Part shown: in pieces, positions 1 through 64,000 of the stretch | Numbering within the stretch: position 1 is the first letter of the stretch | Layout of the letters: the number at the start of each line of letters is the position of its first letter | DNA from: Candidatus Phoenicimicrobium oleiphilum | Lineage (GTDB): Bacteria; Atribacterota; Phoenicimicrobiia; Phoenicimicrobiales; Phoenicimicrobiaceae | Length of the DNA stretch: 64,000 nt | Reading direction: 5' to 3' | Assembly (NCBI GenBank): GCA_039638295.1 | Contig: JBDIWJ010000005.1 | Span: 416 to 64,415 of the forward strand | Translations under genes and position numbers: made by a program | Notes under the pieces: generated by a model | Told to the model about the DNA's origin: nothing | The model's input: the letters and a program-made list of their open reading frames with translations, nothing else | Databases searched by the model: none

Positions 1-234
1 TAAAGTTTTTCTGATTTAACCGGTTCTAACATAATAAATCTATCCTCATTTTATGGGTCTTATTATCAAAATACATCTATAATTTCAAATTTCAATTAAT
101 GTTAAAGTGGTAAATTGGCTAAGTGGCGATATCAATTATAAGTTTATTGATTATATTATACAATATAAATTTAAAAAATCCTTTTTTTTTTTTTTTTTAA
201 AATTTTTCATATTTTTCAAATAGATATAAAGCAA

Positions 235-276
235 ATAAAAAATAGGAGGCTTAAAAGCTCCTATTTTTTATTTCTC
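235..276. terminator. Palindromic hairpin (ATAGGAGGCTT-AA-AAGCTCCTAT) flanked by A-run upstream and T-run downstream; likely bidirectional intrinsic terminator ending the AOR-thiS transcript
   Basis: Inverted repeat read directly; U-tract on both strands; lies 3' of the minus-strand thiS-like gene; preceded by an 18-nt poly-T tract at 183-200. Confidence 0.55.
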
Positions 277-324
277 TATAATAGAATTATCAAATTTAAA
301 ACTTTTAATCTTGGGAAATTTTTA

Positions 325-522
325 TTACCCCCCAGCAATTGAATGGATGACCTGAACATCATCATTATCCTTAATTAAAGTATCTTTGTATTTTTCCTTG
401 GGAATATATTTTCCATTGACCTTTACTATTATTAAGGGAAAAGAATATTTACATTTTTTCAGCAGAAGATCAACGGTTAAATTTTCTTCCCATTCTCTAT
501 CTCTTCCATTTACTTTAATCAT
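325..522 (-). CDS. ThiS/MoaD-family sulfur-carrier protein (65 aa, C-terminal Gly-Gly)
   Basis: Small beta-grasp-like sequence ending in IAGG-GG; overlaps by 4 nt with upstream AOR gene (translational coupling). Confidence 0.6.
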   Translation of the reverse strand: MIKVNGRDREWEENLTVDLLLKKCKYSFPLIIVKVNGKYIPKEKYKDTLIKDNDDVQVIHSIAGG

Positions 523-2684
523 AACTGATATTTCTTCACCACTTCCAAGACTTCGGGAAAATCTATTTTTAATCTCTTAATAGTTTCTAAAGTAGGTACA
601 CCATTGGTATCCCATCCTCGTCGATTATAGACCGCATCGCAAAGTTTCTGATATTGCTCTTCTCTATACTTTCGTAGAGTTTTAATTTTTTCTTCAACTG
701 TTTTCGTCTTAATGTCAAAATCAGCTATCTCTTGAAGTTGTTGATCATAAAACTCCTTGTGTAATTCATATTCTTCCACAGTTACTGGTCCCATTGCTCG
801 ATAGGGAATTTTATCATATTCACGGGTACCAAAACCCATCCTTAAGTTGAATAGTCTTTGGAGGTTATGGACTCTTTCTGATTGTAAGATTAATTCTTCG
901 GGAGTAAGACGCTTACCAGTAACTCCTTCAAAAAGCCAACAATAATTTTCTACATGCTCCGGAACTTTTGCTGCCTCTATCCCGTGGTATTTTTGTTTGT
1001 TATCTTCGGGCTCGATATCGTTCCAGGGTAATTTACAGAGACCGACAATAGAAAACCAGGTTCGAAATAAAGGAAAATAATGGAGTGCTTCTGCTTTATC
1101 CTCAAAAGTAGGAATCTGATTATTCACCTGATCCATAAAGATAAGCCAGGATTCATCATGCTGCGGTCCTTTATTAGCTATTCCATATCCACCCTGTTGG
1201 GCTAAAGACTCTTTGGTTACATATTCAGAAAATTCCATCCCTTTACATTCCATGCCGATATCTTGTAAAAATTGTTCATCTGCCCCGTATTTCTCCACTA
1301 ATATTTTCTTTATCTGCCGAACCCCTAAACCAGCAATTTTACCGAACCCTTTTCCTTCTGCCATCTGGTGAATTAATTCTAAAGCTGCTTTGGTATTTCC
1401 AAAGTTAAGTTCTAACCCTTCAGTAATTTCCTTATTTATAATATTATTTTCGTAACATTCCATAAGAAAAGCCATAGTAGTACTGACTCCAATGGTATCT
1501 AATCCATAATTATCACAATAAAAATTAGCTTCTAAAACAAAATCAGGGTCAAAGCATCCGCAATTTCCTCCAAATCCGGCAGTGGTTTCATATTCTGGCC
1601 CATCTACCAGAACTCTTTCTCCTTTTAGGGGACCAGTTTCCAATTCAAAATTATCTACTCCATGAGAACAGCGTAAGTTACAACCGATCCAGCAGGAATC
1701 ACCTGCCTGATTCTGGGTCATCCGCTGATGCCACACTTTAGAATCTATTTTAAAAGCATCAGGATGTGAACCAAATTTAAAATTATGAACGGGTAAACAA
1801 TTATAATTCTGCATATGGTCTAACAGATTAACCGTTCCTATTTCTCTCATCCCATTCTGGATATGATCTAATTTTAATATTTCTCTGGTTATTCTTTGCC
1901 CTGCTTTTCTAATAAGCTCGGGATTAGCCACATTATTAGAATTTGCATTTACTCCAGAATATTTAATTACTATGGCCAAAATTTTTTTATTTCGAAATAC
2001 ACTCCCCGTCCCACCTCGACCAGCTTGCTTAACTCGTATATGTTTGCGTCGACTATCATACCAACTAACATTTAAGATCCCTAAATTAGTGTTCTCCGCA
2101 CCCTTTCCGGAGGAAACAATACTAATGTTTCTTCTATCTTTTTCGTTATCAGCATATCTTTCGATCAGTTTTTCGATAAGTAAATAGGTATCCGAATTCA
2201 ATCCTGTTGCTTCCTCAATAATAACTTTTCCTTGATTGCCGTCGATAAAAATAATCACATCCTGTTTGGCTTTACCTTGAATCTCTAAAAGGTCCCAACC
2301 AGAAAATTTTAAAAAAGGAGCAAAATAACCCCCTACATTATTATCATTAACTGTTGCGGTCTCGGGAGATAGGCTGACTATATGAGTCTTCCCAGTTCCT
2401 GAGTATTGGGTAATCCCACAAATTGGGCCGGTACAGAAAATTATTTCGTTTTCCGGGTCATTCCATTTAGTCCTATTAGATACAGCCTGCCACAAATACC
2501 ATATACCATAACCTCGTCCACCGGTGAAAGCTTCTTTCACCCGGGGATCAATGGGTTTTTCTTTAATCTTATTTTCTGAAAGATTTATATATAAACGCCT
2601 ATCCGTATACCCTTTTTCTACTTTTCCCGGTTCAAATTTAAAAGAGGTTAATATTTTTTTGCTTTCTTCGTTTTCTTTAAACAT
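519..2684 (-). CDS. Tungsten-containing aldehyde:ferredoxin oxidoreductase (AOR) family protein, long form (721 aa)
   Basis: N-terminal AOR_N-like GYT..R.L.INLS motif, GGRGYG, internal Cys cluster (DSCWIGCNLRC) typical of AOR 4Fe-4S/tungstopterin domain. Confidence 0.85.
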   Translation of the reverse strand: MFKENEESKKILTSFKFEPGKVEKGYTDRRLYINLSENKIKEKPIDPRVKEAFTGGRGYGIWYLWQAVSNRTKWNDPENEIIFCTGPICGITQYSGTGKTHIVSLSPETATVNDNNVGGYFAPFLKFSGWDLLEIQGKAKQDVIIFIDGNQGKVIIEEATGLNSDTYLLIEKLIERYADNEKDRRNISIVSSGKGAENTNLGILNVSWYDSRRKHIRVKQAGRGGTGSVFRNKKILAIVIKYSGVNANSNNVANPELIRKAGQRITREILKLDHIQNGMREIGTVNLLDHMQNYNCLPVHNFKFGSHPDAFKIDSKVWHQRMTQNQAGDSCWIGCNLRCSHGVDNFELETGPLKGERVLVDGPEYETTAGFGGNCGCFDPDFVLEANFYCDNYGLDTIGVSTTMAFLMECYENNIINKEITEGLELNFGNTKAALELIHQMAEGKGFGKIAGLGVRQIKKILVEKYGADEQFLQDIGMECKGMEFSEYVTKESLAQQGGYGIANKGPQHDESWLIFMDQVNNQIPTFEDKAEALHYFPLFRTWFSIVGLCKLPWNDIEPEDNKQKYHGIEAAKVPEHVENYCWLFEGVTGKRLTPEELILQSERVHNLQRLFNLRMGFGTREYDKIPYRAMGPVTVEEYELHKEFYDQQLQEIADFDIKTKTVEEKIKTLRKYREEQYQKLCDAVYNRRGWDTNGVPTLETIKRLKIDFPEVLEVVKKYQL

Positions 2685-2849
2685 TGAGCAATTTCCCCCA
2701 TTAATCTACTTAATCAAATAAAATATGTTTAAAAAATCTGTTTTCTCTAAACTCCACCAGATAAGGTTAATGAAGCCACCTTATCATCTTAAAAACCAGG
2801 ATACGATGGCTTCATTTTTGATTTTACCAATTATAAAACTAAATATGCT

Positions 2850-4529
2850 TTAAACTTCTTTTGCTTCCTTTACCTGAAGCTCAGGTAGAGGGAACGAAAT
2901 TCCAGCTGATTTTGCTGAAATACTGGAAAATAGGTAAAGCAAAATTCCTACCAATATTATTCCTAAAGGCAACACTAAAGCAACAGACATGCCACTTCCC
3001 GCCAAAATATAGCCCACTACAGCAACTCCCGCAGCAGTTAGGGAATAAGGTACCTGAGTCTTAACATGATCTATATGGTCAGAACCAGAAAACATTGAAG
3101 ACATAATAGTAGTATCAGAAAGTGGTGAACAATGGTCTCCCATAACTGAACCGGTTAATACCGCAGATATGCCTAAAGGTAAAGGAACACCCAAAGCAAG
3201 GGCTAAAGGAATAGCAATAGGCATAGCTATAGCCATAGTCCCCCAAGAAGTACCAGTGGAAAAAGAAATTATATTGCAGATTATAAATATAACCATAGGT
3301 AGTAAAACGGGAGAGATAACCCCTTTAGCAGCATTTACTACATAAGGAGCAGTTCCAATTTCATCACAAACACTACCAATTGACCAAGCAGAAATTAAGA
3401 TTAAGTTAGCTAAAACCATCATCTTAGCACCATCTATAAAGGCATCCATCATATCAGCCAGGGTTCCAATCCCCTGGGCTTTATACATTATTATGGCAAC
3501 GATTACTGCAAATACAGCGCCCCACAAAAGAGCAGTCATAGCATCAGCATCAGCAATTGCAGTAGTAAATGATTCAGCAGAGGTCCCTCCTCCAGTCCAC
3601 CACATTCCGAAAATACTCACTCCTACCAGAACTATAATGGGAACAACCATATTTATGGTCTTTTGAGGAACGCCTTCTAATACCTTTAATTTACTCCCCC
3701 CAGAAAGTGGAGTTGCTCCATCTGCAAAGACTTTACCAGTTGTCCTTGTTCGATGTTCAGCTTTTAACATAGGACCATAATCTCTTTGAGATAAGGCAAC
3801 AAATAAGACTAATAATATTGCAAAGATACTGTAGAAACGATAAGGTATAGATTGTAAAAAGATGGTATAAGGAGTCAGGGATACCGAAGTACCTTCGATA
3901 GCATCACCGATAAGTCCCACCTCATAGCCAATCCAGGTAGAAATCAGAGCTAGAGAAGCAACTGGTGCTGCAGTAGAATCGACAATGTAAGAAAACTTTT
4001 CTCGAGAAATACCCAATTTGTCGGTCACTGGTCTAAAAGCATTTCCCACTATAGCAGTATTAGCATAATCATCAAAGAAAATTATTAACCCAAAGAGCCA
4101 AGCAGTAAATTGGCCGCCGCGAGCGGTTTTTACTTTATCGGTAATGCTTTTTACAAAGGCATAAGCCCCACCAGATAGGTAGATTAAACCGATAAGTCCT
4201 CCAACTACAAAGTCAAACAATAAAATAGTAGCATTCCAACTGTCAGCAGTATTATCTACCAGGTAACCTAGGGTTTGAGTAACCCCAGCTAAAGGATTCC
4301 AACCCGTCAGTATAGTAGCACCTATCCAGATACCAATAAAGAGTGAGGCTAAAACTTGCTTGGTGATAAAGCATAAAACTATGGCTACCAATGGTGGTAA
4401 TAGAGATAAGAAACCATAACTTGCTGCAGTTTCTTCTTCTGCAGCCCAGGCAATTTCAGATAAGATAAAGAAAATTACTATCGAAAAAATTAAAAGCAAT
4501 CCAATTCTATTCTTGTGCCATTGATACAT
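2850..4529 (-). CDS. NhaC-family Na+/H+ antiporter-type membrane transporter (candidate LysW-like lysine transporter)
   Basis: 559 aa polytopic membrane protein with NhaC-like repeat architecture; last gene of a co-directional block downstream of a lysine riboswitch. Confidence 0.55.
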   Translation of the reverse strand: MYQWHKNRIGLLLIFSIVIFFILSEIAWAAEEETAASYGFLSLLPPLVAIVLCFITKQVLASLFIGIWIGATILTGWNPLAGVTQTLGYLVDNTADSWNATILLFDFVVGGLIGLIYLSGGAYAFVKSITDKVKTARGGQFTAWLFGLIIFFDDYANTAIVGNAFRPVTDKLGISREKFSYIVDSTAAPVASLALISTWIGYEVGLIGDAIEGTSVSLTPYTIFLQSIPYRFYSIFAILLVLFVALSQRDYGPMLKAEHRTRTTGKVFADGATPLSGGSKLKVLEGVPQKTINMVVPIIVLVGVSIFGMWWTGGGTSAESFTTAIADADAMTALLWGAVFAVIVAIIMYKAQGIGTLADMMDAFIDGAKMMVLANLILISAWSIGSVCDEIGTAPYVVNAAKGVISPVLLPMVIFIICNIISFSTGTSWGTMAIAMPIAIPLALALGVPLPLGISAVLTGSVMGDHCSPLSDTTIMSSMFSGSDHIDHVKTQVPYSLTAAGVAVVGYILAGSGMSVALVLPLGIILVGILLYLFSSISAKSAGISFPLPELQVKEAKEV

Positions 4530-4629
4530 TCTGAATTCACTCTCCTTTCTTTGTTTTAAGAATAAAAATTCACATAATTCAATTGCAAGCTAGACTTTTA
4601 AATATTTAAGCATTTTTAAACCTTCTAAA

Positions 4630-5955
4630 TCACCTCCTATCTTTAATTTTTTCGTTCAGGATTTCTTCTAAATCTGGTCTGCCAATTTCCTGTAATTCAT
4701 ATCTTACTCTTACTGATTTCTTGTTGATCTTAATAATTCGAGTTAGGTCTATAGGGGTACCAACGATCACTATATCGCAATCAGTAGAATTTATAGTATC
4801 TTCCAGTTCCTGAATCTGTTTTTTGCCATACCCCATTGCCGGTAATAATGTCCCTATCCCCGGATATTTAATATAAGTATCTTTAATACTGCCTACTGCA
4901 TAAGGTCGAGGATCTATAATCTCTTTTGCCCCAAACTTTTGAGCAGCTACTATACCTGCACCATACTTCATTTCTCCATGGGTTAATGTAGGCCCATCTT
5001 CAACTACCAGCACCCTTTTACCCCTAATAAGTTCGGGATAATCCACAGTAAGAGGGGAGGCAGCTTCAACTAAAATAGCATTAGGAGCAAGTTGATAGAT
5101 ATTTTCTCTGAGTAAATTTATTTTATCTGGTACAGCAGTATCTATTTTATTCATTACTACCACATCTGCCATTCTGAGATTTGCCTCTCCAGGATAGTAA
5201 GTCATTTCATGACCGGCTCGATGGGGGTCAGTAACAACAATATGCAAATCTGGTTTATAAAAGGGAATATCATTATTACCTCCATCCCAGATGATTATAT
5301 CTGCATCTTTTTCAGCTCTGGTTAATATCTCTTGATAATCGACTCCAGCATAAAGGATATTTCCTCTATCCAGATGAGGTTCATATTCTTCCCTTTCTTC
5401 AATAGTACAGTTGTAGCGGTCTAAATCGGAATAATTTTCATATCTTTGACAGATCTGTTCTTTTAGATCACCATAGGGCATTGGATGCCTGATTACAGCT
5501 ATTTTATAACCTTTCTTCTTCAAAATATCTGTAACTTTGCGAGTAGTCTGACTCTTGCCGCAACCAGTTCTAACTGCACAAATAGATACCACGGGCAGAT
5601 TGGACTTTAACATAGTACTCTTGGGTCCCATTAATCTAAAGTCCGCCCCACTGGCTAAAACTATTGAAGCTTTATCCATAACATATTGATGCGAAAGATC
5701 GCTATAAGCTAAAATTACCTGGTCAATCTGCTTCTCCCTTATTAGTGCAGGCAATTCTTCTTCGGGATATATAGGTATACCTTCGGGATATAAAGACCCA
5801 GAAAGTTCAGCGGGATATTTTCTACCGGCAATATCCGGAATTTGAGTAGCGGTAAAGGCAACTACCTCATAACCAGAATTATTTCTAAAATACACATTAA
5901 AATTATGGAAATCTCTTCCAGCAGCTCCCATAATTAAAACTTTAATTTTACTCAT
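4630..5955 (-). CDS. COG2403/DUF1611-like P-loop protein (cyclic 2,3-diphosphoglycerate synthetase-like predicted GTPase/ATPase)
   Basis: N-terminal Rossmann-like MSKIKVLIMGAAGRD, central Walker-A-like CAVRTGCGKSQTT; function not assignable from sequence. Confidence 0.4.
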   Translation of the reverse strand: MSKIKVLIMGAAGRDFHNFNVYFRNNSGYEVVAFTATQIPDIAGRKYPAELSGSLYPEGIPIYPEEELPALIREKQIDQVILAYSDLSHQYVMDKASIVLASGADFRLMGPKSTMLKSNLPVVSICAVRTGCGKSQTTRKVTDILKKKGYKIAVIRHPMPYGDLKEQICQRYENYSDLDRYNCTIEEREEYEPHLDRGNILYAGVDYQEILTRAEKDADIIIWDGGNNDIPFYKPDLHIVVTDPHRAGHEMTYYPGEANLRMADVVVMNKIDTAVPDKINLLRENIYQLAPNAILVEAASPLTVDYPELIRGKRVLVVEDGPTLTHGEMKYGAGIVAAQKFGAKEIIDPRPYAVGSIKDTYIKYPGIGTLLPAMGYGKKQIQELEDTINSTDCDIVIVGTPIDLTRIIKINKKSVRVRYELQEIGRPDLEEILNEKIKDRR

Positions 5956-6043
5956 TAAAATTCCTCCGTTTTATATTATATAATAATTATTCGACAAAAC
6001 TTTTTAAATTCCTCTTTTTTTTACCTATTTTTTCAATTTTTTA

Positions 6044-7348
6044 TCAAACTTTAGCTATTGCCTTCTCTAACACCTCTAAGGCCTCATCCAACTGCTCATC
6101 AGTAATCTCTAAAGAGACCAACATTCTCAAAACATTCTTGTTAATCCCTGCGCCAGCAATAAGTACTCCATTTTTTACACATTCCTGTATAACTTGAGCT
6201 GTCTCTTGGGTGGCTGGTTCTTTAGTCTTTCGGTCTTTTACCAGTTCTATAGCCATCATCGCCCCTATACCACGCACATCACCTACTATAGAATATCTAT
6301 CTTTCATCTTAAGAAAACGCTCTTTCAATCTTTCCCCAATCTTCAAGGCTCTTTCTAAGAGTTGTTCTTCTTCGATAATTTTTATCACCTCCAGGGCTGC
6401 CCGGCAGGCTAATGGATTACCTACATAGGTTCCACCAATACACCCGCCAGGAAGGGTATCGGTAATCTCTTTTTTGGTAATTACTGCCGAAAGAGGAAGG
6501 CCAGAAGCTAAAGACTTGCCCAGACAGATAAGGTCTGGCTCTATATTCCAGTTTTCTATGGCATAAAACTTTCCAGTCCGACCTATACCACTCTGAATCT
6601 CATCGGTGATAAGTAACATACCGTATTTCTCGGTCAATTCTCTTAAATATTCTAAAAATCCCTCCTGAGGGACATTAAATCCTCCTTCTCCCTGGATAGG
6701 TTCAACCACTATAGCAGCGACAGAGTCAGGGATTACAGTATTTACCAGTATCTTTTCAAAATCTTCTATATCAGCCATAGGATGAGAAGAACTGGGGAAA
6801 GGTAAGCGATATATCTCGGGGGCAAAGGGTCCGAAGTGGTATTTATAAGGCATAGCCTTGTGGGTCATAGTCATAGTAAGCAAAGTGCGACCATGGAAGG
6901 CATTTTCGAAGACAATAATAGCTGGTCTTTTGGTATGTGCCCTGGCAATCTTTACCGCATTTTCTATTGCCTCTGCTCCGGAGTTAAAAAAGGCGGCTGA
7001 CTTGGGAGTGCTCCCGGGGGCCAACTTAACTAATTTTTCAGCCAGTTCTACCAGAGGCTCGTAAGGGACAGCAGTAAAATCGGTATGCAGATATTTTTCT
7101 GCCTGGTCTTTAATAGCAGCTACCACTTTCTTGTGGGTATGGCCTACGGCCAGACATCCCCAGCCTCCAGTAAGATCGATTAATTGATTACCATCTACGT
7201 CAGTGACTAAAGCCCCCTCTCCATAGGCAATATAACAGGGGGAAAGAGAACCGCTCATAGGTTTGGCTACATACTTTTCTCTTTTTTTAGCAATTTCTTG
7301 AGATTTTGTTCCAGGTAGACTGGTTTTAAGAGAAATAAATTTACTCAT
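6044..7348 (-). CDS. Class-III PLP-dependent aminotransferase (GabT/acetylornithine/DABA aminotransferase family)
   Basis: Motifs ITDEIQSGIGRTGKFYA and LICLGKSLASGLPLSAV (PLP-lysine region) typical of class-III aminotransferases. Confidence 0.8.
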   Translation of the reverse strand: MSKFISLKTSLPGTKSQEIAKKREKYVAKPMSGSLSPCYIAYGEGALVTDVDGNQLIDLTGGWGCLAVGHTHKKVVAAIKDQAEKYLHTDFTAVPYEPLVELAEKLVKLAPGSTPKSAAFFNSGAEAIENAVKIARAHTKRPAIIVFENAFHGRTLLTMTMTHKAMPYKYHFGPFAPEIYRLPFPSSSHPMADIEDFEKILVNTVIPDSVAAIVVEPIQGEGGFNVPQEGFLEYLRELTEKYGMLLITDEIQSGIGRTGKFYAIENWNIEPDLICLGKSLASGLPLSAVITKKEITDTLPGGCIGGTYVGNPLACRAALEVIKIIEEEQLLERALKIGERLKERFLKMKDRYSIVGDVRGIGAMMAIELVKDRKTKEPATQETAQVIQECVKNGVLIAGAGINKNVLRMLVSLEITDEQLDEALEVLEKAIAKV

Positions 7349-7556
7349 TTAATCATTCTCCTTTAATCTAAATTTTTAATTAGTTAATAGTAAATAATCG
7401 CTGGTCGTTAGTTTAAAAATCAAAACTTTTTTCGTATAAATTATTGCTTTTTTACTCCATTTCGATTTTATATAAATCTTTTCCTGACAATCTTGTTAGA
7501 ATAAATATACTGTCTTTTAAACTTGTGCCCGTGAAAACGGGTAAAAGTATCCTTGT

Positions 7557-7591
7557 AAGAGCATCGGAATTTTAGAAATTCCGATGCTCTT
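7557..7591. terminator. 35-nt perfect palindrome (16-bp stem) 20 nt downstream of the stop of the 7613-8857 gene; intercistronic terminator/attenuator or protein-binding site
   Basis: AAGAGCATCGGAATTT-TAG-AAATTCCGATGCTCTT read directly; no clean U-tract on the mRNA strand. Confidence 0.4.
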
Positions 7592-7612
7592 AAATTATCT
7601 TTTAGTACCTTA

Positions 7613-8857
7613 TTATATCTTTTGAGAAACCTCAAGTATATTTATCTTTCTTCTTTTCAATTCTTCCAAGAAGTTCTGATAGACTTTTCCTTCTATAGCA
7701 TCCTCAGGAGCAACTATGCCCTTCTTGGTTATCTCTCCTTTTCCTAACATCACAGTAGTGATAGCCTCTGGAAAAGCAGTAACTCTTGCCATTGCTGAAA
7801 TACCATTCTCAGTATCTGCCTCCTCCCACATATAATAATCAATTCTCATTTTTTGGCTATCTTTTATCCCGGTAACTGTATTCCACATTACACATACATC
7901 AGTTTCACCTTCTAATGGTTTAAGTTTAGGTGTCATTATAAAGGACAAAAACTCACGGGGAGTAATTTTCATACTTTTAAATTCTACCGGAGTAGAATCT
8001 AACATTCCACATTCCTTCAATACCTTCGCCCCCTCCCAGTGACCTGGCCAACGAATGGTCTTCTCTGCACATTCTTTAAGTTGTGGTCTGGTATAAAGAA
8101 AGCTGGGCATCCCCGGAGTAATGGCGCAGGTTAATTCTTCATCTTTACCTAATTGATTAAATCGAAACTTTTCAAGATCATCCATTGCATTTGCTTCTAC
8201 GATTTTACCATTCTTGATTACATCTACCTTGATCATATATTCTCTTAAAACATGCTCAAATGCCCAGGTAATCATATATTTTAAAGGATGATTGTTAGCA
8301 TATTCTTTTGCCGGAATACCCCCACATCTGGCTATGGCTGATTCTGCCTGGCTCATTTTTTTGATTCCTTCACCTAAAGTAATATTAGTTAACCCTGGAG
8401 CAAAACCTGCTCCATCAACAATAGTCACTCCATTCTTTATTGCTCTTTGGTGGAGTGATTCACCATATTCATCCAGGGTCATCCCATCAGGAATTTCTAA
8501 TCCTTCAACCTCATATTTATCTGGTCTTCTATGATACTCTTCCAAAATATCAACAATATTAAGTCCAGCCTCCACAGCCATATTTACTACTTTGTAGCTA
8601 CTTCTTCTATCTGGCAGAGCAATTGCGCCTACATCATATTTTTCCATTAATTTCATAGTCTCTTTTCGATTGTTTACGTCAACAATATGTAATACTACCT
8701 TATCACTGCCTATCCATTTTTTAGTCTTTTCCAGGGTATTCTCTCTCCTACCAGTAATTCCTATAATTCCTACTTCTCCAACTTTGCTGTTTTTAGCCAA
8801 ATCCCAGGCAACTGCTGAACCCATTTTGCCTGAGCCTCCAAAAACTAAAACCTTCAT
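7613..8857 (-). CDS. Saccharopine dehydrogenase-family NAD(P)-binding oxidoreductase (paralog 1; LysDH/saccharopine reductase/carboxy(nor)spermidine DH-like)
   Basis: N-terminal Rossmann MKVLVFGGSGKMGSAVA, GFAPGLTNI motif, 414 aa; first gene after a lysine riboswitch. Confidence 0.7.
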   Translation of the reverse strand: MKVLVFGGSGKMGSAVAWDLAKNSKVGEVGIIGITGRRENTLEKTKKWIGSDKVVLHIVDVNNRKETMKLMEKYDVGAIALPDRRSSYKVVNMAVEAGLNIVDILEEYHRRPDKYEVEGLEIPDGMTLDEYGESLHQRAIKNGVTIVDGAGFAPGLTNITLGEGIKKMSQAESAIARCGGIPAKEYANNHPLKYMITWAFEHVLREYMIKVDVIKNGKIVEANAMDDLEKFRFNQLGKDEELTCAITPGMPSFLYTRPQLKECAEKTIRWPGHWEGAKVLKECGMLDSTPVEFKSMKITPREFLSFIMTPKLKPLEGETDVCVMWNTVTGIKDSQKMRIDYYMWEEADTENGISAMARVTAFPEAITTVMLGKGEITKKGIVAPEDAIEGKVYQNFLEELKRRKINILEVSQKI

Positions 8858-9099
8858 ATATTTTTCCTCCTTCTTTGGTTATTTAGTTATTAAAACAGTC
8901 GATAGTGAATAGTCGTTAGTCGTTAGTTTAAAACTCAAAACTTTTTCGTATAAGATATTGCTCTTAAAGTAGGGGTCGGATTTATTCGACCTGTTTTTAT
9001 TGCGGGTTCGATTAATGAGCACTTACGATAACAGGAAATTCCTATACCATTTAGTTAACTAGCTATCTTTAAGATGACATTTGCTAATAAAAAATCTAC

Positions 9100-9365
9100 C
9101 AAATAAAAAAGGCAATTAATGATAGAGCCTTCATTAATTGCCTAACTTTGTTCCCCCTAATTTAGATGAAGTACTCTATCTTGAGGTAGCGCTCCATCTA
9201 AATCGGGGGACAGATTTGATGACAGTCTTATAGTTATTCACTATAAGCCCAGCAAGAAGATTTTATCTGATCTTTCTTGCTTCGGCGGAAATACCTTTCT
9301 GGGCAAAGTTCTAAACTATTCACCCTTACTCATTATTATCCGCGCCTCTACCTTGTATTATTTTA
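9100..9365 (-). promoter_or_regulatory. Lysine riboswitch (L-box) with intrinsic-terminator expression platform
   Basis: On minus strand: GGTAGAGGCGCGG ... CGCCGAAGCAAG ... CTGGGCTTATAGTGAATAA ... AGACTGTCATC ... GGAGCGCTACCTC (L-box conserved blocks), then antiterminator GATAGAGTACTTCATC and terminator GGCAATTAATGA-AGGCTCTATC-ATTAATTGCC followed by TTTTTTATTT (9105-9142 on + strand). Confidence 0.8.
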
Positions 9366-9485
9366 AATACAAGTAAATATTAATTTGTGAAACTTATTTT
9401 AGTAGACTTAAATTCTTAAATTACCACCTCCTCATTTAATCTACCAATTATACAATTGACCAATTTACCAATCAAATTAATGTAA

Positions 9486-10622
9486 TCACACTTTAATTAT
9501 ATTTTCTTTATAGAACACATTTCTTTTTTCTAATTCTTTCATTACCCTCTGATATACTTTATGTTCCCTGCCTATATATTCTGGAGGAGAAATCCCTTTA
9601 CGGGAATATTCTCCCTGAGCTACCAGGCGAGCCATAATTGCACAGGGAAAACCAGTCGTACGTGACATAGAGGTAGCTTCCTCATTCTCGTCATAATAAT
9701 CTAATAAATCATAGATATAACATAGTCTTTTTTCTTCTTTCTTACCTTGAACAATTACCCTCATCACTGTTAACTCTCTTTCTCCTTCTTTTAATCCCCA
9801 TTTGGAAAAAAGCAATTTAGAGGCAACATCTATAGGGCTGACTTTTACCCCTCCTGCTTCTATAGGTTTTTCATTAAAAAATCCTGTCTCTCTTAACATC
9901 CGCATCTTTTCCGCATACCCTGGATAACGCAAGGTCTTCTCTCTCATAGAGGGAATTTTAATGGTGTAAAGTAGACTACGAAGTCCATCAGTATTAAAAG
10001 CTTCTAAAGTACCAATTCCTGGTAAATCAACCAATTCAAGATCAGAAAGCGCGGGTTTTTCTACAATTTTTCCGCATTCAATTAATCTTGCCGGTCTTAT
10101 ATATTCTTCTATAACATCTTTAGGAGACCAGGCAATTTTATATTCATAAGGCCATTCTCTTATTACTGGAAGCCCTCCTACTAAAATAGTAGCACTCTCG
10201 GTTTTATCCAACAGGCTATAGACATAACCTACAATCATATGACTCATCCCCGGAGCTACTCCCATATCCACCACAGCAGTTACTCCTCTACTTTTAGCAA
10301 GCCCATCCAGGCTTAAAGTATCTTCAGCCATAAATGATATATCAACTATGTTCTTACCAGCTTCAATAACCGACCGCAACATATTAAATCCTAAAAACCC
10401 TGGAACAGCACCAATTACAATATCTTGATCAGCAACTATCTTTTTAATATCACTCGAAACAGATAAATCTGCTTTTACACCTCTTATTCCTGCATCTTTT
10501 GTTAACTTATCCAATCTTTTTTCATCAATATCTGCTACAGTTACTTGAATATTTTTATCTTTTGCTAAATCTTTGGCAATTAATCCGCCTACCAAACCAC
10601 AACCCAGTACTATTGCTTTCAT
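9486..10622 (-). CDS. Saccharopine dehydrogenase-family NAD(P)-binding oxidoreductase (paralog 2)
   Basis: N-terminal MKAIVLGCGLVGGLIAKDLA Rossmann fold, 378 aa, same family as 7613-8857 but divergent. Confidence 0.7.
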   Translation of the reverse strand: MKAIVLGCGLVGGLIAKDLAKDKNIQVTVADIDEKRLDKLTKDAGIRGVKADLSVSSDIKKIVADQDIVIGAVPGFLGFNMLRSVIEAGKNIVDISFMAEDTLSLDGLAKSRGVTAVVDMGVAPGMSHMIVGYVYSLLDKTESATILVGGLPVIREWPYEYKIAWSPKDVIEEYIRPARLIECGKIVEKPALSDLELVDLPGIGTLEAFNTDGLRSLLYTIKIPSMREKTLRYPGYAEKMRMLRETGFFNEKPIEAGGVKVSPIDVASKLLFSKWGLKEGERELTVMRVIVQGKKEEKRLCYIYDLLDYYDENEEATSMSRTTGFPCAIMARLVAQGEYSRKGISPPEYIGREHKVYQRVMKELEKRNVFYKENIIKV

Positions 10623-10649
10623 ACTTTTATTGTTTCCTTTCCTTATTTT

Positions 10650-12023
10650 CTATTTATCGCTTACTAAAAGTTTCATATATTCTCCGATTTCATTGATATT
10701 CTCTAATTCCTTAGTGGCTTTTATAATATCCTCCATTCTGGAAGGAGAGATTTTTTTCTCAGAGTTGGCTTTAAATTTAGAAATAAGTTCTTCTTCGCTT
10801 AGAGGCCGCTCCGATTGGCCTTTGGCGAAATCTTCCTGTTTTTTATATTCTCCCTTGGAAGTTTTAATGGTCACAATAGCTCGTTTTACTTTGGGGAAGA
10901 GGGCATCTATTTCAGGGTTGGCTATTACCTTAATCTTTTCGAGCAATGACCAGACAAAAGGGTCTCGTAAGGCATCTTCTTCAAAATCAGAAGGAAGGAC
11001 ATTGCCCTTAGCTACTGCAACTGCTATACAGTAGGGTAGTGAATGGTCAGCAGTCTCTTTAGTAGTAGGTTTATATTTACTGGGGTCAGAAAGAATATCT
11101 GCCCCCCGAGTTGTAGTCTCTACTAAAACTTCTTTTACTTCTTTTGGGTCAATACTATTTTCTTGCATAACTTCTAAAGCAGCAGTAATGGGCTGATGAG
11201 TTAAAGCTTCAGTGGGAAAAGCTTTATAACCACATTGATTAATCAGAAATTTTTCTCCTAATCCTTTGGTTAAAACATCTCTATCCCATTTTACTTTATC
11301 CAATACTTCAAACAATCCTTCTTTACCTTCAAATACTTCTACCGGACCGGTATAACCTCTGCTGGCCAGTAAGGCAGCCCGTACACCCGCCTCCACAGCG
11401 AAAGGATCGGCCGCATTTTTCATATTAGTAAGATGACCGGCTACTACTCCTCCTAAAGTAAAATGAGAAGAACCGCTAATCCCGAGGGCAGCGACTATCT
11501 CATCTTCGCTTAGTTCCAACATCCTTCCGGCTACTACAGGACTTACCAATTGAGTTAGGGTTGCATGATGCCAGCCTATCTCCCGAACTCCCGGGGAAGC
11601 AGCCTGACATAGACGCATCTCTAATTCATAAGCAATCACTATCCCCAACAGTACTTCTTCCCCATTTTTCTTCATAAATTCTCCAGTACTAAGGACGGCA
11701 GGGATAATATCTGAAGGATGGGAGGGATCTTGTTCCCAGTAGATGTCATTATAATCCAAAGCCCTAATAAGTAAGGAATTCAACAAAGTAGCTAGTGGCA
11801 AATTGGTTTTCTCTCCCCACCCAATAACAGTACTTTGTTTCTTTCCACCTAAATCTCGAATGTAATTATAAGCTGCTTGGGTATCTTTATTATTCAAAGC
11901 AGAAAAGGCACACCCCACACTATCTAAAAGAAACCTTTTAGCCTCTTTTATAGCTACAAAAGGAATATCTTTATAATTTAATCCGAGGGTAAACTTAGCC
12001 CATTTTTGACTTATGGTCTCCAT
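10650..12023 (-). CDS. MmgE/PrpD-family dehydratase (2-methylcitrate dehydratase-like)
   Basis: 457 aa; N-terminal FLLDSVGCAFSA and overall MmgE/PrpD architecture. Confidence 0.75.
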   Translation of the reverse strand: METISQKWAKFTLGLNYKDIPFVAIKEAKRFLLDSVGCAFSALNNKDTQAAYNYIRDLGGKKQSTVIGWGEKTNLPLATLLNSLLIRALDYNDIYWEQDPSHPSDIIPAVLSTGEFMKKNGEEVLLGIVIAYELEMRLCQAASPGVREIGWHHATLTQLVSPVVAGRMLELSEDEIVAALGISGSSHFTLGGVVAGHLTNMKNAADPFAVEAGVRAALLASRGYTGPVEVFEGKEGLFEVLDKVKWDRDVLTKGLGEKFLINQCGYKAFPTEALTHQPITAALEVMQENSIDPKEVKEVLVETTTRGADILSDPSKYKPTTKETADHSLPYCIAVAVAKGNVLPSDFEEDALRDPFVWSLLEKIKVIANPEIDALFPKVKRAIVTIKTSKGEYKKQEDFAKGQSERPLSEEELISKFKANSEKKISPSRMEDIIKATKELENINEIGEYMKLLVSDK

Positions 12024-12255
12024 TTTTTCACCTTCCTTTTAATTTGGTTAGTTGATTACCTAGTTACCTGGTTCGCTAGTTAACCGGTCTTCTAGTCATT
12101 TCAGTCGTTAACCTCTACTGTATAGGTTTGAATTTATTCGACCAAAATTATTTGGTAATCTTTTTAGCGGGCTCGATGAATCGAGCCCCTACTTCTGGCT
12201 TCTGGATCTTTAACTCGTAACCTGTAATTTATAACCCATTACTTATTACTCATTA

Positions 12256-13383
12256 CTAATTACTTTGTATTTTTCTGGCTACTTCCCTGGCTACATCTAA
12301 AGTTGAGGCTGTTCCGCCTAAATCATAGGTCCTGACTTTTCCTTCCTCAATGACCTGAGCAATAGCATTTTCTAATCTTTGAGCCAATTCTTTTTCCCTT
12401 AAGTAATCCAACATTAATTTAACTGTTAAAAGCATGGCCATAGGATTTACTTTATACTGCCCTGCATACTTAGGAGCAGAGCCATGAGTAGGCTCAAAGA
12501 CGGCATAGTCATCACCAATGTTAGCACTAGAGGCAAAACCTAAACCTCCTACCAATTGTGCACATAAGTCAGAAATTATATCGCCGAACATATTAGAAGA
12601 AACCAAGACACTATAATTTTGAGGGTTCTTAACCAACCACATACACATTGCATCTACATTGGTTTCCCACAATTCAATCCCGGGATATTCTTGAGCAATC
12701 TTACGAGCTTCTCTTATCATTAATCCACTGGTTTCTCTGATTACATTAGGTTTTTCCACAACTGTAACTGAATTCCTTTTAAACTTCTTAGCATATTCGA
12801 AGGCTTGTCGAACAATTGATTGGCAAGCTTTTCTGGTAAAAATTCGGCAGGATAGAGCAATATCTTCTAAAGGAGTATCTTTGAATCTTTTCATTTTAGG
12901 ATGATTTTTTAAAAGAGAATCCATTACTTCTTTAGGTAGAGGATGAAATTCTATCCCACTGTATAACCCTTCGGTATTTTCTCGAAAAACTACCAAATCT
13001 ATATCGTCTCTATAATTCAAAGGATTTCCTTTGTAGGCTTTGCAGGGTCTCAGGTTAGTATGTAACTTAAATTCCTGGCGTAATCTTACAATAGGGCTCG
13101 AATAGACATAACCCTTTCCTTTAACTTCAGGAGCAAGTTCCTTTTCTGCTTCCTCTTTAGGTTTAGAGGTTATTGCTCCAAAGAGACAACAATCAGTTTC
13201 TTTAAGAATTTTTATGGTCCTATCAGGTAAAGGGTTTCCTTCTTTTTTCCAAAATTTCCAACCAACATCGCCGGGTATATAATCAGCATCCAGTTTTAGC
13301 ACATCTAATACGATCTTCGCTGCCTCCATTACATCATTTCCGATTCCATCACCCGGCAGCCAGGCTATCTTATATTTTGCCAT
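12256..13383 (-). CDS. Isocitrate/isopropylmalate dehydrogenase-family enzyme (LeuB/homoisocitrate DH-like)
   Basis: N-terminal IAWLPGDGIGNDV, 375 aa beta-decarboxylating dehydrogenase fold. Confidence 0.8.
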   Translation of the reverse strand: MAKYKIAWLPGDGIGNDVMEAAKIVLDVLKLDADYIPGDVGWKFWKKEGNPLPDRTIKILKETDCCLFGAITSKPKEEAEKELAPEVKGKGYVYSSPIVRLRQEFKLHTNLRPCKAYKGNPLNYRDDIDLVVFRENTEGLYSGIEFHPLPKEVMDSLLKNHPKMKRFKDTPLEDIALSCRIFTRKACQSIVRQAFEYAKKFKRNSVTVVEKPNVIRETSGLMIREARKIAQEYPGIELWETNVDAMCMWLVKNPQNYSVLVSSNMFGDIISDLCAQLVGGLGFASSANIGDDYAVFEPTHGSAPKYAGQYKVNPMAMLLTVKLMLDYLREKELAQRLENAIAQVIEEGKVRTYDLGGTASTLDVAREVARKIQSN

Positions 13384-13386
13384 TTT

Positions 13387-13890
13387 TTATTCTCCCTTCT
13401 CTGCTCTCAATATTTTTTTAATATGAGGAATAAGCCCCCCATCTTTAAGAATTCCTAATACCGATTCCGGTAAAGGAGGGAAATTAAAAACTCCCTTTTT
13501 ACAAGATAATTCGCCTTTCTCGAAATCAATAGTAATCTCCTCACCCGGAGATACATTTTCCGCTGCTTCTTTACACTGAACCAGGGGAAGTCCCTGATTA
13601 ATAGCATTTCGAAAAAATATTCGAGAAAATGATTTGGCAACAATTGCTCCTACACCGGCATATTTTAGGCAGGTTGCGGCTTGTTCCCGAGAACTACCAC
13701 AGCCAAAGTTCCTTCCCGCGACAATAATATCTTCCTTTTTAACTTCTTTGGCAAACTTCGGATCAAGGTCTTCTAGGGCATGAAGAGCCATCTCTTTGGG
13801 GTCTGTTATGGTATAAGTATATTTCCCCGGAAAAATAACATCGGTATTTACATCATCGCCATATTTCCATACTTTTCCTTTAATACTCAT
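13387..13890 (-). CDS. 3-isopropylmalate dehydratase/homoaconitase small subunit (LeuD-like)
   Basis: 167 aa aconitase swivel domain; overlaps the large-subunit gene by 4 nt. Confidence 0.8.
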
Positions 13891-15146
13891 TTTAAATCCC
13901 CCCTTATATCAGTAATTTCACCGTAAAGGGAAGAGATAGCGACGGTTGCCGGACTAGCTAAGTAAACTTCTGCCTCTTTACAGCCCATCCTTCCTTTAAA
14001 ATTTCTATTAGCTGTACTCAAGCAAACTTCTCCCGGAGCTAAGGCCCCTTCGTGAGCTCCTAAACAAGGGCCACATCCCGGATTCATTATTACTGCCCCA
14101 CTTTTAACTAATTCCTGAAGGATTCCTAATTCCATCGCCCGGGCAAAGACCTCCATCGAGGCCGGAAAGACTAAAAGTCTAACTCCGTTAGAAATCTTTT
14201 TACCACGAAGAATCTCGCTGGTAATTTTTAAATCTTCTATCCTTCCGTTGGTACAGGTCCCAATTAATGCTTGGTTAATCTTGGTCCCTGCCACTTCCGA
14301 AACAGGTTTTACATTGTCTACTGTGTGAGGGCAGGCAATTTGAGGTTCTAAACTACTTATATCGTAATCTATGATTTTTTCATACTCAGCATCAGTATCT
14401 GACTTTATTATTTCGTATTTTTTATTGGTTCTTGCGGTAAGCCACTGTATGGTTTTTTCATCCGGTTCTACATAGCCGATCTTTGCTCCCATCTCCACCG
14501 CCATATTGCATAGAGTCATCCTGCCCCCGATATCCATATCCCTAATTACTTTTCCGCTAAATTCTACTGCCCTATACAATGCTCCATCCGCACCTAAATC
14601 CCCAATAATGTGGAGGATTATGTCCTTGGGATATATTCCGGGGGGAATTTCCCCTTTAATATTTATTTTAATAGTCTCCGGCACTCTAAGCCAGATTTCA
14701 TCTGTAGCCCATATAGAAGCTACTTCACTTCTGCCAATCCCAGTTGAAAAAGCACCAAATGCTCCATAAGTAGTGGTATGTGAGTCGGCTCCTAAAATTA
14801 AAGTCCCTGGAAGTACATAACCCTTTTCCGGTAAAACCTGATGGCAGACTCCGGTATTAATATCATAAAAATTTTCAATTTTCTGTTCCTGGATAAATTC
14901 TCTTATCTCTTTATGATTAGTAGCATATTTCTCTGTTGCTGCCGGAACACAATGATCTAGAGGTATTACTATTTTTTCAGGATGTTTTACCTTATCAATT
15001 CCAATCTGATTGAATTTTTTGGCTATAGCAGCAGTATTATCGTGAGACATTACTATATCCGGAGATACAGTTACAATTTCTCCAGCAATTACACTTCCCT
15101 TACCCGATTTAAGAGCTAATATTTTCTCTGCAAAGGTTTTTCCCAT
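13887..15146 (-). CDS. 3-isopropylmalate dehydratase/homoaconitase large subunit, short (archaeal-type, ~420 aa) LeuC-like
   Basis: Aconitase-family Cys ligand region (GTCTNGR...GCGPCLG), 419 aa. Confidence 0.8.
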
Positions 15147-15160
15147 TTTTACCCTTCTCC

Positions 15161-15691
15161 TTATCTAAATTGTTCGAAGTTAGTAAAATCAGCATGATGA
15201 ACAATAATGGCTTCCGGGATTCTCTTAGAACGATCTCCTTCCCAGGAATGAGAGGCAATAATATGCATTACTTCTTCCGGAATTCCTTGACTGTAACAAA
15301 GACCTACTCCGGATATAGGATGACGTACCAGCTTCCCCAAATTACTCTGAATAAATTTTCCGTTCTTCTCTTTATATTCTACTAACTTCCCAATATCGTG
15401 AAGCAATGCCCCGGCAATAAGATAATCCTCATTTATTTTCACTTTATCTTCATAGATGCTTTGAAGAGCTTTCGCCGCCCCTATCGAAACATTTACTACT
15501 CCCCTAATATGTTCAATCATACTACAAGGACAGGGATCAATTAATAAAGTAAAAGGCATTCTCTGCAGGTCACTCACTTTCCATCCCCCAGCAGCAAGAG
15601 CAATCTCCCAAACTTTCAAAACCTTTTCCTTCAAATCTGAATCTTTGATTAAATTAAATTCCGGAATAAATTTTAATAAATCATCTCTCAT
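15161..15691 (-). CDS. HD-domain phosphohydrolase
   Basis: HD motif (LLHDIGK ... HHAD) in 176-aa protein. Confidence 0.65.
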   Translation of the reverse strand: MRDDLLKFIPEFNLIKDSDLKEKVLKVWEIALAAGGWKVSDLQRMPFTLLIDPCPCSMIEHIRGVVNVSIGAAKALQSIYEDKVKINEDYLIAGALLHDIGKLVEYKEKNGKFIQSNLGKLVRHPISGVGLCYSQGIPEEVMHIIASHSWEGDRSKRIPEAIIVHHADFTNFEQFR

Positions 15692-15702
15692 CTTTTCCCT
15701 CC

Positions 15703-16032
15703 TTATTCCTCGTAAGGTATTTTGATCTCCAAAAGTGGAGCGTGTTGTTGAGCACCATAAACATCAGTCTCCCCGATGCTGCCTGAATCTACTGGCCTTA
15801 CAATAGTTGCTTTTATAGCATTAGCGGGGTCAAATTCTACAAAATAAAGAACTTTTTCGATGGGAACATGGTAAAGTTTGGCAATAAGTTCTTTGGTAAT
15901 TACTTTGGTTTTCTTGACTTTTTCGTAAGTTTCCTTGTCTTTAAAAATTATATCAAAGGTCAACTCAAAGGGGCCAGCATTTTTACTTCTGATTACGCTT
16001 GCTAAGTCTATAATAGAAACCTCTTTAGTCAT
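15703..16032 (-). CDS. Small DUF4387-like protein (partner of AtuA-like DUF1446 proteins)
   Basis: 109 aa, directly downstream of and co-oriented with a DUF1446-like gene; assignment by recalled family pairing. Confidence 0.4.
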   Translation of the reverse strand: MTKEVSIIDLASVIRSKNAGPFELTFDIIFKDKETYEKVKKTKVITKELIAKLYHVPIEKVLYFVEFDPANAIKATIVRPVDSGSIGETDVYGAQQHAPLLEIKIPYEE

Positions 16033-16065
16033 TTATATACTCTCCTTTTTAAATTCCTTATTATT

Positions 16066-17424
16066 TTAAAATTCCACTATTTCTATAGAAAAAAGTTCAT
16101 CAGGGTTATCGACTTCTACTAAGTGATGAATATTAAATTTATATACCGCTCCGGTAGGTATATCTGAAGGAGCATAAGGAAAAGCTAAATTACCGGCAGT
16201 AGCAACGCGCCCCCTGTAAGAATAATGCATTAAAGTAGAACGAGCAAAAGCACAAATAGTATTGGCCAGCTCCTGGTCTTTAGCCACAACTTCCAGGATC
16301 AGACAAAGTTCATGAGAGGCAATCTCTTTTCGAGGCTCTAATTCTCCCATCACTCCGTTCTTCCCATAAATATGGAAGATTAATTGGTAATCTTCCGGAG
16401 AAATATCATTAAAGTAAGTAAGTACGGTATTACGGACATGTTTTTCACATTCATCAATCTGTTTAATCATAATAGGATCTCTTACGCCAGCAATACATAT
16501 AGTCCGATAAGCCACTTTGCTGGCACCTTCAAGTTTTATATTAATGGCTTCACTCTTATTTAGTTTAGAACCCGATACCTTTACCGCTCTTTCGCTATAC
16601 TGTTCGAATTTACATCCGCTAACATCAACCATCCCTTCCGGACCAATAATATGTAACGGGCTGGATTTTTCATAAAGAGTGTGAGCAGCTACTGTGCTGG
16701 GGATACATTTTCGCAGGGCATTAGTAGGTTCTACTATAAAACAATCCTCTCTTAAATATGCCATCATACAATCAGAGGTAGTCCCGGGAGTGGAAGCCAT
16801 AGCTCCACATTCTAAAATTTTTCCCATATGCAAAGCCAGTCCGGGGTTATATCCTTCCTTAATGGGAAGAGCGGCAAACATAGCCGGATCATTGGAACGA
16901 CCGGCAATAATAACCTCCGCCCCCATCTCTAAGGCTTTTATATAAGAGTGCACTCCCATTACCGCCACAATTCGAGTAGCTTCTTCTATATCTTTAGAAG
17001 TTAAGTCGGGGACGGGACCTAAGGGTTTTATCTTTCCTTGAGCTAACTTCTTTTGAAGATAATCTTTTTCAACTTCTGCATGAATTAAAGCCATCTTAAA
17101 GTGTAGATTTTTTTCTTTAGCAATTTCTTTTACTATTTCTAAAGTCCAATTAAGATGGACTTCTGCACCAGAACCTCCAGCAGAACCGATAATAACCGGG
17201 ATTTTATGTTCGCAACCCGCTGTTAACATTAAAGTAAGGTCTTTTTTGGTTGCTTCTTTGCTTACAATACCCACTCCTGCTCCTAATTTATGGGGGCCGG
17301 CATCAGTGGAGCCGGCATCAGCAGCAATAACATGAGGTTTCTTTTCTAAACCCTTTTGAAAAGATTCTGCCGGGAAACCATATCCTAACATCCCTACCGG
17401 TGATAGAACTCTTATCTCTTTCAT
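16066..17424 (-). CDS. AtuA-like DUF1446 family protein
   Basis: 452 aa, N-terminal PVGMLGYGF...AADAGSTD pattern recalled for acyclic-terpene-utilisation AtuA/DUF1446 family. Confidence 0.5.
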   Translation of the reverse strand: MKEIRVLSPVGMLGYGFPAESFQKGLEKKPHVIAADAGSTDAGPHKLGAGVGIVSKEATKKDLTLMLTAGCEHKIPVIIGSAGGSGAEVHLNWTLEIVKEIAKEKNLHFKMALIHAEVEKDYLQKKLAQGKIKPLGPVPDLTSKDIEEATRIVAVMGVHSYIKALEMGAEVIIAGRSNDPAMFAALPIKEGYNPGLALHMGKILECGAMASTPGTTSDCMMAYLREDCFIVEPTNALRKCIPSTVAAHTLYEKSSPLHIIGPEGMVDVSGCKFEQYSERAVKVSGSKLNKSEAINIKLEGASKVAYRTICIAGVRDPIMIKQIDECEKHVRNTVLTYFNDISPEDYQLIFHIYGKNGVMGELEPRKEIASHELCLILEVVAKDQELANTICAFARSTLMHYSYRGRVATAGNLAFPYAPSDIPTGAVYKFNIHHLVEVDNPDELFSIEIVEF

Positions 17425-17504
17425 AATATATATCTCCTCACTTCTACAAGATTGTCAGGGGAGTGAGCTCCCCTCCCATTCTTAATACATTTTTCAATCT
17501 AATT

Positions 17505-18263
17505 TTATATCTTACCCAAAACTTCTCTTATGTTTCTTAAATGTTTTAGCATAGCTTCTCCAGCTTTTTTAGCATTATGTTCTTTGATGGCCTGTAATAT
17601 TGCCTGATGTTCTTGATATTGTTTTTCTCGTCTTCCTGGTATTTGCCAGGTCTTTCCTCGAGTCTCTTTTAATAGGTCTAAATGTAATTTTATTATATTT
17701 ACAAAGACAAAATTATGAGAAGCGCTGGCAATAGCTAAATGAAATTCGGTATCTGATTCTGTTTCTTTGCCATATTTTAATTCTTCTTCTTCTTCGTTTA
17801 TTTTATTTAAAGCCTTTTCAATTAATTCTATATCCTCGATAGTGGCTTTCTGAGCAGCAATTTTAGCAATTTTAACCTCAAATACCTCTCTTGCCTCTAA
17901 AAGTTCTAAAATGGAAGATTTTTTTAAACTTGAGATAATATTTTCTGTACTGTCGTGGCCATTTTCCCTTATCTCTCGAATAAATCTTCCTCCGCCCGGT
18001 TTGCTTTTAATTAAACCTCTTGATTCTAAAACTCGGAAGGCTTCCCTTAGAGATCCTCTACTTATAGACAATTTTTCAGCTATTTCTCTCTCTGGAGGAA
18101 GTTTATCACCTGGTTTTAATTTATTATTTTTTACCAAATCCATAATTTGCTCTATTACACTTTCATATAAACGAACAGGAGTAATTTCTTTAAATTCCAT
18201 ATTTTCCTCTCTTTGGGTAATTGGGTAACTGGTCGACCCACTTTTATATTCATTATATAACAT
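17505..18263 (-). CDS. GntR-family (FadR/FCD subfamily) transcriptional regulator; true start probably internal Met (MEFKEI..., ~18200)
   Basis: wHTH EREIAEKLSISRGSLREAFRVLESRGLI plus C-terminal all-helical FCD-like domain. Confidence 0.8.
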   Translation of the reverse strand: MLYNEYKSGSTSYPITQREENMEFKEITPVRLYESVIEQIMDLVKNNKLKPGDKLPPEREIAEKLSISRGSLREAFRVLESRGLIKSKPGGGRFIREIRENGHDSTENIISSLKKSSILELLEAREVFEVKIAKIAAQKATIEDIELIEKALNKINEEEEELKYGKETESDTEFHLAIASASHNFVFVNIIKLHLDLLKETRGKTWQIPGRREKQYQEHQAILQAIKEHNAKKAGEAMLKHLRNIREVLGKI

Positions 18264-18269
18264 AAATTT

Positions 18270-18322
18270 AAAAAATCAATCTTTTTCTGAAAAAAATTTT
18301 AAAAATATTTTCGGAAGTAATA
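18270..18322 (-). promoter_or_regulatory. Sigma-70-type promoter with AT-rich UP element for the GntR gene (TTGATT-17-ATAATG)
   Basis: Minus strand TTGATTTTTTAAATTTATGTTATATAATG upstream of ATG at 18263; nearly identical UP/-35 block recurs at 24862-24915 upstream of the IclR gene (TTGATT-17-ATAATA). Confidence 0.45.
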
Positions 18323-18561
18323 CCATAAATATGATGTAAGAATAAAGATGTGAGAATAAAATTGAAGATAAACAGTTAGTTTATACAAGATTATGCATAT
18401 AGTGTGCTGTAGACAATTTTATAGTAAATTATAATTCTTGTTATAATTGAATTGTAGGGGCACAATGAATTGTGCCCCCTGTTTCATCGTTTTTCATTTA
18501 TATTGTGGGAACAAGGAATCGTACCCTTATATTAACATTTTGTTTTCCGTTTAGATTACAT

Positions 18562-20400
18562 TCATGCATCTAAAAACTTAAAAGGTGAAATTATATCTTC
18601 TCCAAATTTTGCTCTGGTTTCTTTTAACCTTTCAGTCTGTGCTTCTAATTCTTTAGTAAAGGCGGTAGGCATCTTAATATTTTTAAATATCTTGTTCATC
18701 CTTTCCATCTTCTCTATGTATTTTGTCACTCTTAAGGAGAACTGCTGAATATATTCGTCCATAGTGTAATCTTTGTCCAGCTCACTGATAAATAAACTTT
18801 TTAAATCTTCATATTTGGGTATTCGGCCTACCGGAGTTTCGATGGCTTCAAATTCGTGGTGCACTCTCCCTTCAGCCCAGAGTACCCAGACTTTCTTATC
18901 AAGTTTACCGTTCAGGTAATTACCAGACTCATCTTTTAAGAAATAATTGGTAGCATAAATTTTGGGGACCTCTTTGAGGCCATCGGCAAATTTCAGGTGA
19001 TTCTCTATGTAGGTATTAAACGGTACCGAGATAAAGTCAAGATTGGCCATCGGGTTATGTTTCCTTATCCCCTGGGCACCGATAGTAGCAGAGGTAGTCT
19101 CTGATTCTACGGTAGCCCCAAGAAAGACTCCTTGGAACCAACTGAGAGATTCTACTATTGGCATAGTGGTATCAGAATCTCTTCCTCCATAGATAATGGC
19201 CTGCACAGGTACACCTGCCGGGTCATCAGCCTTGGGGTCAATATTTTCTAAGGCATTTAGTCTTATGGTGTATCTGGCATTTTTATGGGAACAATCGATA
19301 ACATTACCTTTCTTATCTTTTTTACCTTTATACCACTCTCCTGAATGATTAATGCCTTTATCCGGTATATCTTTACCCATACCCAACCAATAAGGGACAC
19401 CATCATTAACAAGTACATTAGAAAAAATAAGTTCTCTCGGAGTGGTTAGGGCTTTATATATCAAGGGATCATCCTGGGGATTTACATCCTGAATGATACC
19501 AAATATACCATTTTCCACATTTACTGCTTTTATTATCCCGTTAATTTTTTTGAGGTAGGCGATATCATCACCAACTACGGTCTGCCCAGGAATCATGGCA
19601 GTGCTGGTCTTCCCACAGGCACTGGGGAAGGCACCAGTAAAATAGGTAATACGGCCTTTTGGACCATGGACACCCATTATAAACATATGCTCAGCTAACC
19701 ACCCTTCTTCATTGGCCTTCTTGATAGCTAATCGGAAGGCTAACTTTTTTAGTCCCAGAGAGTTACCAGCATATTGATTATTCACTGAATAGACCTTATT
19801 CTCTTCCAGGTCGATGTAGATCCTCCGTTTATCTATATCTTTACTCACACCATTTTCTAATCTTCCCGCTGAATGAAGAAAGAAAAAGAAATCAGGAGAT
19901 CCATCAAGTTTTTTAAATTGTTCATAGGCTGGCCGATAGAGGATATCTTCACTATGGGCGACATAAGCCGAATCAGTAATCTGTAAGGCTAAAATCGAGA
20001 ACATAGAATTAGTAGGACCAAGAGAAAAGAACCTTACTAACATCTCTTTCCCAGCCATACTTCCGTCAAGAAGAGAATATATTTCTTTTAGGCCTTTATC
20101 TTTTTCTATCGAATTTACCTTTATCCCCCAATCTACATCTTTAGATAATAAATATCTGGTATTGGCTTTATCTCTGGCCTGATCATAATAACCATCAAAG
20201 TGAATGGTATGTCCTCCCATCTTTAACTTCTTTTCTTCACCATTGATTAAAGCCAATTCTCTTACATAGGTAATATCTTCTTTTGAGTCAGTTATCACAG
20301 TTACCTTTTCCGGTTTACAGAGCTGGATGGCCTCTTGAACCACCTTTGTAACATATTGATTATTTAGTTCTTCTAACTTCCGTAAATAATTTTTATCCAT
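18562..20400 (-). CDS. pckG: Phosphoenolpyruvate carboxykinase (GTP)
   Basis: GTP-PEPCK kinase-1a motif GAFPSACGKTSTAM, 612 aa. Confidence 0.9.
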   Translation of the reverse strand: MDKNYLRKLEELNNQYVTKVVQEAIQLCKPEKVTVITDSKEDITYVRELALINGEEKKLKMGGHTIHFDGYYDQARDKANTRYLLSKDVDWGIKVNSIEKDKGLKEIYSLLDGSMAGKEMLVRFFSLGPTNSMFSILALQITDSAYVAHSEDILYRPAYEQFKKLDGSPDFFFFLHSAGRLENGVSKDIDKRRIYIDLEENKVYSVNNQYAGNSLGLKKLAFRLAIKKANEEGWLAEHMFIMGVHGPKGRITYFTGAFPSACGKTSTAMIPGQTVVGDDIAYLKKINGIIKAVNVENGIFGIIQDVNPQDDPLIYKALTTPRELIFSNVLVNDGVPYWLGMGKDIPDKGINHSGEWYKGKKDKKGNVIDCSHKNARYTIRLNALENIDPKADDPAGVPVQAIIYGGRDSDTTMPIVESLSWFQGVFLGATVESETTSATIGAQGIRKHNPMANLDFISVPFNTYIENHLKFADGLKEVPKIYATNYFLKDESGNYLNGKLDKKVWVLWAEGRVHHEFEAIETPVGRIPKYEDLKSLFISELDKDYTMDEYIQQFSLRVTKYIEKMERMNKIFKNIKMPTAFTKELEAQTERLKETRAKFGEDIISPFKFLDA

Positions 20401-20453
20401 TTATCCTTCCTCACTTTTCCTTAAAGTCTGCCTACAATTTTATTAAAAAAACA

Positions 20454-21836
20454 TCAGCTTCTATATACTTTTACAATCTCTCCATATCCCGGAGAGACAG
20501 TTATTTCACCATCATCAAAGACCACTTTCCCTCTAACAATAGTCTTTTCCGGCTTTCCATATACTCCCCATCCGTCATATACCAGGGCGCTGTCTCTACA
20601 TTTGGTAAACATTTTATCTTTGGAAATAATGTCTTTTTTGTTAGGATCAAAAATTACAAAATCTGCATCTGAACCAAGAGCAATTACCCCTTTTTTGGGA
20701 TACAAACCAAACACTTTTGCCGGATTTTCACAGATAAGCTCAACCATTCTTTCTAATTTAATCTTTCCTTCTTTTACTGCAGTAAAAAGTAAAGGTAATC
20801 TGGTTGATAAACCTGGAAATCCTGCAGGCGGAACAAAGATATCTTCACTCCCTCTTTCTTTTTCTTCTTTAGTATAAGGAGCATGGTCACTTCCGATAAT
20901 ATCGACACTTCCGTTATTTACCATTTCCCACATTCCCTGCCGCTTTTCTTCGCTCCTTAAGGGAGGATTAACCTTGGCAAATACTCCCAATTTATTAAGA
21001 ACATCCTCATTAAGAAACAAATAATGGGGACAAGTCTCTGCAATAGCATATACCCCTTTATATTTTGCTTCATTTACTAATTCTACTACTTCCGGAGTGG
21101 TAATATGACATATTTCAACTTTCGCCCCAGTCTTTTCGGCAAAGAGTAAAATCTTAGAAGCAGTTTCTATTTCTACGACTGGTGGGCGAGATCTACCATG
21201 GTAAATTGGAGAAGTTTTTCCTTCGCTTCTTAGCTTAGCTATATTCTTATTAACCATATCATTATTTTCTGCATGAAAACCGATCATCACACCGGTTTGG
21301 GCTACTTTTTCCATAAGCTCATATTGGTCTCCGGTGTTAGGAGCAGTTAGACCGATAAATTCTTCTCTTCTCCCTGGAGGAGCCTCATGTAAAAAAGTTT
21401 TAAAGGCAACAATCCCTGACTTTGCACAGGGGATAATATCATCTAGACAATCTGTCCCCGCTGCTCCAAAAAAAGCTATATCGACTACAGTTTCTTTATC
21501 CGCAATATCCATTCTTCTTTTTACTATTTCGGGAGAATGTGGTGGAGGAACAGAGATGGGCATTTCAATTATAGTGGTAACCCCGCCCAAGGCTGCATCT
21601 TTTGAACCGCTTTCAAAGGTCTCTCTTTCATCATGTCCGGGAGCTCGGATATGTACATGAGGATCAACGGTTCCGGGTAAAACCATTTTTCCTTCTGCAT
21701 CGATAAATTTTTTAGCCTCTAATTTTTCTTTACTTATTGTGGCAATTATTCCATCTTTCACTCCTACATAACAATCTATTAATCTGTCATCTATAAATAT
21801 CTTGTCCGACTTTATTACGAGGTCAAATTTGTTCAT
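20454..21836 (-). CDS. pyrC: Cyclic amidohydrolase of the dihydroorotase/allantoinase/dihydropyrimidinase family (PyrC-like)
   Basis: Metal-binding GTVDPHVHIRAPG motif, 460 aa; immediately downstream of pyrB. Confidence 0.65.
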   Translation of the reverse strand: MNKFDLVIKSDKIFIDDRLIDCYVGVKDGIIATISKEKLEAKKFIDAEGKMVLPGTVDPHVHIRAPGHDERETFESGSKDAALGGVTTIIEMPISVPPPHSPEIVKRRMDIADKETVVDIAFFGAAGTDCLDDIIPCAKSGIVAFKTFLHEAPPGRREEFIGLTAPNTGDQYELMEKVAQTGVMIGFHAENNDMVNKNIAKLRSEGKTSPIYHGRSRPPVVEIETASKILLFAEKTGAKVEICHITTPEVVELVNEAKYKGVYAIAETCPHYLFLNEDVLNKLGVFAKVNPPLRSEEKRQGMWEMVNNGSVDIIGSDHAPYTKEEKERGSEDIFVPPAGFPGLSTRLPLLFTAVKEGKIKLERMVELICENPAKVFGLYPKKGVIALGSDADFVIFDPNKKDIISKDKMFTKCRDSALVYDGWGVYGKPEKTIVRGKVVFDDGEITVSPGYGEIVKVYRS

Positions 21837-21999
21837 ATTTTATCCTCCGCATCGTTACTTTTCAACATTCCAGTTTATATTATGCCTAATATCTCTTGGG
21901 GGCACGATGCATTGTGTCTCTACACTACTGTTTTATTTACATTATAAGTTATAATTATATTATAGCTTAATACTGCTTCGTGGAAAAATTATTATTGGA

Positions 22000-22923
22000 T
22001 TATGCTTTACCAGTAACCAATGCCAAAAGTGCCATTCTAATGTAAAGGCCATTGTGGGCCTGTCTAAAATATGCAGCCCCTTCATAATCATCAACATCAG
22101 TAGATATTTCATCTACTCTCGGTAGGGGATGAAGAATAGTAATTCCCTCTTTAGCCTGATCAATCAGGGCTCTATTGATAACATATGAACCTTTAAGTTT
22201 TTCATATTCAGCAGGATCTTCAAACCGTTCTCTTTGTATCCGGGTTACATAAACAATATCACTTATCGCTAAAGCTTCTCTTAAATCTTCAGTCTCTTCA
22301 ATTTCTGCTCCTCGACTTCTTAGGTCAGCAGTTATCTTTTCAGGCATTTGTAAAGCTTTTGGGGAAACAAAGATCATCTTATTCTTATAGAGAGCCATAA
22401 AATAACCTAAAGAATGAACAGTTCGGCCATATTTTAAGTCACCAACAAAGGCAACTGTATGTCCTCCCAAAGCTCCCTTTTCTTTGCGTATGGTGTATAT
22501 ATCTAAAAGAGCCTGGGTAGGATGTTGACCACTTCCGTCTCCAGCATTAATAAAAGGGTGAACAGCATTGTCAGCAGCAATCTGGGCAGAGCCCTTCATA
22601 GGATGACGCATAACAATGACATCAGCATAACCATCTACTGTCCTAATAGTATCGGCTAAAGACTCTCCCTTAGCTACTGAAGAACTAGCTGGATTAGCTA
22701 CAGTAATTACTCGTGCTCCTAATCTATTGGCAGCAGTTTCAAAGGAAAGTCGAGTTCTGGTACTCGGTTCGAAAAATAAAGTAGCCACTACTTGCCCTTC
22801 CATATTTCTGATTATATTTCCATCCTTAACTTGTTTTTCAAAATTTGCTGCAGTATTCATAATTATATTAAGCTCCTGAGTTGAAAACTGAGCAGTGTTT
22901 AATATATCTTTTCCTTTAAGCAT
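22000..22923 (-). CDS. pyrB: Aspartate carbamoyltransferase catalytic chain
   Basis: STRTRLSFETA, KGESLADTI, VMRHP, GDGSGQHPTQALLD, VGDLKYGRTVHSL, HPLPRVDEI match E. coli PyrB block-for-block. Confidence 0.85.
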   Translation of the reverse strand: MLKGKDILNTAQFSTQELNIIMNTAANFEKQVKDGNIIRNMEGQVVATLFFEPSTRTRLSFETAANRLGARVITVANPASSSVAKGESLADTIRTVDGYADVIVMRHPMKGSAQIAADNAVHPFINAGDGSGQHPTQALLDIYTIRKEKGALGGHTVAFVGDLKYGRTVHSLGYFMALYKNKMIFVSPKALQMPEKITADLRSRGAEIEETEDLREALAISDIVYVTRIQRERFEDPAEYEKLKGSYVINRALIDQAKEGITILHPLPRVDEISTDVDDYEGAAYFRQAHNGLYIRMALLALVTGKA

Positions 22924-22963
22924 ATTATCATCTCCTTTTAATTTAATTTTTATAACTCTTACC

Positions 22964-23935
22964 CTAATCTTTTTCTATAATTGTTCCACTCTGCCCCCGA
23001 AAAGCTTCCAAAGCCTTATCAAGTGAGGCAATTATAGCTTTTTCCCCTCCATTTTCTAAAAATCGTAAGCAAGCTTTGACTTTTGGACCCATACTTCCCG
23101 CCATAAAATGCCCTTCATCAAAATATTGTTTTGCTTCTTTAAAATTTATTCTGCTTAAGCCTTTCTCATCAGGTCTACCATAATTAATTTTTGCTTCTTC
23201 TACATCGGTAAGAATTAAAAATATATTAGCACCTACTATTTCTGCTAATCTTTCTCCTGCAAGATCTTTGTCTATTACTGCCTCAATTCCTTGATAATTT
23301 CCTTCTTCATCTTCTAAAACGGGTATACCTCCCCCACCTGAAGCAATAACAATTACCCCCACATCAACTAATTTTTTAATAACCTCGGCTTCTAAATTTG
23401 ATATAGGATCAGGGGAAGGAACAGTTCTCCTCCAACATCTCTCACCATTTGGTTTAACCTTTTTGATTATATATTGTGGATTATTCTTTTTTATCTCTTT
23501 TGCTTCTTCTTCGGTTAAAAAATTCCCTACCGGCTTGGAAGCTTTATCCCCGAAAAACTCTGGATCATTTTTATCTACCAAGACTTGATTAATTATAGCA
23601 CACACTGGTATCTCAAGATCCATTTTTTTAAGATGATTCCTTAATGTTTGTTGTAACATATAACCAATTTGCCCCTGAGTCATTGCCCCTACTACATCCA
23701 TAGGATGAGCGGGAACAACATCTTCTGCTAATTTTTGCTGTACCATTAAATTGCCAACCTGGGGGCCATTCCCGTGAGTTATTATTAGTCGATCTTCTTT
23801 GCCAAGATTCTTTACAATTTCAGCAATGTACTTTGTTGTTTTCCAACAATTCCTGAATTGTTCTTCTGAAGTTCCTTTTTCATCTGCCTGTTTTATTGCA
23901 TTTCCACCTAAGGCTATTAAAACTACTTTCGACAT
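22964..23935 (-). CDS. arcC: Carbamate kinase
   Basis: N-terminal VVLIALGGNAI...THGNGPQVG amino-acid-kinase fold characteristic of carbamate kinase, 323 aa. Confidence 0.85.
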   Translation of the reverse strand: MSKVVLIALGGNAIKQADEKGTSEEQFRNCWKTTKYIAEIVKNLGKEDRLIITHGNGPQVGNLMVQQKLAEDVVPAHPMDVVGAMTQGQIGYMLQQTLRNHLKKMDLEIPVCAIINQVLVDKNDPEFFGDKASKPVGNFLTEEEAKEIKKNNPQYIIKKVKPNGERCWRRTVPSPDPISNLEAEVIKKLVDVGVIVIASGGGGIPVLEDEEGNYQGIEAVIDKDLAGERLAEIVGANIFLILTDVEEAKINYGRPDEKGLSRINFKEAKQYFDEGHFMAGSMGPKVKACLRFLENGGEKAIIASLDKALEAFRGQSGTIIEKD

Positions 23936-24004
23936 TTTCTTGCTACTCTCCTCCTAAATTTATTCTTGTATTAGTATTATACAAAATTATGAATTGCCTT
24001 ACTG

Positions 24005-24784
24005 TTAATTAACCTTCTTTAAAATACTTTCCTCTTTATATCCTAACTTTTTTGATATTTCCTGTGCTGAATCGGTAACGATTTTAATAAATCTTTCCAT
24101 ATTGCTCGAAGACATTCTTTTAGATAATCCTGTTATAGTAATGCTAGCTATTGTTTTTCCGTTAATATTCTTTATAGGGGCAGCAACTGCTTTTATTCCT
24201 TCTTCAAGTTCCTCGTCGCAAATTGCATAACCCTTATTTTTTATATCTAATAAGTGCATTATTAATCTTTTGGGCTTTGTAATTGTCTTTGAGGTATATT
24301 TTAAGAATTGTTTTTTATTAATAATTCTTCTTATATCTTCTAGTGGTTGATTAGCTAAAAGAATTTTTGAACTAGCGGCACAATGAAAAGGCATTCCCCT
24401 GCCAATTTCAACAAAAAGTTGAGTGTTTGTGTTTCTACTCGAAGAAATTGAATCAATACAAATCCCCTGGTCTTTTCTCCAAATAGTTAAGAAAGTAGTT
24501 TCTTGAGTTTCATTACAAACTTTTCTTAAAATAGGTTTGGCAATTTGTCTAATATCGAAGGATCTTAAAAGGGAATTAGAGTATTTGAGTAAGCGTAACC
24601 CGATTTTATACCTTGAAGTATCATTTTCTTTTTCTACTATTGAATATTTTAATAAATCCTTTAATATTCGATGAACTGTACTTTTTGGTAAATCTAATGC
24701 CAAGCTCAATTCTGTTATTCCCACATCTTTCTTTACATCGCTTAAATGATCCAAAATTTTTATTATTTTTTCTAATGATTTCAT
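24005..24784 (-). CDS. IclR-family transcriptional regulator
   Basis: N-terminal HTH (ILDHL...GITELSLALDLPKSTVHRIL) plus C-terminal IclR effector domain. Confidence 0.85.
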   Translation of the reverse strand: MKSLEKIIKILDHLSDVKKDVGITELSLALDLPKSTVHRILKDLLKYSIVEKENDTSRYKIGLRLLKYSNSLLRSFDIRQIAKPILRKVCNETQETTFLTIWRKDQGICIDSISSSRNTNTQLFVEIGRGMPFHCAASSKILLANQPLEDIRRIINKKQFLKYTSKTITKPKRLIMHLLDIKNKGYAICDEELEEGIKAVAAPIKNINGKTIASITITGLSKRMSSSNMERFIKIVTDSAQEISKKLGYKEESILKKVN

Positions 24785-24989
24785 TTATTCCTTATTATTT
24801 TTGTTCCGTAATGTAGAATGCTGTTCCATTTTATAACCCTAATTATATTATATATTATTATAATACATAATATTAAAAAATCAATCTTTTTAAAAAAATT
24901 TTAAAATTTTTGTATTTTTTTTATTAAAGTACGTTAAATCATTAACAATTGTAGGCTTTCAAAATGAATTTATTTTTCTAATTAAAAAA

Positions 24990-26042
24990 TTACTCACCAC
25001 CAGTAATAATTTTTAACTTTCGGGGAGCTAAAATTAACCATACTTCGTCGCCAGAACTTAAACTCATACCGACAAATATTTCCTTAGGCAGTTTTACTTT
25101 TAAAGAATTTTTCCCTGTTGTAACAGTACAACAGACTGTTGAAGATGATTCCTCAATTTCACTTAATCTTCCTATGACCCTGTTTACATCAGGTCCGGGA
25201 GGTCTGGCATCAGAAAGATAAATATCTTCCGGTAAAATTGCTACTTTTTTTATTTTCTCTCTTTCACTGTAAACCACTAGAGTAATATCACCACACTTTA
25301 CCTCTACTAACCCAAAACCCAATCTATTACAATAATCACAGTTTAAAATATTGGGTGCTCCAATAAAATCATTAACCGCTTCTGTAGGATGAAAAAATAT
25401 TTCCTTAGGGGATCCTATTTGCTCTACTCTGCCTTTGTCAAGTACCGCAATTCTTTCTGCCATTTCTTCTGCCTCATAAAAATTATGAGTAACATAAATA
25501 GTGGTAATACCCAATCTTTTCTGTAACATTTTAAACTCTGTCCTGAGATATTTAGAAGTACGATAATCCAAACTGTTCATCGGTTCATCAAGAAGTAAAA
25601 TGAGAGGAGAATTGGCTAAAGCCCGGGCCAAAGCTACCCTCTGTTTCTCGCCCCCGCTTAATTCTTTAGGATAACGAGAAGATAAATGTTTTATCTTCAT
25701 TATTTGAAGGAGTTCTTCAACTCTCGCTTTTATTTCATTTTTAGGTCTTTTTTGCATCTTCAAACCATAAGCAATATTAGCAGATACATCAAGGTGAGGA
25801 AATAAATTCAACTCTTGAAATAAGTAACCTATTCTTCTCTGATTAGCGGGCAACATATCTACCGGTTTATTGTCAAACAATACAGAACCTTCGTAGTCAA
25901 TTAAACCAGCGATGATATTTAATAAGGTGCTTTTCCCTGCCCCATTGGGCCCCAACAACACTAACAATTCTTTATCAAATATTTCCAAGTTAACATCTTT
26001 ACAAACATATTTAGAAATGTTTTTAAGCGTGATAGATGACAT
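24990..26042 (-). CDS. ABC transporter ATP-binding protein with C-terminal TOBE/MOP-like domain
   Basis: Walker A GPNGAGKST, signature LSGGEKQRVALARAL, ~100-aa C-terminal OB-like extension. Confidence 0.8.
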   Translation of the reverse strand: MSSITLKNISKYVCKDVNLEIFDKELLVLLGPNGAGKSTLLNIIAGLIDYEGSVLFDNKPVDMLPANQRRIGYLFQELNLFPHLDVSANIAYGLKMQKRPKNEIKARVEELLQIMKIKHLSSRYPKELSGGEKQRVALARALANSPLILLLDEPMNSLDYRTSKYLRTEFKMLQKRLGITTIYVTHNFYEAEEMAERIAVLDKGRVEQIGSPKEIFFHPTEAVNDFIGAPNILNCDYCNRLGFGLVEVKCGDITLVVYSEREKIKKVAILPEDIYLSDARPPGPDVNRVIGRLSEIEESSSTVCCTVTTGKNSLKVKLPKEIFVGMSLSSGDEVWLILAPRKLKIITGGE

Positions 26043-26043
26043 A

Positions 26044-26805
26044 TTACCTCCATCGATTAGTTAACTTATTTTCTAAGAAAGCAAAAAATTTCTCAAAAGA
26101 AAGACACATTACTCCCAAAACTATTAGACAGACTATAATAATATCTATACGAATAAGACTCTCAGCCTTCATCATCAAGGCACCAATCCCGGTAGGAATA
26201 GCTACCATCTCAGCTGCTATTATCACTCGCCAGGCCATCCCTGATTCTAATCTTAATCCGGTAAAAATATTAGGCAAAGCAAGAGGAATGACCACTGTAC
26301 TTAAAATTTTTAGGTCAGACGCACCTAATATCCTGGCCACAAAGATATAATTTTTGTCCACATTTTTAATTCCGGTAACTGTATTGTAAAGAATGGGAAA
26401 GAAGGAACAGATAAATATTATGGTAATCGGTAAGATTTCACCAATACCAAACCACAACATCAATAAAGGAAGCCAACCCAGAGCAGGAATAGGATAAATT
26501 AAGCTTATTATAGGGTTTAATGACCTATTAACCAGATTATTCCACCCCATTATAATTCCGATAAATAGCCCGGTAATAGAACCCGCAAAAAAACCTATGA
26601 GGACTCGAATTAAACTGCTCACGAAATTACTCCCCAATACCCCGCTGATTGTTAAATGCCAAAATTCTGTTAACACAACAGAAAAAGGAGGAAAAAAGAA
26701 TTGACCAGGGATTAAATTCAATCGGGCAATTATCTCCCATATTCCCAGAAATGTGATAATGGGGATTATCTCCCATTTTAATTTAAATATTTTATATCTT
26801 TTCAT
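26044..26805 (-). CDS. ABC transporter permease (NitT/TauT-family-like BPD_transp_1)
   Basis: 253 aa, 6 predicted TM segments, EAA-like loop region. Confidence 0.75.
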   Translation of the reverse strand: MKRYKIFKLKWEIIPIITFLGIWEIIARLNLIPGQFFFPPFSVVLTEFWHLTISGVLGSNFVSSLIRVLIGFFAGSITGLFIGIIMGWNNLVNRSLNPIISLIYPIPALGWLPLLMLWFGIGEILPITIIFICSFFPILYNTVTGIKNVDKNYIFVARILGASDLKILSTVVIPLALPNIFTGLRLESGMAWRVIIAAEMVAIPTGIGALMMKAESLIRIDIIIVCLIVLGVMCLSFEKFFAFLENKLTNRWR

Positions 26806-27815
26806 TGTTTTATAAAACTCAAATCTAAAATATCTTCAGCCTTAAAGCTACTCCTAATGTAACCTAATTCGGCAACATAATCTATTGCTTCCTGAACTAC
26901 TGCAAGATCGATATCGGTAGTATATTCCAACCTGCTCATAGACCTTAATAAAACTTTGGGAGTAATCTTTGTCTTGGTAGCTATATCGGCTATTTGCACC
27001 GGAAAAAGACTTCCCCCGGCTTCCCGTAATTGTCGAGTCACAATTTCTGCTGCTTCCTGAGGATGCTGATTAATCCAATCGTTCGCCCTTTGTGATATCT
27101 TTACTAATTTTTTAACGACTTCGGGATGGTCTCTTATCAATTCTTCCTTAACCACTAAAATACTCCCCTGCATTTCAGGCCAAACATCTTGACTCATCAG
27201 CAACATCTTAAAACCAAATTCCTCGGCCATAGTAGCCCATTGCTCAGGGAGAAAGGCAGCATCCAATTGCCCTGTTTTAATAGCCAAAACCTGTTTTGGT
27301 GGATTTATGCGCTGAATATTATTTGATATTTTCTTCTCATTCAAATTATATTTGTCTATCGTTTTGTGGAGAAGCACATCTACTGCCCCACCTTCCCTAA
27401 CACATCCAATACGAACCCCTGGTTCTTCTAAGTCTTTAACACTTTTTATCTTCTCAGGATTAACTACCAAGCCATAACCATACTTATGAGTTCCGGCAAC
27501 TATTTTTATAGGAACTTTGGCATTAGCATAAACATTTATGGCTGGGATTAAACACATATAGGCCACTTGAATATCCCCTCGAGCTAAAGCAGAAGCCAAA
27601 GCCATTCCAGTTACATAACTCTCATAGGAAGTTAAATTAAGCCCCTCTTCTTCAAACCAACCCTTATCCTGGCTTATATAAGCACAGGCAGCATGATCCA
27701 TAAATTCTACCGCCATACCGATAGGAGCCTTTTTTGGTGGAGCACATTCACCAAAGGATGCAAAAATCAATAAACTCATTATTAATATTAAAAATATAAA
27801 AACTTTTTTCATCAA
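26802..27815 (-). CDS. ABC transporter substrate-binding protein (NMT1/SsuA/COG0715-like), secreted
   Basis: Signal peptide, 337 aa periplasmic-binding fold resemblance. Confidence 0.6.
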   Translation of the reverse strand: MMKKVFIFLILIMSLLIFASFGECAPPKKAPIGMAVEFMDHAACAYISQDKGWFEEEGLNLTSYESYVTGMALASALARGDIQVAYMCLIPAINVYANAKVPIKIVAGTHKYGYGLVVNPEKIKSVKDLEEPGVRIGCVREGGAVDVLLHKTIDKYNLNEKKISNNIQRINPPKQVLAIKTGQLDAAFLPEQWATMAEEFGFKMLLMSQDVWPEMQGSILVVKEELIRDHPEVVKKLVKISQRANDWINQHPQEAAEIVTRQLREAGGSLFPVQIADIATKTKITPKVLLRSMSRLEYTTDIDLAVVQEAIDYVAELGYIRSSFKAEDILDLSFIKQ

Positions 27816-27863
27816 TTTTCCTCCTATAATTAGTGCTCTATTAAATAAAGTATGTTATATTTC

Positions 27864-27960
27864 TTGAGATTGCTTCCCCTATTTTCGCAGGGGCAGGCTT
27901 GCTTTGCTCCACGCAATGACACTTGGTGTTATGTCATTGTGAGGGTTAGCGAAGCAATCT
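27864..27960. repeat. Nested-palindrome intergenic element (outer 11-bp IR GAGATTGCTTC/GAAGCAATCTC; inner hairpins CCCCT..AGGGG and CAATGACA..TGTCATTG)
   Basis: Inverted repeats read directly; shares TGTCATTG...GAAGCAATCTC with element at 39033-39104. Confidence 0.5.
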
Positions 27961-28000
27961 CAAAACTATCCTACCTTAGTTAACTTAGCAGTAGTTATTT

Positions 28001-28729
28001 TCAATGTCCACAGAAACAATACTGTTCAAACCCTTTAAGATAGGCAATCCCGGCAATGGTAACGCCATAAAATATAATTGGCTTTTCTATTAAAAGTGAA
28101 GTTAAAGTATTATTAACTACTGAAGTACCAGTAGCTAAAATTACATCTGCCCAGGATAATATTTCTTTGGTATGGGCAGCATCCTCTATTAATACTCCAC
28201 ACTTTTTTTGACCCACATTATCTGGATCTAAGTCTACTACTCTAATTTCAAATTGAGCTGCTAAAACCTCCACCATAGCTGGCTGCATCCCGATAAAAGC
28301 TATACGGGGATTGCCAAATTGCTCTTTGATATAATCTACCAGGTGAGTGGCGCACTCTCTCGGTTCTTTATCTTTGCAGTGAACTGTTTTGGAAATATAA
28401 TTTAGGTATCGCAACACAGCATTTAAAGTAGCGATAAAAACTGCCCTTTTAAAATTATTATCCAGGGGCATAGTTAAAATTTCCCGTAAACTTCCGCTAT
28501 AATTCCCAGGCATATCGGTAAAGGCCTGGCCTAAACTCCCTTTAAAATCTGCTTGAAGCATTACTTCCTTCCCTTTTAATAGAGGAAAATCATCCCGTTC
28601 TGGTTTTCCGATAACTTCTTGAGGAGTTAATGTCCGGGCACTTACCACTTCTACCCTCGAAGAAATTAAATCTTTTTCTTTAATTAGATTAAAAAACCTT
28701 TCTTTTATTTCCTCATAAAAATCCGACAT
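28001..28729 (-). CDS. DUF4213/DUF364-like protein (putative heavy-metal chelation domain; Rossmann-like)
   Basis: 242 aa; family recollection only, typical neighbour of Mo/W-cofactor genes. Confidence 0.4.
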   Translation of the reverse strand: MSDFYEEIKERFFNLIKEKDLISSRVEVVSARTLTPQEVIGKPERDDFPLLKGKEVMLQADFKGSLGQAFTDMPGNYSGSLREILTMPLDNNFKRAVFIATLNAVLRYLNYISKTVHCKDKEPRECATHLVDYIKEQFGNPRIAFIGMQPAMVEVLAAQFEIRVVDLDPDNVGQKKCGVLIEDAAHTKEILSWADVILATGTSVVNNTLTSLLIEKPIIFYGVTIAGIAYLKGFEQYCFCGH

Positions 28730-28767
28730 CTTAATCTTAACCTCCTTTTCCCCTTTTATATTTACTT

Positions 28768-29832
28768 TTAACCAAACTCGTCCATCTTTACTCTTGTTGA
28801 CTTTGTTAAGATATCAAAACAGAAAAAACATCGAGGGTAACGACAAGCTTCGCAATTTAAACAAAATCCTCCCTCTCCCATCTTTATAAAATCCTCTTTG
28901 CTTAGAATTTCCCCTGTAAAAATTCGGGGTAGTATCACATCTAAAATAGTAGTCCTATAATACATAGCACAACCAGGAACTCCTAACAAAACAGTATCCC
29001 CCAGATAAGCCATCATAAACATATTCCCAGGTTGAACTGGCACTCCATAAGTTACTACTTTAGCTCCACTCCTTCTTATCGCCCCGGGAGTAAGGTCATC
29101 AGGGTCTACGGACATCCCTCCAGTTAGTATTATTAAATCAGCCCCCTTTTGTTTATAATGCAAAATTTCCCTTTTAATCTCTTCTATATCATCGGGACAA
29201 AAAGCTTGACCTAGATAATGGACATGAAAAAATTCTAATTTTTTTCTCATTACCGGCCCAAATTTATCCTGAATCCTTTTTTTATATATTTCATTACCGG
29301 TAGTTATTAGAGCAACTTTTAATTTTTTATATTTTTTAATTTCAAAGACCTTCCCTTTTTTCTGACATAAATCTTCCATCTGAATTAGATATTTCTCTTT
29401 AGTAGTAAGAGGAATAATCCGAACACCAGCTAACTTTTGACCTCGTTCTACAATAAAATTCTGAGGGAGAGAAGCTATGGAGATACCTTTAATAGAGTTT
29501 ATTTGGTATAAAAGGGTAGAGTTAATCTTTAGCAACCCTCTCTCTTTTGCTTTTAAGATAGATTTCCCTTCCTGGGGTTCATCATAATTTATATTTTCCC
29601 CTGAGACTGCCCGCGCTATACGGAGAGCAGCTTCATCTTCATGAATTTCCCCGGCTTTCGGTTCCCATACATATATCTGTTCTTTCCCTAATTCCAATAA
29701 TTTTTCTATATCTTCTTTCTGGATAATATGTCCCTTCTTAAAAGCCCTCCCTTTAAATTTTCCCGGGATAATTTGGGTAATATCGTGACACAAAATCATC
29801 CCTATTGCTTTTTCAACAGGTATCTTTTTCAT
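28768..29832 (-). CDS. MoeA/MogA-like molybdopterin-binding (MoCF-biosynthesis) domain protein with C-terminal Cys cluster
   Basis: VALITTGNEI ... LTGGMSVDPDDLT MoCF_biosynth motifs; C-terminal CLNCEACRYPRCFFC. Confidence 0.5.
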   Translation of the reverse strand: MKKIPVEKAIGMILCHDITQIIPGKFKGRAFKKGHIIQKEDIEKLLELGKEQIYVWEPKAGEIHEDEAALRIARAVSGENINYDEPQEGKSILKAKERGLLKINSTLLYQINSIKGISIASLPQNFIVERGQKLAGVRIIPLTTKEKYLIQMEDLCQKKGKVFEIKKYKKLKVALITTGNEIYKKRIQDKFGPVMRKKLEFFHVHYLGQAFCPDDIEEIKREILHYKQKGADLIILTGGMSVDPDDLTPGAIRRSGAKVVTYGVPVQPGNMFMMAYLGDTVLLGVPGCAMYYRTTILDVILPRIFTGEILSKEDFIKMGEGGFCLNCEACRYPRCFFCFDILTKSTRVKMDEFG

Positions 29833-30068
29833 AATATTTAAAGTTACACCCCCACTTTAATCATCTCCCTTAGGGGAAGAGAAATATAGAGCTTATCCTC
29901 TCCCTCAAGGAGAAAATTTAAAAAATATTCTCAGTGGGCACGATTCATCGTGCCCCTACATTACCATTTTGCTTAATTTTTGGGTTACAATCATATTATT
30001 TATTATTCATCTTAAAAGATTCAGTAATATTATACTTTTATTAGTATAACGCAAATCAAATAAAAAGT

Positions 30069-30425
30069 TTAATCTTCTTCCTTAAATTCTTTAAATGTTT
30101 CCTGATATAGTGAGATCAAACATTGGTCAGCTTTCTTGCGAAATATCTCAAATTTCATCATCAGCTCTCTGGCTTTATCGGTAATTTCTGATCCTCCTCC
30201 TCTTTTCCCTCCAACACTTCTTTTTAATAGATTAAATCCTAATCTTTTTTCCAAATCTTTCATTAAGTTCCAGGCCTGGGAGTAAGACATATTTATTTCC
30301 TCTGCAGCCTGTCTTAAAGAACCCGTCCTCTCTACCCGATGAAGAATATCCAGGGGGCCATCACCAAAGACTTTCTCTCCATTTTTTTCCAGCCAAATTT
30401 TATATCTTAATTTCAATGTCCTCAC
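30069..30425 (-). CDS. ModE-N-terminal-like winged-helix regulator (MOP-less, 118 aa)
   Basis: GSLRQAAEEINMSYSQAWNLMKDLEKRLG resembles the ModE HTH; short protein lacking MOP domains. Confidence 0.5.
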   Translation of the reverse strand: MRTLKLRYKIWLEKNGEKVFGDGPLDILHRVERTGSLRQAAEEINMSYSQAWNLMKDLEKRLGFNLLKRSVGGKRGGGSEITDKARELMMKFEIFRKKADQCLISLYQETFKEFKEED

Positions 30426-30714
30426 TTCCTATAGACATATTCTTTCGTCCCATCAAGTCTCGTTCGCAACTAAACGGGCGTATGCAATACGCCCCTACTT
30501 CTGGATTCTGGCTACTGACTTCTATTTCTTTCATTCTTTACTATATACTAATTATCTTATCCGCTATAGTATATACTAATGACTATTCACTATTCGCTAA
30601 TGACTAAATTGACGGGGCAAATATCTAACCGGTAAACTACTATGTAAGCCAATTGGTAAATTGGTAGATTGGCGAATTGGTCAATTTATTTTTCTTTTTT
30701 CGATTCGAAAGTAA

Positions 30715-30939
30715 TTATATTCTATAAATATTTTCATATTCAACTTTCCCATCTTGTAGAATTTTTTCTATCTTTGACTTATCTTCATTATTAAACCGTA
30801 AACAGATACCACAATCAGAACTTAAGTGTCGAGGAACCGGAATGAGTTTTATTTTTAAATTTTCTTTTTTGGTTAAACTTTCCGCTCTTATCGCAGCACT
30901 GTTAGAATAAAATATTACCACACTAAAATTATCCTTCAT
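30715..30939 (-). CDS. DUF3343 family small protein (putative Se/S carrier-like)
   Basis: 74 aa with conserved Cys in SSDCGICL context; sits next to EF2568-type cysteine desulfurase. Confidence 0.5.
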   Translation of the reverse strand: MKDNFSVVIFYSNSAAIRAESLTKKENLKIKLIPVPRHLSSDCGICLRFNNEDKSKIEKILQDGKVEYENIYRI

Positions 30940-30968
30940 TAGTAAAAACTCCTTATCACTTATACACC

Positions 30969-32120
30969 TTATACACGCTGAGCAATTTTTCTTACAGCTA
31001 AAATTGTCTTTTCCACTTCCTCGAAAGTATTAAACCAGCTCAAACTAAAACGAATCGTACCAGTAGGAAAAGTCCCGATAGTTTTATGGGCAGCCGGAGC
31101 ACAATGCAGGCCAACTCGAGACATAATATTATATTCCTCATCAAGTCTTAATCCTACCTCTGAAGGTAACTGGTCTTTAATATTAAAAGAAACTACTGCC
31201 ACCCTATCTTTCACCTGGTCTTCTCCATAAACTATAACTCCAGGAATTTCTTTTAGACCCTCAATTAACTTTTGTGTCAGCTCAAGTTCGTATTGGTGAA
31301 TTTTGTCAATCCCTTTTTTAAGGACAAAACGCACACCCTCTTTTAATCCGATTAGACCTACTATATTGGGAGTTCCACTCTCGTAGATATCAGGCAAAAA
31401 ATCTGGCTGTTCCTCTGACTCAGACCGACTACCAGTTCCTCCAAATTTTAAAGGTTTTAATTTTTTAATATCCACTCTTTCCCCAACTACCAACCCTCCC
31501 GTTCCTGTGGGTCCAAAAAGTGCTTTGTGTCCGGTAAAAGCTAAAAGGTCGAGGTTATCCTTTCTAATATCCAAAGGATAACAACCAGCAGTCTGGGCAG
31601 CATCTACTAAAAAAAGAATACTATGTTTTCTGGCAATTTCTCCTACTTCAGCAATAGGCAATAAAGTACCGATAACATTCGAACTATGATTTAATACAAT
31701 TAATTTTGTATTTTTTTTAATCGATTTCTTTATATCAACAGGGTCAAGGTCTCCCTGAGGAGAGCAAGGAACAACTTTGACTTCAACCCCTCTTTTTTCT
31801 AATTCACGAAGAGGCCGCATAACTGAATTGTGTTCCATACTGCTGGTAATTACCTGGTCCTCAGGCTGCAATAACCCTTTTAAGACCAGATTTATTGCCT
31901 CGGTTACATTTAAAGTAAAGATAATTCGCAAGGGGTCGGTAACATTAAATAATTCCGCTAAACTTTCTCGCGTCTGATAAAGCAAGCGTCCGGCTTCTAT
32001 AGAAAGCCGATGACCAGAACGACCAGGACTTGCTCCCACCTTTTCTAAAAAATGTAACATTGCCTTGCCTACCTCTTTGGGTTTGGGATAAGAGGTAGCT
32101 GCATTATCCAGATAAATCAT
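30969..32120 (-). CDS. Class-V aminotransferase, cysteine desulfurase/selenocysteine lyase family (EF2568-like)
   Basis: MIYLDNAATSYPKP start and PLP-lysine region FTGHKALFGPTGTG; 383 aa. Confidence 0.8.
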   Translation of the reverse strand: MIYLDNAATSYPKPKEVGKAMLHFLEKVGASPGRSGHRLSIEAGRLLYQTRESLAELFNVTDPLRIIFTLNVTEAINLVLKGLLQPEDQVITSSMEHNSVMRPLRELEKRGVEVKVVPCSPQGDLDPVDIKKSIKKNTKLIVLNHSSNVIGTLLPIAEVGEIARKHSILFLVDAAQTAGCYPLDIRKDNLDLLAFTGHKALFGPTGTGGLVVGERVDIKKLKPLKFGGTGSRSESEEQPDFLPDIYESGTPNIVGLIGLKEGVRFVLKKGIDKIHQYELELTQKLIEGLKEIPGVIVYGEDQVKDRVAVVSFNIKDQLPSEVGLRLDEEYNIMSRVGLHCAPAAHKTIGTFPTGTIRFSLSWFNTFEEVEKTILAVRKIAQRV

Positions 32121-32146
32121 AATTTATCCTCTCAAATTTTTCTTTT

Positions 32147-32359
32147 CTACTTGGAAATAGTAAGCAAATATTCCCCATTTTCTTCTCTTACTACTACTTT
32201 CCAGCCTTCATTTACAGCCATCCGAGTAATATTATCTTTGGATGTTCCGGTATCTATTAGAACTTCTAAAATTCCTTTTTCCATCTCCAGTAGCTTATTC
32301 CTAACCGCAACTACCGGAAGCGGACAGGAAAGTCCTCGAACATCAATATTTTGATTCAT
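32147..32359 (-). CDS. yedF: TusA/SirA-like sulfur (selenium) transferase, YedF-like
   Basis: 70 aa with CPxP active-site motif (GLSCPLPV). Confidence 0.65.
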   Translation of the reverse strand: MNQNIDVRGLSCPLPVVAVRNKLLEMEKGILEVLIDTGTSKDNITRMAVNEGWKVVVREENGEYLLTISK

Positions 32360-33453
32360 TTCTTATCCCCCATTTGCTTTTTCCCTAAATCACTCATACT
32401 AAAACCAATAATAAAACAGACAATTAATCCTGTAATAACTGAAGCTGGTCCCCAAAGACCCGGACCTTTTGGAGAACTGGCAGTAGCAAAATTATGGGCG
32501 AAACCTGCGCCCACAACCATCCCTAAAACAAAAATAGCGGCATCGGCATCGCCTTCTCCGGAAAGGAAAAGTTGGCGACCCGGACAACCACCGGCTAAAG
32601 TAAAAGCCAATCCTGCTAAGACCATCCCTCCAAAATTCCATAATTGACTGTTATGAGCAATGGGTTGACCTTGAAACCCCGGATGGAATTGTTTTAAGGT
32701 TAGATTGCTCACCAAAGCAGCCAATAACAGACTAACAACTCCTGTCAAAAGATAAGTGTCTTTAATAAGGATTGCATCTCGAACAGCTGCTACCGTACAA
32801 AACCTGGTTCTTTGAGCCAAAAATCCTATCGCTATAGCTATTATCAGAGAAATAAATATAGGAGCATGTTGGGCTCCCGGCCCCTTACTGCTGAAAAAAA
32901 CCGCCCCTGAAGATAAGTGGGGCTGAAAAATAAGAAGCAAAAAAATCCCTAACATTATAACCGGCATAATCCAACCGACCAGCTGGTGAGTTCTCTGATT
33001 TCGACCTAAATTATAACCAGATTTAATAAAAAATATTCCTATCCAAATTCCTACTATTAACCCAGCCAAACCGAAAAGGGCATTACCATCCCCACCGGCC
33101 AATCGAAGTAATGTCCGCCATGGACAACCTAAAAAGACTAATGCACCTACCATAGATAAAAAACCTAAAACAAAACGCACCAGCGGAGCTGAACCAGCTC
33201 GTGGTTTAAACTCCTTAAATATTAAAGCGGCTAATAAAGAACCTAAAATAAAACCGATAATCTCGGGACGAATATATTGCGCTACTTCTGCTCTATGCAA
33301 ACCTAAAGCTCCAGCAATATCCCGTAGCATACAGGCAACACAGATACCCATATTAGGTGGATTCCCTAATTTTTGCAAATACGCTGCAGAAATGCCTATA
33401 AATATACCGGTAAAGATAATATTCTTTCGAGAGTTAAAAAAATTTTTCCACAT
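32356..33453 (-). CDS. yedE: YedE/YeeE-family membrane protein (sulfur/selenium-compound transport)
   Basis: 365 aa, two-repeat polytopic membrane protein with conserved Cys in each repeat (GICVAC..., FCTVAA...), overlaps yedF-like gene. Confidence 0.7.
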   Translation of the reverse strand: MWKNFFNSRKNIIFTGIFIGISAAYLQKLGNPPNMGICVACMLRDIAGALGLHRAEVAQYIRPEIIGFILGSLLAALIFKEFKPRAGSAPLVRFVLGFLSMVGALVFLGCPWRTLLRLAGGDGNALFGLAGLIVGIWIGIFFIKSGYNLGRNQRTHQLVGWIMPVIMLGIFLLLIFQPHLSSGAVFFSSKGPGAQHAPIFISLIIAIAIGFLAQRTRFCTVAAVRDAILIKDTYLLTGVVSLLLAALVSNLTLKQFHPGFQGQPIAHNSQLWNFGGMVLAGLAFTLAGGCPGRQLFLSGEGDADAAIFVLGMVVGAGFAHNFATASSPKGPGLWGPASVITGLIVCFIIGFSMSDLGKKQMGDKK

Positions 33454-33457
33454 ATTA

Positions 33458-34246
33458 TTAAATAATTCCTCTCCTTCCTCTTCTAACCTGAATAATCTCA
33501 GCTATAATACTTACTGCAATCTCTTCGGGAGTTTGAGCTCCAATATCTAATCCAATAGGAGCATAAACTTTTTCTAACTCTTTTTCGGCTATTCCCTTTT
33601 CTTTTAAATGTTGAAATACTGTCGCATTCTTCTTTCTACTTCCAATCATCCCGATATAGTGAGCCCTTGTTTTAATGACCCCAGTAAGAACTTCTTCATC
33701 TTTTAAATGACCCCGCGTTACAATAATGATATAAGTAGAGGGAGTAACCTCCAATAATTTAAGGGCTTCTTCTACTTCTTCAGTCAATATTCTATCGGCC
33801 TCTGGGAATCTATCCTGATTGGCAAATTCTTCCCTTTCATCAATTATGGTCACTTTAAATCCTAACATCTTGGCTAATTTAGAAACACAAACTGCAATAT
33901 GGCCTGCCCCAAAAATTAATACTTCTTCTTTTGGTTGAAGGATTTCTATAAAAACTTTCATCTCTCCACCACAGATAGCCCCTTCATCCAAGGCAGCTTG
34001 TTCCTTGGTTAGATGATAATTCAAAAGTTTTCCTTTCCCATCTTTTAAAGCCTGTTTTGCCTCTTCTATTACTCTGGCTTCGGTTATCCCTCCTCCTATA
34101 GTGCCAGCTACTAAACCATTTTTAGTTACTAGCATCTTCGCCCCTATTTCTCTCGGGGTGGAACCCTTAGTTTCAACCACAGTAGCCAAAGCGATTGTTT
34201 CACCTTTATCGATTCTTCCCAAAGCTTTTTTTAAAATCTCTATCAC
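33458..34246 (-). CDS. xdhC: XdhC/CoxI-family molybdenum-hydroxylase maturation factor
   Basis: N-terminal XdhC_CoxI (ALATVVETKGSTPR) plus C-terminal Rossmann (IFGAGHIA). Confidence 0.75.
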   Translation of the reverse strand: MIEILKKALGRIDKGETIALATVVETKGSTPREIGAKMLVTKNGLVAGTIGGGITEARVIEEAKQALKDGKGKLLNYHLTKEQAALDEGAICGGEMKVFIEILQPKEEVLIFGAGHIAVCVSKLAKMLGFKVTIIDEREEFANQDRFPEADRILTEEVEEALKLLEVTPSTYIIIVTRGHLKDEEVLTGVIKTRAHYIGMIGSRKKNATVFQHLKEKGIAEKELEKVYAPIGLDIGAQTPEEIAVSIIAEIIQVRRGRRGII

Positions 34247-34335
34247 CTCTCCCCTCTCCCTCCTTGGATAAAATCTCTCTTATACTCTAATCGTTATTCT
34301 AATATAAATATAACGAAATGTAAAAATTTTCTCTA

Positions 34336-35133
34336 TTATTTTTTATTCAAATACGCACAGATGGCCTCTAATACTGCTCCGCCTATAGAGCGGGCCTTAT
34401 CAGAAACGGTAAAACAGTATTCTCTTATCCCTCGGGGGTCAATATCTCCCACCTTCATCCCTTTGGTCACCCAGCTTTCAGGATAAATTAATCCCCGTAG
34501 AACGCCAGATATTTCTGTTTTTAAAGAAACTCCCTCCACTTCAGCAATCACTTCTCCTGCCTTAACTAAATCTCCAATTTTGCACAAAGGGAAGATTCTG
34601 CCTTGGGCGGGTGCTCGTAATAATCTTTTTTTTGATTCTCTTCCTACTTCCCCAGGCACACCAGTATCTGGCTCTGCTTGACCGTTATAAATAACTCGAC
34701 CTAAATTATGTCCACGCTTGGTCTCTATTACTACATCAACATCTTCTCCTGCAGTAAAACCTGGGCCCAAACCAATAACTAAGGGAGCCTGATTTATCTT
34801 TGTTCCCAAATTACGTTTGGCCATAATAGCATCTACTAAAACATCAGGAGAAAGTTTTTCAATACAATAACCTTCGGGGTCTATTAAAACCGGAATCTTC
34901 CACTGTTTAAAGGTATCTCTCGCCTTTTCCCAGGAAGGAATCAAAACAGCTTCTACCTCTTCTACAACTGCCTTGCCTTCATAAACTGCTCGAGCAAAGG
35001 AAACAGGTAGACGGATAACTGTAGGATGGTCTATCTCTAAAACTAACACAGAAAATCCAGCTCGAAAGAGTCTCACCGCCACACCGGTTGCTAAATCTCC
35101 TCCACCTCGGATAATTACTAATATATTATTCAT
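34336..35133 (-). CDS. YqeB-like selenium-dependent molybdenum hydroxylase system protein (C-terminal-domain type)
   Basis: 265 aa; assignment from recollection of the EF2563/YqeB family and its position between xdhC and ygfJ-like genes. Confidence 0.45.
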   Translation of the reverse strand: MNNILVIIRGGGDLATGVAVRLFRAGFSVLVLEIDHPTVIRLPVSFARAVYEGKAVVEEVEAVLIPSWEKARDTFKQWKIPVLIDPEGYCIEKLSPDVLVDAIMAKRNLGTKINQAPLVIGLGPGFTAGEDVDVVIETKRGHNLGRVIYNGQAEPDTGVPGEVGRESKKRLLRAPAQGRIFPLCKIGDLVKAGEVIAEVEGVSLKTEISGVLRGLIYPESWVTKGMKVGDIDPRGIREYCFTVSDKARSIGGAVLEAICAYLNKK

Positions 35134-35753
35134 CTTATTAAATCTTTCCCTTTTTTTTGAAAAGAGTCAAAGATATTTTTCATCCTCTCGTAATCTTCCT
35201 CCCGGTCAATATCTACTAATATAGATTCATCTGACATCTTAAGCTTTTTTATTCTCTCAGGATGAGCTTTAATCAAAACTTTCCCTCCCACGTCACCGGA
35301 AAGTTTCATCAACTCATCTTTCCAATAACCATCAAAGAGCACAGGATTTCCTTGTCTATCTTTATAAAAGGGAACTACTATCTCTTTTTTACCCGGAGTA
35401 AAAGCCATAATCATCTTATGTAATACAGAGGGATTAATCAAAGGTTGGTCCCCTAAAATTATAAAAAATCCCTCTACCCCTTCAGACGGTATCCGGGAAA
35501 GACCTTTTCGGATTGAACTGCTCATCCCAGATTTATATTCGGGATTAAGGACAATTTCCGCCCCCCAGTTATTTCCTATTTCAATAATTTCTTTATCTTC
35601 AGGGCGAACCACCAAAAAACATCTATCCAGGGGAGTTAACTTTACTGCTTGCAACACCCACTCTATTAACTGCTTATCACCCAAAGGAAGAGTTAATTTT
35701 ACTTTCCCCATCCTTTTACCTTCCCCTGCCGCTAAAATTATTCCGTAAATCAC
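35130..35753 (-). CDS. MobA-like NTP transferase (YgfJ/MocA-like molybdenum cofactor nucleotidyltransferase)
   Basis: GIILAAGEGKRMG nucleotidyltransferase motif, 207 aa. Confidence 0.7.
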   Translation of the reverse strand: MIYGIILAAGEGKRMGKVKLTLPLGDKQLIEWVLQAVKLTPLDRCFLVVRPEDKEIIEIGNNWGAEIVLNPEYKSGMSSSIRKGLSRIPSEGVEGFFIILGDQPLINPSVLHKMIMAFTPGKKEIVVPFYKDRQGNPVLFDGYWKDELMKLSGDVGGKVLIKAHPERIKKLKMSDESILVDIDREEDYERMKNIFDSFQKKGKDLIR

Positions 35754-36562
35754 GATGATTTTATCCTCCTGATTACCTCAGTTACCACTTCCTTCTGACC
35801 GGCAGCTCCAACAATTATATTATTAATTCCTCGAGGACAAATCTTTAAAACCTGAAAGGTTAGTTCTTCAGCCATTTTTAGATTTTCTGGATTTTCTACT
35901 TTATTAATAAAAAGATGACGACAGCAACCTGGAGGGGCTCCTTTAAATAAACCTTTGGGGTGGCAAATTAAAAGGGCTAAGGTTTCTAACCCAACCTTTT
36001 CTCCAAATTCCAATCCGGTTATTTTGGAAAAAATCTCAGAACGAAAAACATTCTCTTCCCGCAAAGAAAGACCCAGGGCGTCTATACCAATTACCCCGAT
36101 TAAATCTGTAGTCGATAAGGGAATTATCGGCTCATAAGAAGCAGGGGCCTTTACTGGTCTTCCTGCTGCCCCATCGGCTTCTACTAAAAAGTAATCTGCT
36201 ATTTTATCCTCCCACCAGCTATCCAACCAATCCGGAGGCAGACCGATTAATTTCTCTTTTCCATTAATTTCCTCTATCTCCTCTCCTATAACTACCAATC
36301 TTCTTTCTTTACTCTCATACGAAAAATATTTTTCGATAGATTCCCGAACAGGTTTTTCATTGTGCCCTTCAATTAATCTACCTTTTTTTATAAAAGGAGC
36401 TATTTGCCAGCTAAACATTTTAGTAGTAGTGGTGAGAATCATCCGCTTATTTTTAAGATCCAGTTCTTCTGCTAATCGGTTAAAAAGAGTACTCTTCCCA
36501 CCTGCACCTACTAAAGATATAAAAGCTCTCTCTTTTAATTGCAAAACTTCACTGATTAACAT
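35750..36562 (-). CDS. yqeC: YqeC-like putative selenium-dependent hydroxylase accessory protein (P-loop-like)
   Basis: LVGAGGKSTLFNRLAEEL ... ILTTTTKMF pattern recalled for the YqeC family (TIGR03172-type). Confidence 0.55.
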   Translation of the reverse strand: MLISEVLQLKERAFISLVGAGGKSTLFNRLAEELDLKNKRMILTTTTKMFSWQIAPFIKKGRLIEGHNEKPVRESIEKYFSYESKERRLVVIGEEIEEINGKEKLIGLPPDWLDSWWEDKIADYFLVEADGAAGRPVKAPASYEPIIPLSTTDLIGVIGIDALGLSLREENVFRSEIFSKITGLEFGEKVGLETLALLICHPKGLFKGAPPGCCRHLFINKVENPENLKMAEELTFQVLKICPRGINNIIVGAAGQKEVVTEVIRRIKSS

Positions 36563-36638
36563 TTAGTTTAATCCTTTTTTTCTTTTATCGATTATCAATG
36601 ATTAAATTTTTTAAAATATCTTTAACTGGCTAAAATTT

Positions 36639-38948
36639 CTACTTTTCAAAGTACTCTTTTTTTAAGGCTCGAATTATTTTTTCCGGGGTTGCGGGCAAAT
36701 TCTTAATTCTTACACCGATAGCATCATAAATAGCATTTAAAATAGCCGGGGCTATAATACTACAAGCAGGCTCGCCAATCCCTTTAGCACCATAAGGTCC
36801 TAATCCCCCGCCAGACTCTACTAAAATAGCCTTTACATCCGGCACATCTGCTGCAGTAGGAATAATATACTCGGAAAAAGAGGGAGTCATAGTAATCCCC
36901 TTTTCTATAATCACTTCTTCCATTAGGGCATACCCCATTCCATATATTGAACCACCTTCCATCTGACCTTCTACACTTAACGGGTTAATGGCTTTACCCA
37001 CATCATAGCAGGTAATAAGTTTTAAGATTTCTACCTGACCGGTTTCTGTATCTACCGCCACTTCTACCGCCTGGGCACCAAAAGTAAAATCAGGGAAGGT
37101 CATTCCTCTAATATTTGATAAATCAGGTACAATAGTAAATGGAGCATTAAACTGTACCTCACAGAATAATTCAATTCCGGCAGTATTACAAGCTTTTATT
37201 ACTTCAACTAAAGGCAAGTATTGTGATTGGTTATATTTTACAATTACTTTCTCTTCAATAATATCTAATTTATCTGGATTAACATTCAACAATTCTGCAG
37301 CTTTACTTATAATTCGTTTTCTTATCTTTCGAGCAGCTTTAAGGGTAGCATTTCCAGACATATAAGTTTGTCTGGTAGCAGTAGTAGTCCCGGCAAGTGG
37401 TGTTAGTGCTGTATCACTATAATATATTTTTATCTTAGACATAGGTATGCCTAATTCTTCAGCGACAATCTGACAAAGTAAAGAAACCTGTCCACCTCCT
37501 AAATCAGGAATCCCGGATCTGATTAATACACTTCCATCTGACTCTAACCTTACATAACATCGAGAAGAATCATGGAGAAAAGTCATTCGACCATAACTCA
37601 TTAATCCTATAGCTAATCCTCGACCGACCTTCCTATTCTTATCTTCACATTTAGCAAGTTCACCCAGTGCCTCCCAGGCTTTCTCGGCAACTTCGGGAAG
37701 AGCAACATAAGTTTTAAAGACCTGACCAGTTGTAGATAAAGATTTTCCCGTAGTGAGACAATTTCTACGTCTAATTTCTAAGGGGCTTATATTGAGCTTA
37801 TGAGCTAATTCATCCATTAAACTCTCATACACTACATTTGGCTGAGGAGCCCCAAACCCCCTATTTGCACTGGTAAATGTATTATTAGTTAATACACAAT
37901 AAGTTCTAACCTTAACATTGGGAATACAATAGGGACCAGCTGCATTAACTGTTGCATATAAATTCACCCAGGGACTTAAATAAGGATAAGCTCCGGCATC
38001 AGAAATTAATTCCGCATTTAAAGCAACCAGTTTACCATCTTTTTTAGCCCCTACCTTATATTTCATAACAAAAGGATGCCTTTTGCTATGACATAAAATA
38101 GATTCCTCGCGAGTATAGAATAACCTCACGGGCTTCTTGGTTTTCCAGGTAAGAAGAGCTAAATAAGCCTCCACGGTAATATCCTCTTTGCCACCAAAAC
38201 CTCCGCCCATCATCGTACCTATATAGCGAACCTTATTATGGGATAAGCCCAGAACATCAGCAACATCTCTAAAATGCTCGATTACCTGAGAGCCCACCCT
38301 GATATTAATTACTCCATAATCATCTATCCAGGCAATACCCCCCTCAGTTTCCAGATAAGCATGGTCAACAAAAGGCACTTTATAGGTGTCTTCAATTATT
38401 ATATCAGCTTCAGCAAACCCCTTTATAATATCTCCCTGACTACAGCCAAATTGTCCTATTATATTACTATTATTCTCTCCCACCAAATAGGCTCCAGGTT
38501 TCATAGCTTCAACTGGATCAAAGACTCCTGGAAGGGTTTCATAATTTACTTCAATTAAATCTAAAGCTTTCTCGGCAATTTCTTCTGTATCAGCAGCAAC
38601 CAGAGCTACTGCCTCTCCCATAAATCTAACTTTCTTATCTGCTAAAACCCGGTATAACCCCTCAAATCCCTTACCTACTTCCGAACTCTGGCCAAATCTG
38701 GTTACAGTTTCATTATGAGGAACATCTTTAGCAGTTAAAACAGCTCGCACCCCATTTAATTTCTCTGCTTTCGCGGTATTTATAGAAATAATCTTAGCAG
38801 CTGGATATTTGCTGCGAAGCACTTTGGCATATAACATCCCGGGTAAAGAAAAATCATCAGCATATTTAAGTTCCCCGGTTACCTTTGCCCAGGCATCATC
38901 TCTGGGTATTGGTTTACCTACTATTTTAAATTCAGACATAAGCTTCAC
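36639..38948 (-). CDS. Xanthine dehydrogenase-family molybdopterin-binding large subunit (enzyme 1)
   Basis: Ald_Xan_dh a/b-hammerhead N-terminus and Mo-binding domains (GGGFGGK), 769 aa. Confidence 0.85.
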   Translation of the reverse strand: MKLMSEFKIVGKPIPRDDAWAKVTGELKYADDFSLPGMLYAKVLRSKYPAAKIISINTAKAEKLNGVRAVLTAKDVPHNETVTRFGQSSEVGKGFEGLYRVLADKKVRFMGEAVALVAADTEEIAEKALDLIEVNYETLPGVFDPVEAMKPGAYLVGENNSNIIGQFGCSQGDIIKGFAEADIIIEDTYKVPFVDHAYLETEGGIAWIDDYGVINIRVGSQVIEHFRDVADVLGLSHNKVRYIGTMMGGGFGGKEDITVEAYLALLTWKTKKPVRLFYTREESILCHSKRHPFVMKYKVGAKKDGKLVALNAELISDAGAYPYLSPWVNLYATVNAAGPYCIPNVKVRTYCVLTNNTFTSANRGFGAPQPNVVYESLMDELAHKLNISPLEIRRRNCLTTGKSLSTTGQVFKTYVALPEVAEKAWEALGELAKCEDKNRKVGRGLAIGLMSYGRMTFLHDSSRCYVRLESDGSVLIRSGIPDLGGGQVSLLCQIVAEELGIPMSKIKIYYSDTALTPLAGTTTATRQTYMSGNATLKAARKIRKRIISKAAELLNVNPDKLDIIEEKVIVKYNQSQYLPLVEVIKACNTAGIELFCEVQFNAPFTIVPDLSNIRGMTFPDFTFGAQAVEVAVDTETGQVEILKLITCYDVGKAINPLSVEGQMEGGSIYGMGYALMEEVIIEKGITMTPSFSEYIIPTAADVPDVKAILVESGGGLGPYGAKGIGEPACSIIAPAILNAIYDAIGVRIKNLPATPEKIIRALKKEYFEK

Positions 38949-39032
38949 CTTCTTCCCGTTTTTCTAAAACTTGACATAGGACGGTTATATGTCGGGTTTT
39001 ATCCGCCCCGCATTTTGTTCTAATAGATTTTT

Positions 39033-39104
39033 GTCATTGCGAACGAAGTGATGAAGCAATCTCAATTCCGAGATTGCCACGCTCCCTACGGTCGTTCGCA
39101 ATGA
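39033..39104. repeat. Nested-palindrome intergenic element (outer 13-bp IR GTCATTGCGAACG/CGTTCGCAATGAC; inner hairpin GCAATCTC-AATTCC-GAGATTGC)
   Basis: Read directly; related to element at 27864-27960. Confidence 0.5.
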
Positions 39105-39158
39105 CTTTATAGACAGGCTCTATGAAAACAATGAACGCCTGTCCTACAGAATTTGAAT

Positions 39159-39635
39159 TTATTTTGATCTTTGATTTTCTACAGCTACTGCATAAATGGC
39201 ATCAACAATCTTTTTATATCCAGTACACCTGCATAGATTTCCAGATATCGCTTTTTTAATTTCCTCTCTATTAGGAATAGGATTTTGGTCAAGATAATTT
39301 TTTGCAGTAATTATCATTCCTGGTGTACAAAAGCCACATTGTATTGCCCCATAATTTACAAAACTTTTCTGGAGTTTCCTGCCAAGTTCAAATTTTTCCA
39401 TACCCTTAACAGTCCATACTTCTTTATGATTAGCTTGAAGAGCTAAGGTGATGCAGGATTTAACGGCTTTCTCATTTAGAATAACTGTGCAAGTACCACA
39501 CTCCCCTTTTTCACAGCCACATTTCACCTCGGTAAAACCATTTCGACGTAAAAATTTTAATAGAGATTCTTCTGCTTTGGCAGTCGTACTTATTTTCTCA
39601 CCATTTACGGTTAAATCTATTTTATATTCTTCCAT
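39159..39635 (-). CDS. (2Fe-2S)-binding small subunit of molybdenum hydroxylase 1
   Basis: CGCEKGECGTCTV plant-type and CGFCTPG second 2Fe-2S motifs, 158 aa. Confidence 0.85.
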   Translation of the reverse strand: MEEYKIDLTVNGEKISTTAKAEESLLKFLRRNGFTEVKCGCEKGECGTCTVILNEKAVKSCITLALQANHKEVWTVKGMEKFELGRKLQKSFVNYGAIQCGFCTPGMIITAKNYLDQNPIPNREEIKKAISGNLCRCTGYKKIVDAIYAVAVENQRSK

Positions 39636-39755
39636 CTACACTCTCCTTTTTAGTAAGTAATAAGTAATGGGCGATGAGTGATAAGTAATTAGTAACAAGT
39701 AATAAGTTATATGCAATTCGTGTATCGACTAATTGGTTAATTATTTTCTCTCCTA

Positions 39756-40631
39756 TTAATTGGTAAATTGGTGAATCGATGAATCGGCTAATTTTTTAAA
39801 GGCCCGTTTGAATAAGAGCCCGGAGATATATCGGCGATATTCTTCAGATGCTCGAATATCACTAATAGGTTTAACTTCTTCGCGCACTCTATCTATAGCC
39901 TCTTCAACCAATTTATCATTTATTTCTTTATTTTTTAAAAAACTCTCTGCACCAGTCAATCTTACGGGCGTAGGAGCTACAGAGCCAGCAGCAATCCGAA
40001 TTTGATTAATTTTATTTTGTCTAACTTCTAAATTTACTGCTACCGTTGCAATGGAAATAGCCATCGCTTTCCTCTGTCCTATTTTAATAAAATAGCCATT
40101 TTTATTTACATCACTTTGTTCAAATTCGATTCCCACAATCATTTCATCATCCTGCAAGATTGTTTCACCTGGGCCCACAAAAAAATCTTTTAGCTTAACT
40201 TCTCTCTTATCTCTAGTGCTCTCTATTTTTATAAGAGCATCAAGAGTTAAAAGTGGTATGGCTATATCAGCTGCAGGTGAAGCAGTTACTAAATTTCCAC
40301 CTATAGTGGCAGTGTTCCTTACCAGTGGGTCAGCAAATTCTTGGGCAGCTTGGGTTAATACCTTATACTCTTTTGATGTAATATCTGAATAAATCAATTC
40401 ATTAATAGTAGTGAGGGGACCTAAGAATATTTTATCTTCTTTTTGGTAAATACCCTTTAATTGTTCGATATTAGTAATATCTATTAAAACCTTAGCTTTT
40501 ATTTCTTTATCCCTTATATTGGGTAAAACATTGGAACAACCTGCAACTATACAAGCATTAGACTTCTCTTTTTGTAAAATTTCTAAAACTTCATCTTTTG
40601 TCTTAGGAGAAATATATTTAAATAGGCTCAT
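39756..40631 (-). CDS. FAD-binding (CO-dehydrogenase-flavoprotein-like) medium subunit of molybdenum hydroxylase 1
   Basis: FAD_binding_5 N-terminus (AGCSNVLP) plus CO_deh_flav_C, 291 aa. Confidence 0.8.
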   Translation of the reverse strand: MSLFKYISPKTKDEVLEILQKEKSNACIVAGCSNVLPNIRDKEIKAKVLIDITNIEQLKGIYQKEDKIFLGPLTTINELIYSDITSKEYKVLTQAAQEFADPLVRNTATIGGNLVTASPAADIAIPLLTLDALIKIESTRDKREVKLKDFFVGPGETILQDDEMIVGIEFEQSDVNKNGYFIKIGQRKAMAISIATVAVNLEVRQNKINQIRIAAGSVAPTPVRLTGAESFLKNKEINDKLVEEAIDRVREEVKPISDIRASEEYRRYISGLLFKRAFKKLADSSIHQFTN

Positions 40632-40726
40632 TTTCCCCTCCTTTTATTTGGTCAATCCTTTAATTGTTTTCTCATACTATTTAGTTGATCGGTTTCTTGT
40701 ATTAATTATATTAATTGGTAAATTGG

Positions 40727-41203
40727 CTAATCGCTTTTTTGTTCTGCTACGCAAGACTTAATCGCCTTTACTATTTGCACATATCCGGTACAACGACAAA
40801 GATTTCCTCTCATATAATCCCTGATCTCGTTTTCGGTAGCATTAGGATTTTCTTTTAATAATGCCGTGGCAGTTAATATCATTCCCGGCGTACAAAAACC
40901 ACATTGCACAGCTCCATTCTCTAAAAACGCTTTCTGCACGGGATGTAGTTCATCACCCTTTGCCAGTCCTTCAATAGTGGTAATTTCTTTACCATTAACA
41001 GTTACCGCTAAAGTAAGACAAGATAAAACTGGTTCACCATCCAACAAAACGGTACAGGCTCCACATTCCCCAATACCACAACCATATTTACTCCCGGTTA
41101 GATATAAATCATTTCTTATTATATTAATTAAAAGGTCATTTGGTTTTACAAAAATCCTTCTCTTTTTACCATTAACGATAAACTCTATCTCTATTTTTTT
41201 CAT
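40727..41203 (-). CDS. (2Fe-2S)-binding small subunit of molybdenum hydroxylase 2
   Basis: CGIGECGACTV and CGFCTPG motifs, 158 aa. Confidence 0.85.
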   Translation of the reverse strand: MKKIEIEFIVNGKKRRIFVKPNDLLINIIRNDLYLTGSKYGCGIGECGACTVLLDGEPVLSCLTLAVTVNGKEITTIEGLAKGDELHPVQKAFLENGAVQCGFCTPGMILTATALLKENPNATENEIRDYMRGNLCRCTGYVQIVKAIKSCVAEQKSD

Positions 41204-41206
41204 ACC

Positions 41207-42106
41207 TTACAACTCACCTCCAGCTCTACCCCAGGCAAGTTTAAGGGCGTCTTCTGTCATTACCCGAGCTAGCTCAGTTCTATACTCAGCAGTAGAGCGA
41301 ATATCATCGATAGGTTTAATCACCTCTGAGGCTTTCTTCGCAGTTTTGATAATGAGATCATTGTTTATTACTTGCCCTCTTAAGAGCTCTTCTGCCTTTT
41401 TAGCCCGAACAGCTTTAATAAAAACTGAACCGAGTACTATTCGGCAATCTTTGCAGATCTCTCCTTCTCTTTTCAGGCAGACAGCTAAATTTATCTTGGC
41501 AATATCAGCTTTTACTCGACCTTTTTTTAAAAAAGCACCACCTGAATTTTTAGATATTTCAGGGATAATCACCTGGGTAAGCAGCTCGTCTCTCTTGATA
41601 ATAGTTTTCCCTACTCCAGTTATAAAATCTTCTACCAGAACTGTGCGTTCCCCCCTCTTACTGACCAATTTTAATTTTGCCTCATAGGCAATTAAGGGCG
41701 GAATAGTATCACCGGCTGGAGATGCATTGCAAATATTACCAGGCATTGTAGCCATATTTCTTATAGCAATTGCTGCCATAGACTTAATGCTTTCATATAA
41801 GGCAGGGTATTTTTCTCTGACTTTTTCTATCTTTTCAATGTGGGATAAAGGAACAGCTGCTCCTATCCTTAATCCCGCATCTGTATCAATAAATTTAAGT
41901 TCAGGAATTTCTTTTATACTTATCAGATAATCAGCATCAAGACCAATAGTCTTCATCTTAACTAAAAGGTCAGTACCCCCGGCTAATATCCTGGTATTCT
42001 TATCTTGATATCTATAAAGCAAGTCCAGGGCTCCAGCTAAAGTTTTAGGAGCAAAATATTCAAATTCTTGGGTTAAAATCTTGGTATTGTTAGTCAACCT
42101 TATCAC
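41207..42106 (-). CDS. FAD-binding medium subunit of molybdenum hydroxylase 2
   Basis: FAD_binding_5/CO_deh_flav_C architecture, 299 aa. Confidence 0.8.
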   Translation of the reverse strand: MIRLTNNTKILTQEFEYFAPKTLAGALDLLYRYQDKNTRILAGGTDLLVKMKTIGLDADYLISIKEIPELKFIDTDAGLRIGAAVPLSHIEKIEKVREKYPALYESIKSMAAIAIRNMATMPGNICNASPAGDTIPPLIAYEAKLKLVSKRGERTVLVEDFITGVGKTIIKRDELLTQVIIPEISKNSGGAFLKKGRVKADIAKINLAVCLKREGEICKDCRIVLGSVFIKAVRAKKAEELLRGQVINNDLIIKTAKKASEVIKPIDDIRSTAEYRTELARVMTEDALKLAWGRAGGEL

Positions 42107-44492
42107 CTACCCTTCTCCGACTTTCTTTTTCTTCTTCTTCCTTTCTTTTAAGAGCTTTCAGAACTTTTTCTGGAGTAATAGGCAGGTCATAAAATCTTAT
42201 CCCTATGGCATTATAAATCGCGTTAGCTACGGCAGAGCCTACAGAACTCAAAGCTGCTTCTCCTATCCCCTTTGCTCCAAATGGACCGGTAGGTTCATAA
42301 GTATGAGCAGAACGTACAATAATATTGTCTACTTTGGGCATCTCTACAGTAGTCGGAATCTTATAATCAGTTATCAACCCGTTACATTCTAATCCACCAC
42401 TATTTAAATCATATTTGGTCTCTTCTAAAAGACTGAATCCCAGTCCCCTACTAAAAGCACCAATTATTTGCCCTTCCCATAAATCAGGGTTGATGATAGT
42501 TCCTGAATCACCCATAATTACTGCTCTGGGGACTTTAACTTCTCCTGTTTTCGTATTTACTTCCACCTCCACAAAGTGGGTGATAAAACAGGGAGGACAA
42601 TTTTTCTGTCTTAGGGTAGATGTATAAGCGATAGCCCCCCAACTGGTAATATGGGCATGTTCTGCTATTTCTCCCAAGGTCATATAATTCTCGGGAATTT
42701 CTCGAGGGTAAATTACTGCCTGACCAAGCTTTTTATTACAGGCTAATTTTAAATTTTCCGGTAAATCTTTGAAAAGAGTCGCAGCGTAATTTAAAAGCAT
42801 CTCTTTGACTTTTTCAGCCACAAATTTTACAGCTCCACATCCGCAATATACCCCGCGAGTGGCATGAGTATTGACGTCAAAGACTGTGGTACGAGTATCT
42901 ACCTCATTATAAATACCAACTTTCTCATACGGTACCTTTAAAACTTCAGCCACCACTTTAGCTACGGCATCCCAGGTACCTCCCCCATGATCCATTAAGG
43001 CAGTCAATACATCTACTGAACCATCTTCATTAATTTTAATGGTTGCCCCTGAATAATCAATTACCTCACCAGGATTAGGACCACCAGTACCGGAAGTATG
43101 AAACCCTCTGGCTACGCCGATACCTCTCCTTAACTCTCCCTTCTTTTTAGAAGGGGGAGTTCTCTTCTCCCATTCAGCAAGTTTTGCTCCTTCAATCAAC
43201 ATCTCTTCCACTCCGCAACTCCTGATAATGGATCTTACTGTCGGACCCTGACCCCAAAATTCATCCCCTTTTCCTACATAATTTTTAAGACGAAGTTCAA
43301 TGGGATCTATATCCAATTTTTCAGCCAAAATATCCATTAAACTCTCTACTGCAAAATTTATCTGAGGATTTCCATATCCTTGCATTGCACAAGTAGGTAC
43401 TTTATTGGTATAGACAGCAGTTCCTTCATATTTTATGTTTTTCCACTTATAGAGAGAGGCGAACCATCCAGCCACACAACCTAAATAAGGATAAGCTTGA
43501 ATATTATGACCACCAATCTCCACCCAGACCCGACAGTGGGCAGCAGTTAATGTCCCATCTTTCTTAGCGCCGATTTTCAATATAGTTTTTAGAGGATATT
43601 TGGAATGATCGTAAATATCATCCTCTCTGGTAGATACCAATTTTACCGGTCTTTTTGCTTTTAAAGCTAAAGCAACACATATTGGAGTAATAGAATTCAT
43701 CTGGATACTTGAGCCAAAAGAACCGCCCAAAGTAATTCTCTTAACATTCACTTTATTTAAAGGAATATTAAAAATGTTTCCCAGGAGAATACGGACATTA
43801 TGAATCCCTTGAGAAGTTGTCCAGACGGTTATTCCTCCATCTGCTTCAGGGACACATACTGCAGACTTTGTCTCTAATTGCATATGATAAATTCTTTGAG
43901 TGTTAAAGGTTCTCTCTACAACTACCTCTGCCTCTTTAAAACCTTTATCAATATCGCCAACATCGATATTCCTCTCACAAGCTATATTATTCTTAATATC
44001 TACTTTTTCTTCACCTAAGTACACACAATCATATATGGAAGGTGCATCATCTTTTATAGCCTCATCAAGATCTATTAGTGGCTTCCATTTTTTACCCCAT
44101 TCTATTTTTATCTTTTTGAGGGCTGCAAATGCCTCTTCCTCTGTTTCAGCAGCACAGGCAGCAATAGCCTCTCCTATATGACGAACTTTATCTTTGGGTA
44201 AGACTGTTCTATCTCGATAGGTCTTTTCTGGTATGCTAACTATCCGCTCATTATATAAATAATCAGGGACATCATCAGGACCGATGCATATTGCCCCCAT
44301 CTTTTCTGCTTCTGTATAATCAATCTTTTTAATCTCGGCATGAGGGTAAGGGCTACACAGAACTACTGCGTATAGCTGACCAGGAATATTTATATCGGAA
44401 GAATACAACTCTTTGCCGGTTACTTTACCAATATTCTTTATGTCGAACTGTTTTCCAATAAATTCATATTGCTGTTTTTCCAATAAGATCAC
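42090..44492 (-). CDS. Xanthine dehydrogenase-family molybdopterin-binding large subunit (enzyme 2)
   Basis: 800 aa, aldehyde oxidase/xanthine DH Mo-binding domains, overlaps medium subunit gene. Confidence 0.85.
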   Translation of the reverse strand: MILLEKQQYEFIGKQFDIKNIGKVTGKELYSSDINIPGQLYAVVLCSPYPHAEIKKIDYTEAEKMGAICIGPDDVPDYLYNERIVSIPEKTYRDRTVLPKDKVRHIGEAIAACAAETEEEAFAALKKIKIEWGKKWKPLIDLDEAIKDDAPSIYDCVYLGEEKVDIKNNIACERNIDVGDIDKGFKEAEVVVERTFNTQRIYHMQLETKSAVCVPEADGGITVWTTSQGIHNVRILLGNIFNIPLNKVNVKRITLGGSFGSSIQMNSITPICVALALKAKRPVKLVSTREDDIYDHSKYPLKTILKIGAKKDGTLTAAHCRVWVEIGGHNIQAYPYLGCVAGWFASLYKWKNIKYEGTAVYTNKVPTCAMQGYGNPQINFAVESLMDILAEKLDIDPIELRLKNYVGKGDEFWGQGPTVRSIIRSCGVEEMLIEGAKLAEWEKRTPPSKKKGELRRGIGVARGFHTSGTGGPNPGEVIDYSGATIKINEDGSVDVLTALMDHGGGTWDAVAKVVAEVLKVPYEKVGIYNEVDTRTTVFDVNTHATRGVYCGCGAVKFVAEKVKEMLLNYAATLFKDLPENLKLACNKKLGQAVIYPREIPENYMTLGEIAEHAHITSWGAIAYTSTLRQKNCPPCFITHFVEVEVNTKTGEVKVPRAVIMGDSGTIINPDLWEGQIIGAFSRGLGFSLLEETKYDLNSGGLECNGLITDYKIPTTVEMPKVDNIIVRSAHTYEPTGPFGAKGIGEAALSSVGSAVANAIYNAIGIRFYDLPITPEKVLKALKRKEEEEKESRRRVGDKVD

Positions 44493-44544
44493 CTTCTTTT
44501 TATAGGAATAGACAATCTTTTGGGTATTAATTTAATTCGCTATC

Positions 44545-45225
44545 TTATAAAATCATCCGGGCATCAATTACCTGTAAACCCCTTTCAAAAACAAATATGG
44601 GATTTAGGTCTATTTCCTTAATTTCAGGATTTTCCATAGCAAGCTTAGAAACTTTCATTAAAACTTCTTCTATGGCCTTAATATCTCGGGGAGGTTCACC
44701 CCTTATCCCTTTTAGAATTTCATATCCTTTAATCTCGCTAATCATCTCCTGAGCATCTCTTTTTTTTAAAGGAATAATACGGAAGGAAACATCTTTTAGT
44801 ACCTCTACATATATCCCTCCCATACCAAACATTGCCACGGGGCCAAAATGAGGGTCTTTGATCATCCCTACAATAACTTCTACTTCCTTAGGGATTACCG
44901 GGTATGCTATCACCCCTTCAATCCTGGCTACTTTATTATAATTTTTAATATTGCGGATAATCTCTTTATAAGCAAATTTAGCTTCCTCCTCATCTTTTAA
45001 CCCTATCTTTACTCCTCCGGCATCTGATTTGTGGATAATGTCAGGAGAAACAATCTTCATGGCAATAGGAAAATTTATTTCTCTAGCCAATCCGGAAATT
45101 CCTTCTTCACTCTTTATCAATCTAAAATCTGGAACCGGGATATCATATTCCCTCAACAATTCCTTTGCCTCTGTCTCCAATAAAGACCTATCCTCTTTTT
45201 TAGCTCTTTGGATAATTCGATTCAC
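44545..45225 (-). CDS. Acetyl-CoA synthetase (ADP-forming) beta-subunit-type ATP-grasp domain protein
   Basis: 226 aa ATP-grasp_5-like (EAKELLREYDIPVP ... GGVKIGL). Confidence 0.7.
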   Translation of the reverse strand: MNRIIQRAKKEDRSLLETEAKELLREYDIPVPDFRLIKSEEGISGLAREINFPIAMKIVSPDIIHKSDAGGVKIGLKDEEEAKFAYKEIIRNIKNYNKVARIEGVIAYPVIPKEVEVIVGMIKDPHFGPVAMFGMGGIYVEVLKDVSFRIIPLKKRDAQEMISEIKGYEILKGIRGEPPRDIKAIEEVLMKVSKLAMENPEIKEIDLNPIFVFERGLQVIDARMIL

Positions 45226-45254
45226 CTACTACCTCTTTCTTTAAAACTATCAGT

Positions 45255-45995
45255 TTATATACCTAAATAATGTTTCTTTATATGTTCACTATTTAAAAGT
45301 TCCTTACTCCTCCCCTGCATAACAATTTTGCCATTTTCTAAGACATAAGCCCTTTCTGCAAATTTTAAAGCATAAATTATATTTTGCTCTATCAATAACA
45401 TAGTAAGACCCTTTTTCTTTAAAATAGATAGCTTTTGATAAATATTATCTACTAATTTCGGAGCTAACCCTTGAGAAGGCTCATCAAGCATTAAAAATCT
45501 TGGCTGACTTGCTAAACTCCTACCAATAGAGAGCATCTGCCTTTCACCACCACTTAATGTCTTTGCCAACTGCTTTTCTCTCTCTTTAAGTATAGGAAAA
45601 ATTTCATAGATCTCTTCCAAAATTTTCAGGTTTATTTTTTTTCTATTTCTATATGTTCCCATAAGAAGATTCTCATAAACAGTCATATTAGAGAAAAGTT
45701 TCCCACCTTCTGGTACATGGGCAATTCCAGCTTGAGAAATTAGGTGAGGTGGAAATTTGGTAATGTCTTGTCCTTCAAAAATAATTTCTCCAGCAAAAGG
45801 AGAAATTATTTTAGAAATTGTCTTTAAAAGCGTAGTCTTCCCTGCTCCATTTGAGCCAATAACAGCTACAACCTCATCTTCTTCTATTTGGAAATTAATA
45901 TCTCTTAAAATAGTGACTCTTCCATAACCTGAACTTAAATCTCTAACTTGCAGAACTTGACTCACTATAACCTCTCCTTCCAAGGTAAGCTTCAA
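45255..45995 (-). CDS. livF: Branched-chain amino-acid ABC transporter ATP-binding protein LivF
   Basis: GSNGAGKTTLL, VPEGGKLF, LSGGERQML. Confidence 0.85.
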   Translation of the reverse strand: MKLTLEGEVIVSQVLQVRDLSSGYGRVTILRDINFQIEEDEVVAVIGSNGAGKTTLLKTISKIISPFAGEIIFEGQDITKFPPHLISQAGIAHVPEGGKLFSNMTVYENLLMGTYRNRKKINLKILEEIYEIFPILKEREKQLAKTLSGGERQMLSIGRSLASQPRFLMLDEPSQGLAPKLVDNIYQKLSILKKKGLTMLLIEQNIIYALKFAERAYVLENGKIVMQGRSKELLNSEHIKKHYLGI

Positions 45996-46692
45996 TAACT
46001 CGCTGATTATTACTTATTTCGCTCGGAACACCTTTAGCGATAAGTTCCCCAGCATCCAAGACAAATATTCGCTCACAAAGTCCCATAACCATTTGCATTA
46101 CATGTTCAACTACACATATTGTAATTTTAGTTTCTTGGTTAAGTCTTTTGATTTCTGACATAAGTCGAAATAGTTCAGTAGAAGTAAGTCCAGCTCCCAC
46201 CTCATCAAGAAGTAAAAGATCAGGTTCGGTGGCAGTTGCTCTGGCTACTTCCACTTTACGTAAAGATGCTAACCCCAAATCACTGCATTTATAATTTCTG
46301 ATATCCTCCAGTTCGAAAAATTTAATCACCCAATCTACTTTTTCTTGCACTTCTTTTTCCTTTTTTCTATTATAAGCCCCTACTCTTATAACCTCTTCAA
46401 CAGACATTTCGGTAAAAGAACGTGCAACTTGAAAGGTACGTGACATTCCCAATTGGCAAATTTTATGTGGGGGTATAGCAGTAATATCAGTACCTTTAAA
46501 AACAACTTGGCCTTCGTCAGGAATTTCCAATCCGGTTATCAAATTAAAAAAAGTAGTCTTTCCAGCACCGTTTGGCCCAATAAGGCCAACAACCTCTTCT
46601 TTATAAATCTCCAAATTGACATGATTAACTGCAATGAGGTTGCCAAAGCTTTTGGTAAGCTTGGAGGTTTTAAGAATCTGCTCATTAGACAT
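45943..46692 (-). CDS. livG: Branched-chain amino-acid ABC transporter ATP-binding protein LivG
   Basis: GPNGAGKTTFFN, RTFQVARSF. Confidence 0.85.
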   Translation of the reverse strand: MSNEQILKTSKLTKSFGNLIAVNHVNLEIYKEEVVGLIGPNGAGKTTFFNLITGLEIPDEGQVVFKGTDITAIPPHKICQLGMSRTFQVARSFTEMSVEEVIRVGAYNRKKEKEVQEKVDWVIKFFELEDIRNYKCSDLGLASLRKVEVARATATEPDLLLLDEVGAGLTSTELFRLMSEIKRLNQETKITICVVEHVMQMVMGLCERIFVLDAGELIAKGVPSEISNNQRVIEAYLGRRGYSESSSAS

Positions 46693-47722
46693 CTTCCTTC
46701 TTCACCTCCCGACGTATAAGCTTTTGATAAATACCCTGAAAAATAGTAGCAATCCCCTTAGGTCTAAAAAGAACAACTAATATTAAAATAACTGAATATA
46801 TTACTAAATATAAACCTGATACTTCTCCGCCAATACTCGCTCTTAAAAATTCTTGGATGCCCACTAACAGCAGAGCAGCCAAAAGGGGACCATAAGCAAT
46901 ACCTCTGCCTCCCACAATTCCCAATATTGCTACTTTAATGCTTTCTTGACCATTAAAAAAACTGGGATGGACATAACCATACATATTGGCATAAATTCCC
47001 CCAGCTACACCAATTAAAAAAGAATAGTATACCAATGCTCTCAATTTACAAACCCGAGTATTAACTCCCAGTGCTTCTGCTGCAATCTCATCCTCCCCCA
47101 AAGCCTTTAAGTAATAGCCAAGCTTTGTCTTAGTAATTCGGTAGTTTACCAACAATACTATTAATAAAAGACCTAATATAAGATAATAATAAGGAATATA
47201 AGAACCAAAACGCATATGATAAAGTGAACCACGATAGTAAGGTAAATATCTTTCTACTGGGCCACCTACTTCTTCCCACATAGTAAAAACTACCTTTAGT
47301 ATCTCAACGAGGGCACAGGTAGTTAAAGCATACCATACTTCCCGTATTCGGAAGCGAAACAAAGGAATACCAATTAATAGGGCAAATCCAACTGCCACTA
47401 AACCCCCTATAACCATTCCAATCCAGGGAGAAAAATTATAACGAATAAACAAGGTACCGGAGGTAAAAGCCCCTAATCCCAGATAAGCAAATGAAGCTAG
47501 ATCAAGTTGCCCAGCTAGACCACCAATAATATTCCAAGAAGTAGCCATTACCCCATATAGTAATACAGTGGTAACTAAAAGTACATTGTATTGATTTGAA
47601 CCAATTATCAAAGGTATAATTAAAGCGAAAATCAATAACAATAGTAATAAAAATTTTTCGATAATACGGTCTTTTTTATGTTTCATTACTTCCTCCCAAA
47701 AATACCTCGAGGTCGTAACCAA
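46685..47722 (-). CDS. livM: Branched-chain amino-acid ABC transporter permease LivM
   Basis: 345 aa polytopic permease in liv operon context. Confidence 0.8.
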   Translation of the reverse strand: MVTTSRYFWEEVMKHKKDRIIEKFLLLLLLIFALIIPLIIGSNQYNVLLVTTVLLYGVMATSWNIIGGLAGQLDLASFAYLGLGAFTSGTLFIRYNFSPWIGMVIGGLVAVGFALLIGIPLFRFRIREVWYALTTCALVEILKVVFTMWEEVGGPVERYLPYYRGSLYHMRFGSYIPYYYLILGLLLIVLLVNYRITKTKLGYYLKALGEDEIAAEALGVNTRVCKLRALVYYSFLIGVAGGIYANMYGYVHPSFFNGQESIKVAILGIVGGRGIAYGPLLAALLLVGIQEFLRASIGGEVSGLYLVIYSVILILVVLFRPKGIATIFQGIYQKLIRREVKKEDV

Positions 47723-48546
47723 AGAACCAAAATAAAGATAAGATATATTACTAGTGATCTGGCTCTAGGATCCCAAAAGGTCATAGCCAGTGATTCGCCC
47801 ACCCCTACAATCAAACCAGAGATTAATAACCCTGGGATCGAACCTAATCCTGCAAGAGCAAGAATACACCAGCTAAGTAATCCAAAACGCAGCCCCATAG
47901 TAGGATCTACTTGTTGAAAAGTCATTAATAAACTTCCAGCTATAGCGGTTAAGCTTGAACCTAATCCAAAGGCAAGAGCATAAGTCTTTTGGAAATCAAC
48001 CCCCATAAGGGAAGCTGCATCAAGATCATCAGAAGTTGCCCTAATTGTACGTCCTGGCCAAGTCTTACTTAAGAAAAAAGATATACCTGCAATTATAATT
48101 AGACTTATTGTTGCTGAGGTTAATCGGGAAAGAGCGATGACATACCCTCCAAGATGAATATTGCCTTGAATAAAAGAATAAGGAAGAGCTCGTGGTTGGG
48201 CATGCCACACCAATTGAGTAATAGCACGTAAAAAGGTCATTAATCCCACTGTTACAGCTATTTGTATAGTATAGTGTTCTCGGAGTGTCCGATTAATCAA
48301 TCCATAATAAACAATTATACCAAATGAAAATAATAGAGGAAAGGTAATCAAAGGTGTTAGAGCAGCGTCAACTCCCCATATTGAGCCAGCCCAAAAAGTA
48401 AAATACATAGAAAGCATCACAAAATCCCCATGCGCAAAATTAACTACATTCATTACTCCAAATATAAGCGATAATCCTAAAGCAATTAGGGCATATGTAC
48501 AACCCATTAATGCTCCATTAAAAACACCTTGAATAATTGTTTCCAT
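47686..48546 (-). CDS. livH: Branched-chain amino-acid ABC transporter permease LivH
   Basis: 286 aa polytopic permease in liv operon context. Confidence 0.8.
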   Translation of the reverse strand: METIIQGVFNGALMGCTYALIALGLSLIFGVMNVVNFAHGDFVMLSMYFTFWAGSIWGVDAALTPLITFPLLFSFGIIVYYGLINRTLREHYTIQIAVTVGLMTFLRAITQLVWHAQPRALPYSFIQGNIHLGGYVIALSRLTSATISLIIIAGISFFLSKTWPGRTIRATSDDLDAASLMGVDFQKTYALAFGLGSSLTAIAGSLLMTFQQVDPTMGLRFGLLSWCILALAGLGSIPGLLISGLIVGVGESLAMTFWDPRARSLVIYLIFILVLWLRPRGIFGRK

Positions 48547-48749
48547 TTTTTATCCTTAATTCCTTCCTTCAGTCTTACACATATTCGCAATTCAATATAA
48601 ACTTTTGCCTGGCAAAAAATCAAAAAAATTCAAGCTTCGCCAGACAAAAGTTTATAAAGTTCGTTCAATAGTCGACAGTAAATACTGCTTTAATAATTTT
48701 ACACCCTACTGAAAGTATTGTTCAAAACTCAAGTTGTTAATAAATAAAA

Positions 48750-50021
48750 TTAATAAGTAGCATCTAACCTTGGGAAGACACACTCAGTTTCAGCATCTTC
48801 AAAAGGCCAAACTACCTTGGATTCACCATTAATTACTTGTATAATTGTTGCTCTAGCATAAGGATTGTCTCCTTTTCCATCAAAAGTTACACGATTTACT
48901 GGAAAAGTTTCCACCGCAGGACCAGAGGTTAAATCGAGTGCTAAAAATGCTTTCCGTAAATTGTCTGGGTTTAGCGGATCATCTGGAGAAAGATTCCCCG
49001 AAAGTTCAAGTGCTTCTTTTAATATCCACATGCCATAATAGTTCATTCCCGCAGCTTCAGTAGGTATATGTCCAACTTTAGCGGCATATTCTTCAACAAA
49101 TTTGTTATTTTGGGGAGTATTTTTAGCCGGGTTATAACTGTAAGTATTGGAATAATGTTCAGATATTTCTCCTAATGATTTTATAGATTCAGGATCCGTG
49201 TATCCACATGCGCCCATACCCGAAATAAATTTGGGAATTTTCCCTAATTCTTTAAAGGTCTTGGCAAATATAATTGCATCCATAAAATAAGGGCAGTGAA
49301 CCACAAAGTCTGATTTGGCTGTAGCAATTCCATGGACAATAGAGGAAGCATCGGTAATATCATAAGGATATTCCTTTTGGTACACAATAGTAAGACCATT
49401 ATCTAAGGCAGCTTGAACAGCACCTATTGCATTACTTCTTCCAAAAGAAGAGTCCTCATTTAAGATGGCAATTTTTTCGATAGAGACTCCGGCTTTTTCA
49501 GCTGCTTCTAAGACAAATTCAACAGCAGATCTGCCATGCATACTCGCTTTCGGTGCAGGTCTAAATAGATATTGACGTCCCATCTCAGTTACACTATCTA
49601 CTAAAGCATCAGCAACTAGAATAACTCTTTCTCTTTCGGTAATTTCAGATGCTGCTGTAGTTAGTCGGCTAATATAAAGGCCTAAAATAGCTACAGGATG
49701 ATGTTTACTTATCAGACTTTCCGCTGCTAAGCGAGCACTCATTGCAGTTTCTCCTACATCTTCCGTTACCAATTCTAAAGGAATGTTACCTAATGATTGA
49801 ATTCCGCCAGATTCATTGATATGCTGTACAGCAAGCTCCATCCCTATTTTCGCTTCGGTGCCAAATACTGCGTGAGCACCAGTAAGGGGTTCGAGACATC
49901 CAACTATAATTTTTTCAGGTAATTTCTCAGCTAAAACTGCAGAACTGAATATTAATAAACTCGCCAAAACAATAATTGAAAATTTTCCGACAAAACATAA
50001 ATTAAATTTCTTCCCCAACAT
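48750..50021 (-). CDS. livK: Branched-chain amino-acid ABC transporter substrate-binding protein (LivK/LivJ-like), secreted
   Basis: Signal peptide, Peripla_BP_6-like 423 aa. Confidence 0.75.
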   Translation of the reverse strand: MLGKKFNLCFVGKFSIIVLASLLIFSSAVLAEKLPEKIIVGCLEPLTGAHAVFGTEAKIGMELAVQHINESGGIQSLGNIPLELVTEDVGETAMSARLAAESLISKHHPVAILGLYISRLTTAASEITERERVILVADALVDSVTEMGRQYLFRPAPKASMHGRSAVEFVLEAAEKAGVSIEKIAILNEDSSFGRSNAIGAVQAALDNGLTIVYQKEYPYDITDASSIVHGIATAKSDFVVHCPYFMDAIIFAKTFKELGKIPKFISGMGACGYTDPESIKSLGEISEHYSNTYSYNPAKNTPQNNKFVEEYAAKVGHIPTEAAGMNYYGMWILKEALELSGNLSPDDPLNPDNLRKAFLALDLTSGPAVETFPVNRVTFDGKGDNPYARATIIQVINGESKVVWPFEDAETECVFPRLDATY

Positions 50022-50282
50022 TTTCCTTATTGCCTCCTTTTTTAAATTTTAACCATTTTTAAAAAACTATTATTTTAAATAAGCATCCACCTCCTTAACA
50101 AAGTTATCTATTTTTGGTATATTCATTATATTTTAAAAAAATATTCTGGTCAAGAAGGGTGTTTGTAGGGGTATGGCGCATCGTGTCCCTACTTCTGACT
50201 CCTGGCTTCTGGATTCCGATTCCTTCTTTTATAACTAAACGTTAAATGCTAAATGCCATAAATTCCTTGTTAGATGTATTTA

Positions 50283-51623
50283 CTAGTAACTATTTTTCAA
50301 AGTCTGTAAAACTATCTTTTGGATTACTTTAGCACATCTTTCCCCGGTTTTATAATTAGGAATTCCATATCTTTTTAACTCTTCGATTCCTTCCTTTACC
50401 GATCTACCAGCCATAAAGCAAGCAAATATCGGTCTCTTTATGCTCTTTTTTGCTTCCCCTACGGCTTGGGCAATTCTTACAGAATCCATATAAGCAGTAG
50501 GAACAAATATAACAATTATGGCATCATATTCAGGAGCAATAGCCTTACATACAGAAGCAAAGGTCTCTGCACTGCCATAAGCTAAAAGGTCAAAAGGATT
50601 CCTTAAAGAAACATGGGGAGGAAGTAAATTTTTTAGTCTATTCTTTAAGGTAGATGAAGGTTCTGGGACCTGTAAACCTAAATCTTCTAACTTATCGGTA
50701 GTCATAACTGCTGGGCCTCCTGCGTTAGTTACTACAGCAATCCTCTCTCCCTCAATCCGAGGATAATAAATTAACCCTCGACTTAAATCAAACATCTCTT
50801 CCACATCATCAACCCGTAAAATTCTAAACTGTTTAAAAGCTGCATCATATATCCTATCCTCTCCAGCTAAAGAGCCAGTATGAGAGGAAGTAGCCCTTAT
50901 CCCTGCTTCGTATTTGCCAGCTTTAATAGCAATAATAGGTTTCTTGCTCACAGTTTCTCTGGCCTCTTTTAAAAACTTTCTCCCCTCCTGTAACCCTTCA
51001 ATATATATAGTAATAACTTGAGTTTGAGGGTCCTCTCGCAAATAACTGATTAAATCTGCTTCATCGACATCACATCTATTCCCATAACTTACAAATTTGG
51101 AAAAACCGAAACCTAATTCCTCTGCCATCATTAAGACTGCTCCACCCAGAGCACCACTCTGGGTAATAAAACCAGTATTACCTGAAAGAGCACGAACTTC
51201 AATACTGGCAAAGAGATTATTTTCAGTATTCATAATACCAGCACAATTAGGACCGATAATCCTCATCTGATATTTTCTGGCAATTTGTTTTATCCTCTCC
51301 TCTTCTTCAAAATTCCCTACCTCAGAAAATCCCGCAGATATTATTATTACTGAATCAACCCTTTGGTTACCTAAATCTTCTAAAAGAGGAGGAATTAATT
51401 GACTCGGGATGGCAATAACTGCCAAATCAATATCTAATTTTTTAAAGTCCGGATATATATTTAATCCGAAGATTTTGCCGCCACTCTGACTTATGGGATA
51501 TATATCCCCCTTAAATCCTCCCTCAACCATATTTTTTACTATCTCAAAACCAGTCTTTCCCTCTTTCATAGATCCAAAAATTGCCACCGACTGAGGGTTA
51601 AAAAAATTTTTCATCCCTTTCAT
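50283..51623 (-). CDS. Acetyl-CoA synthetase (ADP-forming) alpha-subunit-type protein (CoA-binding + succinyl-CoA-synthetase-like domains)
   Basis: PQSVAIFGSMKEGKTGFEI CoA-binding N-terminus, 446 aa. Confidence 0.75.
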   Translation of the reverse strand: MKGMKNFFNPQSVAIFGSMKEGKTGFEIVKNMVEGGFKGDIYPISQSGGKIFGLNIYPDFKKLDIDLAVIAIPSQLIPPLLEDLGNQRVDSVIIISAGFSEVGNFEEEERIKQIARKYQMRIIGPNCAGIMNTENNLFASIEVRALSGNTGFITQSGALGGAVLMMAEELGFGFSKFVSYGNRCDVDEADLISYLREDPQTQVITIYIEGLQEGRKFLKEARETVSKKPIIAIKAGKYEAGIRATSSHTGSLAGEDRIYDAAFKQFRILRVDDVEEMFDLSRGLIYYPRIEGERIAVVTNAGGPAVMTTDKLEDLGLQVPEPSSTLKNRLKNLLPPHVSLRNPFDLLAYGSAETFASVCKAIAPEYDAIIVIFVPTAYMDSVRIAQAVGEAKKSIKRPIFACFMAGRSVKEGIEELKRYGIPNYKTGERCAKVIQKIVLQTLKNSY

Positions 51624-52207
51624 ACTACCGTTCCTTCTGCTACTTCATAGCCTTGTTTAAAAGCAGCAATATTCTTATCTAATTCATAAGGTATATGTTT
51701 CTTTAAAACCGCTAACATAACTTCTTTATCAAATGAAGAGAGATAGGTTATCACCCCTAACAAGACAATATTTTCTGCTAAAGGAAGTCCGACTTCCGAA
51801 GCAATTTTCCCCGCATCTATCCAGATTATCCTTGCCTTCGACTCTTTAAATAACCTGATTATCTCCTCATCTTGAGGGTATTTTTCGGGATGGGCCATCA
51901 TATCAATAGGATATATCCTTTTTCTATTTAAAATAACTGTTCCTCCGGGCTTAATAAATTCTAAAGTTTTCAATCCTTCGGATAATTCCATTACTACTAT
52001 TATATCAGCAGAGAGGGGAGGAATTCTTGACCCAAACACTTCGCCTATCCTGACTTCGCAATGAACTGGACCACCTCTCTGAGCCATCCCTACTTCTTTA
52101 TAAAATTTAATCTTTTCACCTTTTTCCAGGGCATAACCAGCAATGATTTGTCCCAATCTTATTACTCCCTGTCCACCTACTCCGATTAAATAAAAATTAT
52201 TTTCCAT
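51620..52207 (-). CDS. iorB: Indolepyruvate:ferredoxin oxidoreductase subunit beta
   Basis: YLIGVGGQGV 2-oxoacid:Fd oxidoreductase gamma-like domain, 195 aa, overlaps iorA. Confidence 0.8.
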   Translation of the reverse strand: MENNFYLIGVGGQGVIRLGQIIAGYALEKGEKIKFYKEVGMAQRGGPVHCEVRIGEVFGSRIPPLSADIIVVMELSEGLKTLEFIKPGGTVILNRKRIYPIDMMAHPEKYPQDEEIIRLFKESKARIIWIDAGKIASEVGLPLAENIVLLGVITYLSSFDKEVMLAVLKKHIPYELDKNIAAFKQGYEVAEGTVV

Positions 52208-54080
52208 CTTTTACCACCTCTATCGTCCCTGTCGGACAAGTAAATTCACACAATCCGCAGCCGAAACAAGCAGAAGTAATTTCCATATAAGGTTTACTAT
52301 TGGCACCTTTGGGATGAAATACCATTGCCGGACAAGCTAAAGAATTCAAGCATACCTGACAGCCTGTACACTGGTCGGTATTTACTTTTCGCTGCGGGAG
52401 TCTAACCTTTCTTTTTTTAGCCTGAAGGGCACACTCCCTTCGGGAGACTACTACCGAAACTCCCGGATACTCTATAGACTTCATCATTATTTTTATAGCT
52501 TCTTCGGGTCTAAAGGGATCAATGATGTTTACCTGTTCTACCCCGCAACCTCGACATATTTCTATAATATCTATACGTGTATGGTCGCTTCCATTTAAAG
52601 GGATGGTCCCGGGGTTCTCTTCAAAACCGGTCATTGCAGTCCAACCATTATCTAAAATAATAATTGTTAAAGGGGCATTTTGATATACAGCATTAATAAG
52701 AGGAGGTATACCAGCATGGAAGAAAGTAGAATCTCCTATGGTGGCTATTACCGGTTTTTTAATTCCTGCCCATTTAAATCCCTGGGCTAAACCTATACTT
52801 GCCCCCATAGCCACTTCTGTCCAACAAGACTCAAAGGGTTTATTCATCCCTAAAATAGTACATCCGATATCACCAGTGATAATAATTTCATCTTTTCTAT
52901 ACTTCAAATTTTTTATCGCTCTGTTTAAAGCAAAATAAGTTCCTCGATGAGGACAACCTATACAGAAAGAAGTAGGACGTTTAATTTCTAATTCTTTAGC
53001 TTTCTCTAAAATTTTAGGGTCTTGCTCAGATTCAAGTCTTGTTTTTAAAAGTACTTCTAGAGCATTTTTTATCTTTTTAAAGGAATAATTTCCGAGTAAA
53101 GGCAGGGTTTTATCCAATTTTCCTAAAATTTCCACTTTTTTATCATTAAGAGAAGCAATCCTTAACACTTCTGCTTCTACAAAGGGGTCTAATTCTTCTA
53201 AGATAAGCACCTTATCTACTCTTTCTAAAAATCTTCTTATCCTTTCCTCGGGCAAGGGGTGAACCATACCTATCTTTAACCAGGAAAATTTTAAATTATA
53301 TTTTTTTAAAGCCTCCTTAAAATTTCCTTCCACTGCCCCGGCATAAATTACTCCACATTTACTATCTTGTTCTAAGTGTGTTTCGTTTACTTTTATTCCA
53401 GATTCAGTAGTATAATTATCGACAATCTTTGAAGCTTGCACTAATCGATTAAGGGCATCCTGGTGTTGAGCTATACACCAGGTAGCACCTGCCTTAGTAT
53501 ATTTAGCTATATTACGTTCGAAACTTGCTTCCCTTTTTTCTAATTTTAATTTCTTATCTATTTCAACATCAGAAGCAACATGGGAAACATCAGTGGTTGA
53601 CCTTAGAAAAATGGGACCCCCAATCTTTTCCGAAATTTCAAAGGCAAGTTTTATATAATCTAAACATTCCTGTTGAGAAGCAAGATCAAGCATAGGAATT
53701 ACCATTGACCTGGCATAATATCGGGAATCTTGTTCTGGCATCCCTGCATTTGCCCCCGGGTCATCAGCCACGAAAATGACAAATCCTCCGCGGCATCCAC
53801 TATATGCAATAGAAGCTAAAGAATCAGCCGCTACATTCACTCCTGACATCTTCATAGTAACCAGAGATCTTTTCCCTGCCCAGGCTGCACCTGCCGCAAT
53901 TTCCAAAGCCACTTTTTCATTTATACTCCATTCTATATGAATTCCCAGATCTTTTGCCTCAGATAGTAGAGTAAGAATTACCTCTGTTGAGGGAGTGCCC
54001 GGATATCCGCAGATTACTTCTACTCCCGATTCAATTACTCCTTCAGCAATAGCTTCGTTTCCGGTTAATAATTTTTTCAA
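52197..54080 (-). CDS. iorA: Indolepyruvate:ferredoxin oxidoreductase subunit alpha (TPP-binding, two C-terminal 4Fe-4S clusters)
   Basis: 627 aa, TPP motif GDIGCT, ferredoxin CxxCxxCxxxCP motifs near C-terminus. Confidence 0.8.
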   Translation of the reverse strand: MKKLLTGNEAIAEGVIESGVEVICGYPGTPSTEVILTLLSEAKDLGIHIEWSINEKVALEIAAGAAWAGKRSLVTMKMSGVNVAADSLASIAYSGCRGGFVIFVADDPGANAGMPEQDSRYYARSMVIPMLDLASQQECLDYIKLAFEISEKIGGPIFLRSTTDVSHVASDVEIDKKLKLEKREASFERNIAKYTKAGATWCIAQHQDALNRLVQASKIVDNYTTESGIKVNETHLEQDSKCGVIYAGAVEGNFKEALKKYNLKFSWLKIGMVHPLPEERIRRFLERVDKVLILEELDPFVEAEVLRIASLNDKKVEILGKLDKTLPLLGNYSFKKIKNALEVLLKTRLESEQDPKILEKAKELEIKRPTSFCIGCPHRGTYFALNRAIKNLKYRKDEIIITGDIGCTILGMNKPFESCWTEVAMGASIGLAQGFKWAGIKKPVIATIGDSTFFHAGIPPLINAVYQNAPLTIIILDNGWTAMTGFEENPGTIPLNGSDHTRIDIIEICRGCGVEQVNIIDPFRPEEAIKIMMKSIEYPGVSVVVSRRECALQAKKRKVRLPQRKVNTDQCTGCQVCLNSLACPAMVFHPKGANSKPYMEITSACFGCGLCEFTCPTGTIEVVKDGK

Positions 54081-54171
54081 ACCTATTCCTCCTATACACC
54101 AGTTTATACTGGTTTAAGATAGTTTTCTTTTTTAAAAACTTTAATAATCTAAATAAATTTCATCTTTCTTT

Positions 54172-54837
54172 CTACCCCAATCCGGGAATTTCTAATTTTT
54201 TCTCTAACATATCAAGAAACTTGGTAACTACAGAAACCATTAATAGATATATTATCCCTACAACCAGAAAAACCTCAGTATACTTAAAATAACGGGTAGC
54301 AATAATCTTTCCGGCACCAGTTAATTCTACGCAAGTTACCATAAAAGCCAGGGAAGAATATTTTACTAAATAGATAATTTCGTTGGAACAGCCTGGAATG
54401 GCTCTCCTCAAGGCTTGAGGAAGAATTATATATAAAATTGCTTGAACTCTGCTCATCCCCAAGGCCTCAGCAGCCATCATTTGACCACTTTTAATTGACT
54501 GTATTGCTCCCCTTATATATTCAGAATGATAGGCACAACTACAAAGAATAAAACCGATAACCGCAGCTACAAAGGGAGAAAAGAAAATACCCACCGAGGG
54601 TAGACCATAATAAAGGATAAAAAGTTGAACCAGTAAGGGGGTACCTCGGAAAAAAATTACATAGACAGCACAAAGAAATGAGATAATTCTATTTCCATAA
54701 ACCCTACCTACTGCTATTAAAACCCCCAAAATTAGACCCAGAGGGATGGAAAAAATTATTAGTTTAATGGTAACTAAAGTCCCCTCAAATAAGGAGGGTA
54801 AGAGAATCTCTCGAATAAAATAATAAAATTCATTCAT
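54172..54837 (-). CDS. Polar amino-acid ABC transporter permease
   Basis: His/Glu/Gln/Arg/opine permease pattern, 221 aa. Confidence 0.75.
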   Translation of the reverse strand: MNEFYYFIREILLPSLFEGTLVTIKLIIFSIPLGLILGVLIAVGRVYGNRIISFLCAVYVIFFRGTPLLVQLFILYYGLPSVGIFFSPFVAAVIGFILCSCAYHSEYIRGAIQSIKSGQMMAAEALGMSRVQAILYIILPQALRRAIPGCSNEIIYLVKYSSLAFMVTCVELTGAGKIIATRYFKYTEVFLVVGIIYLLMVSVVTKFLDMLEKKLEIPGLG

Positions 54838-54848
54838 ATTTTTTCACT

Positions 54849-55613
54849 CTATTCTCCGTATAATTCAGTTATCTTTTTAAGAAATCTTTTAGTACGTTCA
54901 TATTTAGGATTATTAAAAAGTTGATAAGGTGGTCCGCTTTCTAATATTTTACCATCTTCCATAAATATTATTTCGTTTGCCACAGAACGGGCAAAACCCA
55001 TTTCATGAGTTACCAAGATCATAGTCATCCCTTGTATTGCTAAATTTTTTATAACTTCCAGTACTTCTCCGATTAACTCAGGGTCGAGGGCAGAAGTAGG
55101 TTCATCAAAAAGCATAACTTTTGGGTCCATTGCCAAAGCCCTGGCAATAGAAACTCGCTGTTTCTGTCCTCCCGAAAGCTGAGCAGGATATAAATTAGCC
55201 TGTTCTTCTAAACCAACCTTCTTCAACTCTTCTATTGCTTTCTGTCTGGCTTCATCTTTGTCCATTCTTTTTACCCTGGTTAATCCTATTTCCACATTCC
55301 CCAAAGCAGTTAAATGATCAAACAAATTAAAATCCTGAAAAACCATCCCCATCTTCTGACGGAATTGATTGATATTCTTTTTTGTGTGAATCACTTCTTC
55401 CCCCTCTAACCAGATTCGTCCTTTATCTGGTATCGTTAATTGATTTATACAACGAAGAAGGGTACTCTTGCCTGTTCCCGAAGGACCAATAATAACTTTA
55501 GTCTCACCCTTTCTCACCTTAAAAGATATGCCTTTCAATATATCTTGACCCCTATATTTTTTATGAATATCTTCAACCTCTAAAACTACAACTTTATCTA
55601 TACCTTTTTGCAT
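54849..55613 (-). CDS. Polar amino-acid ABC transporter ATP-binding protein (GlnQ-like)
   Basis: IIGPSGTGKSTLLRCIN, LSGGQKQRVSIARAL. Confidence 0.85.
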   Translation of the reverse strand: MQKGIDKVVVLEVEDIHKKYRGQDILKGISFKVRKGETKVIIGPSGTGKSTLLRCINQLTIPDKGRIWLEGEEVIHTKKNINQFRQKMGMVFQDFNLFDHLTALGNVEIGLTRVKRMDKDEARQKAIEELKKVGLEEQANLYPAQLSGGQKQRVSIARALAMDPKVMLFDEPTSALDPELIGEVLEVIKNLAIQGMTMILVTHEMGFARSVANEIIFMEDGKILESGPPYQLFNNPKYERTKRFLKKITELYGE

Positions 55614-55618
55614 TTAGT

Positions 55619-56302
55619 TTAAATCTCCCTTCTCCCATATGCATAACCAGGAATTCTTACTTTTTTCTCCAAAAGATTAAGAACTTTTACTCCACCATAA
55701 GTTAAAAGGAGAAAAATTAGGGCACAGGTAAGAAAAACTGGCATCGGTTTATAGGTACGAGTAGAAATAAAATTTGCTCTGGTTAAAAGCTCCATTACAC
55801 CGATAGCATAACTAACTGCTGAATCCTTTAAGATAATTGAATACTCATTTGACCATCCTGGGATAGAAATTCTCAGGGCTTGAGGTAAGATAATATTCCA
55901 GATAGCCTGAATCTTACTCATTCCTAAAGATCGAGCAGCTAACATCTGCCCTTCTCCGAGTGACTGTATACTTCCCCTAAAAATCTGCGACTGATAAGCA
56001 GCACTTCTTAAACCCAAAACCAGGATAGCAGAGGTAAAAGCAGGTAAATTAAGCCCCATAAGAGAAAATAATCCAAAATAAAAAAGAAAAAGGAGGACCA
56101 AAACGGGAAGTCCTCGGAAGAACCAGACATAAAAGAAAATCAGATTAGCAATTAATTTATTACCATAGACCTGTCCCACGGCCATAGGAATACCCATAAT
56201 AAATCCCAAAAATAAAGCTCCTCCCACTAATCCTATGGTTACCAGGGAACCTCTAAGTAGATAAGGAAGAGCTTGAAAAATCATTAAAAAATTTTCAACC
56301 AT
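55619..56302 (-). CDS. Polar amino-acid ABC transporter permease (second)
   Basis: 227 aa, same family as 54172-54837. Confidence 0.75.
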   Translation of the reverse strand: MVENFLMIFQALPYLLRGSLVTIGLVGGALFLGFIMGIPMAVGQVYGNKLIANLIFFYVWFFRGLPVLVLLFLFYFGLFSLMGLNLPAFTSAILVLGLRSAAYQSQIFRGSIQSLGEGQMLAARSLGMSKIQAIWNIILPQALRISIPGWSNEYSIILKDSAVSYAIGVMELLTRANFISTRTYKPMPVFLTCALIFLLLTYGGVKVLNLLEKKVRIPGYAYGRREI

Positions 56303-56408
56303 AACTTTACCTTTTTTATTTTTAAATATAGAGGGATGCTAATGATTAACAAAACATCCCTCTATATTTAGATTTTTATAATTAATTTATTTAATTTTCT
56401 CCTTTATT

Positions 56409-57182
56409 CTATTCAGTGAAATATTTAGCTATTAACTCATCCCATTTTGGCGACTTTTTCAATCTGTTTATTCCTTCATTAAGCATTTCTTTTAATTCTT
56501 TATCTTCTTTCCGGACTGCTACTCCATATTCTTCACCAGTCTTAATTATCCCCACAATCTTAATAGGTTGCCCTTTCCTTAAAGCATCTTCAATCATAAC
56601 ATCATCCATCATAGCTGAATCTATTCTTCCATTTATTAAATCTTTTAAGGCTAAAGAAAAACTTTCATACAATTTTAGATTATCTTTTGGAAGTATGCCA
56701 GTTTTTATTAGATGTTCTTCAATCCACTCAGCAGCCGTACAACCCCTCTGACTTCCTACAGTATATTTACCGCATAAAGCAGCTATAATATTGAGGTCTG
56801 AATCTTCACGAACACAAAGTGCCTGATTGATTTCCCAGTAAGCTATGGAAAAATCTACTACCTTCTTTCTCTCTTCGGTGATAGACATACCTGAATAGAT
56901 GAGATCTATCTTCCCGGCTAATAAACTGGGTATTATACCATCCCAGGCTGTTGGTTGATGTTTAACCTCAAAGCCCATCTCTTGAGCAATCCAATCTAAA
57001 CACTCTACATCAAATCCAGCAGGATTACCCTTTTCGTCTACATAGGCAAAGGGAGGATAATCTGGATCAATACCGTTAACATATACTTTCTCTGCTGCCA
57101 ATAAATTACTCCCCCAAATACCAACAAATAACAAGATGAAAATCACCATTAATATCAATTTATTATTTCTCATTTTTTTCAC
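56409..57182 (-). CDS. Amino-acid ABC transporter substrate-binding protein (SBP_bac_3), secreted
   Basis: Signal peptide, 257 aa family-3 binding-protein fold. Confidence 0.75.
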   Translation of the reverse strand: MKKMRNNKLILMVIFILLFVGIWGSNLLAAEKVYVNGIDPDYPPFAYVDEKGNPAGFDVECLDWIAQEMGFEVKHQPTAWDGIIPSLLAGKIDLIYSGMSITEERKKVVDFSIAYWEINQALCVREDSDLNIIAALCGKYTVGSQRGCTAAEWIEEHLIKTGILPKDNLKLYESFSLALKDLINGRIDSAMMDDVMIEDALRKGQPIKIVGIIKTGEEYGVAVRKEDKELKEMLNEGINRLKKSPKWDELIAKYFTE

Positions 57183-57354
57183 CTCCTTCCTATTTTTATT
57201 TTTTGAAATCAGATATAATTTCTTTTTGACTAAAAGAGTCCCTCTTCTTGTCCTTTATATATATTCCACAAAAACTTTTAAAATCCTGCTTTATTTCAAT
57301 AAAATTACAAAAAATTTAAATTAATTTTCTTTCTATAATTCCTTTTTAGAATTT

Positions 57355-58155
57355 TTAAGTCACAAATAACAACATCCTTAAAATTTCAAAATAATTATCG
57401 GTTTCAAACACTAAATTGGTAGAAGAAATCTGTTTTATCCCTGGATAAAAAGATGCTTTATAAGCTCTCCCATGATTTCTAAAAGATAATTCCATTTCAA
57501 AATGCTCAGGTAGTTTTATTTGGCATTTATTGATGTCTCCTTTTAGTACGGACTCAACCCCTTCTTTTATTTTTTCTACCGCAAGCTTAGGATGAATACT
57601 AATTACGGAATTACCCATGCCTTTATTTACTGCCACAGTTTTGATATTTTTATTGACTTTGTTAGCTTCTATACAAATCCCCTCATCTCCACTAATAAAA
57701 GTCACCGGAACTCCCTTAGTTGCAGCAGCATAACTATGAATTAAAAATTCACTGGCAAATTCCCCATTTAATTTTATATAATTAAAAGTAGAAGAACTAA
57801 GCGTATGAGATAAAGGATTAGAACTTGAACTAGCAAAAGAATGATAACCAATCATTAATAAAGCATCAAATGATTCGTCCAATTCCTGAACCATTAAATA
57901 GGGATGTTCACTCCAACCCCGAACCAATTTAATCGTTTGCGGCAAATCATCTGCTAAGATATTTCTTCCGGTACCATGAGCATCTTTAATCCAAATTTCT
58001 TTTGCCCCTGCCTTCATTGCCCCTTCACAGGCTGCCTTGACTTCATTAGTCATTTGCTGGGCAAACCTCTGATAATCAGATTTTGATTTTTCAGTTTCAT
58101 TCCAATGGGTAATTCCAGTAACTCCCTCGATATCTGCACTGATATAAATTTTCAT
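57355..58155 (-). CDS. Peptidase M55 D-aminopeptidase DppA-like
   Basis: MKIYISADIEGVTGI start typical of DppA/M55. Confidence 0.6.
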   Translation of the reverse strand: MKIYISADIEGVTGITHWNETEKSKSDYQRFAQQMTNEVKAACEGAMKAGAKEIWIKDAHGTGRNILADDLPQTIKLVRGWSEHPYLMVQELDESFDALLMIGYHSFASSSSNPLSHTLSSSTFNYIKLNGEFASEFLIHSYAAATKGVPVTFISGDEGICIEANKVNKNIKTVAVNKGMGNSVISIHPKLAVEKIKEGVESVLKGDINKCQIKLPEHFEMELSFRNHGRAYKASFYPGIKQISSTNLVFETDNYFEILRMLLFVT

Positions 58156-58326
58156 AATTCCCTCCTGTAATGATCAATTTTTAAATAAATATATCTTTTG
58201 TATAATATCTTAAAATTACATTAACTATTGTATTTTCCAATCTCGTATTTTATCTTCACACCAGTAGCAAACTTCGAATCGAATAACACTAAACCGGGGA
58301 ACTGGCAAACCGCTTAACTACTTAAT

Positions 58327-59265
58327 CTAAGGTACATAATTTTTTCGCATATGTTCTGATTTTTGGACTAAATTTTTTATATAAATAACTTTATCTTCTT
58401 CTATTTCTAGTGCTGTAACTATATCTGCAAGTTTCCACCCCTTTTCTAAGGCTAATAAAATCAAATCCATCTTTTCATAAGAAATTCTAATTACTTCTTC
58501 GTCATCAGCAAGACCTGGCATCACATCGGGTGAGGGAGACTTCTCAATAATTCTTGCTGGAATATTTAAATAGCGGGCAAGTTCCCTTACCTGAGTTTTA
58601 TATAAATTTCGAAGGGGCATAATGTCAGTGGCATCATCACATCCATATTTTACAAAATATCCAATTTTATATTCAGTTTTATTAGCTGCTCCCACCACCA
58701 ATCTGTTCTCTAATTCAGCATAAAGGTAGAGTAAAATCATCCTTAAGCGATGCTTTATTCGATAATAAGCATTGCCCCTGGCCAGATAAGAACTGTATTC
58801 TTTGTCTTTAAATCCTGAAAGACTTTCTAAAAAAGGGATCTTTCCAGTCTTTCTTTCATAAAAATGATAAGCTTTTTTGACTAAAACACCTTTCAATTTC
58901 CCCCAGGATAGAGTTTTATCCCAGGGGAATAGCTTATATACGCCAAGTTTTTCGAGATAAGGAGTTATATCAACTAATTTTGCTTCAATATTTAATTCCC
59001 GGGCAAAGTTTAGAGCATTTTTAGTGTGTTCTTTTTTCGAATCTTTCTCGGGCATAACTAAAGCCAAAACTTTCTCTGGGCCAAGTGCTCGCTCACATAA
59101 TGCAGCTACTACCGCCGAATCAACTCCTCCACTTAAACCAAATATAACTCCTTCTCTTTCTAATTTATCAGTATATTCTCTGATAAAACTTTCCAAAGAA
59201 AGAGCCACTTTCTCAGTTTCAATCTGCATTTCTGCCTTCAATTTTTCTAAAAGAATATTATTCAA
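58327..59265 (-). CDS. nadE: NAD+ synthetase (PP-loop ATP pyrophosphatase)
   Basis: SGGVDS PP-loop motif in NadE-like context, 312 aa. Confidence 0.6.
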   Translation of the reverse strand: MNNILLEKLKAEMQIETEKVALSLESFIREYTDKLEREGVIFGLSGGVDSAVVAALCERALGPEKVLALVMPEKDSKKEHTKNALNFARELNIEAKLVDITPYLEKLGVYKLFPWDKTLSWGKLKGVLVKKAYHFYERKTGKIPFLESLSGFKDKEYSSYLARGNAYYRIKHRLRMILLYLYAELENRLVVGAANKTEYKIGYFVKYGCDDATDIMPLRNLYKTQVRELARYLNIPARIIEKSPSPDVMPGLADDEEVIRISYEKMDLILLALEKGWKLADIVTALEIEEDKVIYIKNLVQKSEHMRKNYVP

Positions 59266-59317
59266 TCTTTCTTACATCCCGTGAGATATTTTTAAAATTT
59301 TTCAAGCCTTAGCTTTT

Positions 59318-59914
59318 TTAATACTGCAAGTATTTTATAAGTTCAATTTGACTTTGTAATTCATCATCCTCAAATATCTTACTCCTAAGAGGTAGGGCTA
59401 ATTCTGGGTCAATAACCCATTCAGCTACCATTTTATCTTCTTCTTCAGCTGAAAAGAGCTGGCAGATAAATCCTTCTCTTCCGGCAATCTTTTCTTTCCC
59501 TATTATCTTTACTATTCCTGCTCCAAAAAAACTCATCTTTTCTCCTTCCTTTAAATCCATCTGGCTAAAGAAGAAGGCATAAGCAGGATTGATAACCAGC
59601 ATATTTAAGGATATTCCATAAACTCCCCATAGGCCGAAAGCTGTCTCTGGGCCTAACTCATCTTTAGCCAAGGTTCCTTTAGTTGTGTAGGTAACTTCAA
59701 AGACATCTTCATCTTTTTCAGATTTCTTGATATCTAAGATATAGATAACTTCACTTTCTTCCTCATCTTCTTCCAATAATATTTTATACTCAAAGCGTTC
59801 ATTCCCTCTAAATTGGAAAGGTTCCCATTTTCCTGCCCAGACTACCTGTCCTATTCCTGATAAAAATAAGATAATCAACAATACAATTATAAATTTTTTG
59901 CCTACCACTCTCAT
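59318..59914 (-). CDS. Hypothetical secreted protein
   Basis: N-terminal signal peptide; no recognisable family. Confidence 0.4.
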   Translation of the reverse strand: MRVVGKKFIIVLLIILFLSGIGQVVWAGKWEPFQFRGNERFEYKILLEEDEEESEVIYILDIKKSEKDEDVFEVTYTTKGTLAKDELGPETAFGLWGVYGISLNMLVINPAYAFFFSQMDLKEGEKMSFFGAGIVKIIGKEKIAGREGFICQLFSAEEEDKMVAEWVIDPELALPLRSKIFEDDELQSQIELIKYLQY

Positions 59915-60001
59915 TTTATTGTCCCTCCTTTTTAAAATTTTTCTTTATATTTATTTGTATTCGACAAAAGACCTAAAAATCCTTCCTATTTGAGAAATAT
60001 A

Positions 60002-61291
60002 TTATGGTAAAAAAGATAACCACCGGGGAGCAGATATGATTAAAATTTTATTCTTTTGATTTGTGACTATTTTCCCGACATGTTTTTTATTTACTAGTTG
60101 AATAGCAGGTATGTTGAGTTTATTCTGGAATTTTATCAAGTTATTTGAGATATTTTCACCTGATAACTTACATTCGATCAACAGTATAGGATAATGATCC
60201 TTACAAATAAGAAAATCAATCTCTTCTTTTTCTTTATTACGAATATAATGCAGGGAGAAATTTGCTAATCCCAAATCGTTCCAATTCAAAATTGCCCGAT
60301 ATAACTCTAAAGCAATCATATTTTCAAAACGAATACCTCTATCATTTATCTGGGCATAATCAAAAAGATAAATCTTCTTTTCCTTTTTAATTGCCCGAGG
60401 AATTTTATGTGTCCATGGTAATATTCGAAATATCAAATAATGGATTTCAAATACTTCAAGCCAGGTTTTGACACTGTCCACGGATACCTGGACATCTGTA
60501 TTTAATGAACTTAAAGAGAGAGGATTACCCACTTTTAGAGGTAAGAGTGAATATAAAATTTCCAGGGAATCAAACTTTTTAATTTGGGTCAAATCTCGAA
60601 TATCCTCCCGAATTAACTGGTGCTGATAATTATTGGACCACAATCGGTAAAAATCCTTTTTGCCTTTCAAGAATGGTTCAGGAAATCCACTAAGTTCAAA
60701 AAGATCATCCCATAAACTATAATCCGTTTTATTATCTTCTTGAAAATGAAGAGGATGTTTAACGAAAGAAGGTATAGAGTTCTGGTAATGCGTCAATTCC
60801 GAATAGGTAAAAGGTAGCAAGTGGAATTTCATATATCTGCCAGCCAAGGAATCTCCACCTTTTTGATACAAATCTAATCTACCGCTGCCGGTAACCAGAA
60901 ACTTGTATTCCTTGGCAAATCTATCATAAACTCCTTTGAGATAATTCTTCCAATTGCTGTATTTATGAATTTCGTCAAAAATAACCAGCGGGATCGATTC
61001 ATCCCTCCGGTCGACTTTCTCAAAAAAGTAAGGATTTTGAATCAACTCTCTCTTGCTGGGAATATCATCCCAGTTAAAGTAAACTTGGTTGCTAAAATCC
61101 CCGGCTATCATCTTTGCCAGGGTCGTCTTCCCGCTTTGCCTGGGACCAGACAAAAATACCATATTTTTATAAGATGATAGCTTTTGCCATATTTTTTGAT
61201 AAATGATTCTTTCTTTCATAGTAACTATAATACTAACTAATTCGAAAAAAGTCAAGACTTTTTTCGATAAGACTCGGAAAAAGTCATTCAA
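60002..61291 (-). CDS. AAA+ ATPase of the COG1373/DUF4143 family (true start probably MKERII at ~61219)
   Basis: Walker A GPRQSGKTT, Walker B VIFDEIH. Confidence 0.6.
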   Translation of the reverse strand: MNDFFRVLSKKVLTFFELVSIIVTMKERIIYQKIWQKLSSYKNMVFLSGPRQSGKTTLAKMIAGDFSNQVYFNWDDIPSKRELIQNPYFFEKVDRRDESIPLVIFDEIHKYSNWKNYLKGVYDRFAKEYKFLVTGSGRLDLYQKGGDSLAGRYMKFHLLPFTYSELTHYQNSIPSFVKHPLHFQEDNKTDYSLWDDLFELSGFPEPFLKGKKDFYRLWSNNYQHQLIREDIRDLTQIKKFDSLEILYSLLPLKVGNPLSLSSLNTDVQVSVDSVKTWLEVFEIHYLIFRILPWTHKIPRAIKKEKKIYLFDYAQINDRGIRFENMIALELYRAILNWNDLGLANFSLHYIRNKEKEEIDFLICKDHYPILLIECKLSGENISNNLIKFQNKLNIPAIQLVNKKHVGKIVTNQKNKILIISAPRWLSFLP

Positions 61292-61306
61292 GGATTTAAA
61301 TAAATT

Positions 61307-61583
61307 TTATATAAGATAGTAAGTCTGAAAGCCTTTTTTTATAAGGGTTTTGGAGGTAGATTGCGAAATAATGCGTATAAGAAAAAATTTTTGCCTTTGC
61401 CATACTTTATCCCTCGAAAATTACCTTTTTTTAACCAATTTTTTCATACTCTCAAATGCTGAAAGTGGCTATTTATAAGGGGTTTTAAGATTTTAGAGGA
61501 GTAAAAATACCTCAAAATCAGGGTAGTTAAATAGCTACACTTTTCTAAATTTAAACGCTAAAAAAGGCACTTTACGTGTGGTT
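61307..61583. repeat. Copy 1 of a ~277-bp direct repeat (ends ...GGCACTTTACGTGTGGTT); internally contains two CTGAAAG-N-TTTATAAGGGTTTT sub-repeats
   Basis: ~88% identical to 63343-63618 by eye alignment. Confidence 0.7.
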
Positions 61584-61874
61584 CTTGTGTCTTTAGTCCA
61601 ATTTGGGGAAAGCCCTTAAATATCCATACGGTTTTTTCTTAATTTAAAGTTCTATTACATATCGAAACCTAGTCACTCTTACTCACATTATTATATATGG
61701 GTAACAGAAATTTTTTTATAACATTCATTACATATGCAAATTCAATATCCTGTTGGCCTATCTTTTTTAGAAACAATTTCCATTGATTTATTCTATTATT
61801 ATCTTCGATAAAGTCTTTCTTAAAAACCTGATCAAATTTTAAAATATCTGTTCCTCTTCTCTTAAAAGTTTCTA

Positions 61875-62529
61875 CTATGGCCTTCTGTAAAAAATCTCTA
61901 TTAAATTTTTTTCAGATAGCAAAATAAAAATGTCGTAAAAATCTTTCATTCTGCTGTTCAGCTCTCCCAGAGAAACAATGGCCTCAAATTTTTCTGCTAT
62001 AACAGATTCAAAAGAATACATTTTTATTTTAGGATAATCCATATCCAGAAATACAGGATAATCAGCTATAATAACTTCCGGCATAACAATATCATTAAAA
62101 CCTATATCTACCCAAAGCATTTCCTTAGCTTTCCCAAGATGCCCAGTTAATTTTACTCTTACTCCTTCATATTTAGCTTCTTTCCTGATCTCTTCAACTA
62201 AAACAGAATTAGAATCAAATACAACGCTATCATCGTATTCAATCTTACATATATTTTTAAATATCTCTTTTATATTCTCCATATCATTTGATATTTGATA
62301 AGCCAGAAAATCTATATCTCTGGTCGGCCTACCCGTAAATTCAGACATTGAAAATAATAACAACCCACCTTTTAATATAAAATATCTTTATACTCAGAAA
62401 CACTTAAACGATATAATAATCTCTCTTGCATGTATAACTGCAGGATAAGATTAAAAGTTTTTTTGTAATCTTTGGCAATATTTTTAAGCCTTGCTATAAC
62501 TGAAGCCTCCATATTTCTTACTTCATTTC
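61875..62529 (-). pseudogene. AbiEii/AbiGii-family nucleotidyltransferase toxin (type IV TA), frameshifted into two pieces
   Basis: N-terminal piece (62371-62529; MRNEVRNMEASVIARLKNIAKDYKKTF...SVSEYKDILY*) ends at a TAA; an alternative reading frame continues (F)ILKGGLLLFSMSEFTGRPTRDIDFLA into ORF 61875-62363; an indel in the ATATTTTATATTAAAAGG run. Confidence 0.6.
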
Positions 62530-63141
62530 TCATACAAGTACCTCTATATATTTTTGAACGATTTCCTTAACCTTTGCTTTGGCCGCATAATTCATAAGTT
62601 TAGAAATATTTTTATCTCTTCTTTTAACATATTCCTTGATACTTTCTATAATAATATCTTTACTGATTTTATCTTCATATCTTAGGCAATCACATATAGT
62701 TTTTTCAATATTATATATCTTAATAATATTCCCATTTATATCTATTTTTTCCACTCCATCCATATAATATTTATCAGAAAAATAATAAAGTTTTATCGGC
62801 GGGTAATCAGGTAGTTTTATATTATAATTTCTCCTGACCGCTATCGTATATTCCCCCGGGGTATAAGTTGTAAGCTCATGGTAAGCCAGGGCTGATACAA
62901 GGCAAATAATTCCATGTTGAACAATTTTGGATACATTAATCAGTTCTTCTTCAACATCAAATTTAGCATCCTTCCATCTATACAAACCCCGCTTTATTCT
63001 TTCAATAGCATCCTCATTAATTAAATCTCTCAGGTATTTTCTATTTGTGCCTTTAGAACTTAGGTCTTTTGTTCTAATATAACCATGATTAACATAAAAA
63101 ACTTCTTTGATTTTCTCTTTAATTTTATTTTTCAATTTCAT
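62530..63141 (-). CDS. AbiEi-family antitoxin/transcriptional regulator (type IV TA)
   Basis: N-terminal GYIRTKDL...IERIKRGLYRW pattern of AbiEi; immediately upstream of AbiEii with overlapping stop/start. Confidence 0.55.
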   Translation of the reverse strand: MKLKNKIKEKIKEVFYVNHGYIRTKDLSSKGTNRKYLRDLINEDAIERIKRGLYRWKDAKFDVEEELINVSKIVQHGIICLVSALAYHELTTYTPGEYTIAVRRNYNIKLPDYPPIKLYYFSDKYYMDGVEKIDINGNIIKIYNIEKTICDCLRYEDKISKDIIIESIKEYVKRRDKNISKLMNYAAKAKVKEIVQKYIEVLV

Positions 63142-63342
63142 TCCCTTGCTTTTACAAAACTACGGCATTATGCTTTATTGCCGTAGATTTGTATATTTCT
63201 TTCCTTATTATACTTCTCTTCTCTATTTTTTCAAGTATGCATCTAATATTTTAAATATATTTTTATAGGAAGCATCAAGCGACCCCATAATTTAACATTA
63301 ATAAAATTATAATATAAATAAGCTTTTTGGCAGGGATAAACT

Positions 63343-63618
63343 TTATATAAGATAGTAAGTCTGAAAGCCTTATTTTATAAGGGTTTTAGGGACAGATTGC
63401 GAGATTTTGTTTATATGAAGAAATTTTTACCCTGGCTATAGTTTATCCCTCGAAAATTGCTCTTTTTTAACCAATTTTTTCACCCTTCTAAATACTGAAA
63501 GTGGCTATTTATAAGGGTTTTAAGATTTTATAGGAGTAAAAATACCCCAAAATTAGGGTAGTTAAATGGCTAATTTTTCGAAAATTTAAACGCTAAAAAA
63601 GGCACTTTCCGTGTGGTT
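63343..63618. repeat. Copy 2 of the ~277-bp direct repeat
   Basis: Aligned to 61307-61583. Confidence 0.7.
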
Positions 63619-63736
63619 TAAAACTTCCTAAAGGGATTTAATTTTCATTTTCTAAATAACGCTTAAATCCTTATAAATAAAAGCTTACATATACTAAATG
63701 AAGCAAGTATGATATGTATTATCGATTCGTTTCTTA

Positions 63737-63943
63737 TTAAAAGGCATCTTCGTGTTTTACTATAGCCAGAATATATACTTCCTCTCTTTCTTTTCTATAT
63801 ATACACCTATAGTTTTTATTGATGCTAAATTCCCATATATTAATAGTGCCTTTTACTGTTTTATTTCGTAAAGAAGGATGCTGCGGATTCTTTATAAGCA
63901 TTTCTAAACACCAATAAAATTTTCCTTTTATAGGTTCTGACAA
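63737..63943 (-). CDS. RelE/ParE-family type II toxin
   Basis: 68 aa; C-terminal YRCIYRKEREEVYILAIVKHED matches the RelE/ParE signature. Confidence 0.5.
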   Translation of the reverse strand: MSEPIKGKFYWCLEMLIKNPQHPSLRNKTVKGTINIWEFSINKNYRCIYRKEREEVYILAIVKHEDAF

Positions 63944-64000
63944 CTTTTTCTTGTTTTTAAGTTCCTTTATTAGATGATCTGGAATATTTATTTTTTTAAT

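Follow-up and report, generated by a model that had tools for sequence, protein, structure and literature searches.

Does a gene cluster that joins 2-oxoacid chain-elongation enzymes to two saccharopine-dehydrogenase paralogs build lysine or dismantle it? The first-pass annotation of this Atribacterota DNA (64 kb, hereafter the window) had described the cluster at 2850-15146 and read it as a fungal-type aminoadipate/saccharopine biosynthesis, with lysine catabolism among the listed alternatives. Pfam and NCBIfam profiles recovered all protein families it had named at the positions assigned to them, every one of these genes lying on the minus strand, as do the remaining features of the locus described below. 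The functional unit is larger, covering approximately 325-18263, and includes genes absent from the earlier list, namely those for a P-loop protein, an aldehyde:ferredoxin oxidoreductase (AOR), a ThiS/MoaD-like ORF, and HD, DUF4387, AtuA and GntR/FCD proteins. The presence of the AtuA/DUF4387 pair upstream changes the interpretation of the cluster, and since the gene arrangement is conserved across Atribacterota genomes and metagenome contigs, it is no chance juxtaposition. From the gene identities, synteny and module swap observed here and the alternative RNA structures predicted, we conclude that lysine breakdown, rather than synthesis, is the most likely role, and we consider it likely that 325-18263 is an Atribacterota lysine catabolic locus feeding a 2-oxoacid. 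As a whole it is best explained as a two-module breakdown locus whose lower module is a reversed 2-oxoacid elongation, an explanation to which we give roughly even chances.

The upper module, composed of SDH1 and a riboswitch operon encoding SDH2, a class-III aminotransferase, the P-loop protein, NhaC, AOR and the ThiS-like ORF, would import lysine and then remove both amino groups. The lysine-6-dehydrogenase-like SDH1 (9486-10622; Sacchrp_dh_NADP/Sacchrp_dh_C) matched PDB 3ABI, the L-lysine 6-dehydrogenase of P. horikoshii (PMC10413350), over its full length (E 4e-65). Its start lies 27 nt past prpD, which places SDH1 in the first transcription unit. SDH2 (7613-8857), the first gene downstream of the riboswitch, encodes a divergent lysine-dehydrogenase/saccharopine-reductase member with the same Pfam domains (3ABI, E 3e-29); it shares 30% identity with SDH1, and its orthologs occur at 50-70% identity across many anaerobic phyla. 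The motifs following beta-2, VADID in SDH1 and GITGRR in SDH2, are read here as NAD-type and NADP-type fingerprints, respectively, and judged by sequence both proteins are of the Lys9/lysine-6-dehydrogenase type, neither being Lys1-type. The class-III (GABA-AT-like) aminotransferase (6044-7348; Pfam Aminotran_3) scored 497 bits with TIGR00700 (cut-off 506.65) and 384.8 with the 2-aminoadipate transaminase model (below 650). It is followed by the 441-aa P-loop protein (4630-5955), a distant relative of cyclic-2,3-diphosphoglycerate synthetase (weak cobW match; PDB 9SXB, E 1e-3) whose gene is syntenic throughout all long contigs, and by the NhaC-family transporter (2850-4529; Pfam Na_H_antiporter, 229 bits), a candidate lysine carrier. 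For the tungsten-type AOR family enzyme (519-2684; Pfam AFOR_N and AFOR_C; PDB AOR and FOR matches, E 1e-50 to 1e-45) we propose the oxidation of aminoadipate (or glutarate) semialdehyde. The ThiS/MoaD-like ORF downstream of AOR (325-522; 65 aa, PF02597) overlaps the AOR stop codon and ends in GG.

The lysine riboswitch itself is a strong match (9179-9358; full-length RF00168 model, 111.5 bits versus a gathering score of 30, E 7e-29), but its assignment to nhaC held only in part, as it lies immediately upstream of SDH2 and 4.6 kb, or three genes, upstream of nhaC, which can be under its control only through membership of the co-directional operon. A promoter-like site upstream of the aptamer (TTGATT-17-TATAAT, 9447-9475) was recognised by consensus match only. 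An intrinsic terminator (9100-9143) with a 13-bp stem, a conserved 8-nt loop and a U-tract is kept in 62 distinct leaders, its loop being nearly invariant. RNA folding and leader comparison delimited a switching segment (9145-9182), in which the strand GAUAGAGUACUUCAU is predicted to pair with the terminator apex as antiterminator, while the overlapping CUUCAUCUAAAUUAGGGGGA is predicted to pair with the P5 3' strand and loop as anti-aptamer strand. In the absence of lysine, this downstream segment would be bound by the aptamer's 3' half (P5 3' strand and loop, P1 3' strand) and could then not block the terminator, and transcription would stop; with lysine, the locked aptamer would free the segment to bind the apex of the terminator hairpin, resulting in read-through. 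When transcripts ended within the loop of the terminator, the unconstrained MFE structure contained the anti-aptamer helix and lacked the antiterminator in 40 of 56 leaders, and locking P1 and P5 produced the antiterminator in 55 of 56. Antiterminator energies in ten leaders ranged from -12 to -22 kcal/mol versus -12 to -17 for the terminator. The P5 loop covaried with its downstream partner (native -6.9 versus swapped -5.2 kcal/mol; 0 of 2000 permutations as low), and the antiterminator strands were conserved without covariation. When fully available, the terminator was on average 2.9 kcal/mol stabler than the antiterminator, and it appeared in the MFE of 54 of 56 full-length leaders with the aptamer locked, so the ON call hangs on co-transcriptional order. 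Classically, the lysine riboswitch is an OFF switch over biosynthesis and NhaC-type transporters, and an aptamer with a strong terminator before an NhaC-type carrier is the usual face of lysine-repressed operons. The folding models nonetheless lean towards a lysine-ON switch.

The lower module comprises the genes for the GntR protein, a CmlAB-like lyase, the HD protein and the LeuCD-like, IDH-like and PrpD-like enzymes. Its GntR/FCD-family regulator (17505-18263; Pfam GntR and FCD), which likely controls the first operon, had LldR, NanR and PdhR, all carboxylate-sensing regulators, as best NCBIfam matches, all below cut-off. Both subunits of the structurally solved CmlAB (PDB 9ERQ) are matched at approximately 50% identity, CmlA by the AtuA-family protein (16066-17424; Pfam AtuA; PDB 9ERQ_A/9EVF, E 8e-141, 49.7% identity, 437 aa) and CmlB by the DUF4387 protein (15703-16032; Pfam DUF4387; PDB 9ERQ_B, E 2.4e-31, 53% identity, 100 aa). 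CmlAB splits citramalate directly into pyruvate and acetate (bioRxiv 10.64898/2026.01.16.699985). By homology, we propose that the AtuA-family protein forms the large subunit of a lyase acting on a 2-alkylmalate (homocitrate?); an identity of 50% would also be compatible with a citramalate lyase in Atribacteria. In type-A loci, the HD-domain gene (15161-15691; Pfam HD) invariably separates the lyase genes from leuC. Both hydro-lyase subunits are of the short archaeal type. The LeuC/HacA-type large subunit of the aconitase family (13887-15146) exceeded the cut-off of TIGR01343 hacA_fam (579.8 bits; 385.7) and fell below those of HacA_Meth (527.8 versus 550) and LEU2 (495 versus 610). The LeuD/DmdB-type small subunit (13387-13890; TIGR02087, 198.6 bits) is structurally nearest to the M. 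jannaschii isopropylmalate/citramalate isomerase (E 1e-46; homoaconitase, 1.6e-39). Its non-canonical specificity loop, Y24-T-Y-T-I, is unlike those of MjHACN (YLRT, whose Arg is absent), MjIPMI (YLVY) and PhLeuD (YNLT), thus fitting neither homoaconitase nor isopropylmalate isomerase, and the Chloroflexota counterpart reads YMAT; the carbon skeleton is therefore maybe not homoaconitate and maybe not the same in both phyla. The beta-decarboxylating dehydrogenase of the isocitrate/homoisocitrate/isopropylmalate family (IDH-like; 12256-13383; Pfam Iso_dh), proposed to work as a reductive carboxylase, had the AksF2 homoisocitrate dehydrogenase as top NCBIfam model (360.6 bits, below 540) and NAD-isocitrate dehydrogenases as top PDB matches (E 4e-70), narrowly before homoisocitrate dehydrogenase (5e-64). 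It carries a Ser at what we take to be the position of the isocitrate-binding Ser of E. coli ICDH. The MmgE/PrpD-family protein (10650-12023; Pfam MmgE_PrpD_N and _C), whose gene is preceded by a 232-nt gap, had its best PDB matches (E 4e-28 to 4e-19) in the IRG1 homolog of B. subtilis, IDS epimerase, cis-aconitate decarboxylase and PrpD and is proposed as second hydratase/dehydratase; the earlier suggestion that it complements the LeuCD-type hydratase is still reasonable. None of the IDH-like, LeuC, LeuD and PrpD proteins reached an equivalog cut-off.

Among 61 recovered metagenome contigs bearing the same leader, 26 have the PrpD/IDH/LeuCD/lyase block ahead of SDH1 or, if that gene is missing, ahead of the riboswitch. 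In seven, from sister Atribacteria, a fermentation block occupies this position, with genes for a 2-oxoacid:ferredoxin oxidoreductase (OFOR alpha-beta-gamma), a phosphotransacylase (Ptb), butyrate kinase (Buk; 397.6 bits, above 289.1), an SSF transporter and IclR. The OFOR alpha subunit (530.7, above 411) has 2-oxoglutarate enzymes as its nearest named relatives. The replacement falls exactly at the SDH1 junction, and as one block is swapped for the other, both probably consume a 2-oxoacid. Deletions in some contigs have removed SDH1, SDH2 or the aminotransferase gene, losses that fit partly redundant nitrogen-removing steps. The link between lysine, the saccharopine-dehydrogenase family and 2-oxoacid chain chemistry noted in the first-pass annotation recurs independently in two Chloroflexota lineages, where IDH-like, HMG-CoA-lyase-like (283 bits, above 246, versus 75 bits for NifV), family III CoA-transferase, LeuC, LeuD and SDH2 genes form one operon; the IDH-like proteins of both phyla share 60% identity, insertions and the motif SPIVRxRQ. 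SDH2 is followed by OFOR alpha-beta-gamma in Dehalococcoidia and accompanied by acyl-CoA DH, ETF and DUF401 genes in Thermoplasmata, where an SDH1-like gene lies nearby. Outside these lineages, most SDH2 orthologs adjoin unrelated housekeeping genes.

In the route that we infer, including flux direction, substrates and the allocation of amino groups to enzymes, a lysine-6-dehydrogenase-type enzyme (or omega-aminotransferase) would convert lysine into 2-aminoadipate semialdehyde, the AOR would oxidise this to 2-aminoadipate, and a second deamination or transamination would yield a 2-oxoacid, most likely 2-oxoadipate. This 2-oxoacid may be shortened by chain-elongation enzymes in reverse with the CmlAB-type lyase acting last: reductive carboxylation by the IDH-like enzyme would give homoisocitrate, the LeuCD-like and PrpD-like hydro-lyases would turn it into homocitrate, a 2-substituted malate, and CoA-free cleavage would release acetate and 2-oxoglutarate, one carbon shorter and reusable as amino acceptor. 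If true, a reversed elongation ending in a newly described lyase would constitute an undescribed catabolic route. The specific passage through homocitrate is tentative and falls somewhat short of an even chance. Reducing power would be spent on the carboxylation and, unlike with OFOR/Ptb/Buk, no ATP would be gained directly at substrate level.

Aminoadipate-type biosynthesis, as first annotated, would run the lyase in reverse from acetate (or acetyl-CoA) and 2-oxoglutarate to homocitrate, employ PrpD, LeuCD and the IDH-like enzyme to reach 2-oxoadipate, the aminotransferase for aminoadipate, the AOR with reduced ferredoxin for the semialdehyde and the SDH paralogs for reductive amination to lysine, with a lysine-OFF riboswitch repressing the last steps and the uptake carrier. 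The cluster offers a gene for each of these steps, among them the acid-reducing AOR previously overlooked, and the Pfam domains encoded by the Chloroflexota operon (HMGL-like, aconitase, Iso_dh, Sacchrp_dh) are those of the fungal pathway; the putative NADP-type fingerprint of SDH2, the customary aptamer and terminator over an NhaC-type carrier and the terminator as equilibrium structure of full-length leaders would also suit it. We consider it quite improbable, given that the condensing position is occupied by a lyase in Atribacteria and by an HMG-CoA-lyase subfamily member with a CoA-transferase in Chloroflexota, and neither variant offers thioester hydrolysis to drive synthesis. The OFOR/Ptb/Buk replacement is an ATP-yielding degradative module, the modelled anti-aptamer helix would hide the antiterminator strand and not the terminator, the homoaconitase motif is absent from the LeuD loop, and the SDHs are of Lys9 type, with neither a Lys1-type enzyme nor LysW, LysX, LysZ or LysY genes found. 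A GntR/FCD regulator and a catabolic neighbourhood likewise argue for degradation: the rest of the 64-kb window is a catabolic island devoid of dap, lysA and leuA, with xanthine-DH-type enzymes, carbamate kinase, IorAB/ACS and transporters, and no HMGL-type, homocitrate or LeuA/NifV-type synthase was found among the window ORFs scanned, in agreement with the earlier report of no homocitrate synthase.

Within catabolism, the locus might instead hold two or more unrelated operons side by side, the first a C5-dicarboxylate/citramalate (or 2-oxobutyrate) operon under the GntR regulator, with a true citramalate lyase, citraconate/methylmalate isomerase, 3-methylmalate dehydrogenase and PrpD-type isomerase, and the second leading from lysine to aminoadipate, or to glutarate via 5-aminovalerate by the GABA-AT-like transaminase and AOR. 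Citramalate as substrate of the lyase's only characterised relative, the structural neighbour of the LeuD-like subunit, the gap before prpD, the separate promoter-like site and riboswitch before SDH2, and GABA-AT models as highest scores of the aminotransferase point in this direction. The short prpD-SDH1 spacing, the operonic union of SDH2 with IDH-like, LeuCD and lyase genes in Chloroflexota and a swap located precisely at the SDH1 junction render it unlikely. The reversed elongation might also operate one carbon lower, from 2-oxoglutarate through isocitrate and citrate to acetate and oxaloacetate, in a fermentation of glutamate and lysine-derived 2-oxoglutarate with enzymes possibly accepting C6 and C7 tricarboxylates. 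Oxaloacetate would then be taken by a GTP-dependent PEP carboxykinase encoded directly upstream of the GntR/FCD gene (18562-20400), and the leading PDB matches of the IDH-like protein and its presumed isocitrate-binding Ser are consistent with this. We regard it as very unlikely, as the regulator gene separates the PEP carboxykinase from the operon, the lysine link (SDH1 in the operon, riboswitch, OFOR swap) is explained less directly, and the best NCBIfam model of the dehydrogenase is an AksF-type homoisocitrate dehydrogenase.

All cluster genes of interest are encoded on the minus strand. In the direction of transcription, the locus opens with a GntR/FCD regulator gene (17505-18263), followed by genes for an AtuA-family protein (16066-17424), a DUF4387 protein (15703-16032), an HD-domain protein (15161-15691), LeuC-like (13887-15146) and LeuD-like (13387-13890) proteins, an Iso_dh-family dehydrogenase (12256-13383; IDH-like protein) and, after a gap of 232 nt, an MmgE/PrpD protein (10650-12023), with the first saccharopine-dehydrogenase-family gene, SDH1 (9486-10622), starting 27 nt past prpD. 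A promoter-like site (9475-9447), a lysine riboswitch (9358-9179) and an intrinsic terminator (9143-9110 plus U-tract) then precede the second paralog, SDH2 (7613-8857), a class-III aminotransferase (6044-7348), a P-loop protein distantly resembling cyclic-2,3-diphosphoglycerate synthetase (4630-5955), an NhaC-family transporter (2850-4529), an aldehyde:ferredoxin oxidoreductase (AOR, 519-2684) and a ThiS/MoaD-like ORF (325-522). The first-pass annotation had listed the gene families correctly, but had placed the riboswitch in front of nhaC and confined the unit to 2850-15146, whereas the element precedes SDH2 and the functional unit reaches beyond both ends.

A metagenome scan using a pattern for the P5 region of the aptamer returned 61 Atribacteria contigs, onto which the window proteins were mapped. 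In 26 contigs (type A), the PrpD/IDH/LeuCD/lyase block lies upstream of SDH1, and in two type-A contigs without SDH1 the prpD gene stands directly ahead of the riboswitch. Seven contigs (type B; L073, L077, L078, L089, L101, L130 and L131) carry a replacement block at the same junction, which encodes an IclR regulator, a sodium:solute symporter (SSF), a butyrate-kinase-family kinase, a phosphotransacylase and the alpha, beta and gamma subunits of a 2-oxoacid:ferredoxin oxidoreductase (OFOR). Both the kinase (397.6 bits, cut-off 289.1) and the OFOR alpha subunit (530.7 bits, cut-off 411) score above their family thresholds, and the closest named relatives of the OFOR are 2-oxoglutarate enzymes. 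The type-B block is a textbook fermentation module leading from a 2-oxoacid via acyl-CoA and acyl-phosphate to the acid and ATP, and judged from their gene content the type-B loci would carry out a lysine-to-glutarate-type fermentation. As the two blocks replace each other beside one and the same SDH1/riboswitch/SDH2 unit, the simplest explanation is a metabolite common to both. Modules of this anaerobic OFOR/phosphotransacylase/butyrate-type kinase kind lie beside SDH1 in sister Atribacteria and beside SDH2 in Dehalococcoidia, while the window itself holds the lyase/LeuCD/IDH/PrpD block in their stead; from the shared position, both would use the same presumed substrate. We consider this module swap the strongest argument for a catabolic locus whose upper part delivers a 2-oxoacid.

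Deletion variants were also present among the contigs: SDH1 is missing in two (L093, L105), SDH2 has an internal deletion in one (L076), and the aminotransferase is fragmentary or missing in four (L091, L097, L102, L112), which suggests that the nitrogen-removing steps are partly redundant. Natural variants affected in SDH1, SDH2 or the aminotransferase comprise these loci together with L086, L115 and L116; SDH2 is altogether absent in some, and L116 carries a different class-III aminotransferase (28% identity) after the riboswitch.

The riboswitch matches the L-box model RF00168 over model positions 1-182 with 111.5 bits (gathering threshold 30) and forms a complete, canonical five-helix aptamer, with P1 (AGGUAG/CUACCU) and P5 (CAUCAAA.../...UUUAGAUG) assigned from the Rfam alignment. 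Downstream of it lie three further elements, namely GAUAGAGUACUUCAU, which is complementary to the terminator apex (AUGAAGGCUCUAUC), an overlapping segment CUUCAUCUAAAU...GGGGGA, which is complementary to the P5 3' strand, the neighbouring binding-core GAG and the P5 loop, and the terminator. Across 62 distinct leader sequences, 56 of them fully analysable, the terminator hardly varies, loop included. Covariation was seen between the P5 loop and its partner: duplexes averaged -6.9 kcal/mol in native pairings compared with -5.2 kcal/mol in swapped ones, and none of 2000 permutations was as low, although this significance is overstated because the leaders are related sequences. No covariation was found within the antiterminator, both strands of which are nearly invariant. 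Equilibrium folding of full-length leaders did not discriminate, with the terminator present in the minimum free energy structure of 54 of 56 leaders even when the aptamer was locked; folding at the decision point and a forced two-structure comparison were used instead. With folding stopped at the terminator loop, 40 of 56 leaders had, when unconstrained, a minimum free energy structure with the anti-aptamer helix but lacking the antiterminator, whereas locking P1 and P5 yielded the antiterminator in 55 of 56, with a mean energy gap of 9 kcal/mol between the two states. Terminator and antiterminator have comparable energies; in the forced comparison, the terminator gains an average stability advantage of 2.9 kcal/mol as soon as it is available in full, so that the ON prediction depends on co-transcriptional order. 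Taken as modelled, the four-element platform of aptamer, anti-aptamer, antiterminator and terminator predicts activation by lysine, in contrast to the usual L-box members, which switch OFF. To our knowledge, lysine-activated L-boxes exist only as predicted cases, ahead of lysine fermentation (kam) operons. No L-box was detected outside Atribacterota, either in a regular-expression scan of loci L001-L071 or when eight non-Atribacteria loci were scanned with Rfam, and the riboswitch link is therefore lineage-specific. One Acetothermia locus with SDH2 (L028) carries a c-di-GMP-I-GGC riboswitch at 11827-11901 (68.7 bits), together with an aminotransferase ortholog (62% identity) in divergent orientation.

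The AtuA-family protein aligned with citramalate lyase subunit CmlA (PDB 9ERQ/9EVF) at E 8e-141 and 49.7% identity over 437 residues, and the DUF4387 protein with CmlB (PDB 9ERQ) at E 2.4e-31 and 53% identity over 100 residues; the two genes are adjacent (33 nt apart) and similar over their full length to chains A and B of 9ERQ. According to a 2026 preprint (bioRxiv 10.64898/2026.01.16.699985), the citramalate lyase of Raoultella planticola splits citramalate into pyruvate and acetate in a direct reaction, and an older paper describes a DUF1446 gene adjoining methylaspartate-pathway genes in Enterobacteria (PMC4682846). These matches suggest that an operon with LeuCD-, IDH- and PrpD-type genes opens with a putative CoA-independent 2-alkylmalate lyase, for which the expected chemistry is cleavage of a 2-hydroxy-2-alkylsuccinate to acetate and a 2-oxoacid. 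Unlike in Enterobacteria, where the partners are methylaspartate-pathway genes, the pair is here accompanied by LeuCD-, IDH- and PrpD-type and lysine genes, and we propose homocitrate rather than citramalate as its substrate. Scanning of 38 window ORFs revealed no LeuA/NifV-type synthase (HMGL-like protein), in line with the earlier remark that homocitrate synthase and aminoadipate reductase are missing from the window. Compared with the upper half of the aminoadipate pathway, coenzyme-B-type (Aks) elongation and LeuABCD, the locus employs the same three enzyme superfamilies for isomerization and beta-decarboxylating dehydrogenation, with methanogen HacA and AksF types as the closest curated models, but a lyase (or, in Chloroflexota, a lyase plus CoA-transferase) takes the place of the synthase, the LeuD specificity loop is non-canonical, and the proposed direction is degradative.

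Among the remaining lower-module proteins, LeuC passed subfamily models only (hacA_fam, 579.8 bits) and fell just short of HacA_Meth (527.8 vs 550). Inspection of the LeuD specificity residues, which the first-pass annotation had suggested as a check, revealed a loop Y24-T-Y-T-I that is not of the homoaconitase type: relative to YLRT in the homoaconitase HacB of M. jannaschii, it contains no Arg and one residue more, and the corresponding loops are YLVY in isopropylmalate isomerase and YMAT in the Chloroflexota LeuD proteins. The IDH-like protein was best matched by AksF2 HICDH (360.6 bits, cut-off 540), closely followed by the ICDH and IPMDH models, and isocitrate and homoisocitrate dehydrogenases are nearly tied as its best match in the PDB. 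The PrpD-like protein is a distant family member (79-102 bits for PrpD models with cut-offs of 458-950). With scores below cut-off and an unusual loop, none of the lower-module enzymes can be given a substrate-level name.

SDH1 aligned over its full length (residues 1-369) with the L-lysine 6-dehydrogenase of P. horikoshii (PH1688, PDB 3ABI; E 4e-65), whereas SDH2, which is 30% identical to SDH1, is a distant member (E 3e-29) of the superfamily that includes PH1688 and the Geobacillus enzyme LysEDH. We read SDH1 as NAD-type from an Asp past beta-2 and SDH2 as NADP-type from GITGRR at the post-beta-2 position, going by the general rules of the Rossmann fold. In Geobacillus LysEDH, the substrate is bound by H181, Y238, T240 and R242 (PMC6697735). 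The aminotransferase is GABA-AT-like and scored 385 bits on a class-III 2-aminoadipate transaminase model, below its cut-off. The AOR diverges from the rest of its family and is roughly as far from AOR structures as from FOR structures. FOR of P. furiosus favours C4-C6 acid semialdehydes, a preference that would suit aminoadipate or glutarate semialdehyde as AOR substrate.

The best 120 SDH2 matches listed in the homolog search were exclusively close Atribacteria relatives. A scan of species-representative genomes with SDH2 yielded 65 loci. The complete cluster is kept in Atribacterota, and outside this phylum SDH2 orthologs of 50-73% identity are spread over many anaerobic phyla of bacteria and archaea. 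Clustering of neighbours showed that most of these orthologs stand alone among housekeeping genes, e.g. tRNA synthetases, PGK and ABC transporters. Three contexts recur outside Atribacterota: two Chloroflexota lineages share an operon of genes for IDH-like and HMGL-like proteins, a family III CoA-transferase, LeuC, LeuD, SDH2 and a carbamoylase-type amidase; in Dehalococcoidia, SDH2 is followed by OFOR alpha, beta and gamma subunits; and in Thermoplasmata an acyl-CoA dehydrogenase, ETF and a DUF401 transporter lie beside SDH2, with an SDH1-like gene nearby. The Chloroflexota HMGL-like protein passed the HMG-CoA-lyase model (283 bits, cut-off 246) and scored 75 bits with NifV, and the IDH-like protein of that operon is 60% identical to that of the window and shares two insertions and an SPIVRxRQ motif with it. 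As SDH2 is tied to 2-oxoacid-consuming enzymes in other phyla, its substrate or attack position may differ from that of lysine 6-dehydrogenase.

From the module swap, the lyase and the ON-type platform, a lysine-inducible catabolic locus emerged as the best reading, which we regard as likely; lysine catabolism had been listed as one alternative in the first-pass annotation. For the chemistry, we tentatively propose a reverse elongation via a homocitrate-type intermediate, a route that would be new and that we consider a serious possibility, rated somewhat below an even chance. Lysine would enter through the NhaC-type carrier and undergo oxidative deamination at C6 through SDH1 and/or SDH2, or alternatively transamination. 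AOR, with ferredoxin accepting the electrons, would then oxidize the semialdehyde to 2-aminoadipate, which would be converted to 2-oxoadipate. In type A, 2-oxoadipate, CO2 and NAD(P)H would then give homoisocitrate, which would be isomerized via cis-homoaconitate to homocitrate and finally cleaved to acetate and 2-oxoglutarate. Of the two half-reactions, Thermus- and yeast-type homoaconitases catalyse only one, and two hydro-lyases, the LeuCD-type and the PrpD-type enzyme, are plausible for the isomerization. The Chloroflexota variant would use the CoA-transferase and a homocitryl-CoA lyase. All redox steps would proceed at the level of NAD(P)H or ferredoxin, presumably without the acyl-CoA dehydrogenase reaction that the glutaryl-CoA route includes. 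A literature search returned no description of this cluster, of homocitrate lyase or of homocitryl-CoA. The fullest version, an undescribed 'reverse aminoadipate' lysine degradation in Atribacteria (with a CmlAB-family homocitrate lyase) and some Chloroflexota (CoA-dependent, with a homocitryl-CoA lyase and acetyl-CoA in place of acetate), a lysine-ON riboswitch and SDH2 as a new 2-oxoacid-delivering activity, is more doubtful still, and we offer it as a conjecture.

One competitor is lysine biosynthesis of the aminoadipate/saccharopine type, the favoured reading of the first-pass annotation. Every step could be assigned if AOR served as an acid reductase, and AOR is indeed the only possible substitute in the window for an aminoadipate reductase of the Lys2/Lys5 type, of which none was found there. 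Such a pathway would, however, require the lyase to run in reverse without a driving thioester, the module swap to be a coincidence and the platform to be OFF. Moreover, neither a synthase nor a homoaconitase loop was found, and a Lys1-type (AlaDH-family) saccharopine dehydrogenase is likewise missing, both paralogs having Sacchrp_dh_NADP and Sacchrp_dh_C domains and a short Rossmann stretch as their sole AlaDh_PNT_C match. None of the LysW, LysX, LysZ, LysY, LysJ and LysK families occurs among the annotated window ORFs, and dap, lysA and leuA genes are absent from those scanned. A biosynthetic reading of the cluster is therefore not supported.

Two further suggestions of the first-pass annotation were rejected. 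Carboxy(nor)spermidine dehydrogenase has a His-Glu-Glu catalytic triad (PMC10413350); no such HEE motif was seen in the sequence of SDH1 or SDH2, the corresponding model NF043000 gave 39.8 bits for SDH1 against a cut-off of 800 and no match for SDH2, and no partner decarboxylase gene lies nearby, which argues against polyamine synthesis. Coenzyme-B elongation lacks AksA here, and besides HacA_Meth, the HacB (166-180 bits, below 230) and AksF (296-361 bits, below 500-540) models stayed under their cut-offs. That unrelated operons merely lie side by side is weakened by the position of SDH1 within the first operon and also by the Chloroflexota operon. The reverse pathway could conceivably act on 2-oxoglutarate and citrate instead, a notion favoured by the PEPCK gene adjoining the cluster. 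A methylcitrate cycle was also considered and rejected, as the window contains neither PrpB nor PrpC and the PrpD models scored far below cut-off.

If the proposal of lysine degradation by reverse elongation holds true, enzymes routinely annotated as leucine or lysine biosynthesis could shorten chains where a lyase replaces the synthase, and such genes in metagenomes of uncultured anaerobes would be read differently. Bypassing the acyl-CoA dehydrogenase reaction, with its high potential, would be an advantage for energy-limited fermenters that produce hydrogen, and lysine fermentation could be assigned to Atribacteria, which are dominant but poorly understood in subsurface sediments and digesters. 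For the recently solved AtuA/DUF4387 lyase family, this would mean a second role in physiology and probably another substrate, and the SDH2 family, widespread as a stand-alone gene, could be given a testable function. The leader itself would be a small, naturally occurring transcriptional switch turned on by lysine, which could serve as a tool and as a case in which to study how a single aptamer class is wired to opposite outputs.

The window beyond the cluster is a catabolic island. The other 45 kb hold genes for two molybdoenzymes of the xanthine-dehydrogenase type, accompanied by cofactor genes and an XdhC-type maturation protein, a set of carbamate kinase, OTCase-like and amidohydrolase genes, and genes for PEPCK, IclR regulators, transporters, and an indolepyruvate:ferredoxin oxidoreductase together with an ADP-forming acyl-CoA synthetase. 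Immediately upstream of the cluster (18562-23935), genes for a GTP-type PEP carboxykinase, a dihydroorotase/hydantoinase-like amidohydrolase, an ATCase/OTCase-fold transferase and a carbamate-kinase-like protein together look like a carbamoyl-compound fermentation set. The two xanthine-dehydrogenase-family sets (33458-44492) have large subunits of 769 and 800 aa, with FAD subunits, and are accompanied by the XdhC-type protein, a MoCF_biosynth protein and a class-V aminotransferase/desulfurase.

Several non-coding features were observed in addition. An approximately 100-nt 5'-UTR element (…TACGAAAAAGTTTTGAGTTTTAAACTAACGAC…) occurs in two copies (7348-7451 and 8863-8965; 74-77% identity), which abut the ribosome-binding sites of the aminotransferase and SDH2 genes on the 5' side. 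The SDH2 leader also contains a segment of about 170 nt with two small GC hairpins (8890-9060) that is variably present among Atribacteria leaders (compare L008, L009, L010, L044 and L053) and looks like a small REP/MITE-like insertion; a comparable hairpin pair lies in the gap between the IDH-like gene and prpD (12150-12200). Right past the SDH2 stop codon, a perfect 17-bp palindromic hairpin (7556-7592) without a U-tract on the coding strand may act as a processing or stabilizing element rather than a terminator, and the gap between SDH2 and the aminotransferase gene spans 263 nt, compared with about 110-330 nt in other Atribacteria loci. Periodic intergenic runs of AATTGGTA-type octamers occur at 97-136, 9430-9475, 30627-30698 and 39758-39797, the second run lying in the stretch with the riboswitch's promoter-like site; they may bind a regulator or act as a UP-like element. 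Finally, a direct repeat of about 290 nt (61300-61583 and 63336-63618; 85-89% identity), with copies 2 kb apart, flanks two small ORFs.

Follow-up and report, generated by a model that had tools for sequence, protein, structure and literature searches.

Lysine riboswitches are the textbook OFF switches of lysine biosynthesis and uptake. To our knowledge, activating lysine riboswitches are known by prediction only, for the kal/kce fermentation genes. Those predicted to regulate kal/kce positively occur in Clostridium sticklandii, Fusobacterium nucleatum and Thermoanaerobacter spp. (PMC5584792), in a source where the canonical lysine-riboswitch regulon combines biosynthesis with transport and where lysW, defined as COG1757 and of the NhaC type, is the most widespread riboswitch-linked transporter. 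On the enzymatic side, the closest described systems are the aminoadipate-semialdehyde branch (the L-lysine 6-dehydrogenase of P. horikoshii, PH1688/3ABI (PMC10413350); the AASA dehydrogenase AmaB; the 2-aminoadipate aminotransferase PP_4108 of P. putida), the 5-aminovalerate module DavT/DavD (or GabT/GabD), and the cyclic 2,3-diphosphoglycerate (cDPG) synthetase of Methanothermus fervidus (structures 8ORK/8ORU and 9SXB). Work on P. putida has characterised an aminotransferase that acts on L-2-aminoadipate and, as a side activity, on 5-aminovalerate and GABA (bioRxiv 10.1101/450254).

The locus described here, from a stretch of 64,000 nucleotides of Candidatus Phoenicimicrobium oleiphilum (hereafter the window), shares some features with each of these. 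Its riboswitch is of a known kind, and the regulon appears to be undescribed. The host belongs to Atribacterota/JS1, a lineage that is dominant in deep anoxic sediments and of which hardly any member has been cultured; for six of its genes the riboswitch makes lysine a free 'annotation'. We judge it fairly probable that the element is a transcriptional ON riboswitch, working through a relay of three helices and inducing a six-gene operon for lysine utilisation, and the implication would be that these Atribacterota sense and consume free lysine.

An Rfam cmscan of the whole window returned RF00168 (Lysine) as the sole match above gathering score, at 9358..9179 on the minus strand, with 111.5 bits against a gathering score of 30, an E-value of 6.8e-29 and the full model covered without truncation (positions 1-182 of 182). 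A lysine riboswitch was what an earlier note on this DNA had proposed from conserved L-box blocks, and every block that it quoted is readable on the minus strand: AGAGGCGC at 9349-9342, GCCGAAG at 9286-9280, TGAATAA..ACTGTCA at about 9240-9220 and GGAGCGCTACCTC at 9195-9183. The aptamer (9179..9358, minus strand) comprises P1-P5 around a five-helix junction with all of its conserved blocks, and in the RF00168 alignment each upper-case consensus position is matched both in the junction blocks AGAGGnGC, GCCGAAG, CUGG, ACUGUCA and UGGAGnGCUACC and in the P2 motif AUGAGUA/GAAAGG. By its sequence the RNA is a bona fide lysine riboswitch of known kind, and lysine sensing is predicted.

Aptamers scoring 99.8-119.5 bits occupy the orthologous position in 10 other Atribacterota species, and the entire operon is conserved together with its riboswitch in the phylum. 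In those 10 genomes and in seven metagenomic contigs the riboswitch lies before the same operon and nowhere else, a linkage that is strict in 18/18 contigs; the 15-nt anchor used to scan metagenomes proved too unspecific, and only seven of the 120 loci it gave are true leaders. Upstream of gene-1 orthologues in other phyla a regular-expression search gave loose chance matches only, so the association of riboswitch and gene 1 is specific to Atribacterota. Just 5' of the aptamer lies P0, a conserved 8-bp hairpin (CTTGTATT / AATACAAG; 9352..9373, minus strand) whose 3' arm shares the first 2 nt of P1. Comparative analysis finds it paired in 95.5% of cells against 26-60% in slid register, with compensatory changes at three pairs and a covariation score equalled by 1 of 500 shuffles. 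Further upstream, TTGATT-17-TATAAT (9447..9475, minus strand) matches 10 of 12 consensus positions and is the best sigma-70-type match within positions 1-10000, a promoter-like site by consensus match only. In other species -10-like boxes are visible closer to the aptamer.

The locus shares with the classical OFF type of Bacillus subtilis lysC the same aptamer, its five-helix junction, the position in a 5' leader and the intrinsic terminator that follows. That terminator (9101..9143, minus strand), recovered by terminator scan, folding and conservation, has a 13-bp stem (AGGCAAUUAAUGA / UCAUUAAUUGCCU) with an 8-nt loop, the hairpin spanning 9143-9110 and the T-run that encodes its U-tract 9109-9101, and it is conserved in 17 leaders. 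Unlike the B. subtilis type, the locus lacks an antiterminator formed between the aptamer 3' strand and the 5' arm of the terminator: across 11 species this duplex reaches only -3.4 to -6.8 kcal/mol, from which we conclude that the classical antiterminator is absent. Extending the search for it to the 5' part of the aptamer gave values of only -3 to -7 kcal/mol, and that candidate was rejected. Of the 'textbook terminator/antiterminator' that the earlier note had seen, the terminator therefore stands and the antiterminator does not.

What the locus has in addition is a relay segment, X (GAUAGAGUACUUCAUCUAAAUUAGGGGGA; 9152..9180, minus strand), picked out by duplex energies, conservation and shuffles. 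Its 5' half contains GAUAGAG, the complement of CUCUAUC in the terminator loop, and its 3' half reads CUUCAUCUAAAU. The first 15 nt (9180-9166) pair as an antiterminator with the terminator top (AUGAAGGCUCUAUC; 9121..9134, minus strand), that is, with the upper 5' arm, the loop and the first 2 nt of the 3' arm. Although the loop of a hairpin can usually change at little cost, this one has an almost invariant sequence across leaders. The duplex of X and terminator top has an energy of -17.8 kcal/mol (z = -5.3; 0/2000 dinucleotide shuffles), and over 11 species it is paired in 98.1% of cells against 40-58% when slid. Changes within it are one-sided (G.U-type), with zero compensatory double changes among the closely related species sampled. 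It is not a terminator in its own right, because the U-tract lies 10 nt past its 3' end.

In the unliganded RNA the partner of X is the 3' part of the aptamer, namely the P5 loop, the P5 3' arm, J5/1 and the start of the P1 3' strand (9188..9210, minus strand). This anti-antiterminator has a duplex energy of -23 to -33 kcal/mol in 11 species (z = -5.8; 0/2000 dinucleotide shuffles), and its pairing across species stands at 86.8% versus 28-62% when slid. The P5 loop and the tail of X covary, matched combinations giving -6.66 and mismatched ones -5.09 kcal/mol (9 of 10000 permutations); this duplex test replaced column-wise pair counting, which indels make unreliable. The extension into the P5 loop is missing in the two most divergent leaders, L012 and L013.

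Folding of whole leaders brings these pairings together. Without ligand, the minimum-energy fold of full-length RNA contains both the helix of X with the P5 region and the terminator in every leader; a classical OFF element would here read through by way of its antiterminator. With the aptamer enforced, the helix of X with the terminator top (14-17 bp, -12.6 to -23 kcal/mol) appears in 17/17 leaders, and in all of them it forms ahead of transcription of the terminator 3' arm. The folds thus have, in silico, the properties of an ON element, a bound form that blocks the terminator and an unliganded form that permits it. Since the sole structure competing with the terminator requires a folded aptamer, lysine most likely turns the switch ON; to read the site as an L-box with terminator and antiterminator would imply the opposite polarity. 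Folding and comparative analysis most likely describe a three-helix ON design in all 17 leaders, compact and conserved, in which aptamer, relay strand and a mimicking terminator loop invert the classical logic. In complete leaders folded with an enforced aptamer, the terminator still has an advantage of 0-13 kcal/mol over the antiterminator, and ON behaviour therefore requires kinetic trapping. On topological grounds, the lower 9 bp of the terminator would formally stay without a partner in the antiterminator, which would block them sterically only.

In the mechanism that we propose, X (9180-9152) would in the absence of lysine invade the aptamer through J5/1 and the P5 3' arm, in most species also through the P5 loop; with X sequestered the terminator (9143-9101) would form and transcription would stop, and the same hairpin would also end read-through from the upstream operon. 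Binding of lysine would lock the five-way junction and P5 and leave X free, its 5' half pairing with the upper part of the terminator once that had been transcribed (14-17 bp) and sterically excluding the lower stem until polymerase had passed the U-tract. Lysine would in this way induce the six genes downstream, which we take to lie on one transcript.

These genes, all on the minus strand, include no lysC, dap or lysA, and none of the papers searched links the set to lysine; on the first count, as in the four families that it named, the earlier note was right. The extent that it gave the operon (7613-2850) is too short, the aldehyde:ferredoxin oxidoreductase (AOR) gene at 2684-519 and the ThiS-like gene at 522-325 having been overlooked. 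Gene 1 (7613..8857) encodes a saccharopine-dehydrogenase-family enzyme of 414 aa (PF16653, 7.8e-47; PF03435) without an NCBIfam family match. Its best PDB match is the lysine dehydrogenase (LysDH) 3ABI (3e-29, residues 1-407), of which it is a distant relative set apart by an insertion of ~35 residues. Carboxy(nor)spermidine dehydrogenase was considered and dropped, 8deb matching at only 3e-9, more weakly than LysDH; carboxyspermidine decarboxylase was not recognised among the recurrent gene-1 neighbour clusters. Orthologues 50-70% identical occur in many phyla, in most of them as stand-alone genes without riboswitch, and conserved neighbours outside Atribacterota are mostly absent. Only two groups are informative: in Dehalococcoidia the orthologues adjoin 2-oxoacid:ferredoxin oxidoreductase (OFOR) genes, and in Anaerolineales one lies near genes for LeuCD, ICDH, a family-III CoA-transferase, an HMGL-type lyase and an M20 peptidase.

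Gene 2 (6044..7348) encodes a class-III aminotransferase of 434 aa (PF00202, Aminotran_3, 3.4e-127). It scores highest with GABA aminotransferase models, at 522 bits for PRK06918 (cut-off 676) and 497 bits for TIGR00700 (cut-off 506.65), ahead of 385 bits for the 2-aminoadipate transaminase model NF049976 (cut-off 650), each below its equivalog cut-off; with a PuuE match of 3e-111 it is best called GabT/PuuE-like. Gene 3 (4630..5955) encodes a COG2403-type P-loop protein of 441 aa with the Walker A motif RTGCGKSQ, from a family of about 3,900 clusters at 50% identity. As a single sequence it matches 9sxb at 1e-3, and the family profile matches 9sxb at 1.5e-20 in two aligned stretches, 8oru at 7e-15 and HypB at 3e-6. 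It is by sequence a distant homologue of cDPG synthetase, alike in the N-terminal and P-loop kinase domains and the Walker A motif, and the relationship is one of homology only: identity is very low, the lineage is another and the context is amino-acid metabolism. The synthetase proper goes with 2-phosphoglycerate kinase (2PGK) in hyperthermophilic methanogens, whereas here the host is an atribacterotan and the operon has no 2PGK gene; the public annotation of the family as 'cDPG synthase' is very probably an over-annotation.

Gene 4 (2850..4529) encodes a membrane transporter of 559 aa in the NhaC family (Na_H_antiporter, PF03553, 7.8e-68), with weak matches only to the NhaC and ArcD (arginine/ornithine antiporter) models. 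Family membership and placement, in one operon downstream of a lysine riboswitch, agree with the LysW transporters of lysine-riboswitch regulons (PMC5584792), an identification already made in the earlier note. Gene 5 (519..2684) encodes an AOR-family enzyme of the tungstopterin type with 721 aa (AFOR_N, 2.1e-47; AFOR_C, 1.1e-101). In a PDB search it is about equally distant from AOR (1aor, 9e-46) and FOR (1b25, 1e-44). Gene 6 (325..522) encodes a ThiS/MoaD-like protein of 65 aa ending in GG (PF02597, 3.9e-12); its start overlaps the AOR stop, and it is kept after the AOR in other species. L174 lacks gene 1 and L011 lacks the aminotransferase, so each is dispensable, and COG2403-NhaC-AOR form the invariant core of the regulon.

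Always immediately before the riboswitch stands a LysDH-like paralogue of gene 1 (9486..10622, minus strand; 378 aa), the last gene of an upstream operon. It is 30% identical to gene 1 and much closer to 3ABI (4e-65 versus 3e-29). The upstream operon also carries homoaconitase- and homoisocitrate-dehydrogenase-like genes, closest to methanogen Hac/Aks models, and a GntR/FCD regulator, and the genes in the remainder of the window are catabolic, with none for the DAP pathway. This neighbouring operon does not figure in the earlier note.

ON polarity and the catabolic surroundings favour lysine utilisation over biosynthesis. The kal/kce riboswitches provide a precedent for the polarity, and the catabolic reading also draws on the lysine dehydrogenase identity of 3ABI, on the P. 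putida aminotransferase and on the genes beside gene-1 orthologues in Dehalococcoidia and Anaerolineales. Counting against it are the distance of gene 1 from LysDH and its solitary occurrence in most other phyla, the better scores of gene 2 with GABA aminotransferase models, and the dispensability of both genes. The route that we propose begins with uptake by the NhaC/LysW-type transporter, after which the LysDH-like enzyme of gene 1, together with its upstream paralogue, would oxidatively deaminate lysine at the epsilon-amino group to 2-aminoadipate semialdehyde (AASA); the tungsten AOR with its MoaD/ThiS-like partner would oxidise this to 2-aminoadipate, passing electrons to ferredoxin, and the GabT-like aminotransferase would yield 2-oxoadipate. 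The cDPG-synthetase-like P-loop enzyme may perform some ATP-dependent step. Both the substrates and the order of the steps are inferred. The chemistry, from lysine through AASA/P6C and 2-aminoadipate to 2-oxoadipate, is that of the aminoadipate-semialdehyde branch, which likewise joins LysDH-family enzymes to a class-III aminotransferase. It would differ in replacing the NAD-dependent AASA dehydrogenase with an anaerobic, ferredoxin-dependent tungsten AOR, in the distance of gene 1 from known LysDH, in the extra P-loop enzyme and in the putative nature of its activities. DavT/DavD offer a parallel in a GabT-like omega-aminotransferase followed by semialdehyde oxidation; here too the AOR substitutes for a semialdehyde dehydrogenase that depends on NAD(P), and the operon has no enzyme that makes 5-aminovalerate (DavBA, decarboxylase). 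The kal/kce riboswitches are comparable at the level of placement, a lysine aptamer with predicted activation before lysine-consuming genes. The genes themselves are unlike: aminomutases, kal, kce and kdd are lacking from the locus, which has instead a LysDH-like enzyme, a GabT-like aminotransferase, a cDPGS-like P-loop enzyme, NhaC and a tungsten AOR, and the phylum, Atribacterota, is a different one.

Such a role would connect lysine metabolism with a widespread saccharopine-dehydrogenase subfamily, a cDPG-synthetase-like P-loop family and a divergent tungsten AOR, and a true link to the neighbouring homoaconitase and homoisocitrate dehydrogenase genes would amount to a new anaerobic route of lysine degradation. 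In its fullest form, which we regard as a long shot, the riboswitch operon and its GntR-controlled neighbour would together constitute an undescribed anaerobic 'reverse alpha-aminoadipate' pathway gated by a lysine-ON riboswitch. The LysDH-like, AOR (reducing ferredoxin) and aminotransferase steps would deliver 2-oxoadipate, the homoisocitrate-dehydrogenase-like (HICDH-like) enzyme would carboxylate it reductively to homoisocitrate, LeuCD-like and PrpD-like enzymes would lead on to cis-homoaconitate and homocitrate, and a final cleavage, by AtuA/DUF4387 in Atribacterota or by CoA-transferase and HMGL-type lyase in Anaerolineales, would release acetyl-CoA or acetate and 2-oxoglutarate. The literature search returned nothing on lysine metabolism in Atribacterota, on AtuA/DUF4387 function or on a homocitrate lyase.

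Much of the same gene content can be read in the opposite direction. Were the riboswitch a classical OFF element, it would repress a variant alpha-aminoadipate operon for lysine biosynthesis and uptake, in which the class-III aminotransferase would transaminate 2-oxoadipate supplied through the neighbouring HacAB/HICDH-like genes, the delta-carboxylate would be activated or reduced by the P-loop enzyme and an AOR working in the acid-reducing direction, the LysDH-like enzymes would reductively aminate the semialdehyde and the LysW-type transporter would import lysine. We consider this unlikely. It would leave the conserved complementarity of X and terminator top purposeless, and the upstream GntR/FCD regulator is of a type that usually controls catabolic operons. 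The kinship of the upstream genes with methanogen Hac/Aks models does point towards synthesis, but the Atribacterota operons show no recognisable homocitrate synthase; the HMGL-like enzyme beside ICDH, LeuCD and the M20 peptidase in Anaerolineales has the homocitrate synthase fold, but the family-III CoA-transferase of that very cluster suits degradation better. An NhaC/LysW transporter with aminotransferase, reductase and LysDH-like enzymes would also suit lysine-repressed biosynthesis plus uptake, the canonical regulon in which lysW is so widespread (PMC5584792), and AORs are reported to reduce acids in vivo (PMC10816221).

ON polarity would also go with an operon that, instead of using lysine for carbon or energy, converted any excess of it to a product (such as pipecolate or some other compatible solute, a lactam, or a derivative bearing a carbamoyl or phosphoryl group), or detoxified and exported it, with the P-loop enzyme and transporter as its core. 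The invariance of COG2403-NhaC-AOR, in contrast to the dispensable gene 1 and aminotransferase, fits this idea, as does the homology of COG2403 to cDPG synthetase, which makes an extremolyte (PMC10690619). In one lineage COG2403 carries a fused amino-acid-kinase domain, and among five distant relatives a carbamoyltransferase is adjacent in two contexts, with otherwise no pattern; gene 4 weakly matches the ArcD model, and NhaC-family proteins can act as exchangers. We nevertheless find it distinctly unlikely, given that a dehydrogenase, a transaminase and an aldehyde oxidoreductase in one operon are classic for catabolic modules that turn amines into acids, that the genomic neighbourhood is catabolic, and that the cyclases, reductases or acetyltransferases usual in solute synthesis are absent. 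Very improbable, in our estimate, is a terminator that is effectively constitutive, the leader mainly ending upstream transcripts or yielding a short stand-alone RNA while the genes use internal promoters. The strict linkage of riboswitch and operon in 18 contigs argues against it, as do the conservation of X, of both its partners and of the terminator loop, and the covariation of P5 loop and X tail. In most leaders the terminator is still favoured at full length with the aptamer enforced, which would suit a constitutive role, and scanning finds no terminator between the upstream LysDH-like gene and the riboswitch. The leader from terminator to gene 1 is also long, 250 nt with an inserted element: 62 nt of it (8902..8962, minus strand) lie just before the gene 1 ribosome-binding site (RBS) and recur at 87% identity before that of the aminotransferase (7387-7448, minus strand), and this repeat could carry internal promoters. 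It belongs to a ~160-nt insertion found in the leaders of some species and missing from others, and in the species without it the RBS follows the same aptamer, relay and terminator at a distance of just some 70 nt.

Returning to the lysine-induced operon as we propose it, its boundaries and spacers show some further features. An Rfam scan with E-values up to 1 found no credible second RNA family in the long leader or the intergenic regions. The palindrome noted earlier after gene 1 is present (7556..7592, minus strand) and comprises 17 bp, with no U-run after it on the coding strand; it is confined to strains like that of the window, and other species have spacers of 109-126 nt at this place. 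At the end of the operon, direct reading of the sequence shows a terminator-like hairpin (232..269, minus strand) flanked by A- and T-runs.

An Rfam scan of the whole 64-kb window matched the lysine riboswitch aptamer (RF00168) at 9358-9179 on the minus strand, far above chance (111.5 bits against a curated gathering score of 30 bits; E 6.8e-29; model positions 1-182 of 182), and it was the sole RNA family in the window to exceed its curated threshold; a looser Rfam scan of 7300-9600 found no second family. The earlier note had placed a lysine riboswitch here, for which it asked for an Rfam scan, and the conserved L-box blocks that it quoted are legible in the window sequence, so that the riboswitch is real with near certainty. 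Compared with RF00168 members the aptamer is ordinary. The top sigma-70-like match of the window's first 10 kb (9475-9447) lies just upstream, and directly 5' of the aptamer stands a conserved 8-bp hairpin, P0 (9373-9352 minus), which overlaps P1 by 2 nt, carries genuine compensatory base changes between species and may mark the transcript's 5' end and protect it.

The operon below the riboswitch runs on the minus strand through a 414-aa saccharopine-dehydrogenase-family protein (8857-7613; Pfam PF16653 and PF03435), a class-III aminotransferase (7348-6044; PF00202), a COG2403-type P-loop protein with a weak cobW match (5955-4630) and an NhaC-family transporter (4529-2850). The note had ended the operon there, two genes short: it continues into a 721-aa aldehyde:ferredoxin oxidoreductase (AOR; 2684-519; AFOR_N and AFOR_C) and a 65-aa ThiS/MoaD-like protein with a C-terminal GG (522-325), whose start overlaps the AOR stop, before a terminator-like hairpin read from the sequence at about 269-232. 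Shortly past this hairpin come about 19 A residues in a row (about 182-200 minus). A 17-bp perfect palindrome after the stop of the first gene (7556-7592), seen only in window-like strains, was ruled out as a canonical terminator because the coding strand has no U-run after it. Two copies of a 62-nt element, 87% identical, lie on the minus strand just upstream of the ribosome-binding sites (RBS) of the first gene (8902-8962) and of the aminotransferase (7387-7448); the element, part of an insertion of about 160 nt that some species' leaders have and others lack, might act as an internal promoter or a standby site, or be a small mobile element. Repeats of the 'ACUAAC' type precede the RBS in all leaders.

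The expression platform had been described as a textbook terminator/antiterminator. The terminator stands, as a 13-bp hairpin and T-run 3' of the aptamer (9143-9101 minus); the classical antiterminator does not, since pairing of the aptamer 3' strand with the terminator 5' arm yields only -3.4 to -6.8 kcal/mol in 11 leaders, the orthologous riboswitch regions of Atribacterota. Nor is the classical L-box fold adopted: the minimum-free-energy fold of the full-length leader opens P5 instead, with the terminator formed too, and pairs 9210-9188 (P5 loop, P5 3' arm, J5/1 and the start of the P1 3' strand) with 9175-9152, within a relay segment 3' of the aptamer (X, 9180-9152). When the aptamer is enforced in folding, as a stand-in for bound lysine, X becomes unpaired from it, and the 5' half of X, GAUAGAGUACUUCAU (9180-9166), pairs with AUGAAGGCUCUAUC (9134-9121), which comprises the top 4 nt of the terminator 5' arm, the entire loop and the first 2 nt of the 3' arm. 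This helix appears in folding upon transcription of 9134-9121, ahead of the terminator 3' arm.

Both pairings of X recur among the leaders, with duplex energies of -23 to -33 kcal/mol for the aptamer 3' part with X (the anti-antiterminator) and -15 to -21 kcal/mol for X with the terminator top (the antiterminator) in the same 11; constrained folds of 17 leaders give an antiterminator of 14-17 bp and -12.6 to -23 kcal/mol, and every leader forms the terminator in its unliganded fold. Against dinucleotide shuffles the antiterminator complementarity has z = -5.3 and the anti-antiterminator complementarity z = -5.8, each matched by 0 of 2000. Between species, antiterminator pairing is kept at 98.1% (40-58% in slid register), its substitutions all being of the G.U-preserving type with none compensatory, and anti-antiterminator pairing at 86.8% (28-62% in slid register), with three pairs altered on both sides. 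A cleaner test is offered by the P5 loop, because this loop varies freely among lysine riboswitches: it pairs with its own X tail at -6.66 kcal/mol and with other species' tails at -5.09 (9 of 10,000 permutations are as good), the extension being absent from the two most divergent leaders. The terminator loop is nearly invariant; hairpin loops seldom are, and a pairing partner is expected to be.

Without lysine, the aptamer 3' part would capture X and the terminator would form; with lysine bound, X would be free to form the antiterminator and allow read-through. As only this two-state logic is consistent with folding, conservation and covariation, the riboswitch is probably an ON switch, a polarity drawn from folding and the comparison of leaders. 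Folding of the full-length leaders with an enforced aptamer still favours the terminator over the antiterminator, by 0-13 kcal/mol (17 leaders), so that read-through has to depend on kinetic control, as is common among transcriptional riboswitches. The antiterminator leaves the lower 9 bp of the terminator formally unpaired; on our topological argument these could not form beside it, because they would create an H-type pseudoknot whose 2-nt loop would have to span a 14-bp helix.

With the 414-aa protein as query against one genome per GTDB species, 65 loci were recovered, among which the complete riboswitch operon together with the operon upstream of it recurs only in Atribacterota (OP9/JS1), the phylum of the uncultured host. 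Proteins identical to those of the window are found in JGI metagenomes and in MAGs that bear the name Atribacterota. There the riboswitch precedes the operon in every locus with enough upstream sequence (10 species besides the window, 99.8-119.5 bits), and seven more metagenomic contigs carry it; none was found beside the 50-70% identical orthologues of Zixibacteria, Chloroflexota, Acetothermia, Acidobacteriota, Thermoplasmata or Bathyarchaeia. Strains differ in the first genes of the operon, one locus lacking the aminotransferase (L011, 10001-12813) and another the 414-aa gene (L174, 9225-12590), so that the aminotransferase directly follows the riboswitch. The riboswitch is constant in position, between a 378-aa saccharopine-dehydrogenase paralogue and the downstream operon, and COG2403, NhaC and AOR genes are present wherever the contig reaches far enough.

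The best solved relative of both saccharopine-dehydrogenase-family proteins is 3ABI, the L-lysine 6-dehydrogenase (LysDH) of Pyrococcus horikoshii (PMC10413350), to which the 378-aa paralogue is close (4e-65) and the riboswitch-controlled protein distant (3e-29); the two share 30% identity, and the 414-aa protein has an insertion of about 35 residues. In Dehalococcoidia (L031, L032, L034, L036) its orthologue directly precedes a 2-oxoacid:ferredoxin oxidoreductase, with alpha, beta and gamma/delta subunits about 80 nt or less behind (for example L034, 10001-13998). In Anaerolineales/Chloroflexota (L060, 4199-12454; also L061 and L062) it follows ICDH-like, HMGL-like (330 aa), family-III CoA-transferase, LeuC and LeuD genes and precedes an M20 peptidase, a cluster that would fit a homocitrate-type tricarboxylate pathway in the degradative direction. 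The aminotransferase is GabT/PuuE-like (3e-111), falls just short of the GABA-aminotransferase equivalog cut-offs and is given 385 bits by the model for 2-aminoadipate transaminase; PP_4108 of P. putida, a characterised L-2-aminoadipate aminotransferase, also acts on 5-aminovalerate and GABA as side substrates (bioRxiv 10.1101/450254). The transporter does belong, as the note had it, to the NhaC family (PF03553), that of LysW, which of all riboswitch-linked lysine transporters is the most widespread (PMC5584792), and the AOR is divergent, at about equal distance from the AOR and FOR subfamilies. The COG2403 protein contains a Walker A motif. When 26 diverse members of its family were combined into a profile, this aligned with both domains of cyclic 2,3-diphosphoglycerate synthetase (E 1.5e-20) and, weakly, with HypB; the public label 'cDPG synthase' is in all likelihood an over-annotation. 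Grouping the family at 50% identity gives about 3,900 clusters; one representative (P0127) is fused to an amino-acid-kinase-family domain, and of five distant contexts of the family two have a carbamoyltransferase gene as neighbour. In another representative (P0214) an intein with a LAGLIDADG domain lies inside the P-loop protein.

Immediately 5' of the riboswitch, with no terminator between, ends an upstream operon (9486-18263 minus) of GntR regulator, AtuA-like, DUF4387, HD-domain, LeuC- and LeuD-type, isocitrate/homoisocitrate-dehydrogenase-like and PrpD-like genes, the 378-aa paralogue coming last. It is kept as a block in Atribacterota and always abuts the riboswitch; its aconitase-family large and small subunits are nearest to methanogen homoaconitase models, and none of its genes is recognisable as a homocitrate synthase. 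An Aerophobetes contig (L063) has a 67% identical GntR directly 5' of the 414-aa orthologue. The remaining window is catabolic in content, with two xanthine-dehydrogenase-family enzymes and maturation genes, a hydantoinase-like amidohydrolase, carbamoyltransferase and carbamate kinase, indolepyruvate:ferredoxin oxidoreductase, an ADP-forming acyl-CoA synthetase and an amino-acid ABC transporter; the 64 kb hold no DAP-pathway genes.

With an ON switch, lysine would induce the operon, and family membership and context suggest, as the simplest reading, lysine uptake and oxidative catabolism. The LysDH-like enzyme might convert lysine to 2-aminoadipate semialdehyde, the AOR oxidise this to 2-aminoadipate while reducing ferredoxin, and the aminotransferase yield 2-oxoadipate. 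These particular steps are tentative, and the last two enzymes could alternatively take 5-aminovalerate to glutarate; a role of the operon in using lysine we consider somewhat likelier than one in making it. An OFF switch on a variant alpha-aminoadipate biosynthesis and uptake operon is biologically attractive, given the adjoining homoaconitase- and HICDH-like genes, but is without structural basis, because nothing in the leader could block termination in the absence of lysine. That the terminator is thermodynamically preferred, and that the 62-nt element is repeated before the first two genes, might suggest a constitutive terminator with downstream genes served by internal promoters, against which species without the element keep the entire switch near the RBS. 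Some weight attaches to an ON switch for lysine conversion or export instead of catabolism, the COG2403-NhaC-AOR core being invariant.

Activating lysine riboswitches have been reported only for kal/kce lysine-fermentation genes in Firmicutes and Fusobacteria (PMC5584792). Our literature search found no paper tying a lysine riboswitch, or lysine at all, to this gene set or to Atribacterota, and no description of a homocitrate lyase or a reverse aminoadipate route. We thus rate the lysine sensor as known, and the predicted inverted, relay-type expression platform and the regulon as new. The RNA class itself is unsurprising; the ON design is clean and testable, and the riboswitch, through its ligand, offers a clue to the function of three poorly understood enzyme families in an uncultured phylum that is ecologically dominant.

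Several further features were noted. A single-cell genome contig (SCGC AAA255-G05; L053, 592-661) has a group II intron domain match (RF00029, 46.7 bits) 5' of its GntR gene. The cluster at about 20400-45300 minus, which a PEPCK gene adjoins, holds two xanthine-dehydrogenase-family molybdoenzymes with FAD subunits, XdhC, MobA-like and YqeC proteins, a class-V (cysteine-desulfurase-like) aminotransferase, a hydantoinase-like amidohydrolase, carbamoyltransferase, carbamate kinase and an IclR regulator, and presumably resembles the ygeW-xdh anaerobic purine-degradation region of E. coli. At 24990-29832 minus, an ABC transporter (ATPase, permease and binding protein) adjoins DUF364 ('heavy-metal chelation') and MoCF_biosynth-domain proteins, a group that may take up tungstate/molybdate and handle the cofactor for the nearby AOR and Xdh enzymes.

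Follow-up and report, generated by a model that had tools for sequence, protein, structure and literature searches.

The window, which is the whole stretch of DNA that was analysed (64 kb), comes from an uncultured Atribacterota bacterium. It is 36% GC, and all 56 of its substantial open reading frames lie on the minus strand. The gene content is that of ordinary anaerobe metabolism together with regulators: PEPCK, an allantoinase/dihydroorotase-like amidohydrolase, aspartate carbamoyltransferase, a PrpD-like protein, an isopropylmalate/isocitrate dehydrogenase, GntR, ModE and a MoeA-like protein. Two of the encoded proteins have public database records under 'Candidatus Atribacteria bacterium' MAGs (HBY57191.1 / MEN3189543.1). 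The GC skew of the plus strand is uniformly negative across the window (-0.16 to -0.24), which places the genes on the strand richer in G, presumably the leading one. Arrays of period 7 and period 8 are abundant in the intergenic regions. Located between the genes is also a family of short GC-rich hairpins, four intact and at least six decayed, every copy of which is intergenic and flanked by co-directional minus-strand genes (Table 1). Further copies are carried by related Atribacterota contigs. A search against Rfam at gathering thresholds assigned no known RNA family to the hairpins, a lysine riboswitch being the sole match, and a tRNA search of the window returned none.

Table 1. Hairpins, heptamer arrays and inserted units located in the window; the label REP follows the assignment argued for in the text
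Feature	Position	Strand	Remarks
Class-B REP, GTAGGGGTCGGATTTATTCGACC	8969..8991	+	One G.T pair in stem
Decayed class-A REP, GTAAGTGCTCATTAATCGAACCCGC	9002..9026	-	Head-to-head partner of 8969-8991
Decayed class-B REP, GTATAGGTTTGAATTTATTCGACC	12120..12143	+	Head-to-head partner of 12169-12192, 25-nt spacer
Intact REP class A, GTAGGGGCTCGATTCATCGAGCCC	12169..12192	-	GTAG tag, 8-bp stem, 4-nt loop
Heptamer array (CCAGAAG)x2	12192..12205	-	0 mismatches; adjoins GTAG tag, G common to both
Intact REP class C, GTAGGGGCACAATGAATTGTGCCCC	18454..18478	+	Sole intact copy with GTAG on + strand
Decayed class-C hairpin, GGGTACGATTCCTTGTTCCC	18507..18526	-	Tag lost; head-to-head partner of 18454-18478
71-nt insertion with decayed class-C REP	21884..21954	-	Alignment with empty alleles of relatives
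Decayed class-C REP, GTAGAGACACAATGCATCGTGCCCC	21898..21923	-	Within 71-nt insertion 21884..21954
Insertion unit of about 100 nt, site D	29916..30018	-	Filled and empty alleles in relatives
Intact class-C REP, GTAGGGGCACGATGAATCGTGCCC	29936..29959	-	End of ~100-nt insertion unit 29916..30018
Intact REP class D, GTAGGGGCGTATTGCATACGCCC	30476..30498	-	8-bp stem, 3-nt loop
Heptamer array TCAGTAG-CCAGAAT-CCAGAAG	30498..30518	-	Adjoins GTAG tag
Decayed 'double-foot' REP, GTAGGGGTATGGCGCATCGTGTCCCTAC (GTAG...CTAC)	50165..50192	.	Several G.T pairs needed for + strand pairing
Heptamer array TCGGAAT-CCAGAAG-CCAGGAG-TCAGAAG	50192..50219	-	Adjoins GTAG tag

Hairpins, doublets and heptamer arrays

The original prediction was of a family of GC-rich intergenic hairpins, and such a family is real. 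The pattern GGGCN{10,13}GCCCCTAC, searched on both strands of the window, gave four matches where 0.01 were expected from 100 shuffles (12169-12192 +, 18454-18477 -, 29936-29959 + and 30476-30498 +). An independent search for perfect GC-rich hairpins returned the same four, with stems of 8-9 bp and loops of 3-4 nt. Their common form is GTAG followed by GGGC-N4-loop-N4-GCCC, and in all four the GTAG/CTAC tag directly adjoins the stem, on a single side. The two-sided core GTAGGGG...CCCCTAC that had been proposed for the family had no match in the window, the tag being one-sided except in the decayed double-foot copy at 50165-50192. The unit can be described as an unpaired GTAG 'foot' and a hairpin in which three or four G-C pairs make up the stem bottom, the inner stem is variable and the loop has 3-4 nt.

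When folded as single-stranded DNA, the four intact copies reached -8.4 to -10.4 kcal/mol, with z values of -2.9 to -5.1 (-9.8 kcal/mol and z -3.8 for 12169-12192; -10.4 kcal/mol and z -4.4 for 18454-18478; -8.4 kcal/mol for 30476-30498). A covariance model trained on 50 distinct members of the family recovered all four with E values from 5e-13 to 1.6e-6, the copy at 12169-12192 scoring 39.3 bits (E 5.6e-13), that at 18454-18478 38.4 bits and that at 30476-30498 23 bits (E 1.6e-6). The other copies scored lower: E was 7e-4 for 21900-21923, 0.16 for 50165-50189 and 5.7 for 8969-8991, the last scoring weakly because a different stem class underlies the model. At least six copies and a related unit had been predicted in the window. 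Four of these copies are intact, those at 21898-21923 and 50165-50192 are decayed, and the unit at 8969-8991 belongs to a second hairpin class. The statement that the stems stay paired applies to the four intact copies and fails for the two decayed ones, whose folds were not significantly more stable than those of shuffled sequence (z -0.4 and -0.7 against the shuffled control for 50165-50192).

Stem sequences of the four intact copies differ, and each inner stem is perfectly complementary (TCGA/TCGA, ACAA/TTGT, ACGA/TCGT and GTAT/ATAC). In an alignment of 50 distinct GTAGGGGC-N12-GCCC sequences, 96.9% of cells were paired, versus 83% after shuffling and 29-44% when the partner columns were slid. 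Changes on both sides were present in all five variable pairs of this alignment, and the predicted compensatory stem changes are therefore real. A further 26 distinct sequences of the same GTAGGGGC-N12-GCCC form, taken from the flanks of the cross-phylum loci described below and not constrained by the search pattern, had all four inner pairs in Watson-Crick form in 20 cases. The inner stem types GCTCGAT, GTCGGAT, GCACGAT/GCACAAT and GCGTAT define subfamilies. The compensatory changes mark REP subfamilies, not a conserved RNA. We also looked at the asymmetry between G.T and A.C pairs, which would separate an RNA from a DNA strand; two class-B copies pointed in opposite directions, and nothing was concluded from it.

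Three decayed partners that were absent from the original prediction were detected next to known copies, at 12120-12143 (+), 9002-9026 (-) and 18507-18526 (-). Three sites in the window are consequently head-to-head doublets with the GTAG ends outward and one half decayed (12120-12192, 8969-9026 and 18454-18526), and head-to-head doublets were also found in the relatives L089, L124, L130 and L170. All single copies carry GTAG on the gene strand. Since every gene lies on the G-rich strand, this orientation bias is attributable to neither replication nor transcription in particular.

The conserved tail CTACTTCTGGnTTCTGG that had been noted in three copies was found again, at 12189-12205, 30495-30511 and 50189-50211. 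On the gene strand this tail reads as a heptamer repeated in tandem, (CCAGAAG)2-4, the last G of which is the G of GTAG. When up to one mismatch was allowed, the heptamer array occurred within the window only beside three of these hairpins. Another heptamer fusion, (GTAATAT)n-GTAGGGGCAGAC, was observed in the relatives L125, L145 and L168.

The palindrome core in other phyla

The core GTAGGGGCWCRATNNATYGWGCCC (written GTAGGGGCACGAT..ATCGTGCCC) was scanned for with one genome per species, the matches being selected by the chosen stem pattern. At least 118 stretches, representing at least 15 phyla and GC contents of 32-74%, contained it, when by our own estimate about one was expected. The matches listed came from Acidobacteriota, Chloroflexota, Thermodesulfobacteriota, Cyanobacteria, Atribacterota, Clostridia, Omnitrophota, KSB1, Verrucomicrobiota, Bacteroidota/Rhodothermales, Ignavibacteria, Elusimicrobia, Zixibacteria, Gemmatimonadota, Armatimonadetes and Leptospiraceae, and among them were 82 single-foot and 43 double-foot (GTAG...CTAC) copies.

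At four of these loci (L012, L024, L093 and L107) the palindrome lies inside an open reading frame with an HUH motif, and at a fifth (L122) directly upstream of one. These frames form one family (WQRNYYEHIIR...EYIQNNP) with the motifs NH.H, WQ and YIxxNP, and Pfam Y1_Tnp was above cut-off in three of the five that were scanned. We infer that five among at least 118 matches lying in or beside a gene of 0.55 kb exceeds chance by orders of magnitude. A profile search returned 8000 homologues, many of them annotated as 'REP element-mobilizing transposase RayT'. Almost all of the 120 best of these 8000 carry RGTMHRAPT, RGTLQRAPT, RGTARRAPT or VGARHAVPLQ, and these peptides, which lie between the HUH motif and FGKP, are the translated palindrome. 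In one lineage (L213, L214 and L217) the same REP type both flanks the RAYT gene and sits inside it, and dispersed copies are bordered by 30-55 nt of RAYT coding sequence. The original prediction had suggested a check for association with a transposase; the association was found with RAYT genes at the five loci and at L213, L214 and L217, all in other phyla, and at no locus in the window or the related contigs.

The features of this family match those of a described system. TnpA-Y1 subclass 2.4, which corresponds to RAYT group 4 (Bertels et al. 2017), has the motifs NH[IFV]H, WQ and YIxNNP (Quentin et al. 2018, BMC Genomics 19:475; PMC6006769). In the long REPs of subclass 2.4 the base of the stem consists of three G-C pairs, a GT[AG]G lies at the 5' end and 'double foot' forms occur; REPs are inserted in frame in tnpA-REP genes between HuH and Y, and the subclass is scattered over many phyla (PMC6006769). 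Our hairpins resemble these REPs in their 'canonical long' form, in the three consecutive G-C pairs, in the GTAG...CTAC double-foot variants and in the patchy distribution over phyla. They differ in that the window copies are mostly single-foot and come with extra leaders or heptamers. The REP type of the window is the one that, in other phyla, lies beside subclass 2.4 (RAYT group 4) genes and is embedded in frame within them.

The search for such a gene nearer to the window combined an HUH-motif regular expression with phmmer on the six-frame open reading frames of the 64-kb window and of about 910 kb of Atribacterota loci, and no RAYT was found in either. Protein searches and contig look-ups returned only an Atrimonas-type RAYT, in a 48-50% GC genome, and a lineage of 37-45% GC that could not be tied to the window. 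The Atribacterota homologues (P0114 and P0121) belong to Atrimonas thermophila and to a 'Candidatus Atribacteria' genome, and the RAYT in the genome of about 48-50% GC, which is of another lineage, had no flanking REPs.

Presence and absence at orthologous sites

A metagenome scan with the amidohydrolase yielded 80 orthologous Atribacterota loci with 71-92% protein identity. These loci (L125-L204) are copies of one 20-kb neighbourhood and amount to about 910 kb of related contigs. Six other contigs with identical window proteins (L001-L006) were 99.8-100% identical to the window and were uninformative for comparison.

At site C (window 21837-21999) the intergenic region was an empty allele of 82 nt in about 21 relatives and a filled allele of 155-167 nt in the window and nine relatives. 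The insert of about 81 nt ends in GTAGGGGCACGATGCATCGTGCCC. In the window the insert of 71 nt is flanked by perfect 9-bp direct repeats ATAATATAA (21955-21963 and 21875-21883), one copy of which is present in the empty allele. The window's own copy has decayed by G/C-to-A/T changes and has lost its significant fold, and the copy in relatives is, letter for letter, the palindrome that encodes RGTMHRAPT. At site D the window and L138 are filled and L130, L144, L170 and L176 are empty, and L125, L139 and L145 have a different GTAG hairpin, GTAGGACAGGCG...CGCCTGTC. The inserts of sites C and D have in common a 38-nt leader together with the REP, and the copied unit was therefore longer than the hairpin. 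The same leader and REP are also common to L133, L148, L167 and L197. At site A (window 12024-12255) L167 and L168 have an intergenic region of 11-14 nt; in the window, L130 and L170 the region spans 232-337 nt. The doublet is intact in two relatives (L130 19996-20044 and L170 20562-20610), in the layout GTAG-GGGCTCGATTCATCGAGCCC, 9 nt, GGGTCGGATAAATYCGACCC-CTAC, with heptamers alongside; L125 has other REP classes at this site and L141 heptamers only. Different relatives thus have different REP classes at the same site. In a neighbour-joining tree of the gene flanking site C, filled and empty alleles were interspersed, which fits recurrent loss or recombination; the tree does not polarise insertion versus deletion. 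With their presence or absence at orthologous sites and their G/C-to-A/T decay, the elements show the behaviour of DNA that is mobile or dispensable, and not that of conserved terminators.

This behaviour bears on the first alternative that we weighed, namely that the hairpins are primarily functional RNA elements, either atypical intrinsic terminators or exonuclease-blocking 3' stabilisers, that are kept by selection on expression, their resemblance to REPs being secondary. All copies do have co-directional genes around them, and the single copies are fixed in orientation with respect to transcription. After PEPCK, moreover, relatives keep, at a conserved position, a hairpin bordered by runs of A and of T (AAAG-GGGTCGGA...CCCC-CTTT) that shows compensatory variants; its stem type is that of the class-B REP. 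It is established that E. coli REPs influence the 3' ends of mRNAs, as one report also indicates (10.64898/2026.03.23.713779), and a secondary effect of this kind is possible for the hairpins studied here. However, the U-tract that the original prediction found to be mostly missing is indeed lacking, with no sense-strand T-tract after any intact copy (the sequences that follow on the sense strand are GCTAAAAAG, GTTTAGTTG, ACTGAGAAT and CTACAATTC). A terminator scan of the minus (sense) strand between 8800 and 22100 flagged none of the REP hairpins and did detect the riboswitch terminator at 9143-9110; the hairpins were flagged in antisense orientations only. One doublet (8969-9026) lies in a 5' leader, between the terminator of the lysine riboswitch and the gene of that riboswitch. 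The hairpins are also absent from the same intergenic region of many close relatives, where the region can be as short as 11-82 nt, the stem at 21898-21923 was lost without replacement, and the same sequence occurs within RAYT coding regions of other phyla. We hold a primary RNA function to be improbable. The option of Rho-independent-like terminators, raised in the original prediction, finds no support as the primary identity of the elements, in view of the missing T-tract, the empty orthologous sites A, C and D and the one lost stem.

The inserts themselves could suggest a different kind of mobile DNA, MITEs of about 70-100 nt that are moved by a classical DDE transposase, with the GC-rich hairpin merely internal. 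The size of the inserted units (71-103 nt), the perfect 9-bp direct repeat ATAATATAA around 21884-21954, which is single in the empty allele, and the leader of at least 38 nt that is common to two independent insertion sites all agree with this idea. Yet by inspection the unit ends match inversely over only about 5 bp, compared with the 15-30 bp of the MITE criterion, and there is no clear target-site duplication at site D. Given the scatter of filled and empty alleles over the flanking-gene tree, the 9-bp repeat could instead be a deletion substrate. What is conserved and covaries within the unit is the GTAG hairpin, identical to RAYT-associated REPs elsewhere, and no DDE transposase was found in the window's annotated neighbourhoods. 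On this evidence we regard MITEs as highly improbable.

Small dispersed repeats of the cyanobacterial kind (SDRs) offer another comparison. Elhai and colleagues, in 2008, reportedly described STRR heptamers and SDRs in Nostoc, with small GC-rich palindromes nested in tandem heptamers of AT-rich intergenic regions. The present elements are like that description in their tandem heptamers in AT-rich intergenic regions and their nested GC-rich palindromes, and unlike it in their non-cyanobacterial host and in the GTAG tag of the palindromes. Repeats of this kind would be spread into heptamer arrays by templated repair or gene conversion, with no dedicated transposase. Consistent with this, hairpins adjoin or interrupt heptamer arrays: (CCAGAAG)n-TAGGGG is found independently at three sites of the window, and (GTAATAT)n-GTAGGGGCAGAC in L125, L145 and L168. 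Period-7 and period-8 arrays fill the intergenic regions, and from one relative to another the same site can be taken by a different hairpin class. A more specific explanation, however, comes from the GTAG tag and from the linkage to RAYT genes in other phyla, and spread as SDRs seems very unlikely to us. A CRISPR array was rejected, the copies being kilobases apart in separate intergenic regions.

Probable assignment to REPs and possible route of spread

The hairpins are probably GTAG-tagged REPs, some of them arranged as head-to-head doublets like REPINs, in an uncultured low-GC Atribacterota bacterium. Among the options of the original prediction, that of a REP/MITE-like repeat is thus the one upheld, by the GTAG tag, the stem covariation, the doublets, the presence/absence, the decay and the identity with RAYT-associated REPs elsewhere. 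REPs are substrates of HUH/Y1 RAYT nucleases, and the further option of a binding site for a structure-specific protein would, by analogy, be compatible with this assignment.

The GTAG-tagged REP superfamily, which includes E. coli REP/BIME, Pseudomonas REP and Stenotrophomonas SMAG, is composed of subfamilies with complementary stems, forms HH, TT and HT dimers and is found for the most part between genes that are unidirectional or convergent (Di Nocera, De Gregorio and Rocco 2013, BMC Genomics 14:522; PMC3733652). The same authors class cyanobacterial SDRs as untagged REP-like sequences (PMC3733652). The hairpins of the window are like this superfamily in their 8-9 bp stem, which is within the 6-13 bp expected of the superfamily, in their 3-4 nt loop and unpaired GTAG at one end, in their complementary stem subfamilies, in their occurrence as singles or as head-to-head dimers 9-27 nt apart, in their position between unidirectional genes and in the presence of several classes per genome. 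They are unlike it in their host, GTAG-tagged REPs having been reported from Proteobacteria, Cyanobacteria, Chloroflexi and PVC, in their AT-rich genome (36% GC) and in the fusion of the tag to tandem heptamer arrays. As in REPINs (Bertels and Rainey 2011, PLoS Genet 7:e1002132), two inverted REPs with a short spacer are likely to be the mobile unit, and a lone REP is left after decay of one partner, as at three window sites. In contrast to REPINs, each half of a doublet is of its own hairpin class (GCTCGAT and GTCGGAT) and the halves are not near-identical, and spacer length in orthologues ranges from 9 to 27 nt.

Given the identity of the REP type, mobilisation by RAYT in trans may be proposed for this lineage. 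The hairpins would act as single-stranded DNA, and a RAYT (HUH/Y1 nuclease) would recognise the stem and read GTAG as the guide tetranucleotide. It would then cut and rejoin the DNA, probably at the replication fork, and the hairpin with some flanking DNA, such as the 38-nt leaders and the heptamer arrays, would be copied into intergenic DNA that is rich in AT. A hairpin that has come to lie between co-transcribed genes might serve secondarily as an mRNA 3' stabiliser or attenuator, which would not be what maintains the family. Several observations count against movement by RAYT. The perfect 9-bp direct repeat at 21884-21954 is not expected from single-strand transposition of the IS200/IS605 type. 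The inserted units, at 71-100 nt, exceed a bare REP, and the 38-nt class-C leader showed no significant similarity to RAYT coding flanks (z < 2 for the JS1 units and a single borderline z of 2.9). No RAYT, finally, was found in the 64-kb window or the about 910 kb of related contigs.

A full-text literature search for Atribacter and extragenic palindromes together found no paper. The association of REPs with RAYT genes, the double-foot forms and the in-frame insertion have already been described (Quentin et al. 2018, PMC6006769), and the hairpins are an ordinary but previously unreported instance of a known repeat class in an uncultured Atribacterota genome. They extend the GTAG-REP/RAYT subclass-2.4 system to another deep-branching phylum and add to the evidence that one REP core is common to very distant bacteria. 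For the annotation of Atribacterota (JS1-type) MAGs this means that such hairpins should be labelled as REP-type repeats, not as terminators or novel RNAs. Their presence/absence polymorphism also supplies markers at strain level for a subsurface lineage that is widespread and uncultured.

Of most interest among the loose ends are the identity of the core across phyla and the copies with RAYT coding flanks. One speculation, which we put forward as rather unlikely, is that the in-frame REP or REPIN of a subclass-2.4 RAYT gene is a master copy that travels by horizontal transfer and re-seeds a REP family in each host. If true, it would explain why the same GTAGGGGCACG...CGTGCCCCTAC core is found in at least 15 phyla, including this Atribacterota lineage, and why the dispersed copies of L213, L214 and L217 have RAYT coding flanks; a domesticated transposase and its non-autonomous partners would then be kept together through horizontal transfer. 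With such a master copy, the heptamer arrays fused to GTAG could be footprints or preferred targets of the same enzyme.

REP doublets in a riboswitch leader and after the PEPCK gene

A REP doublet (8969-9026) lies in a 5' leader of the window, downstream of a lysine riboswitch with its terminator and ahead of the gene that the riboswitch regulates, which starts at 8857. Insertion at this place might influence riboswitch-controlled expression. A second doublet lies downstream of the PEPCK gene. At the same position, about 60 nt past the PEPCK stop codon, the related loci L125, L137, L141, L146, L162, L167 and L175 carry a terminator-like hairpin, AAAG-GGGTCGGA...TCCGCCCC-CTTT, with compensatory variants among the relatives. 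This hairpin was deleted in L168, and in the window its place (18454-18530) was taken by the REP doublet. The conservation of the hairpin in relatives and its replacement in the window suggest that terminator hairpins and class-B REPs, a subfamily defined by its inner stem, interconvert.

Duplicated and embedded REPs in other genomes

In a lineage of 37-45% GC, the gene of the RAYT transposase is flanked by NAPRTase and YggS-like genes, one on each side. Next to the REP/REPIN copies outside the RAYT gene, flanking stretches of 30-55 nt were homologous to the coding sequence around the in-frame REP of the gene (z of 16 and 9.7 in local alignment). Part of the gene, palindrome included, was therefore copied several times nearby. 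A Chloroflexota chromosome (L063, 6358-6953) contained three copies of the double-foot form (GTAG...CTAC) spaced by exactly 284 nt and with similar flanks, so that the REP there is part of a longer tandem repeat.

Other repeats of the window

Tandem arrays with a period of 7 or 8, such as TAAGTAA x8.3 and AATTGGTA x4.5, crowd the intergenic regions of the window and often start immediately 3' of a stop codon. Among relatives the corresponding intergenic regions ranged from 11 nt to >300 nt. The arrays are like the STRR heptamers of cyanobacteria, although the host here is a non-cyanobacterial anaerobe.

Coordinates of regulatory elements, RAYT regions and repeats
Feature	Location	Detail
Lysine riboswitch	window 9179-9358	111 bits
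Lysine riboswitch terminator	window 9143-9110	
RAYT with REP/REPIN region	L213 372-1110; L214 354-745; L217 10287-14373; L218 10326-11430	37-45% GC lineage
Period 7/8 arrays	window 8910-8927, 12056-12082, 12238-12265, 30575-30607, 30651-30686, 39654-39711, 39758-39776, 50235-50256	
Second GTAG-tagged hairpin family	window 39105-39147 (-)	GTAGGACAGGC(G)...GCCTGTC
Same family, other copies	L016 ~5620; site D of L125, L139, L145	
Long composite palindromes	window 27864-27963 and 39033-39105	arms GAGATTGCTTC/GAAGCAATCTC and GTCATTGCGAACGA/TCGTTCGCAATGAC
Direct repeat, ~290 nt	window 61300-61583 and 63336-63618	85-89% identity, 2 kb apart

The window copy of the second GTAG-tagged hairpin family has an enlarged loop, and the family occupies site D (window 29916-30018) in some relatives, where the window holds a class-C REP. 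Repeats similar to the long composite palindromes (TCATTGCGAG...GCAATCTC) occur in many sediment MAGs, and a related motif was seen at site A (window 12024-12255) of L130, a related locus. At its AT-rich end the window carries both copies of the ~290-nt direct repeat, which flank small ORFs at 61875-62363 and 62530-63141.
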